Part shown: piece after piece, positions 1-20,429 of the stretch | How positions within the stretch are numbered: position 1 is the first letter of the stretch | Layout of the letters: every line of letters starts with the position of its first letter | Assembly (NCBI GenBank): GCA_041677685.1 | Contig: JBAYPN010000013.1 | Coordinates: forward strand, 1-20,429 | Length of the DNA stretch: 20,429 nucleotides | Reading direction: 5' to 3' | From: an archaeon | GTDB lineage: Archaea > Iainarchaeota > Iainarchaeia > Iainarchaeales > CSSED10-239 | Program-made: the position numbers and the translations under genes | Notes under the pieces: generated by a model | The model's input: only the letters and a program-made list of their open reading frames with translations | Told to the model about the DNA's origin: nothing | Database searches by the model: none

Positions 1-111
1 TGTCATCTGTCTTTTTCTCATCAGACTTTTCTTTTATAACTTTCTTGTCATCTGTCTTTTTCTCATCAGACTTTTCTTTTATAACTTTCTTGTCATCAGA
101 CTTCTCTGCAG
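1..111. repeat. 45-bp tandem repeat: two identical copies at 1-45 and 46-90, plus a shortened third copy. It encodes the 15-aa unit DKKVIKEKSDEKKTD in the S3 C-terminal tail.
   Basis: Bases 1-45 and 46-90 are identical when read directly. The third copy (91-111) lacks an internal 15-nt segment. The array touches the window edge, so the copy number is unknown. Confidence 0.9.
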
Positions 112-760
112 AAACTTTTGTTTTCTCTAGTTCTTCTTCTTCCATTCTTATTTTAAAATCTTTTGCTAGAGCAGAAACATCTACCTTGTCACTAAACAAA
201 ACGTTTGGATTAACAATTCTTAAAGTTATCCCAATTGTTCCAAGACTAGGGAAGGTTGTTCTTTTCTCAATAGACACCAAGTCCTTTTGATCTCCAGCTT
301 TTTTTAAGTACCCAAAAAAGAAACGAGATTTTCTTTTTCTCTGCCCTTTTCCAGAAGTGTTTCCCTTTGCAATAATTTCAGCCCCAATTGCTCCAGCTTC
401 TTTAATTTGTCTTAAAGCCCCATAAACAACACTCTTCCAAGTCATGCCTCTAGCAATATTTGACTGAATTGATTCCATAATAACTTTTGGATCTAAATTT
501 TTGTTTGGGATTTCTCCAATCTCTATATGCACTTTATTAAATCCAAATTCTTTTTCTAAATCATCTGTAAGTGCTCTAATGTTTGAACCTTTCTTTCCAA
601 TTATAAATCCTGGTTTTAAAGCATAAATAATTACTCTTGTATGGAATGAAGTTTTTAAAATATCCACATCAATAAATCCTGCAGATTTTAATTTCTTTTT
701 AAGGTAGTTTGCAATTGATATCTTTTTAAGTTTATCTTTAATAAAAATATTTTCCTTCAC
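1..760 (-). CDS. rps3: 30S ribosomal protein S3 (uS3), 3'-partial; not in the ORF track because it runs off the window
   Basis: My own translation of the minus strand starts at GTG (760-758), 3 nt after the L22 stop: VKENIFIKDKLKKISIANYLKKKL...GFIIGKKGSNIRALTDDLEKEF (KH domain)...WKSVVYGALRQIKEAGAIGAEIIAKG. The reading frame is open to base 1. Its position after L22 matches the conserved operon order. Confidence 0.9.
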   Translation of the reverse strand, partial: MKENIFIKDKLKKISIANYLKKKLKSAGFIDVDILKTSFHTRVIIYALKPGFIIGKKGSNIRALTDDLEKEFGFNKVHIEIGEIPNKNLDPKVIMESIQSNIARGMTWKSVVYGALRQIKEAGAIGAEIIAKGNTSGKGQRKRKSRFFFGYLKKAGDQKDLVSIEKRTTFPSLGTIGITLRIVNPNVLFSDKVDVSALAKDFKIRMEEEELEKTKVSAEKSDDKKVIKEKSDEKKTDDKKVIKEKSDEKKTDD

Positions 761-763
761 AGC

Positions 764-1234
764 TTATTCCTCCAGAACAATAACTTCAATGTTTGTAGAC
801 TTTGATTCTCTTTGTTTTCCGCCAATTCTTCCTTGTGGTTGAGTTTTTCTTCTTGTAAGTCCTAAATTTGCATACATGTGGATTATTCTTAATTTAGTAA
901 CATCTAAATTTTTATCCTCAGCATTAGACTTTACGTCTTCTAAAAGTAAACCAACCTCTTTTGCTACATTGATTGGCCATCTACCAGTTGGAGTAAATCT
1001 TTTTGTTTGCCCTTTTCTATGAGCAACTTTTAATCTATATTTTACTAATGGTAAAAAGTCTTTTTTCTCTTTAATGTCGTTTGCAATTTTTATAGCTTTA
1101 GACAACATCATACCATTAAAGTAATTACAAAATTCTACAGAATATTTTGTAGAGATCTTTGCATTAGACTTGTATGCTTTTGCAATTCTTTTTTCATCAA
1201 CTTTTTTTTGAAAATTATAATTTATTGTAGTCAT
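764..1234 (-). CDS. rpl22: 50S ribosomal protein L22 (uL22)
   Basis: 156 aa. Archaeal L22-like sequence: AKISTKYSVEFCNYFNGMMLSKAI...KVAHRKGQ...GRWPINVAKEV. Lies between S19 and S3. Confidence 0.93.
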   Translation of the reverse strand: MTTINYNFQKKVDEKRIAKAYKSNAKISTKYSVEFCNYFNGMMLSKAIKIANDIKEKKDFLPLVKYRLKVAHRKGQTKRFTPTGRWPINVAKEVGLLLEDVKSNAEDKNLDVTKLRIIHMYANLGLTRRKTQPQGRIGGKQRESKSTNIEVIVLEE

Positions 1235-1248
1235 AATATTCTACCGCT

Positions 1249-1650
1249 TTACTTTCTTTCACTTATAGCAGTACTTGATTTTGTAGCACCAATACCTGCT
1301 TTTCCGTGTGTTAATCTTTTTCTAGTTAATACAAATTCACCTAAATAATGTCCAATCATCTCAGGCATAATAACAACTGGTTTAAACTCTTTACCACTAT
1401 ACACATAGATGGTTTTGTCAACCATCTTAGGAGTAACTATAGTGTCTCTTTTATGAGTCCTTATAGTCTTGTGATTTTGTAAATCTTTTTCAATTCTTTG
1501 ATAAAAAGGATCACTTTCATTTCTTTTTAAATTTCTTTTAGCTCTTGAGTTTGTTAGTTCAGAAAATTCCTTTAAAGACATTTTCTTTAGTTCTTCTAAG
1601 GTTTTTCCTCTATATCTAAAATCTGTATTTTCATCCATAACTAATATCAC
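1249..1650 (-). CDS. rps19: 30S ribosomal protein S19 (uS19)
   Basis: Contains FRYRGKTLEELKKMSLKEFSEL and GKEFKPVVIMPEMIGHYLGEFVLTRKRLTHGKAGIGATKSS. The track start at 1650 is GTG. An in-frame ATG at 1638 (MDENTDF...) is an alternative start. Confidence 0.93.
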   Translation of the reverse strand: MILVMDENTDFRYRGKTLEELKKMSLKEFSELTNSRAKRNLKRNESDPFYQRIEKDLQNHKTIRTHKRDTIVTPKMVDKTIYVYSGKEFKPVVIMPEMIGHYLGEFVLTRKRLTHGKAGIGATKSSTAISERK

Positions 1651-1651
1651 A

Positions 1652-2356
1652 TTATTTCTTCTTTCTACCAGTTCTTGTTGATGCTATTGCACCTACTTTT
1701 CTACCTGAAGGAGCATGTCTTGAAGTAGACTTAGAATGCCCAACATGATGTTGAAATCCACCAAATGGGTGGTCAACAGGATTCATAGCAACTCCTCTAA
1801 CTCTTGGATAAGGTTTACCTTTAGCTTTCATAGCATGGAACTTATTTCCAGCAGTAACAAATGGTTTACTTGTTCTTCCTGATGCTGCAACAAAACCAAT
1901 AGTTGCTCTTGCATTTAATGGAAAGGACTTTATTTTTCCTGATGCCATTTTTACAAGAACTTTATCTTTTCTACTAACTAAAGTTGCAGAACCACCAGTT
2001 GCTCTTATAAATTTTCCACCATCTCCAAAATTTCTTTCAATATTAAAGATTTGTGTTCCTGGGGAGATTTCATCTAAAAATAAAACATTACCAACTCTTT
2101 GGGCAGCACCTCTTCCAAACTCAACCTTGTCTCCAGTCTTAATTCCATTTGCACAAACTAAATTTTCAAAAGTACCATCACTTAAAAGAACTTTTGCAAC
2201 AGGAGCAGACCTGATTGGATCTGTGTACAATTCAATAACTTGACCTTTTACTAGTCCCTCATATTGTGAATATCTAATATCTACTTTGGCATTAAGTGTT
2301 GCTTTATATTTTGGAGAACCCTTTCCCCTTCTTTGTGATTTTAGTCTTCTTCCCAT
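1652..2356 (-). CDS. rpl2: 50S ribosomal protein L2 (uL2)
   Basis: 234 aa. MGRRLKSQRRGKGSPKYK...GVAMNPVDHPFGGFQHHVGHSKSTSRHAPSGRKVG is a canonical L2 C-terminus. Confidence 0.97.
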   Translation of the reverse strand: MGRRLKSQRRGKGSPKYKATLNAKVDIRYSQYEGLVKGQVIELYTDPIRSAPVAKVLLSDGTFENLVCANGIKTGDKVEFGRGAAQRVGNVLFLDEISPGTQIFNIERNFGDGGKFIRATGGSATLVSRKDKVLVKMASGKIKSFPLNARATIGFVAASGRTSKPFVTAGNKFHAMKAKGKPYPRVRGVAMNPVDHPFGGFQHHVGHSKSTSRHAPSGRKVGAIASTRTGRKKK

Positions 2357-2379
2357 AACAAAAACCTTAATTTATAAAT

Positions 2380-2655
2380 TTATAATACTCCTAATTTGTT
2401 TGCTACATCTTGAGCATTAGAAGTCTTAGCAAGAGTTACTAGTGCTTTTTTTCTATTTTTTCTGTCAAGTAAAACATTTACTGACTTTACCTTAACAGCA
2501 TACATTTTCTCAACTGCTTCTTTAATTTCTTTCTTATTAGCTTTCTTATTTACTATAAAAGTTAATCTGTTAGCTGTAGATATCAAGTCAACTGCTTTTT
2601 CTGTAATCACAGGATATTCTACAACATCATAAAATTCTAATTTTTTTGAAACCAT
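2380..2655 (-). CDS. rpl23: 50S ribosomal protein L23 (uL23)
   Basis: 91 aa. VVEYPVITEKAVDLISTANRLTFIVNKKANKKEIKEAVEKMYAVKVKSVNVL. Lies between L4 and L2. Confidence 0.9.
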   Translation of the reverse strand: MVSKKLEFYDVVEYPVITEKAVDLISTANRLTFIVNKKANKKEIKEAVEKMYAVKVKSVNVLLDRKNRKKALVTLAKTSNAQDVANKLGVL

Positions 2656-2656
2656 T

Positions 2657-3472
2657 TTAAATCACCTTAGAGAATCTCTCATTTAATTTCTCAATTGCGT
2701 TCTCTGTAAAGATTGTAAGTCTACCTGCATGTGTTCCAGGAGCAAGTTCTTTGATTGATAATTGTCTTGCTGAAACAACATCAACACCTTCAAGATTACC
2801 AATTGCTTTATGATTTTTGTTATCTCCTAAAACAACAAGTATACTTTTTCTTCTCTTATATCTTCTTCCTCTACCCTTTCCTTTTCCTGCTCTAATTGTT
2901 TTAGTTTCTTTTGCTCTTAGAATAGAGTCAGATAATCCAATTTTTTCTAATAGTTCAAAAACTTCTTTAGTTTTTACAAAGCTTTCAAACTTGTTATCAA
3001 TAATTATTGGAAAAGTTAGGTTTTCTGGAAGAGAATTACTTCTTAAACTAACTAAACTTAAATTTGCAGTTGCTGAAATTGCACTCAAGATTGCTTTTGT
3101 TCTTTCTTTTGAGTTGATCTTTTTTACTAAGATTTTTGCAACCTTTGGAGGATGTGCTCTTGGTCCACCAACAGCTTGGGAGATACCTGCAACCCTACCA
3201 GCCATCAAAGCACTTCTATTTTTTAATCTTGGAAGTCTTGCTTTACCAGTATTGATTGAAACGTTCATTTTGTTTGGTTTTCTAACACCCCTGTATTCAG
3301 CAGTATTTAATCTGTTTGAATATGGAGAGATTCCTTTTTTCTGATAAGATTTACTTTGAGAAGATATTACTGCTCTCTTTATCAGATCAGGTCTATATAT
3401 TTGTTCAAAGTAAGTAGGAAGTTCAATTTCCTTAATTATTTTCCCTTCTAAATTATAAACATTTGTTTTCAT
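2657..3472 (-). CDS. rpl4: 50S ribosomal protein L4 (uL4)
   Basis: MKTNVYNLEGKIIKEIELP... and RAGKGKGRGRRYKRRKSILVV are typical of archaeal L4. The track ORF begins at TTG 3487. In-frame ATGs at 3481 and 3472 are more likely starts. I chose 3472 because MKTNVYNLEG resembles archaeal L4 N-termini. Confidence 0.9.
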   Translation of the reverse strand: MKTNVYNLEGKIIKEIELPTYFEQIYRPDLIKRAVISSQSKSYQKKGISPYSNRLNTAEYRGVRKPNKMNVSINTGKARLPRLKNRSALMAGRVAGISQAVGGPRAHPPKVAKILVKKINSKERTKAILSAISATANLSLVSLRSNSLPENLTFPIIIDNKFESFVKTKEVFELLEKIGLSDSILRAKETKTIRAGKGKGRGRRYKRRKSILVVLGDNKNHKAIGNLEGVDVVSARQLSIKELAPGTHAGRLTIFTENAIEKLNERFSKVI

Positions 3473-3483
3473 AATAATCATTC

Positions 3484-4458
3484 TCAAATTATTTTAATAT
3501 CAGTTAGTTCTGTTTTACTTTTGTTTGGTCTTATAGCATCCCTAATAACAACAACTCTTTTAATAGAGCCAGGAACAGATCCAGAAACTACAGCATAATT
3601 GTTTTTAACAAGTCCATAGTTTGTAAATCCACCTTTTGGGTTTATCTTTGGATCATTACTAACAATTAATAGCTTTTTATTAAAAGTAGTTCTGTTGTGA
3701 AAACCATGTTGTCCAGCTCTTGGAACAGTGTACATTACAGTTGATGGGTTCCATGGCCCAATTGACCCAACATGCCTTTGTATCTGTTGAGCCTTTGGTC
3801 TTAAAATCTTAATTCCAAATCTTTTAACAGGACCAGTAAAACCATGTCCTTTAGTTACAGATTTTACATCTAAATAGGTGTCAATTTTAAAAACATCTTT
3901 AAAAGAAATAGTTTTTAAAAAATTTTCTTTCAAGTAATCAATTTTTGCTTGGTAAGTGCCTGAAAGTGGAACTTCAAAAATTATTGGTTTTTTTTGACCA
4001 GTAGAAGTCTTACTTTCATCCAAATATGCAATCAATGTTAAGTTAGAGGCTTTATCTTTACCTTCTATAAATTTATCAAGTTCAATTTTTTTTGTAGATT
4101 TTTTACCTTTTATTTTTCTAGAAACAAGATTATCAAAACTAATAAATTCATCTACAGTTGATTTTCCAAAGACAACATCATTATCCTTATAAAATCTAGC
4201 ACCAATTATCTTCAAATCAGGAGTTTCAATTATAGAGACAGGAACTGCAATTTCTTGACCATAGCTTGAAGAATTTTTATGGGCATTCTTTGCAAGTACT
4301 TGTGACATACCCACCTTTACTCCAAAGAAACAAAGAGGTTTTACTTCTCCCTTAGAGTCTTGATTTAAAAAATATTTATATTTTGGAACAATTGATTTTG
4401 CTCTTACTCTTGGATAAAAAGCCATTGACCCGGCTCTTGGTTTATATTTTCTAGGCAT
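3484..4458 (-). CDS. rpl3: 50S ribosomal protein L3 (uL3), first gene of the operon
   Basis: 324 aa. MPRKYKPRAGSMAFYPRVRA...TKGHGFTGPVKRFGIKILRPKAQQIQRHVGSIGPWNPSTVMYTVPRAGQHGFHNRT. Confidence 0.95.
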   Translation of the reverse strand: MPRKYKPRAGSMAFYPRVRAKSIVPKYKYFLNQDSKGEVKPLCFFGVKVGMSQVLAKNAHKNSSSYGQEIAVPVSIIETPDLKIIGARFYKDNDVVFGKSTVDEFISFDNLVSRKIKGKKSTKKIELDKFIEGKDKASNLTLIAYLDESKTSTGQKKPIIFEVPLSGTYQAKIDYLKENFLKTISFKDVFKIDTYLDVKSVTKGHGFTGPVKRFGIKILRPKAQQIQRHVGSIGPWNPSTVMYTVPRAGQHGFHNRTTFNKKLLIVSNDPKINPKGGFTNYGLVKNNYAVVSGSVPGSIKRVVVIRDAIRPNKSKTELTDIKII

Positions 4459-4476
4459 AATAAATACACATTATAT

Positions 4477-4496
4477 CTTTATAAATTATAAATTTT
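4477..4496 (-). promoter_or_regulatory. Putative TATA box/BRE for the L3 operon; the transcript may be leaderless
   Basis: The minus strand reads AAAATTTATAATTTATAAAG, centred about 27 nt upstream of the L3 ATG (4458). There is no Shine-Dalgarno site in between. Confidence 0.4.
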
Positions 4497-4756
4497 AATT
4501 TCTAAAAACCATTAAATTAACTCTCTGCTCTATATTTATATGTTAACCAAATTTGTTCAAAAAATGGTTAAATATATTCTGTTAACACACAGTGTATAGA
4601 ACATCTATATAATAAATAATTGAACAGAAAACTTTATAAATGGGTTGCTTTTTTACTCTAAATTAAGGTACAAAATTTAACCAAAATCAAATAGAGTAAG
4701 CTAAAAGCCTCTTTTTACAATTACAAGCATAAAAAACACTCTAAATTGAAAATAAA

Positions 4757-7402
4757 CTAAATTAAGTCTTCTCCCTTCCCTTTTTTCTTACTATTTTTAA
4801 AAATTACTTTTCCAGTATAAAAGATTACAAGAACAAATAACAAAATTAAAATAATTGATTTTATAGAGTTGCCCACACTATTAAAATTAAATAACCCAGT
4901 TATATAAAAATTCTTTTTAGAATCTAAAGTAATCTCTTTTGAAACAAGCAAAGATCCTGTCAAAGAATCAACAACTTTTAAAGTAGCTAAATAATTTGAG
5001 GATAGATCTTGATTAGAAAAAATTCTTAATTCAGAATCCACAAAGCTATTTGCAGGAACAACAATATTTCTATCTCCCTCAATTGTGAAATTTAAAGGTA
5101 ACTCTAAATCTAAATTTACACCTTTACTAACATCAGTATTATTTGATAACTTTAATTTAATTAAGTGAGAGGCAAACTTGTTATCATCACCAATTGTAGG
5201 AAAACTACTTGAAATCCTACTAGTTTGCACATCTAAAGAGATATCTTCATTTCCCACAACACTTTTAATAACTGTTGAAACTTTTGATATAACTTTATTG
5301 TCTACAACCACCTCAAAATCAACTGTCTTTTCTGTCTCACTATTTAGGTAACTGTCAGGTACACTAAATAAATAATTGATTTTTTTAATTTCTTTTCCTT
5401 CTATTATAAAGTCCTCTGTATAACTTAAATTACCCAGTTTTTCTTTAATATTAATTTCTGATTGGCTATTATAAATGTTCCAATCGTTTGGCAAACCTTT
5501 TACAACTAATTTAAATTCAGTTCCAACTTTATTTTCATTCTCAAGACTTACACTTGTAAGTATCTTGTTTTTAGAAATTAAAAAACTTGAAGGAAAGGAT
5601 GTAAAATTAATTTTATATTCATCTGCTTGATCAGGGGTTGATAAAACTAAATCAGTAAAGTATATTTCTTCTGAACAGCCCTCCAATTGAACTGCATAGT
5701 AGATCTTTTTAGAGGATCCAAAATTACTTGTAATTATGTTTCTAGAAATTGAATCATTTCCAGTTAAGAGAATTGAGGTAGTATTGAGTGTCAGACCATC
5801 TGAATATAATCTAATTATCCCTTTTTTATTTGTTTTGTTTTTAAAATTTAAATTGAAATTTAATTTAGGGTCGTCATTTGTTATTAGCTTAGAAGGGTAA
5901 TTTAAAATAAAATCACAAGAATTATTTTCATTGTCAGGATCAAAAATATTTGATTTTTCTAAAAAAAATCTTCCAACATAAGTGTCTGTATAATCACAAA
6001 AAGAACCATCTTGAAATTTACCTTTTAAAAGTAAATTAAAAAAACCATCTAAAGTTCCATTTACTCCAACTGTAATAACTTCACTAGAGTTTGCTTTTAT
6101 CTTTTTAGAGTCATCAACAACATTTACATTTACGCCTCTTCTGTTATCTACAAAAAAACCATCAGCAGTAAAGTCCATAGAGGTGTTGTTATAAACAACA
6201 ATTGTGTTTTCTCCATTTTCCACTCTTTGGCTTTCAAAACCAATAGATGAACATCTATTTTTTCCATCTAAAATATTTATTTTAAAATCAGAACTTATGT
6301 CTGAGTAAGTACAAGTTTTACCATTTTCAAAAGAACCAGTTAATGATATTTTACCAATTACTTTTTCTAAAGTTTCTACAGAAGAAGTGTCTAGAGTAAA
6401 GTTAATAAAACTTTTAAAGGTTGGTAAAAGAGAACTGTTGTTTAGTGACTTTTTAGTAATGTTTACAAATCTTGAATTGTCAGAAATGTTTATAAAATTA
6501 ATATTAAATTTTTTATTAGAATTGTTAATAACATAAAAACCATCTTCAGAAGAATAATCTTTAGAAGAATTTTCTAATTGTGAAATTGTTGATGTTTGGA
6601 TAACTATACCTTGACAATCTAAATCTTGAGAGCTATTTTCTAAATGGTCAAGGACTTTAATCTTAATTGGTTCTCTTAATACACAACGTTTGTCTTCTCT
6701 ACCTTCCCTTACCATGTAACCTTTAACATAAAGTTCTGACTTTTCAGTTTTGGAGTTATCAACTTTTTTAGAACTAACTCTTAACTTTATGTCTTTAGAT
6801 TCATCAAGATTTATTTTTCTTGGAAAATAACTTACTTGTGCATCATAGATTGAAGTGTCTTTTATTTTTGCTTCTTCAATTTTAAAATCATAATCTAAGG
6901 AAATATTTTTCAATTGTACATCAAAGGATTTCCAATCATCTTCATCCATTACAAAATCTGTGTTTTCAAATCTTAAATCTGAACAATTCGCAGTACTTTT
7001 GTTTTCTTTATTTTTAATATGGTAGTTTACTGTGTATTCTTTTTCACAAACTAAGTCCCCATATTTTCCTACAAGGTAGATATCAAAAAAAGAAGAAGTA
7101 TCTGAACTAACAGTATCAGAGGTAAAAAATAAATCTGCACTTCTTGTGGAGTAAGAGGGCACTGTAAAGGGATAGTTGATGTTATCTAAATCAAGATCAT
7201 TTAAAGGACCAGTAGTTATAGAGATTAAACTTAAAGGTTCCTCAATTGAATTCATAATAAAAAGATCATAAACAAAAGATCTGTCTTCATCAACATAGAT
7301 GTCAGTTTGTCCAGAGATTGAAAAGTCTGAACAATCAATTGCAATTATGTTTGCTGATAAAAAAATTATTACAAAAAATACTATAAAAAATTTATAATTC
7401 AT
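4757..7402 (-). CDS. Large secreted, membrane-anchored surface protein (S-layer/adhesin-like) built from Cys-bracketed repeat modules
   Basis: 881 aa. N-terminal signal-like helix MNYKFFIVFFVIIFLSANIIA. C-terminal TM SIILILLFVLVIFYTGKVIF followed by a basic tail KNSKKKGKG. By my hand count there are more than 20 N-x-S/T sequons. GGGAGAAGGGG sits just upstream of the ATG. Confidence 0.7.
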   Translation of the reverse strand: MNYKFFIVFFVIIFLSANIIAIDCSDFSISGQTDIYVDEDRSFVYDLFIMNSIEEPLSLISITTGPLNDLDLDNINYPFTVPSYSTRSADLFFTSDTVSSDTSSFFDIYLVGKYGDLVCEKEYTVNYHIKNKENKSTANCSDLRFENTDFVMDEDDWKSFDVQLKNISLDYDFKIEEAKIKDTSIYDAQVSYFPRKINLDESKDIKLRVSSKKVDNSKTEKSELYVKGYMVREGREDKRCVLREPIKIKVLDHLENSSQDLDCQGIVIQTSTISQLENSSKDYSSEDGFYVINNSNKKFNINFINISDNSRFVNITKKSLNNSSLLPTFKSFINFTLDTSSVETLEKVIGKISLTGSFENGKTCTYSDISSDFKINILDGKNRCSSIGFESQRVENGENTIVVYNNTSMDFTADGFFVDNRRGVNVNVVDDSKKIKANSSEVITVGVNGTLDGFFNLLLKGKFQDGSFCDYTDTYVGRFFLEKSNIFDPDNENNSCDFILNYPSKLITNDDPKLNFNLNFKNKTNKKGIIRLYSDGLTLNTTSILLTGNDSISRNIITSNFGSSKKIYYAVQLEGCSEEIYFTDLVLSTPDQADEYKINFTSFPSSFLISKNKILTSVSLENENKVGTEFKLVVKGLPNDWNIYNSQSEINIKEKLGNLSYTEDFIIEGKEIKKINYLFSVPDSYLNSETEKTVDFEVVVDNKVISKVSTVIKSVVGNEDISLDVQTSRISSSFPTIGDDNKFASHLIKLKLSNNTDVSKGVNLDLELPLNFTIEGDRNIVVPANSFVDSELRIFSNQDLSSNYLATLKVVDSLTGSLLVSKEITLDSKKNFYITGLFNFNSVGNSIKSIILILLFVLVIFYTGKVIFKNSKKKGKGEDLI

Positions 7403-7452
7403 AAAATAACCCCTTCTCCCAAAAATGAAAAAACTTTTTTAAAAATAAAAAA

Positions 7453-7821
7453 CTACTGCCAACTAAAAGTAAAGGCAGAATTGTCAACAACCATAGATAA
7501 GTTGTTTGGGTAATATCTATAAGTTGGATATGAGTATGAATAATAGGTTGTTGGGTAACCTGAATAAGTAGTCATACCAGTATATGGATTTACAGAATTG
7601 TAATATGGATTATAATAGTAGTTATTGTATGGATTGTAATAGTAGTTATTGTAGTAACTATCATATTGATTTACATAATTATAAGTGTAAGGGTAAGCAT
7701 ATGGATAATAACCAACATATGAATAGGAAGCATCTGTTATGTCAAAACTTCCTGCTGAAATTGTACCAAACAACGCTAAAAAAGAAACTAATCCAAATAA
7801 TATTAATATTTTTTTATTCAT
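7453..7821 (-). CDS. Secreted tyrosine/asparagine/proline-rich low-complexity protein
   Basis: 122 aa. Signal peptide MNKKILILFGLVSFLALFGTISA, then a core with about 31 Tyr in about 75 residues (YYPYAYPYTYNY...YNNYYYNPYNNYYYNPYYN). AGGGAGGA lies 8 nt upstream of the ATG. The stop is 50 nt upstream of the 881-aa gene on the same strand. Confidence 0.65.
   Translation of the reverse strand: MNKKILILFGLVSFLALFGTISAGSFDITDASYSYVGYYPYAYPYTYNYVNQYDSYYNNYYYNPYNNYYYNPYYNSVNPYTGMTTYSGYPTTYYSYSYPTYRYYPNNLSMVVDNSAFTFSWQ
7607..7654. repeat. 24-bp tandem duplication (22/24 identical) inside the Tyr-rich gene, encoding YNNYYYNP twice
   Basis: ggattataatagtagttattgtat (7607-7630) versus ggattgtaatagtagttattgtag (7631-7654). 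Confidence 0.85.
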
Positions 7822-7981
7822 AATAAATTCCTCCCTTTTTAGTTTTATATATTAAGTGACAAATAGTTTATAAAGGTATTTAATTAAGTAACTGAAGATA
7901 ATTACAGATACTTAAAAAAAGGTAAGGCTTTAAAAATATTCTATAATATATTTTATAGAAGGAACAACCAAGGTTATTTTT

Positions 7982-8368
7982 ATGGCAGACGAATCATCAG
8001 GAATATATCAGGATATTAAGGCATTACAGTCAAGCATATTGGTACTTAGACAAAAGATAAAATATCTAGTGCATAATGAAAAAATCCTTGGTAGAAACAT
8101 ATTAATCTTAAATAAAAAAATTGCATCTAAGACTACAAACAACAATTCTCAGAGTAGCCTCTCTGATGCTAAAGTTACAGAGATCTTAGAAAAGATAAAC
8201 AACATTGAATCTAAAATAAAAAATATTGAATCAAGTCTAGAGTTGTTTAGTAGAAGGTATGCAAAGGTAGATGACCTTAAGGAAATGAAATACATAATTG
8301 ATAACATCAATCCTTTAGAATACACAACAATTGAACAAGTAAAAAAATTAATTAAAGAAAATAAATAA
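7982..8368 (+). CDS. Hypothetical coiled-coil protein
   Basis: 128 aa. Heptad-like stretches (IKALQSSILVLRQKIKYL; EILEKINNIESKIKNIESSLELF) flank an N/S-rich linker. I recognise no family. Confidence 0.5.
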   Translation: MADESSGIYQDIKALQSSILVLRQKIKYLVHNEKILGRNILILNKKIASKTTNNNSQSSLSDAKVTEILEKINNIESKIKNIESSLELFSRRYAKVDDLKEMKYIIDNINPLEYTTIEQVKKLIKENK

Positions 8369-8371
8369 AAA

Positions 8372-8917
8372 CTATTTTTTAGAATTTAAGAAAAACCAAT
8401 AAGTTCCAAGAACAATTATTATTAAAAATAATCTAAATAAAAAGCCATGCACAAAATTTGCAAAGGAAAGATTAAATCTTACAATAATAAATGAAGTTAA
8501 ACTTATTCTGATTATGTTAAAGACAATCACAATTAATGTTGAGAAAAAAACCCACGTTAGTTTCTTTTTAATAGAGACACCAATTGTTGCAATGATTGCT
8601 GAGACAAGAATACTAAACTCTAAGATGCCTGTGCATAGGTTGGTTATTATAATTGGATAACTTAAACTTGAAACCTCAATAATTGAATTGTTAATTAGAA
8701 AATAAAATTTAGAATCAATTCCAAAAACAGAATTTAAAATGAAATTAGAAAGACTTCCAAAAAAGTAATTTATGTAATTGTAAATAATTGGAATATTTAG
8801 AAATAAATAAACTAAAGAAAAAGAAATTAAAAAAAATAAAAGAAAATTATAAGATGACCTTACTTTCTTTTTATTCTTTAAATCTGATTTTAAATTTTTT
8901 AAAAATTTATTAAACAT
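8372..8917 (-). CDS. Minimal exosortase/archaeosortase-family membrane protein (putative transpeptidase)
   Basis: 181 aa and polytopic. Three motifs occur in the order expected for the exosortase/archaeosortase core: ITNLC95TGILEF (Cys), FNIIR137ISL (Arg), FVH157GFLF (His). Each lies at a predicted helix end. The Cys-to-Arg spacing is 42 aa. The ATG is 8 nt after the rps8e stop, preceded by GAAGG. Confidence 0.6.
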   Translation of the reverse strand: MFNKFLKNLKSDLKNKKKVRSSYNFLLFFLISFSLVYLFLNIPIIYNYINYFFGSLSNFILNSVFGIDSKFYFLINNSIIEVSSLSYPIIITNLCTGILEFSILVSAIIATIGVSIKKKLTWVFFSTLIVIVFNIIRISLTSFIIVRFNLSFANFVHGFLFRLFLIIIVLGTYWFFLNSKK

Positions 8918-8925
8918 GCCTTCTT

Positions 8926-9321
8926 TTATTTTATTAAAATTGCAGAGATTTGTCCTGATTGCCCTGGTCTAGAAGTTACTTTTGCACTCTGTTCTTTACC
9001 ATCAATCTCAACTTTTATAATTGCACCTTTGGTTATTACCTTTTGTCTAACAAAGTGTTTGTTTGCAGAATTTTCTACAACATTTAAAATTTTTGCTTTA
9101 ACTGTTTTTGTAGAGTCTGAAACAATTGCAGTTTGTGCTTTTGCAATCTTTACTTTCTGGTTACCACCAATTGTTCTAACCTTGTATATCTTTTGATTAT
9201 CATCAACTACTGTTTTTGAAAAGGTTCCACCTCTGTCACTTAAAGATTTTGTTTTTGCATTAACAGAATTATTAATTCCACCAGTTGCTTTTCTTCTTGA
9301 TTTTTTTTTCCATTCAACCAT
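8926..9321 (-). CDS. rps8e: 30S ribosomal protein S8e (eS8)
   Basis: 131 aa. MVEWKKKSRRKATGG...KVRTIGGNQKVKIAKAQTAIV...VITKGAIIKVEIDGKEQSAKVTSRPGQSG. GGTGAT lies 5 nt upstream of the ATG. Confidence 0.9.
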   Translation of the reverse strand: MVEWKKKSRRKATGGINNSVNAKTKSLSDRGGTFSKTVVDDNQKIYKVRTIGGNQKVKIAKAQTAIVSDSTKTVKAKILNVVENSANKHFVRQKVITKGAIIKVEIDGKEQSAKVTSRPGQSGQISAILIK

Positions 9322-9346
9322 TTTTGATCACCATCATCTTAAAACA

Positions 9347-9361
9347 TTTTATAAATTTATA
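9347..9361. promoter_or_regulatory. Near-palindromic TATA element (TTTTATAAATTTATA) shared by the divergent rps8e and Cgi121-like genes
   Basis: It is the only TATA-like element in the 56-bp divergent spacer. It lies 26-40 nt from the rps8e ATG (9321) and 17-31 nt from the ATG at 9378. Confidence 0.35.
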
Positions 9362-9377
9362 GATTAAATATATATTA

Positions 9378-9908
9378 ATGAAAACATACATTTTTAAAAC
9401 TAATAAAAAGAGCTATTTTCTAAACATAATATATTGCTCTATAGATATTAATGATATAGAAAACTATTTAAAAAGAATTGAAAGAGCAAAAAAATCTCAA
9501 AAATCAAAAACTAACCTAATAGTTATTCCAAACTACAAAATATTTAGTTTAGAACAACTTAAATGGGCTGTCTTTGTTGCAAAGAACAAGTTTCTGGAGA
9601 AAATTAATGTTTCTAAAAGCTTATGGAATGAGATTATTCTTACTTTGTGTGCAACAGATCAAATTAATAGAATTTCTAAAAATTGGTTTTTAAAAAATGG
9701 AAATAATAAGAATGTGTTTTTAATTACCTTGTCAGAAAATAAAATTGACTCTAAAGAGATTAATAAAATTAAAAAGGAATTGGGTATAGAAGAAATTAAA
9801 ATAAATGAAATTGAATTTAATAAAAAAGAAGTTCTTGAACTTTATAAAATTTCTGATGTAGGTTTAGATGCAGATGTAGAGAATAAAGTTATAGAGAAGA
9901 TGTCTTAA
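9378..9908 (+). CDS. cgi121: KEOPS complex subunit Cgi121-like protein
   Basis: 176 aa. The central segment NVSKSLWNEIILTLCATDQINRISKNWFLKNGNNKNVFLITL resembles the archaeal Cgi121 core (xSKSxxxEILxxxSGxxQIxxAI...G...vxLI), recalled from memory of MJ0187-type sequences. The N-terminal 50 aa are not informative. Confidence 0.5.
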   Translation: MKTYIFKTNKKSYFLNIIYCSIDINDIENYLKRIERAKKSQKSKTNLIVIPNYKIFSLEQLKWAVFVAKNKFLEKINVSKSLWNEIILTLCATDQINRISKNWFLKNGNNKNVFLITLSENKIDSKEINKIKKELGIEEIKINEIEFNKKEVLELYKISDVGLDADVENKVIEKMS

Positions 9909-10015
9909 TCTAAATTTTTAGTTGATTAAAAAATTGTCTTGATCTTAATTTTTTTATGATTTGAATTTTATCTTAATTTTAATTTGAAAATAAAATCAAA
10001 GTTCTAAAATAAAAA

Positions 10016-10705
10016 TTAAAGCTCTTTACAATCCCCAAAAGTTCTTTCAAACAAATATTTTAATTTTGTTGCTGTCTTTGGACCAAGCTTAGAAACCTTC
10101 TGTAAGTCTTCTACACTTGCGTTTGCAACATTTTTAATTGTTTTAAAATGATTTAAAATTGACTTGGCAAGAGTTGGACCAATGTCAGGGAAAGACTCTA
10201 AAATAAACAATTGTCTTTTTGAAAAGTTCATTTTGGTTTTTGAATATCTTACTTTAAAAGAACGATTCCCATTTCCAAGTTGTTCTCTTTTAGAAATTAT
10301 GTAAAGATATTCTGCAGTTTCTTTTTGATTTTTTGTGAAGAAAACTGGAATCTTATAATTTAGACCAATTGTTGTTATTAGGCTGATTATTGCATTTTTA
10401 TTTATTCTACTTTTATTATTTTTAATTAAATTAAAATCTCCTTCAATAATTAAACAGGGTTTTGGAATTTTTAAAAGATCTTGTAATTGAGAAAATATTC
10501 TACCATCAATGATTGAAGCTTCAAGATCAGAAAGAGTCTTTCTCTCAATAACAATTTCGTTAGTGATTTGATAGTCCCCAACTTTCAATTGCTCTAAGGT
10601 TACACACACATCAACTTCTTCTGATTTTAGATTTCTTAATTCTAAGATAACTTGACTTGCAAGCTCTCTTTGATCACAAACAACTGTTATTTTTTTTGAA
10701 CTCAT
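10016..10705 (-). CDS. xpf: ERCC4-family structure-specific endonuclease (XPF/Hef nuclease domain plus tandem HhH)
   Basis: 229 aa. VVCDQRE, then GDYQITNEIVIERKTLSDLEASIIDGRIFSQL (the GDxn-ERKxxxD signature). The C-terminus has (HhH)2-like FPDIGPTLAKSILNHF...LQKVSKLGPKTATKL. Confidence 0.85.
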   Translation of the reverse strand: MSSKKITVVCDQRELASQVILELRNLKSEEVDVCVTLEQLKVGDYQITNEIVIERKTLSDLEASIIDGRIFSQLQDLLKIPKPCLIIEGDFNLIKNNKSRINKNAIISLITTIGLNYKIPVFFTKNQKETAEYLYIISKREQLGNGNRSFKVRYSKTKMNFSKRQLFILESFPDIGPTLAKSILNHFKTIKNVANASVEDLQKVSKLGPKTATKLKYLFERTFGDCKEL

Positions 10706-10732
10706 GTAATTATCACTTTAAAAAGAGCATTT

Positions 10733-11194
10733 TTAAATTAATTTTTTTCTAATTATCCCACCAGAAAATAAACCCCTGTAAATAGTTTTTCCCTTATAAT
10801 CAACATATTCTTTTCCTGAAAATCTATTAACATCTCCTAGGCTTTGGGAAAAATATTCTAAATTATTTTCTTTATAATAGTTGGGGCCTCTTAAAGGAGA
10901 TCTGTTTTCTATTTTTAAAAGTGCAGATTTTAAAAAAGAATAAACTTCTTTTTCAAAAATTTCTGATTGTAAGACCTCTCCAAAATAATTTAAACCCCAA
11001 ATACAATTATTATTTTCAAAAACAATCTCTTGACCAATAAATGGATTATATCCATAATATCTATCTACATACTTATAATTATCCTGTTCGTAGACTAATT
11101 CTTTTGACCCATCTTTATTTAAAAAATCAGTTAGTCTAGAGGAAGCATAAGTATTCTTTTTTGCAATTACTAGAAAATCTATAAAGCTAATCAT
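10733..11194 (-). CDS. DUF5680-like protein of unknown function
   Basis: 153 aa. The pattern AKKNTYAS...YKYVDRYYGYNPFIGQEIVF...IWGLNYFGEV...FLKSALL...PLRGPNYY...FSGKEYVDYKGKTIYRGLFSGGII matches my recollection of the DUF5680 family. This needs an HMM check. Confidence 0.45.
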   Translation of the reverse strand: MISFIDFLVIAKKNTYASSRLTDFLNKDGSKELVYEQDNYKYVDRYYGYNPFIGQEIVFENNNCIWGLNYFGEVLQSEIFEKEVYSFLKSALLKIENRSPLRGPNYYKENNLEYFSQSLGDVNRFSGKEYVDYKGKTIYRGLFSGGIIRKKLI

Positions 11195-11236
11195 CTTTTA
11201 TTTTACCTCACAAATTTTTTATTTTAAAACATATAG

Positions 11237-12811
11237 TTATTTAAAAAAATCATTTAAAGTACTTTGTGATTTTTTTTTGCGTGGCTTGTAGGTGTGGTAA
11301 TTTTTTAAAACAGATTTCATTTTTTTTTCTTTATTGATTGATACCCAATAATAATGTTCATCAATTGTGTCTTTGTTTAATAATAAAATTACTTTGCCAA
11401 CACTAAACCTTCCTGTTCGCCCTCTTCTCTGAATAGCTCTTATCTCTGAAGCTACAGCATCATAAAAAATAACTAAGTCTACAGAAGGAATGTCTAAACC
11501 TTCTTCACCTACAGAAGTACACACAAGAGCATTAAACACACCTTTCTTAAAATCTGAAATAATTTCAATTTGTTCTTTTTGACTTAATCCTTTATCTGCT
11601 TGACTACGAGTTGCTTGTCCAACAAATCGTGTGCTTTTAATTAATTTATTTTTATTTAAGATTGAGACAAGATGATTTGCTGTGTCTCTAAAGTTATTAA
11701 AAATTAGGATTCTAGATTTTGGATTATCTTTAATGTAATTTTCTAAAATATTTAATAATAATTTGTCTTTTGAATAGACCTCTTTATTATTTAATAATAA
11801 TTTATAAACTTCAAGAATCTCTTTTGAGTTAACAAAATTTTTTAAAGTCAATTTTGCCTTAGGAAGTTTACTTTCCAAAAATAAATTATCAATATAATTT
11901 TTAAGAGGTAAAAAACCCTGGGTTTCAATTAACTCTTTTGCATGATAGACCTTTAGGATAAGTGTAATGTTTGCAATTCCTAAAAAAAGAATATTGTTTT
12001 TATTTTTTTTAAGTCTTTCAAAAATCTGAGCTTGGACCATCAGCATTTGTTTTTTTGTGTAGTTGGAAGGAATTTTTAAATTTAGTTTTCTTAAAAAAGA
12101 AATCTTTTTTTCAATAAATTCAGTAAAGATTTTAGATATTTGTTTAGAGGTGTTGTCTAGTTCTGTAAAGATAGTTTCTATATCAACACCTTTTACAAAG
12201 TCAACGACGTCAAGATCATCTTCAGTTCTAATCTCTATATGATTTACTTTTAAGTTATTTGCAACTTCTTCAATTTTTTGTCTGTTCCCTCCAGGAGAAG
12301 CAGTCAATGCAAGTCTTTTAATCTCTCTAGGAAAAAACGAAGAGATGTTTACATATGCATAATCTCCAATTGCCCTATGGGCTTCATCAAAAATAATTAA
12401 ATTAAAATCATTAAAATTAATTAATTTAAATTTAATGTCATTGTTAATTGTTTGTGGGGTTGCGCAAATTATTCTCCCTAAGTTTTTATAAATTTCTTTT
12501 CTTTTATTTTTTGGAACTTGTCCAGTAAGAAGAATAATGTTTTCTTCTTCAATATTTAAAAGTTTATCTAAAGACCTTTTATGTTGAACAACTAAAGGTT
12601 TAGTTGGAGCTAAAAATAGAATGTTTTTTTTAAAAGAATAAGTGTGAGCAATTAATAGTACAGCAACAATTGTTTTACCTAAGCCTGTGGGAGCAACAAC
12701 CAATGTAGAGTCATCAATAGCCTTAGCAGTTAACAATTCTTGATAAAGTCTTTTTTGAACACTCCTTGGTTTTATAAATTTATGTTCAATATATTCTATA
12801 TTTTCTTGCAT
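11237..12811 (-). CDS. hef: Hef/FANCM-type SF2 DEAH-box helicase (helicase half only)
   Basis: 524 aa. Motif I VAPTGLGKT, motif II FDEAHRAIGDYAY, motif III LTASPG, motif VI IQRRGRTGR. A helical insertion lies between the RecA lobes, as in Hef. Confidence 0.85.
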   Translation of the reverse strand: MQENIEYIEHKFIKPRSVQKRLYQELLTAKAIDDSTLVVAPTGLGKTIVAVLLIAHTYSFKKNILFLAPTKPLVVQHKRSLDKLLNIEEENIILLTGQVPKNKRKEIYKNLGRIICATPQTINNDIKFKLINFNDFNLIIFDEAHRAIGDYAYVNISSFFPREIKRLALTASPGGNRQKIEEVANNLKVNHIEIRTEDDLDVVDFVKGVDIETIFTELDNTSKQISKIFTEFIEKKISFLRKLNLKIPSNYTKKQMLMVQAQIFERLKKNKNNILFLGIANITLILKVYHAKELIETQGFLPLKNYIDNLFLESKLPKAKLTLKNFVNSKEILEVYKLLLNNKEVYSKDKLLLNILENYIKDNPKSRILIFNNFRDTANHLVSILNKNKLIKSTRFVGQATRSQADKGLSQKEQIEIISDFKKGVFNALVCTSVGEEGLDIPSVDLVIFYDAVASEIRAIQRRGRTGRFSVGKVILLLNKDTIDEHYYWVSINKEKKMKSVLKNYHTYKPRKKKSQSTLNDFFK

Positions 12812-12888
12812 AATTAGAAATATAATATAGACAATGATTTTAAAGGCTTTTGGAGGTTGTTGACCAAGAAAGATCTATTGTTTGATAA

Positions 12889-13068
12889 TTATTTTTTACT
12901 AGTGTCAATCTTCTTTTTTGTTAATCTTCTAAAAGCTCTAACAATCTTTCTATTAGTTTCTCGATCACCAAATTTTACAGCATCAGGCACATCTTGCAGA
13001 CGTAACTTTGTACTATAGGTTTTTCCAACAGGTTTTTTTGATTTATTATTTGGTTTTCTTGGAGGCAT
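12889..13068 (-). CDS. Unlisted 59-aa lysine/arginine-rich ORF (hypothetical)
   Basis: Hand translation: MPPRKPNNKSKKPVGKTYSTKLRLQDVPDAVKFGDRETNRKIVRAFRRLTKKKIDTSKK*. ATTTATAAAC (13091-13100) lies 23-32 nt upstream of the ATG. Same strand as the helicase gene, 77 nt upstream of it. Confidence 0.4.
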   Translation of the reverse strand: MPPRKPNNKSKKPVGKTYSTKLRLQDVPDAVKFGDRETNRKIVRAFRRLTKKKIDTSKK

Positions 13069-13214
13069 AACTTAATTATACCCCCATAATATTTATAAAC
13101 ATATGTTGTTTAGAGACAGAATTAGCGTGTGTAAGAATGTATTTTTGTAAAAAATTATAAAAAATAAAAATTAGGAATTAAAAGAAAAAATAAAAGGAAA
13201 AAGAAAAAAGTCCT

Positions 13215-13505
13215 TTAACCAAATAAAGAACCAAGACCTTCAGCAGCAGCTTCTTCAGTTACTTCTGGAACTTCTTCAACTTCTTCTTTCTTTTCAGCAG
13301 CAGCTTCAACTGGTGCAGATGCAACAGGCATAGATGCTTTTTCAATAGCTTCAGAAATATTAATTTCTTTTAAAGTTGCTACTAAACCTTTAATCTTTGC
13401 ATCATCAACAGCAATTCCTACTGCAGAAATTACACTTTTTAAATTATTCTCATTTATTTCTTTTTTTGCATTATGTAATAATAATGCTGCGTATATATAA
13501 TCCAT
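13215..13505 (-). CDS. rpl12: 50S ribosomal stalk protein P1 (L12e/aP1)
   Basis: [22 protein letters not shown]...[29 protein letters not shown]. The track start (GTG at 13514) is probably too far upstream. AGGTG lies 8 nt before the ATG at 13505. Confidence 0.93.
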
Positions 13506-13527
13506 AGAATTCACCTTTTTTTAATTT

Positions 13528-14301
13528 TTATTTTTTGTCTCCATTTTTATTATCAACTTCAGTTTGTAAAGCTTTTGCCTTCAATTCAGCCATCATTACC
13601 ATTGGTTCAATTGTCATCTTTGTAACATAACCAATTTCAACACCTAAATTAATTGAGCATCTTACAGCATTTATAAACTTATTATATACATCGTTAGAAT
13701 CAACATCTAAAACTTCCTTTGAATAAATTAAATTACCTTCCTTAATTCCAACAATGTTTAAAATTAATTCAAAAGGTTTTATGTCAAGTTTAGACAAAGT
13801 GTTTACAACATCCTTTGAAATTACTTCTCCAACTTTTGCAATAACAGCATCTTTAGTAACATAGATTGTAGGACCTTTAACTTGAACCTTGATTCCAACT
13901 TTTTTAAGATCAGAAAGTGCAGGTCCAGGAGGCAAACCAGTATCCCCTTCAGGAACAACAACATCAACAGTTGAAATCATTCCAATCTTTGCTTTAGATT
14001 TTGCTTTACTTTTTTTAATTTGTAGATATAGATCAAAAGCATTATCATTTGTTAAAATTAGTATAGGTTGATTTGGTAACTTCTCAGCTAAGTCTTTGTG
14101 ACCTTTTTCATCTAAAACTCTTTTTAACACATTCCTTTTTGTTACTTTAAATTTAACATCAGAAAGGTTCTTTTTTAATTTTTGAAGTAAATCTGTAGGA
14201 AAATTCTCTAAATCACCTATACCAATAATCTTGTAATCAGAAATTACTTTTGATAGTTCCTCAAATTGAGAAATTTTCCAATTTTTAAAATGCTTAGTCA
14301 T
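13528..14301 (-). CDS. rpl10: 50S ribosomal stalk protein P0 (uL10), short form
   Basis: 257 aa. The N-terminal uL10 domain and the inserted domain are recognisable (PPGPALSDLKKVGIKVQVKGPTIYV). Its ATG overlaps the L1 stop (ATGA), and GGAGGTG lies within the L1 3' end. Confidence 0.9.
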   Translation of the reverse strand: MTKHFKNWKISQFEELSKVISDYKIIGIGDLENFPTDLLQKLKKNLSDVKFKVTKRNVLKRVLDEKGHKDLAEKLPNQPILILTNDNAFDLYLQIKKSKAKSKAKIGMISTVDVVVPEGDTGLPPGPALSDLKKVGIKVQVKGPTIYVTKDAVIAKVGEVISKDVVNTLSKLDIKPFELILNIVGIKEGNLIYSKEVLDVDSNDVYNKFINAVRCSINLGVEIGYVTKMTIEPMVMMAELKAKALQTEVDNKNGDKK

Positions 14302-14957
14302 TTCTTTTCACCTCCAAGCTTATGGGGTGTGCTCATTGTAGTTTTAAAATAAATACTTTTTATGTTCTGTTTACCAGCAGGCAATTTCTCAATCAAAGAA
14401 TTATAAACAACCATTGTGTTTTCTGCTATCTTTACAGCATCTTGACTTCTTTTACCAATCTTAATCTGCATAGCAACTGATGATTTATTTTTTTTATTAG
14501 ACAAAACTACCTTTGATAACATTGACTTTAATATACTCTTTACAGCATCAGCATTTAATGGTGCTATTTGTGGCATTTTACCTTTTGGACTTAAACTTTG
14601 TCCTAAGAATTTTCCAACAACTAGCATTACTGAACCTTCTGCTAAAAACACATCAAACTCATTAGCAAGTTTTTTTGCATCTTTTTTAGAAATTTTAGAA
14701 ATCTCTTCTTCTACAATTACCTTATCAACTATTCCTTTCAATTGAACAGCAGCATCTTTATCTTTAGAAAAATAAACTGATCTTACTTTTGATAAAAATG
14801 GATTTGGTACAATTACAGAAAAATTATATCTATGGTCTTTATTTTTTATATTTAGATTTTTAAAAGTAATAATTAGCTCAACAGATTCATCAAAATTTCT
14901 TTTCTTTGCATCTGCAAACAAATCATTTACTGTTTTTTCTATTTGTTTTTTATCCAA
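14298..14957 (-). CDS. rpl1: 50S ribosomal protein L1 (uL1)
   Basis: DKKQIEKTVNDLFADAKKRNFDESVELIITFKNLNIK...SPKGKMPQ. The track ORF starts at GTG 14978, but GGAGGTG (14967-14973) lies inside that extension, 9 nt before an in-frame TTG at 14957. I take 14957 as the start. Confidence 0.9.
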   Translation of the reverse strand: MDKKQIEKTVNDLFADAKKRNFDESVELIITFKNLNIKNKDHRYNFSVIVPNPFLSKVRSVYFSKDKDAAVQLKGIVDKVIVEEEISKISKKDAKKLANEFDVFLAEGSVMLVVGKFLGQSLSPKGKMPQIAPLNADAVKSILKSMLSKVVLSNKKNKSSVAMQIKIGKRSQDAVKIAENTMVVYNSLIEKLPAGKQNIKSIYFKTTMSTPHKLGGEKK

Positions 14958-14966
14958 GATAACTTG

Positions 14967-14973
14967 CACCTCC
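14967..14973 (-). promoter_or_regulatory. Shine-Dalgarno site (GGAGGTG) for rpl1
   Basis: The plus strand reads cacctcc. A 9-nt spacer separates it from the TTG at 14957. Confidence 0.5.
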
Positions 14974-15104
14974 TGCACTTAGGCAGTTTTAACGGAAAAA
15001 TAAAGCTTCTTTTTAGAAAGAGCTATTATTAATACTTAAGTAATATATAATAGAAAATATTTAAAAAGGAAAGGTTTTTTCCACCTCTCTTTTCTAAACA
15101 AAAT

Positions 15105-15947
15105 CTATTTCAAATATTTTATTGCATTTATAAAAATTGCTTCTGAAAGACCAGGATTATAATTAAAATATAAAACCTTTCCTAAAAGCATTGGTTTTTC
15201 AACAATTGCAGGATAAGTCATTCCACTTCTTGCATCTACAAGATATGCAATCTCATTACCTTCAATTCCAACAGCAAAAGTTTCTGTTTGTAATAATCCA
15301 GCAGACTCTAATGCAGGAACTTTCTCAATACCATACATTATCCTATATCCACCTTGTTTACTATCAGACCTATTTGAATAAATAACACCTGACACCATTA
15401 ACTTTTGTTTACAACTAGGAATACTGTAGATTAAAGGATCACAAGTTACTGGAATTATGTCTCCAAAAGTAGCTTTCCAACCAATCACAGAAGGATCTCC
15501 TGTTCTTTCAATTCCAGAATTTAGAACAACAATTAATTTTCCACCTGCTTGAACAAAACCCTTAATTGCTTCACCAACAGTTCTAGTTATGGACTTGTCA
15601 GCACTTAAAGTTTGGTCAAGAATTATAATATCAAATGCCTTAAATGATTCTTTAGGATTATGTTGAACACTGTCTATTGTTCTAAATCTTAATTGCTTAA
15701 TTAAGTCTCTATTTCCTGCATCATTTAAAACTCTTATAAACTCTGGACTAGGAGAACCAAGCACCAAGATTGAGGTTCTTGAAGATTTAAAAATACCTTC
15801 ACTACTTGAAATTAAATTTGTTTTAAAAACAATTAAAAGTATAACCGCAACAATTATTATGATTGGGATAATACCTTCTAATTTTAATTTAGAACCAGAC
15901 TTTTTAACTGGTTCATCAGTCATGTCAAATGAATCGTCTTCTGCCAT
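15105..15947 (-). CDS. N-terminally membrane-anchored protein with a DUF1355/class-I-glutamine-amidotransferase-like extracytoplasmic domain
   Basis: 280 aa. A short acidic N-terminus is followed by the TM IIPIIIIVAVILLIVF. The pattern SILVLGSPSPEF...FDIIILDQ...GFVQAGGKLIVVLNSG...GDIIPV is reminiscent of DUF1355/ThuA-like folds. I see no Cys-His catalytic pair. Confidence 0.4.
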   Translation of the reverse strand: MAEDDSFDMTDEPVKKSGSKLKLEGIIPIIIIVAVILLIVFKTNLISSSEGIFKSSRTSILVLGSPSPEFIRVLNDAGNRDLIKQLRFRTIDSVQHNPKESFKAFDIIILDQTLSADKSITRTVGEAIKGFVQAGGKLIVVLNSGIERTGDPSVIGWKATFGDIIPVTCDPLIYSIPSCKQKLMVSGVIYSNRSDSKQGGYRIMYGIEKVPALESAGLLQTETFAVGIEGNEIAYLVDARSGMTYPAIVEKPMLLGKVLYFNYNPGLSEAIFINAIKYLK

Positions 15948-16140
15948 TTTTAAATCACACTCTTTAATTATTAATATAGTTTATAAATAAATATATTTAT
16001 AAATGTTTATATAAAGATATCGGTAAAGCTTATAGTTAAAAAATTAACCAAAGTCTATAAAAAATAATAGATTTATAAATAAGATGTAAATATCACATAT
16101 TATAGACATAAAACATATAAAAAAAGGGGGTTGAGTAAAA

Positions 16141-16308
16141 ATGGTATACTCACAAGTAAATAAAAAAAATGGAACAACATATTACTTACATAAAAAAGGA
16201 CATCTGTTCTATTTTTCAAAAGACAAAACGGATGGTATTGATTTACCAGATGGATATAAGGTTATTGAAAATTCAAGAACTGGACTTCCAATGTTGAAAA
16301 AAAAATAG
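16141..16308 (+). CDS. Unlisted 55-aa ORF (hypothetical small protein)
   Basis: Hand translation: MVYSQVNKKNGTTYYLHKKGHLFYFSKDKTDGIDLPDGYKVIENSRTGLPMLKKK*. AGGGGGT lies 8-14 nt upstream of the ATG. TTTATAAAT elements are present in the divergent spacer. Confidence 0.45.
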   Translation: MVYSQVNKKNGTTYYLHKKGHLFYFSKDKTDGIDLPDGYKVIENSRTGLPMLKKK

Positions 16309-16361
16309 AAATAAATCTTTTAAGAAAAAAAAATAAAAAATAAATAAAAGAAAAATTAAAA

Positions 16362-17618
16362 TTAAGAAATTTCTTTCTTAATTTTATTTTCTATTTCTAA
16401 AATGCGATTATACTTAACAGTTCTTTCACTTCTTGCAGGAGCTCCAAACTTTACAAAATCAGAGTTAAGACCATATGCTAGATCAGCAATAAAAGGATCT
16501 TCTGTTTCTCCAGACCTGTGGGAGACAACAACTTTCCAATTTGCTTTTTTAGCTAAATTAAAGGACTCTATTGTTTCTGACAAGGTTCCTATCTGGTTTG
16601 GCTTTAGAAGCAAAGAATTACAATATTTTTTCTTAATTGCATCTTTGATTAATTTAGGGTTTGTAACTAGTAAGTCATCGCCTATCAAACTAATCTTAGA
16701 ATTTACTTTTTTATAAAATAAGCTCCAAGCCTTTTTATCATTTTCAAAGAATGGATCTTCAATTGAGGTGATGTTATATCTTTTTATTAAATCTAAATAA
16801 TAATCTAATAACTTATTTGAATCTAGATGTTTGTTATCTACAAAATATTTTTTAGATTTTAGATCATAAAAAGAATTTGCTGCACAATCTAAACCTAGAC
16901 TTACTTCTTTTGTGTATTTATTTTTGTCAATTGCCTCTTGAATCAATTCCAATTGTTGTTCTTGTAAGGGGTTATTTATGTTTGGCACAAAGCCACCCTC
17001 ATAACCAACATTAGTAGAACTTGGTCCAAATTTTTTATTTAATATTTCTTTTAAAGTAAAGTAGATTTCTGTTGAAGCCTGCATTGTCTTTTCAAAACTT
17101 TTAAATTTTGGAATAATTTGAAATTCTTGAAAGGAAATGTTACTTCCTGAATGAAGTCCTCCATTAATTATGTTTAGTTCAGGGATTGGGAAACTAAATT
17201 TAGAATTATTATTTAATCTTGCTATGTAGTCATACAGAGACATTTCAAATTCATTTGCAGCAGCTCTTGCAACTGCTAGACTTACTGACAAGATTGCATT
17301 TGCTCCTAGCTTTGACTTGTTATTAGTACCATCTAGATCAATTAAAATTGAATCTATATTTTTTTGATCTAAAACAAATTCATTTTTTAGTCTTCTATTT
17401 ATAATTGTGTTTACATTTTTTATTGCAATTGAGACATCTTGGTTATTATAAGCTTTTTTTTTAACATCTCTTAGTTCTAGGGCTTCATTTTCTCCTGAGG
17501 AAGTGCCTGATGGAACTATTGCATAACCAACAGCATTTTTTGTATATACAAATGTCTTTATTGTAGGAATCCCTCTAGAGTCAAAAACTCTAATTGCTTT
17601 TATTTCCTTTATTTCCAA
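16362..17618 (-). CDS. eno: Enolase (phosphopyruvate hydratase)
   Basis: 418 aa. IKAIRVFDSRGIPTIK...PSGTSSGENEALELRD...LLLKPNQIGTLSETIE...VVSHRSGETEDPFIADLA. The start codon is TTG, with GAGGTG 8 nt upstream. Confidence 0.97.
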   Translation of the reverse strand: MEIKEIKAIRVFDSRGIPTIKTFVYTKNAVGYAIVPSGTSSGENEALELRDVKKKAYNNQDVSIAIKNVNTIINRRLKNEFVLDQKNIDSILIDLDGTNNKSKLGANAILSVSLAVARAAANEFEMSLYDYIARLNNNSKFSFPIPELNIINGGLHSGSNISFQEFQIIPKFKSFEKTMQASTEIYFTLKEILNKKFGPSSTNVGYEGGFVPNINNPLQEQQLELIQEAIDKNKYTKEVSLGLDCAANSFYDLKSKKYFVDNKHLDSNKLLDYYLDLIKRYNITSIEDPFFENDKKAWSLFYKKVNSKISLIGDDLLVTNPKLIKDAIKKKYCNSLLLKPNQIGTLSETIESFNLAKKANWKVVVSHRSGETEDPFIADLAYGLNSDFVKFGAPARSERTVKYNRILEIENKIKKEIS

Positions 17619-17631
17619 AAATTAACACCTC

Positions 17632-17676
17632 TTTTTTTAATTCTTTTAATTCTTTTAATTCTTTTAATTCTTTTAA
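17632..17676. repeat. 9-bp tandem repeat (ttcttttaa x4, plus one degenerate copy) between the putative enolase TATA box and its SD
   Basis: Perfect copies at 17641-17649, 17650-17658, 17659-17667 and 17668-17676. A degenerate copy lies at 17632-17640. Confidence 0.85.
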
Positions 17677-17727
17677 TCTATATAGTTTTTATATTTTTAA
17701 TTTCTGCTTATCCTCTTAATTTACTTT

Positions 17728-18378
17728 TTATTTTTTAATAATTTTAGAAAAATCAACTTTTGATAAATCTAAATCTCCAATCATTTTAGAAAATAATGTG
17801 TTTTGTGCAAAGCTATGCAATGCTGAATAATCAAAAACTCTCTTATTTAGTATTAGATCTTTAAATTCTTCTAAATTTAGGTTTATTGTTGGTAGTGTTT
17901 TTAGCTTAGAAGAGTGGGGTTTTTGGTAGTAGGATAGTGTGGATGTTAATAAGATGACATTAGATTGGGTGTATTTGGACACATAATAAGCATCATACCA
18001 AATATCATGCCCAACATACACAGTATTTTCTGAATTTAGAATTGGGTTTGATTTTAGAAAGTAAATTTTTAGATATTGATCATAATAGTTTGCATCTTTG
18101 TCTGCTTTTTCTTTTCTTAATTGTATGTCTAGTTCACCTAAAGTTGAAAGATATTTACTATCAACATAGATTATGTTTTCTTTTTTAAAAATATCAAATA
18201 AATTACTTTCTTCTAAAATAGATGTTACATATTCTTCTTTTTGCCCAGTAACTAAATAAAGGTTTACTTTTTTAATTTCACAAAATGTTTTTAATTCTTT
18301 TAAGTAACTATTATCAATAACTGTATTTATTTTATTATTAACTAAAACATCAAAAAGTCCAAAAACTAAATTTTTCAT
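17728..18378 (-). CDS. HAD-superfamily-like hydrolase with a non-canonical motif I
   Basis: VFGLFDVLVN (motif I-like, D-x-L instead of D-x-D), LYLVTGQ (motif II-like), VYVGHDIWYDAYYV (motif IV-like, DxxxD). The track start is TTG 18384. The ATG at 18378 (MKNLVFG...) is more likely. Confidence 0.4.
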   Translation of the reverse strand: MKNLVFGLFDVLVNNKINTVIDNSYLKELKTFCEIKKVNLYLVTGQKEEYVTSILEESNLFDIFKKENIIYVDSKYLSTLGELDIQLRKEKADKDANYYDQYLKIYFLKSNPILNSENTVYVGHDIWYDAYYVSKYTQSNVILLTSTLSYYQKPHSSKLKTLPTINLNLEEFKDLILNKRVFDYSALHSFAQNTLFSKMIGDLDLSKVDFSKIIKK

Positions 18379-18514
18379 AAACAATCACTCTATAAATAAA
18401 GTTAAGGCAATAAGCATAAAAAGGTAATTAATTCTTAAAAAAAGAAAATTGAATTGGAGAAAAAATTAAATTGAAAATTAATTTTAAAAAAAGAAAAAGA
18501 AGGAAGAAAAGATT

Positions 18515-20429
18515 TTAATATAGTTTTTCATTCTTATATCTTTCAAAATCACTTGTTTCTTTTTTAGAATCATTTTTAGAATCATTAGCCTTTTCAAAGT
18601 CTTTGCTATTAAATATTTTTATATTCTTTGAAGGGTTTGTTTTTTCTTGGAGATTATTGTTTTTTATGTCATCTAAAATCTGTTGCTTTCTAAGATCTTT
18701 TTCTTGAAAATACTTTTCTTGAGAATCTTTTTTATCTTTTGGTTCTTTTTTCTTTTTTGTGATTTTTAGGATCAACAAAATTATTAGGATGATGTTAATT
18801 ATTATTACACCTAGTAAGATAAAACCTAGGATCTTTTGTTTACTAGTCATTGCCTTATATTCTTGAGTTTGGCTACCAATGATTATTGTTCCTGATAATG
18901 GAGTGATGTCTAAAGAATAGATTCTATTTTCTTCTGTTGACTCTGTGTGCTTTAATCTTAATAACATCTCTTGGTCGTTAATAACATAGTATGAGATGAT
19001 GTCTTTTGGGGAAAGATTATTTTCCTCTAACCATTTCCTGCTTACAGAGAACTCTAGTTCTGTACGATTAATCTTATCTTTGTTTGTAAGGTCAATAACA
19101 AAAGTGCTGTAGACTTTATCTAAGTATTTTAGCTCTAGGTTATAATCTGTTTGCTCTGCTTTTGAAACACTGATGTTAGAGTCTAATAGATCATTTGCAA
19201 AAATATTTAGCTTAGATAAAGAAACTCCTTCTAGAGAGAATAGCACATCTGAACTGTAAGTGTTTTTATTTAAGTTTTGTAAACTATAGATCATTGTGGT
19301 TTTGTCTTGGTGGATTAATATTAAAGTTGTTTCTAAAGTTTGTTTGGTTATTGGCTCTGGAATTACAATCTCTGGAAGTAAGAATGTGTAATTGTAATTT
19401 ACAACATCACTATAGCCTAAACTTAACTTGTAACATCTTATTTTTAGATTTGTATTTTTATCTAAAAATATTGGAGTTGTAAATAGGCTTTTGTTTTTAT
19501 CAGGGGTTGTGCCATCTGTTGTGTAGTATACACTTGAACCAAGAGTCTCACAACTTAAAGTTACAGTTATTGGAGTTGTGTAATTTCCTGAAAGTACACT
19601 TGCTTGTGGAGTTGCTATAGTATAAGTTGGAGGAGGTGAACCACCACCGCCTGAGCCACCACCTGAGCCACCTCCACCTGGTGGTGAGGAGTTTAGATTA
19701 ATGGTGTAATTATAAATAGAAATATTACTATCTTTATAATCTTCTTTATAAGCAACAGCATATAGATTTTTAGAACTACTAATATTTATTGGAGAAGTGT
19801 AAAGGGTACTGTTTTTATCAGGAGAGGAATTATCAAATGAATAGTAGATGGTAGCATCAAGTGTATCTGTTGAAAGTGAAACATCTATCTTTGAGGTGTA
19901 GGTTCCTGAGTTTTTGTTAGCAACTACTTTTGCAACTTCAAAATCATAAATATTTTGTAAAATCTGTGAATTTTTATCTTTTGTAAATATCTGTGATCTA
20001 ACTAAAGTTTTTTTATTTACAGTAAAAGGACTTTCATAAAGTATTGTGCCTTCTTGAGTTGGCTTTGGGTCATTTCCATCTATAGTATAATAAATATCTC
20101 CTATTAAGTTTTCATTTGTTAGAGTAACTTTTATATCATTATTATAAACACCTGAGATTGGGCTTGCAACCGGAGGACTAATTGAGTCAGTTATGCTGTA
20201 ATTCCTTGTAACAACTGAACTTGGAGTCATACCACTCTTAAAAGCTTTAGCCTTGATGGTGGTTGTGCTTGTTAGACTAAAAGGGCCTGTGTAAAGGTTA
20301 CTCTGCTCAGTTGGAACAGAGCTATCAGTTGTGTAGTAAATCATTGCATTTGCAGTCTCACTTGTCATGCTCACACCCACTGAAGAAAAATAATTTCCTG
20401 AAGCCGGAGAGACAACAGGTGAAGAAACA
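18515..20429 (-). CDS. Large surface protein, 5'-partial: tandem chitobiase/hexosaminidase-C-like (CHB_HEX_C / Fn3-associated) repeats, G/S/P linker, PGF-pre-PGF-like domain, TM helix, charged cytoplasmic tail
   Basis: At least 4 repeats of the pattern SG.Y...i.V.L.....a.IYYT.DGs.P...S.lY..P. The frame stays open from 20380 to 20429 (..VSSPVVSPASGNYFSSVGVSMTSE..), which is the start of a repeat unit. The track M at 20380 is therefore an internal GTG. TM: ILGFILLGVIIINIILIILLILKI. Confidence 0.75.
   Translation of the reverse strand, partial: VSSPVVSPASGNYFSSVGVSMTSETANAMIYYTTDSSVPTEQSNLYTGPFSLTSTTTIKAKAFKSGMTPSSVVTRNYSITDSISPPVASPISGVYNNDIKVTLTNENLIGDIYYTIDGNDPKPTQEGTILYESPFTVNKKTLVRSQIFTKDKNSQILQNIYDFEVAKVVANKNSGTYTSKIDVSLSTDTLDATIYYSFDNSSPDKNSTLYTSPINISSSKNLYAVAYKEDYKDSNISIYNYTINLNSSPPGGGGSGGGSGGGGSPPPTYTIATPQASVLSGNYTTPITVTLSCETLGSSVYYTTDGTTPDKNKSLFTTPIFLDKNTNLKIRCYKLSLGYSDVVNYNYTFLLPEIVIPEPITKQTLETTLILIHQDKTTMIYSLQNLNKNTYSSDVLFSLEGVSLSKLNIFANDLLDSNISVSKAEQTDYNLELKYLDKVYSTFVIDLTNKDKINRTELEFSVSRKWLEENNLSPKDIISYYVINDQEMLLRLKHTESTEENRIYSLDITPLSGTIIIGSQTQEYKAMTSKQKILGFILLGVIIINIILIILLILKITKKKKEPKDKKDSQEKYFQEKDLRKQQILDDIKNNNLQEKTNPSKNIKIFNSKDFEKANDSKNDSKKETSDFERYKNEKLY

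Follow-up and report, generated by a model that had tools for sequence, protein, structure and literature searches.

The window analysed here, a 20,429-nucleotide stretch of archaeal DNA, encodes an enzyme of the exosortase/archaeosortase family (181 aa) and, nearby, a secreted surface protein of 881 aa. We consider it probable, on balance, that the two represent an archaeosortase and sorting-signal pair specific to the Iainarchaeota lineage, in which the 881-aa protein is the substrate. The protein is the probable substrate because its tail carries a conserved signal of motif, helix and basic cluster, and a probable enzyme–substrate pair of this kind would be a variant of a known protein-anchoring system, not a new kind of machine. 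The first-pass annotation had surmised a DPANN-like archaeon with a small genome, and rightly so: the organism is a DPANN archaeon whose relatives include Ca. Iainarchaeum and Ca. Forterrea multitransposorum, the latter with a complete genome of 839,632 bp. The genes of the locus are as follows.

8926–9321, minus strand: ribosomal protein S8e gene (Pfam S8e, E = 4.9e-26; TIGR00307, 97 bits)
8372–8917, minus strand: exosortase/archaeosortase-family enzyme gene, 181 aa (open reading frame and family match)
7982–8368, plus strand: coiled-coil protein gene, 128 aa (open reading frame, kept in relatives)
7453–7821, minus strand: Tyr/Asn/Pro-rich secreted protein gene, 122 aa (open reading frame, signal peptide, kept in some relatives)
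4757–7402, minus strand: secreted surface protein gene, the candidate substrate, 881 aa (open reading frame, kept in relatives)

The last four of these had been proposed to form a self-contained module. All four open reading frames are present exactly as first annotated, and identical contigs in public records carry calls for the same four products; conservation of all four in relatives marks them as genuine genes rather than accidental reading frames. They do not, however, make up one transcription unit. On their shared strand, 8 nt separate the enzyme gene from the S8e gene upstream of it; in relatives this spacing is an 8–14-nt gap or a 4-nt overlap, and the two genes are likely co-transcribed. 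An opposite-strand gene parts the enzyme gene from that of the candidate substrate, and the two do not share an operon. Every Iainarchaeota relative keeps the order S8e, enzyme, coiled-coil gene, (Tyr-rich gene), large protein, L3, with the enzyme and large-protein genes on the same strand and 1–2.5 kb apart. The entire 20-kb region, including Hef, Cgi121 and the ribosomal operons, is nevertheless syntenic among relatives, so the closeness of enzyme and candidate substrate inside Iainarchaeota does not count as independent evidence and by itself proves little. The expectation of a conserved neighbourhood thus holds for gene order but is confounded by this wider synteny.

The 181-aa protein is a member of the exosortase/archaeosortase family, in agreement with its initial reading. 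It scores 40.3 bits against the TIGR04178 signature model (cutoff 23; E = 3e-10), the same model matches 106 of 106 sampled relatives, and NCBI names the identical protein ‘exosortase/archaeosortase family protein’. Residues of catalytic type are kept: Cys95, Asn134, Arg137 and His157 are invariant in 30 homologues, in which Arg162 is at least 90% conserved, and Asn134, Arg137 and His157 remain invariant in 106 diverse family members, with Cys95 conserved in at least 90%. The conserved residues are encoded at the following positions.

8633–8635, minus strand: Cys95
8516–8518, minus strand: Asn134
8507–8509, minus strand: Arg137
8447–8449, minus strand: His157
8432–8434, minus strand: Arg162

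The conserved Cys95 and Arg residues parallel Cys173, Arg214 and Arg253 of Haloferax volcanii ArtA, which were shown to be essential (PMC9263693). An AF2 model of the enzyme (pLDDT 96.7) has five long helices and a small β-hairpin at residues 69–91 and, together with the hydrophobic segments visible in the sequence, predicts a polytopic integral membrane protein. HMM searches with the enzyme reached none of the named subfamily cutoffs: the ArtA model (TIGR04125) and the pacearchaeosortase model (NF033505, cutoff 80) gave no match at E ≤ 1, archaeosortase D (TIGR04175; cutoff 125) gave 28.8 bits, and heimdallarchaeosortase (NF045528) gave 11.7 bits against 130. Across members of the enzyme’s family, the best match to NF033505 has E = 3.7e-13, with none shown above cutoff. 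The description of the enzyme as a ‘mini’ archaeosortase is not borne out, as 181 aa is ordinary for a family in which several named subfamily models span 150–199 positions.

The 881-aa protein has no match in Pfam or NCBIfam searches, and its two ends carry the following features.

7337–7402, minus strand: Sec-type signal peptide, aa 1–22, MNYKFFIVFFVIIFLSANIIAI (read from sequence)
4883–4903, minus strand: juxtamembrane motif ITGLFNF, aa 834–840 (conserved in orthologue tails)
4811–4867, minus strand: hydrophobic transmembrane segment, aa 846–864 (hydrophobic run)
4772–4810, minus strand: basic cluster, aa 865–877, KVIFKNSKKKGKG, followed by the four last residues (read from sequence)

The signal peptide comprises a basic n-region, a hydrophobic core and a small-residue site. 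In the AF2 model of the protein (pLDDT 73.5), an N-terminal helix (residues 3–19) is followed by about seven all-β domains and a C-terminal helix (843–872), and Foldseek matches this model to tandem Ig-like/MG-domain arrays. Ten Cys residues occur as five spaced pairs that are invariant in orthologues. The protein contains 23 N-x-S/T sequons against 14.6 expected (1.6-fold enrichment), an AglB/STT3 gene is found at a distance of ~10 kb, and the protein is probably N-glycosylated. We regard it as the probable main envelope (S-layer-like) component of Iainarchaeota.

The tripartite C terminus noted in the first-pass annotation is confirmed, and all 22 distinct orthologue tails retain it as a motif, a polar spacer of 5–6 residues, a hydrophobic helix and a Lys/Arg cluster. 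The motif consensus across the family is [LI]-[TSA]-[GA]-F-[FL]-x-[LF]. Among the 22 tails, position 0 is T in 14, S in 6 and A in 2; position +1 is G in 12 and A in 10; position +2 is F in 20 and L in 2; position +3 is F in 13, L in 8 and M in 1; and position +5 is L in 13, F in 8 and I in 1. Column −1, adjoining the motif, is itself conserved (L in 13, I in 5), and the 11 columns upstream (−12 to −2) are variable, their commonest residue occurring in only 4–8 of the 22. The orthologue stops right at FRKK, FRKR or FRRK in four lineages (L014, L017, L020 and L021), as is canonical for such signals, and in five lineages it continues past the basic cluster into a cytoplasmic tail of ~40–60 aa. 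Most of these long tails finish with a conserved Q[IV]TLx[EQ]L[DE]-like motif (a looser EVTFADVD in L012); their length and conserved terminal motif suggest that they serve a separate function and may not be removed. Against a profile built from the signal, orthologues score 27–56 bits, and no other open reading frame of 80 loci exceeds 11 bits, including other C-terminally anchored proteins such as this genome’s 857-aa CHB_HEX_C/Fn3 protein. The ~40 kb of this genome inspected contains one carrier of the signal.

The PGF-CTERM model does not match the window’s own 881-aa protein tail, and it is absent among the 25 of 46 matched families listed for 20 orthologue tails at E ≤ 10. In place of Pro-Gly-Phe, the motif of the 22 orthologue tails reads T/S/A-G/A-F, and position 0 is never Pro. 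Among the matches listed, orthologue tails weakly resemble the LPXTG-anchor, Loki-CTERM, Heimdall-CTERM and PEF-CTERM models (E 0.002–0.04), with the LPXTG anchor model weakly matched by 10 of 20 tails (best E 0.0017). Because no described CTERM model matched among the matches listed, the tail appears to carry an undescribed sorting-type signal, as had been anticipated for any recognition signal used here. The accompanying statement that the tail lacks any signature is accurate with respect to described models but overlooks the conserved short motif.

Distant relatives of the enzyme (27–41% identity) have quite different neighbours, and in about 17 of 22 of their loci a large-protein gene lies downstream on the same strand. 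These downstream genes encode proteins longer than 800 aa, in most cases longer than 2000 aa, and lie within ~2 kb of the enzyme gene, mostly within ~1.5 kb; L044, the closest outgroup at 39% identity, has a LamG/Calx-beta protein of 1680 aa with a C-terminal helix and RKGQ. This arrangement lends the pairing of enzyme and large protein support that is independent of synteny. The distant loci also have a further character: in 22 of them the enzyme gene sits beside a gene for a T2SSE-type ATPase of ~770 aa, in 10 a T2SSF-like membrane protein is also adjacent, and pilin-like proteins with QG|TIEYL signals and giant CarboxypepD_reg proteins are present.

The enzyme and the 881-aa protein may alternatively be neighbours by inheritance only, the large protein being a permanent type I membrane protein anchored by its C-terminal helix, the enzyme’s real substrates lying elsewhere and the motif serving packing or oligomerisation. 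We view this as possible but doubtful. The macro-synteny of the whole region and the intervening opposite-strand gene fit it, as do the long cytoplasmic tails with their conserved terminal motif and the failure to find, in the 80 loci and the ~40 kb inspected, a second kind of carrier that would define a sorting class, and the juxtamembrane motif could be conserved for structural reasons. Against it, the motif, helix and basic-cluster architecture is exactly of sortase type, four lineages end at the basic cluster, other anchored proteins nearby do not have the motif, and distant family members adjoin large-protein genes in unrelated contexts. H. volcanii ArtA, moreover, is able to process a signal with another domain after it (PMC6098224).

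The ATPase, T2SSF-like, pilin-like and giant proteins of the distant loci would accord with an enzyme family that serves a type IV filament/giant-adhesin system rather than sortase-like anchoring, the Iainarchaeota gene having merely been relocated beside S8e. This seems improbable to us: the Iainarchaeota loci have no such gene closer than 10 kb to the enzyme, and residues of catalytic type are the same in Iainarchaeota and the distant groups. The two roles are in any case not exclusive, because the enzyme could process the giant proteins. Still harder to credit is the Tyr-rich 122-aa protein as the enzyme’s substrate or obligatory partner. It is secreted, its gene lies 50 nt upstream of the 881-aa gene, and in several lineages that gene stands between enzyme and large protein. 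The protein ends in FTFSWQ, however, with neither a C-terminal helix nor a basic tail, and without that helix it is not a sortase-type substrate; its architecture largely excludes it from this role. Among lineages retaining both the enzyme and the large protein, about half show no Tyr-rich gene by BLAST, which weakens its place in the proposed module. The protein has no match in Pfam or NCBIfam family searches; three relatives have versions 39–50% identical to it, with 27 positions that do not vary, and its gene is an optional accessory neighbour.

The coiled-coil gene likewise weakens the proposed module: it is on the opposite strand, converges on the enzyme gene, encodes no signal peptide and has no detectable link to the system. 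Its product, initially called divergent, is in fact the best conserved of the four proteins (61–75% identity across lineages by BLAST and MAFFT), and a MAFFT alignment of ten relatives gives 63–75% identity to the protein encoded here, with near-invariant N- and C-terminal segments. Searches of Pfam, NCBIfam and the PDB returned nothing beyond coiled-coil noise, and it is probably a conserved cytoplasmic protein unrelated to the system.

For the favoured enzyme–substrate pair, we infer that the 181-aa enzyme acts on the 881-aa protein and cleaves it. The protein would be exported through Sec by its N-terminal signal peptide, would fold on the cell surface as about seven disulfide-bonded β-sandwich domains, probably N-glycosylated, and would at first stay anchored through the C-terminal helix, its basic cluster facing the cytoplasm. 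The enzyme, its active site presumably oriented outwards, would recognise the juxtamembrane motif (ITGLFNF) at the membrane’s outer face, where Cys95, assisted by Arg137 and His157/Arg162, would cut the chain at the motif. The cut would remove the helix and basic tail and pass the new C terminus to a putative acceptor; the acceptor for Haloferax ArtA is a membrane lipid.

To our knowledge, experimental tests of archaeosortase biology come from Haloferax only, and a 2018 review reportedly placed archaeosortases in a subset of Euryarchaeota. The locus offers a concrete candidate triple of enzyme, signal and substrate in a DPANN lineage with a ~0.8-Mb genome, would show by what means Iainarchaeota anchor their probable main envelope protein, and raises the specific question of what accepts the cleaved protein in organisms with reduced genomes. 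It also yields a profile with which annotation resources could cover the new sorting signal. Related enzymes in the type IV filament/giant-protein loci of other DPANN archaea may bear on episymbiont attachment surfaces. A wider generalization, which we think rather unlikely, is that small archaeosortases are dedicated maturases throughout DPANN and that a lineage-specific C-terminal signal ties each of them to one large or giant surface protein. The Iainarchaeota pair would then be the S8e-linked enzyme and the TGF-type signal on the main envelope protein, and other DPANN enzymes would form part of type IV filament loci (with an ATPase, a platform protein and pilin-like proteins) beside proteins of more than 2000 aa. 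If true, sortase-like processing would be coupled to assembly of the host-attachment apparatus of DPANN symbionts.

Among known systems, archaeosortase A/PGF-CTERM likewise combines a polytopic membrane enzyme from this superfamily, whose Cys and Arg are conserved, and a large glycosylated surface substrate bearing a motif, transmembrane helix and basic tail (PMC6098224, PMC9263693). The T/S-G/A-F motif resembles P-G-F in composition and position. The candidate pair described here differs in that neither the ArtA model (at E ≤ 1) nor PGF-CTERM (among the matches listed) is matched, the enzyme has 181 aa, a polar spacer of 5–6 residues separates motif and helix, some orthologues have long cytoplasmic tails, and there is so far a single candidate substrate, encoded nearby. 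Archaeosortase D is the best-scoring named subfamily and is of similar length (model of 150 positions, alignment covering residues 24–177), but the enzyme, far below its cutoff, is not a member. Dedicated one-enzyme, one-target exosortase systems, such as XrtJ with its MSEP-CTERM protein, are bacterial; they too have a single substrate encoded near its own sortase-like enzyme but use other signals, and single-substrate status here is that of a candidate. Sortase A/LPXTG of Gram-positive bacteria follows an analogous logic of motif, helix, basic tail and Cys transpeptidase, with an unrelated enzyme fold and an LPXTG motif that is absent here. Pacearchaeosortase, heimdallarchaeosortase/Heimdall-CTERM and Loki-CTERM are lineage-specific small archaeosortases or signals curated from uncultured archaea. 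The enzyme matches neither enzyme model at the levels given above, and the C-termini match Loki-CTERM and Heimdall-CTERM weakly, far from significance, yet these examples establish that lineage-specific pairs recur.

The window has a GC content of ~27%, is archaeal and carries predominantly housekeeping genes. Relatives reached through its 181-aa protein, among them Ca. Forterrea multitransposorum (complete genome, 839,632 bp) and Ca. Iainarchaeum MAGs, place the source in Iainarchaeota (Diapherotrites), and the DPANN archaeon guessed by the first-pass annotation is thus correct. Identical sequence occurs in several public assemblies, for example GCA_028702685.1. The four genes that the same annotation had grouped as a surface-display module are all present at the coordinates it gave, yield the same products from independent gene callers and are all conserved in relatives. 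They lie among the following features:

764–4458, minus strand: ribosomal proteins L3, L4, L23, L2, S19 and L22
4757–7402, minus strand: large protein of 881 aa, the candidate substrate
7453–7821, minus strand: Tyr-rich protein of 122 aa
7982–8368, plus strand: coiled-coil protein of 128 aa
8372–8917, minus strand: exosortase/archaeosortase-family protein of 181 aa
8926–9321: ribosomal protein S8e
13215–14978: ribosomal proteins L1, L10 and P1

Also encoded are enolase, Cgi121 and a Hef split into helicase and nuclease; neither Rfam nor tRNA scanning of the window gave a match, and a PHROGs search with its unknown proteins gave no meaningful match. The split Hef (10016–12811, minus strand) consists of a helicase gene at 11237–12811 and an ERCC4/HhH nuclease gene at 10016–10705, with a DUF5680 gene (10733–11194) between the halves in the window and most relatives; this gene was undetected in five relatives' loci. 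A 280-aa protein at 15105–15947 (minus strand) has one N-terminal transmembrane helix and 49–67% identity in relatives, with no family match. One relative (L006:2-2600) carries a diversity-generating retroelement (bAvd and reverse transcriptase) adjoining Cgi121, with a 122-nt template/variable repeat pair (147–268 and 1224–1345, 84% identical). Targeting of the large surface protein by this element is ruled out, as the variable repeat sits in a different gene, upstream of the locus.

The exosortase/archaeosortase identity of the 181-aa protein is secure and was annotated before this analysis: an identical protein is named ‘exosortase/archaeosortase family protein’ by NCBI, and the HMM check proposed at first pass came out positive, with 40.3 bits for the TIGR04178 exosortase/archaeosortase signature (cutoff 23). 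The named subfamily models all scored below cutoff (ArtD, 28.8 versus 125; heimosortase, 11.7 versus 130), and the ArtA and pacearchaeosortase models gave no match. The earlier description of a ‘mini’ archaeosortase does not hold, as 181 aa is an ordinary length; the named subfamily models span 150–199 positions, and nearly all of the 590 representative clusters matched by a clade profile are 160–220 aa. In two cases, the protein P0099 (1102 aa) and L069:8018-10393, the archaeosortase domain is joined to a long non-membrane extension (~700–900 aa).

Among 30 close homologues, Cys95, Asn134, Arg137 and His157 do not vary and Arg162 varies very little; Asn134, Arg137 and His157 are also fixed across 106 diverse relatives. 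Cys173, Arg214 and Arg253 are essential in Haloferax volcanii ArtA (PMC9263693). AlphaFold models the enzyme with high confidence (pLDDT 96.7) as five long helices and a small β-hairpin (residues 69–91), and PDB searches by sequence and by fold returned no solved relative. Judging by hydropathy and by where the basic loops fall, Cys95, Arg137 and His157 would lie on the outer side of the membrane.

The 881-aa protein gave no match in family searches. Its model (pLDDT 73.5) comprises a signal-peptide helix, about seven all-β domains, a disordered stretch (828–848) and a terminal helix (843–872); fold comparison matched tandem arrays of Ig-like/MG-type domains at low global TM-scores, indicating, at the level of the model, a generic string of β-sandwiches. 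Ten cysteines, arranged as five evenly spaced pairs, are invariant among orthologues, N-x-S/T sequons are enriched 1.6-fold and an AglB/STT3 gene lies ~10 kb outside the window. Taken together with the β-domain model, these properties are consistent with an extracellular glycoprotein, which may be the main protein of the envelope. The AglB/STT3 oligosaccharyltransferase gene is grouped with genes for a GT4-family glycosyl-phosphate transferase and a UbiA prenyltransferase at L080:1-2245, ~8–10 kb past the right end of the window, and this cluster is an N-glycosylation gene set within a reduced genome. Three orthologues of the large protein (L005:8827-9400, L006:6133-6700 and L008:8534-9100) have an extra Tyr-rich N-terminal domain of ~150 aa that is absent from the window protein (N terminus at 7337–7402); the opening residues of this domain are weakly similar to those of the 122-aa Tyr-rich protein (hhalign probability 73%).

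An alignment of 22 distinct orthologue tails, anchored on the stretch before the terminal helix, revealed the motif [LI]-[TSA]-[GA]-F-[FL]-x-[LF] (ITGLFNF in the window), whose residue classes fit all 22 tails, whereas in the 11 variable columns upstream the top residue occurs in only 4–8 of the 22. Downstream follow a short polar spacer, an ~18-residue helix and a Lys/Arg cluster, directly after which the protein ends in four lineages. The first-pass statement that this C terminus lacks any described signature therefore calls for refinement: none of the described sorting-signal models matches the tails, but a conserved motif is present in all of these orthologues. With statements on subfamily signals based on reviews and NCBIfam models, the signature is undescribed and looks, from its residues, like a Thr/Ser-Gly/Ala-Phe version of Pro-Gly-Phe; the tails show a weak generic likeness to the LPXTG-anchor, Loki-CTERM, Heimdall-CTERM and PEF-CTERM models.

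A profile built from the tails scores orthologues at 27–56 bits and all other ORFs in 80 loci at 11 bits or less, including other C-terminally anchored proteins such as an 857-aa CHB_HEX_C/Fn3 protein. The ~40 kb of source genome inspected contained no further protein with the signal. When the profile was run against a collection of 5.8 billion proteins, the 8000 scored candidates were mostly Ile/Leu-rich helices and the known orthologues were not returned, which makes this outcome uninformative; a full-length search with the 881-aa protein, similarly crowded, gave 7 matches, all of them orthologues. Encoded at the right edge of the window (18515–20429, minus strand; complete in L080:7291-9864), the 857-aa protein is a second surface protein with repeated CHB_HEX_C_1/Fn3_assoc domains, a Gly/Ser/Pro linker, a transmembrane helix followed by KKKK and an ~85-aa charged cytoplasmic tail; it lacks the TGF-like motif and scores 4.7 bits on the profile.

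In five lineages (L005:11800-11970, L011, L012, L015 and L016), ~40–60 charged residues continue past the basic cluster, mostly finishing in a conserved Q[IV]TLx[EQ]L[DE]-like motif (a looser EVTFADVD in L012); the window protein has no such long cytoplasmic extension. The conserved terminal motif hints that the long tail may be functional in these lineages. ArtA processes a signal with a further domain after it (PMC6098224).

In every Iainarchaeota relative the gene order is S8e, the enzyme, 0–2 inserted genes, the coiled-coil gene on the opposite strand, in some cases the Tyr-rich gene, the large protein and L3. The conserved neighbourhood sought at first pass thus exists, but the Hef, Cgi121 and ribosomal blocks around it are also conserved; the order therefore reflects lineage synteny and is not independent evidence. 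The 8-nt gap between S8e and the enzyme gene, which becomes an overlap in some relatives, suggests that the two are co-transcribed.

Distant family members (27–41% identity to the enzyme) occupy a completely different setting: in 22 loci the enzyme gene has a T2SSE-type ATPase as a neighbour, and in 10 a T2SSF-like membrane protein. Of the 22 distant loci examined, ~17 have a downstream gene on the same strand that encodes more than 800 aa, and usually over 2000 aa, mostly within ~1.5 kb; these giant genes run past the locus ends, and their C termini lie outside the loci. L044, the closest outgroup, has as this neighbour a complete LamG/Calx-beta protein of 1680 aa, ending in a helix and RKGQ. 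Because large neighbours recur in these different contexts, adjacency to the gene of a large surface protein is a trait of the whole enzyme family, and we count it as independent evidence. A common cluster surrounds the distant relatives in L024 and L044–L079 (for example, L049:2122-16519 and L047:5472-16556), comprising a T2SSF-like membrane protein (~780 aa), a T2SSE ATPase (~770 aa), the small archaeosortase and, after it, a giant ORF (>2000 aa, with CarboxypepD_reg domains), often with large pilin-like proteins bearing QG|TIEYL-type signals. The loci range from 29 to 59% GC, and aCPSF1 and proteasome genes are among their archaeal neighbours; a literature search found no description of this archaeosortase, T2SSE/T2SSF and giant-ORF association.

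The four-gene module as such is not supported. The Tyr-rich protein, an optional neighbour, was rejected as a substrate for want of a C-terminal anchor. Lineages that share only ~50% identity in the enzyme share 63–75% in the coiled-coil protein, whose terminal segments are near-invariant (QDIKALQSSILVL...HNEKILGRNILILNKK and LKEMKYIIDNINPLEYTT). The coiled-coil protein had no family or structure match, a PDB profile search giving coiled-coil noise only; judged from its sequence it is a very conserved, probably cytoplasmic protein, and we leave it out of the system.

With moderate confidence, we take the best explanation to be that the 181-aa enzyme and the 881-aa protein are paired by a conserved C-terminal signal of an undescribed, TGF-like kind. 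A literature search found no paper tying archaeosortases or exosortases to Diapherotrites or DPANN pilus loci. The system is a new variant of the archaeosortase/sorting-signal theme.

Follow-up and report, generated by a model that had tools for sequence, protein, structure and literature searches.

Organization of the locus

The analysed window is a stretch of 20,429 nt from a member of Candidatus Forterrea (Iainarchaeota, DPANN), a lineage with a tiny genome (here 792 kb, 27% G+C). A short reverse-strand gene, P0001, encodes a Tyr-rich protein and lies among genes for an archaeosortase-like protein, a coiled-coil protein, S8e and a large surface protein, P0002. The features outside the P0001 product, and the gene itself, are as follows:

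4757-7402, reverse strand: gene for the surface protein P0002 (881 aa), the downstream partner, with a signal peptide and about eight beta-sandwich domains
7403-7452, reverse strand: 50-nt spacer, with T-runs right after the stop codon and then GGGAGAAGGGG (7410-7420) before the next ATG
7453-7821, reverse strand: P0001 gene for the Tyr-rich exported protein (122 aa), an open frame with stop codon included
7830-7835, reverse strand: Shine-Dalgarno sequence GGGAGG, 8 nt before the P0001 ATG, by reading the sequence
7867-7885, reverse strand: promoter element AATTAAATACCTTTATAAA with the TATA box TTTATAAA at 7867-7874, 45 nt upstream of the P0001 ATG
7982-8368, forward strand: divergent cytoplasmic coiled-coil-like gene (128 aa), separating the surface operon from the archaeosortase-family gene
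8372-8917, reverse strand: exosortase/archaeosortase-family protein (181 aa; NCBIfam TIGR04178, E = 3e-10, above cut-off)

Translation of the P0001 frame was free of stops and gave exactly the 122-aa protein of the original prediction, whose strong Shine-Dalgarno sequence (GGGAGG) and distance of exactly 50 nt to the 881-aa gene were likewise recovered. A purine-rich GAGG/GGAGG block occupied the equivalent place in the P0001 orthologues. The promoter element formed an invariant block in nine orthologous upstream regions from three genera and occurred once in the window, against 0.03 occurrences expected. It was present at every locus having the small gene and lay only upstream of the small gene; the promoter core, TTTATAAACTATTT, directly preceded the large gene in G011, from a genus without the small gene. 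Wherever the small gene occurred, the large gene followed it directly and in the same orientation. The intervening spacer was not conserved; in eight loci carrying the family gene its length ranged from 27 to 50 nt, and in G007 it was 99 nt. A T-run followed the small-gene stop codon in most loci, and such runs could act as a partial archaeal terminator, ending some transcripts. Given the conserved adjacency, the promoter placed only before the small gene and a spacer that can shrink to 27 nt, the two genes probably form one unit and would be co-transcribed, as had been proposed. The small protein is not essential for that surface protein, since genera g3 and g4 of the same taxonomic family have the large protein and lack the small gene.

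The archaeosortase-family gene lay 550 nt from the P0001 gene and was syntenic in all the related loci examined; the similarity of its product to ArtD (E = 1e-6) fell below the cut-off. All five genera of the taxonomic family share the 128-aa coiled-coil-like gene, with both its place and its sequence conserved. Its product was 92% identical to that of the closest relative (dN/dS 0.05) and had no above-cut-off family match in Pfam or NCBIfam.

Composition and predicted export of P0001

The P0001 product is divided as follows, with the coordinates of the window:

7753-7821, reverse strand: signal peptide, residues 1-23 (MNKK, a hydrophobic core, and ISA followed by G), read from the sequence
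7708-7746, reverse strand: motif 1, mature N-terminus, FDITDASYSYVGY, consensus F-D-[IV]-T-D-x-S-Y-S-Y-[VL]-[SG]
7507-7725, reverse strand: Tyr-rich low-complexity core, residues 33-105 (Y/N/P/S/T; no K, E or C), by composition
7604-7653, no strand assigned: 24-bp tandem duplication encoding NNYYYNPY twice (Tandem Repeats Finder: period 24, 2.1 copies, 96% matches)
7576-7593, reverse strand: motif 2, VNPYTG, consensus [IV]-N-P-Y-T-G
7456-7506, reverse strand: motif 3, C-terminus, NNLSMVVDNSAFTFSWQ, consensus N-x-[ILV]-S-Y, a loop, and a [VLF]-[ST]-F-[ST]-W-Q end

The extreme Tyr richness that had been noted was borne out by counting: P0001 contains 31 Tyr, every one between Y33 and Y103, which make up 44% of this 71-residue core. 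In the mature protein of 99 residues Tyr accounts for 31%, against a proteome mean of 4.4% (binomial P = 2e-18 for 31 or more Tyr among 99 residues), and of all ORFs of 50 aa or longer in the 792-kb genome none is richer in Tyr than P0001. The mature part further contains 13% Asn, 11% Ser, 8% Pro (about one every 10 residues), 2% Gln, 1% Ile, 1% Leu and no Glu, and the protein has a single Arg. This make-up is partly compatible with that of prion-like domains as defined by PLAAC, which are rich in Q/N/Y/G/S and poor in charged and aliphatic residues. Lys, with a proteome mean of 10.9%, is missing altogether, and a single Ile occurs in the 99 residues, although Lys and Ile codons are equally AT-rich. 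The Tyr residues are spread evenly. The Y-x-x-Y spacing was enriched in the core (z = 7.7), YY pairs were depleted (z = -3.8), and Tyr-free gaps of 7 or more residues numbered 4, where 42.7 were expected. The share of TAC among the Tyr codons was 39%, against 20% genome-wide (P = 0.015), from which no inference on expression was drawn, because the ribosomal-protein genes show no TAC preference. The internal duplication of 24 bp, detected by Tandem Repeats Finder, was indeed recent, as judged from the closest relative, whose version is diverged and one codon shorter.

By reading of the sequence, the N-terminus has the layout of a Sec type I signal peptide, with MNKK followed by ILILFGLVSFLALFGT and then by ISA and G at the cleavage site. 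AlphaFold modelled a helix over residues 3-21 (pLDDT 76-81), and Ala at position -1 and Ile, Val or Leu at position -3 of the cleavage site aligned across 14 family members. These observations agree with the predicted signal peptide and its cleavage after ISA, and P0001 is probably a real exported protein. It has no anchor of the kinds looked for. There is no lipobox, because P0001 has no Cys (and neither have the 13 other aligned members); no archaeosortase signal was found, the chain ending in FTFSWQ without a hydrophobic helix; and the AlphaFold model contains neither a membrane helix nor a coiled coil past the signal peptide.

Conservation and selection

The P0001 gene was intact in all seven Candidatus Forterrea species, in one sister genus (G013) and in metagenome relatives, and among nine orthologous loci its frame was the sole one open in every locus. 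The original prediction had staked itself on a Tyr-rich ORF at the same position in related genomes, and such an ORF was found, conserved and unbroken. In comparison to the closest relative, P0001 showed a dN/dS of 0.106 at 92% amino-acid identity; for the same pair, the values were a similar 0.075 for ribosomal protein L3 and 0.19 (76% identity) for the large surface protein. For G004 versus G005, the dN/dS of the small gene was 0.14. The invariant Tyr columns of the family showed synonymous TAT/TAC variation. The ORFs of the family ranged from 115 to 146 codons, with 27-34% Tyr and no Lys in all 14 members, and the length and sequence of the core were free to vary between species. P0001 itself matched the family profile with E = 7e-33 and carried every family element, i.e., the signal peptide, FD[IV]TDxSYSYV, the Lys-free NPYTG core and the C-terminal F-[ST]-W.

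Genus g2 (G007) carried at the same site a Tyr/Gly-rich ORF with a signal peptide and 24% Tyr, which was undetected by the P0001 family HMM. Asn was largely exchanged for Gly in both G013 and G007, and Tyr remained constant. The presence in this third genus of a Tyr/Gly-rich ORF that the family profile missed suggests that selection keeps the composition rather than the sequence.

As had been proposed, P0001 lies outside the described families: sequence searches of Pfam, NCBIfam and PDB returned no match. An exhaustive profile search of 1.84 billion representative proteins recovered 8 matches, all of the same architecture, and a word-indexed search of 5.8 billion proteins recovered 1. A search with the G007-type Tyr/Gly protein recovered only itself. 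Within the genome, neither paralogues nor a shared C-terminal sorting tag were found, and no other ORF came near the Tyr content of P0001.

On sequence comparison, the ORF is established as a genuine gene under purifying selection. The reading in which it has no meaning as a protein (whether an ORF arisen by chance, low-complexity sequence expanded neutrally under AT bias, or a leader peptide whose Tyr codons serve only to regulate the downstream gene) is refuted as far as sequence analysis can go and retains a negligible probability: the 27% G+C of the genome, the AT-rich TAT and AAT codons and the growth of low-complexity regions by slippage, as in the 24-bp repeat, would suit such an origin, but the dN/dS of 0.11-0.14, the single frame open in nine loci, the near absence of the AT-rich Lys and Ile codons (0 Lys, 1 Ile in 99), the use of Gly (GGN) in place of Asn in two lineages and the signal peptide and three motifs kept at the protein level all speak against it, and attenuation leaders have 14-30 codons, in contrast to 115-146 here.

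Conserved motifs and predicted structure

Three motifs were recognized in the family alignment. In motif 1, Y33 and S34 were invariant and F26, D27, T29, D30 and Y35 nearly invariant; in motif 2, Y80 and G82 were invariant in 14 sequences; in motif 3, W121 was invariant and N106 and F119 nearly so. What had been described as an ordinary tail is thus actually one of the three family motifs, conserved at the C-terminus. All three were confined to the P0001 gene, with no occurrence elsewhere in the genome. AlphaFold gave pLDDT values below 50 for residues 27-122 (30-36 for the core, from a 6-sequence alignment), and the mature protein is predicted to be intrinsically disordered, with no monomer fold, although low confidence on so shallow an alignment is no proof of disorder. 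A weak beta-hairpin was modelled in motif 3 (residues 107-112 and 115-120, pLDDT 43-47). An N-glycosylation sequon was observed near the C-terminus of some, but not all, family members.

The large surface protein

P0002 orthologues were present in 21 of the 22 genomes of the taxonomic family. Next to the conserved small gene, the large protein is typically about 900-1050 aa long, compared with 881 aa here; neither this genome nor its closest relative has the N-terminal domain of about 160 residues. The AlphaFold model of P0002 was all-beta (mean pLDDT 74.4). Foldseek returned only generic Ig/MG/ASH-domain arrays with TM-scores of at most 0.18, and this fold search brought out no S-layer relationship, only generic beta-sandwich arrays. 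At the C-terminus, I-T-G-L-F is accompanied by a membrane helix (845-872) and a tail rich in Lys. Archaeosortase substrates (PGF-CTERM and related) are marked by such a tripartite arrangement of short motif, membrane helix and basic tail, which was present in P0002 and not in P0001. P0002 also has 5 Cys pairs and a surplus of N-x-S/T sequons (23, with 14.4 expected).

Both mature proteins open with similar-looking FD..SY strings. The possibility that the small gene originated as a partial copy of the large gene's 5' end was considered and rejected with hhalign: the 92.7% probability for small versus large protein was obtained only when the signal peptides were included, and upon their removal the probability dropped below 2% (E 0.03-0.3). 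Binding of the approximately 160-residue N-terminal domain as the sole action of P0001 was also rejected, as this domain has been lost where the small gene has been kept with a dN/dS of 0.1. P0001 appears independent of that domain, since it is retained and strongly conserved where the large protein lost it.

Proposed role in envelope cohesion and its alternatives

P0001 probably represents a sticky envelope component of a kind not described before, because it is encoded by the first gene of the operon for the large surface protein. The matrix or cement role that had been suggested for it would be the most reasonable reading of a protein that is exported, belongs to no described family and forms a unit with a surface protein. 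We specify this as a functional first gene of the surface-protein operon whose product, a Sec-exported, disordered, Tyr-rich protein, forms a non-covalent cohesive or adhesive phase at the surface, and we give this fuller proposal an even chance of being correct. According to it, the Sec pathway would export P0001 with cleavage after ISA and with no membrane anchor, lipobox or archaeosortase signal, leaving a disordered chain of about 99 residues with approximately 30% Tyr, no Lys, a low net charge and evenly spaced Tyr. Under the rules of prion-like low-complexity domains, Tyr would serve as 'stickers' and N/S/T/P/G as 'spacers', and multivalent, non-covalent contacts would assemble the protein into a cohesive or adhesive phase on the cell surface, i.e., a gel, coat or 'mortar'. 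The conserved short beta-strand motifs at both ends may hold P0001 to the beta-sandwich protein, or may polymerise P0001. Its biological role would be envelope cohesion and/or host attachment.

The cohesive phase is derived from the sticker-spacer rules, and both self-association and binding to the surface protein are inferred. In work on prion-like domains (10.1101/2021.01.01.425046), Tyr is described as the strongest sticker, Lys and net charge weaken cohesion, and stickers are uniformly spaced, with valence rather than sequence being conserved. The extrapolation is uncertain, because the Tyr (about 30%) and Pro contents of P0001 lie far outside the characterised domains. An extended version, in which P0001 is a second component of the DPANN envelope whose ends dock or polymerise head to tail, after which a non-covalent Tyr-zipper gel cements the Ig-like array and/or glues the symbiont to its host, is an unlikely, more speculative form of the proposal. 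If it held, such a gel would be a prokaryotic extracellular counterpart of the eukaryotic prion-like condensate or adhesive proteins.

The prediction had also named amyloid formation. P0001 would then be a functional amyloid or fibre subunit, either with a Y/N-rich cross-beta core or with its N-terminal strand pairing with the C-terminal hairpin of the next subunit, and would build fibres outside the cell, or a sheath. In being rich in Y and N and poor in charge, P0001 resembles yeast and archaeal candidate prion domains (10.1101/2020.07.20.212902); AlphaFold gives no monomer fold, a weak C-terminal beta-hairpin is predicted, and conservation centres on the extreme mature N- and C-termini, as end-to-end assembly would predict. 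We consider it rather unlikely. Pro recurs about every 10 residues (8% of mature P0001), one 8-residue duplication takes the place of the imperfect repeats of strand-turn-strand length seen in curli and Fap, and the core varies freely in length and sequence between species. No nucleator or secretion accessory genes were found nearby, and sequence similarity to amyloid families in Pfam or PDB was absent; by homology, repeats and accessory genes, P0001 did not group with the curli, Fap, TasA or MspA types.

Aromatic residues stack on sugars, and P0001 might instead be a Tyr-rich glycan- or host-binding adhesin of the symbiont, or an assembly helper, i.e., a secreted chaperone-like partner that would help the surface protein to stay soluble or ordered while it is exported. 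The position of its gene at the head of the operon, the sequon-rich large protein (23 versus 14.4 expected), the dispensability of the small gene in genera g3 and g4 and the predicted symbiotic lifestyle of Forterrea (PMC5905446) are all compatible with such roles. No feature singles out either of them, however, and the small protein was kept where the large one lost its N-terminal domain; we rate this pair of roles as quite unlikely.

Covalent dityrosine or isodityrosine cross-linking, in which oxidase or peroxidase action on Tyr would turn a wall or coat protein into an insoluble layer as in B. subtilis CotC/CotU, plant extensins and resilin, was part of the original prediction and is disfavoured here as very unlikely. 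P0001 shares an extreme Tyr content and an extracellular location with CotC and CotU, Tyr-rich outer spore-coat proteins that build up assemblies of high mass (PMC7944565), and host or abiotic oxidation could supply the links. However, searches for four oxidase/peroxidase families returned no match. The multicopper oxidase (PF07732) was not found in this genome, and the haem peroxidase (PF00141) and DyP (PF04261) families were not found in any of the seven Forterrea genomes, with positive controls matched; with genomes 83-94% complete, their absence is likely rather than certain. The tyrosinase search (PF00264) was uninformative, the control genomes being likewise without a match. P0001 has no Lys, and the Forterrea lineage comes from subsurface aquifers and is a DPANN group of minimal metabolism (PMC5905446).

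Significance and comparison with known systems

P0001 is an unusual, strongly constrained protein that heads the main surface-protein operon and has no relatives outside one narrow lineage. DPANN archaea are tiny, mostly uncultured and probably symbiotic, and to our knowledge almost nothing is known of how they build their envelope or attach to a host. If the mortar or adhesive reading is true, P0001 would be the first extracellular sticker-type low-complexity material in archaea, a handle with which to label or enrich Forterrea cells, and a simple Tyr-based adhesive sequence, independent of oxidation, that biomaterials research could draw on. The family also indicates that selection can hold a composition (Tyr about 30%, Lys 0) while the sequence drifts past profile detection, and genes held in this way matter for metagenome search strategy.

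Among extracellular structural proteins, the plant glycine-rich proteins, extensins and HMW-glutenin (GYYPTSPQQ repeats) combine Tyr with Pro, Gly, Ser and Thr; among their motifs are YP, YYPT-like and beta-turn-forming ones. The Gly/Tyr-rich variants in G013 and G007 are reminiscent of them. The plant wall and seed proteins are, however, long and regularly repetitive, many are oxidatively cross-linked, and they belong to another domain of life with no homology to P0001, which has about 100 residues, is barely repetitive and has conserved termini.

CotC and CotU of the spore coat are very rich in Lys and Asp as well, need no signal peptide and have none, being products of the mother cell, and belong to a coat whose cross-linking has been linked to SodA and a peroxidase. 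Like P0001, they are small, very Tyr-rich and laid outside the cell body in a protective layer (PMC7944565). In contrast to these Lys-rich proteins without a signal peptide, the P0001 family has no Lys and P0001 has a signal peptide; homology is absent, and a peroxidase or laccase was not found in the genomes searched here.

P0001 resembles curli CsgA, the Methanosaeta/Methanospirillum sheath protein MspA and the archaeal candidate prion domains (10.1101/2020.07.20.212902) in being secreted, N/Y-rich and poor in charges, with no stable fold predicted for the monomer. It differs from them in lacking imperfect strand-loop-strand repeats, accessory genes and homology, and in its frequent Pro.

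In the Sulfolobales, SlaB is a membrane-anchored coiled-coil stalk. The SlaA/SlaB pair resembles the present locus in that the gene for a large surface protein adjoins the one for a small partner, the two being probably co-transcribed. Here, however, the large protein bears the membrane anchor, whereas P0001 has no anchor, coiled coil or predicted fold, and P0002, which would correspond to the lattice protein, is predicted to be a beta-sandwich array.

In comparison to the FUS/hnRNPA1-type prion-like domains, P0001 is archaeal and extracellular, with a Sec signal peptide; it has almost no Gln or Arg, has conserved, structured-looking end motifs, and lacks both an RNA-binding context and homology. 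The hnRNPA1 low-complexity domain contains 7 Tyr and 12 Phe (10.1101/2021.01.01.425046), in contrast to about 30% Tyr in P0001. The two are nevertheless alike in their predicted disorder, even Tyr stickers, N/S/T/G/P spacers, absence of Lys and low charge, and in the conservation of the number and spacing of stickers rather than of sequence (10.1101/2021.01.01.425046).

Coding status and conservation of the tyrosine-rich gene

Translation of the ORF at 7453-7821 on the reverse strand gave the 122-aa protein (P0001) quoted in the original prediction, with all 31 tyrosines located within residues 33-103. The internal 24-bp duplication reported there was likewise found (7604-7653, 2.1 copies, 96% matches), as were a strong Shine-Dalgarno sequence (GGGAGG, 8 nt before the ATG) and the 50 nt separating the stop codon from the start of the 881-aa surface protein gene. 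Predicted cleavage between ISA and G leaves 99 mature residues, composed of 31% Tyr, 13% Asn, 11% Ser, 9% Thr and 8% Pro, with a single Ile and no Lys, Glu, His or Cys; the proteome contains 4.4% Tyr, 10.9% Lys and 10.2% Ile. The chance probability of at least 31 Tyr is 2e-18, and that of no Lys is 1e-5. P0001 had the highest Tyr content among the genome's ORFs of at least 50 aa, no paralogue was found in the 792-kb genome, and no match was obtained in Pfam, NCBIfam or PDB sequences. In the AlphaFold2 model (6-sequence alignment), the signal-peptide helix reached a pLDDT of 76-81, and residues 27-122 remained below 50. A lipobox, a membrane helix and an archaeosortase-type signal are all absent from P0001, so that after its predicted export the protein would be free or non-covalently held.

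The genome (56 contigs, 27% G+C, 88% complete; the window is the entire contig C13) belongs to the same genus as Candidatus Forterrea multitransposorum (G004, CP045477.1). The latter, a DPANN archaeon (Diapherotrites/Iainarchaeota), comes from an aquifer deep in the subsurface; its metabolism is minimal and it is predicted to live as a symbiont (PMC5905446). When 61 related genomes were searched with the single protein, full-length, stop-free matches were obtained in five other Forterrea species, four of them at an E of 2e-5 or better and one (G006) only at E = 0.1, together with a partial match in G013 from the neighbouring genus. The original prediction had listed conservation of a Tyr-rich ORF in relatives among its checks, and a profile search of 196 genomes gave strong full-length matches in 7/7 Forterrea species and G013. 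Searching 1.84 billion representative proteins exhaustively with HMMER retrieved 8 family proteins only, all sharing one layout and measuring 115-130 aa, except for one 37-aa fragment. The reading frame was also intact: at nine loci, the annotated frame alone was open, and the other five frames carried 4-28 stops each.

The closest relative, whose genes lie in the same order, was L038, an ENA metagenome contig of 8.3 kb. The product of its small gene is 91.7% identical to P0001 (dS 0.37, dN 0.039, dN/dS 0.106); for the same pair of loci, dN/dS was 0.075 for L3, 0.066 for S8e, 0.13 for the archaeosortase-like gene and 0.19 for the large surface protein, which is only 76% identical. The small-gene dN/dS between G004 and G005, two further Forterrea genomes, was 0.14. 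TAT and TAC interchange among species at invariant Tyr columns, which together with the dN/dS comparisons indicates that the low-complexity core is constrained like a ribosomal protein. On this comparative sequence evidence the ORF is a genuine gene. The comparative data rule out a spurious ORF as well as one with a purely regulatory role.

Family anatomy and tyrosine spacing

The anatomy of the family was derived from 14 aligned sequences.

Parts of the tyrosine-rich family
Part 1: signal peptide, A at -1
Part 2: F-D-[IV]-T-D-x-S-Y-S-Y-[VL]-[SG], opening the mature chain
Part 3: core, variable in length and sequence
Part 4: [IV]-N-P-Y-T-G, central
Part 5: N-x-[ILV]-S-Y, short loop, [VLF]-[ST]-F-[ST]-W-(Q), at the extreme C-terminus

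The C-terminal motif was drawn by AlphaFold as a beta-hairpin at low confidence. In every member (n=14) the mature part spans 89-110 residues, with 27-34% Tyr and no Lys. The tyrosines are evenly dispersed: Tyr-free gaps of 7 or more residues occurred 4 times versus 42.7 expected, adjacent YY pairs were rarer than expected (z = -3.8) and Y-x-x-Y was doubled (112 versus 57.9 expected, z = 7.7), these z-scores being indicative only, as the members are related.

Outside these species, genus g2 (G007) encodes a different ORF in the orthologous slot.

L034:1983-2423: Tyr/Gly-rich ORF, 146 aa, with a signal peptide

It contains 24% Tyr and 15% Gly, matched the family profile at the signal-peptide end only (positions 1-40, E = 0.003) and had no relatives of its own among 5.8 billion proteins. 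A loose resemblance to the family hairpin is seen at its C-terminus (…IGVSYRNPGSISVYYKG). This ORF exemplifies conservation of position and composition with no detectable sequence similarity. In genera g3 and g4 the coiled-coil gene is followed directly by the large gene, and the gaps of 107-188 nt are too small to hold a Tyr-rich ORF.

Probable operon structure and gene neighbourhood

The gene content of the window is archaeal and further includes S8e, Cgi121, a Hef-type helicase and nuclease, and enolase.

Features of the window
2-4458, reverse strand: ribosomal-protein cluster L3-L4-L23-L2-S19-L22-S3
7403-7452 and orthologous spacers: T-run upstream of the large-gene Shine-Dalgarno sequence
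7867-7885, reverse strand: 19-nt promoter element AATTA.A.AC.TTTATAAA, TATA box 45 nt before the ATG
7982-8368, forward strand: coiled-coil-like protein, 128 aa, non-secreted, divergent from the surface operon
8372-8917, reverse strand: exosortase/archaeosortase-family protein, 181 aa ("mini"), TIGR04178 E = 3e-10
13215-14978, reverse strand: L1/P0/P1
18515-20428, reverse strand: surface protein, 637 aa, cut by the contig end, four CHB_HEX_C/Fn3_assoc repeats

The 19-nt element was invariant in nine upstream regions from three genera, occurred once in the window versus 0.03 expected, and was present at every locus with the small gene. In G011, a relative without the small gene, the same core (ACATTTATAAACTATTT) lies immediately before the large gene. 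The spacer between the two genes, which holds the Shine-Dalgarno sequence of the large gene, is unconserved (27-50 nt in eight family-gene loci, 99 nt in G007). In G004 and G005 its 27-28 nt leave no room for a separate promoter. We infer from the conserved TATA element and the spacer data that the surface-protein operon begins with the Tyr-rich gene. In most loci, G004 and G005 excepted, the small-gene stop codon is followed by 5-8 consecutive T residues; these might form a leaky archaeal terminator, yielding excess small transcript and setting the product ratio.

In all 7 Forterrea species, G013 and L038 the order was constant: S8e, archaeosortase-like gene, small opposite-strand genes, Tyr-rich gene, surface protein (0.9-1.08 kaa across loci) and L3 operon. 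The opposite-strand genes number one to three and are non-secreted, the 128-aa coiled-coil-like protein always being among them. That protein is kept in sequence and position in all five genera of this archaeal family, is the most constrained in the module (92% identical to that of the closest relative, dN/dS 0.05) and had no family match above cut-off. The archaeosortase-like gene always follows rps8e in all five genera, and its product scored below the cut-off of the ArtD model. Between the archaeosortase-like and coiled-coil genes, several relatives carry one or two additional genes that are small, very basic and rich in Lys (L012:9984-10665, L010:7852-8163, L029:1303-1884, L030:861-1694); this window has none.

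The large surface protein

No family match in Pfam or NCBIfam was obtained for the 881-aa protein (P0002), and a set of 5.8 billion proteins contained only 7 relatives. Its AlphaFold2 model (10 sequences) was all-beta (mean pLDDT 74.4), comprising some eight sandwich domains followed by a linker and the membrane helix (845-872). Foldseek returned only generic Ig/MG/ASH-type domain arrays with TM-scores of 0.18 or less, the SbsB S-layer protein ranking 50th. Five Cys pairs are present in P0002, and its N-x-S/T sequons number 23 versus 14.4 expected. It looks like the main envelope protein, any lattice being only putative. Its conserved [IL]-[TS]-G-[FL]-F motif before the membrane helix and its Lys-rich tail make it an obvious candidate substrate of the adjacent archaeosortase-like enzyme, the other candidate being the 637-aa protein at 18515-20428. 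The latter also has a Gly/Ser/Pro linker, a membrane helix after L-G-F, a long Lys-rich cytoplasmic tail and a weak PGF-pre-PGF domain match (E = 4e-5, below cut-off).

P0002 and its L038 counterpart (P0012, 875 aa, 76% identical) lack a ~160-residue N-terminal domain that is present in all six other Forterrea species and most other members, in a comparison where some matches are incomplete or truncated at the end of a contig and the alignment starts at residue 162. The signal peptide is joined straight to the first Cys-bracketed module. The same structure in two independent assemblies indicates a lineage-specific loss rather than an assembly artefact. Since this lineage keeps the small gene under strong conservation, a model in which the small protein acts solely by locking the distal N-terminal domains of the large protein is disfavoured.

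Possible function of the tyrosine-rich protein

We propose that the Tyr-rich protein would self-associate at the cell surface into a cohesive or adhesive material held together non-covalently, its conserved terminal strands positioning it either along the surface protein or in an end-to-end arrangement. The original prediction is thus confirmed in its observation and partly supported in its interpretation, the envelope role being supported. Amyloid formation is a live alternative, and the protein may instead be an adhesin or assembly helper, which sequence alone cannot separate from a cohesive material. The dityrosine cross-linking also suggested is unlikely, as laccase was not found in this genome, haem or DyP peroxidase was not found in any Forterrea genome searched, and the habitat is a subsurface aquifer.

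Full-text literature searching for Tyr-rich archaeal proteins in an S-layer, signal-peptide or low-complexity context gave nothing relevant, and no S-layer is mentioned in the paper on the Forterrea genome. The family is not described in the literature searched, and is lineage-restricted and without a known homologue.

The proposal of a self-associating material rests on the match with the rules of prion-like low-complexity domains. According to one study (10.1101/2021.01.01.425046), Tyr is the strongest sticker in such domains, Lys and net charge weaken cohesion, stickers are uniformly spaced, and valence and patterning are conserved while sequence is not. Like the domains so described, the Tyr-rich family has very many, evenly spaced tyrosines, avoids Lys fully, bears a low net charge and uses polar N/S/T/P/G spacers, its composition being kept and its sequence not; the spacers interchange between lineages, Asn being replaced by Gly in G013 and G007. 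As a general kind, extracellular structural proteins that are Tyr-rich and of low complexity are already known from other domains of life.
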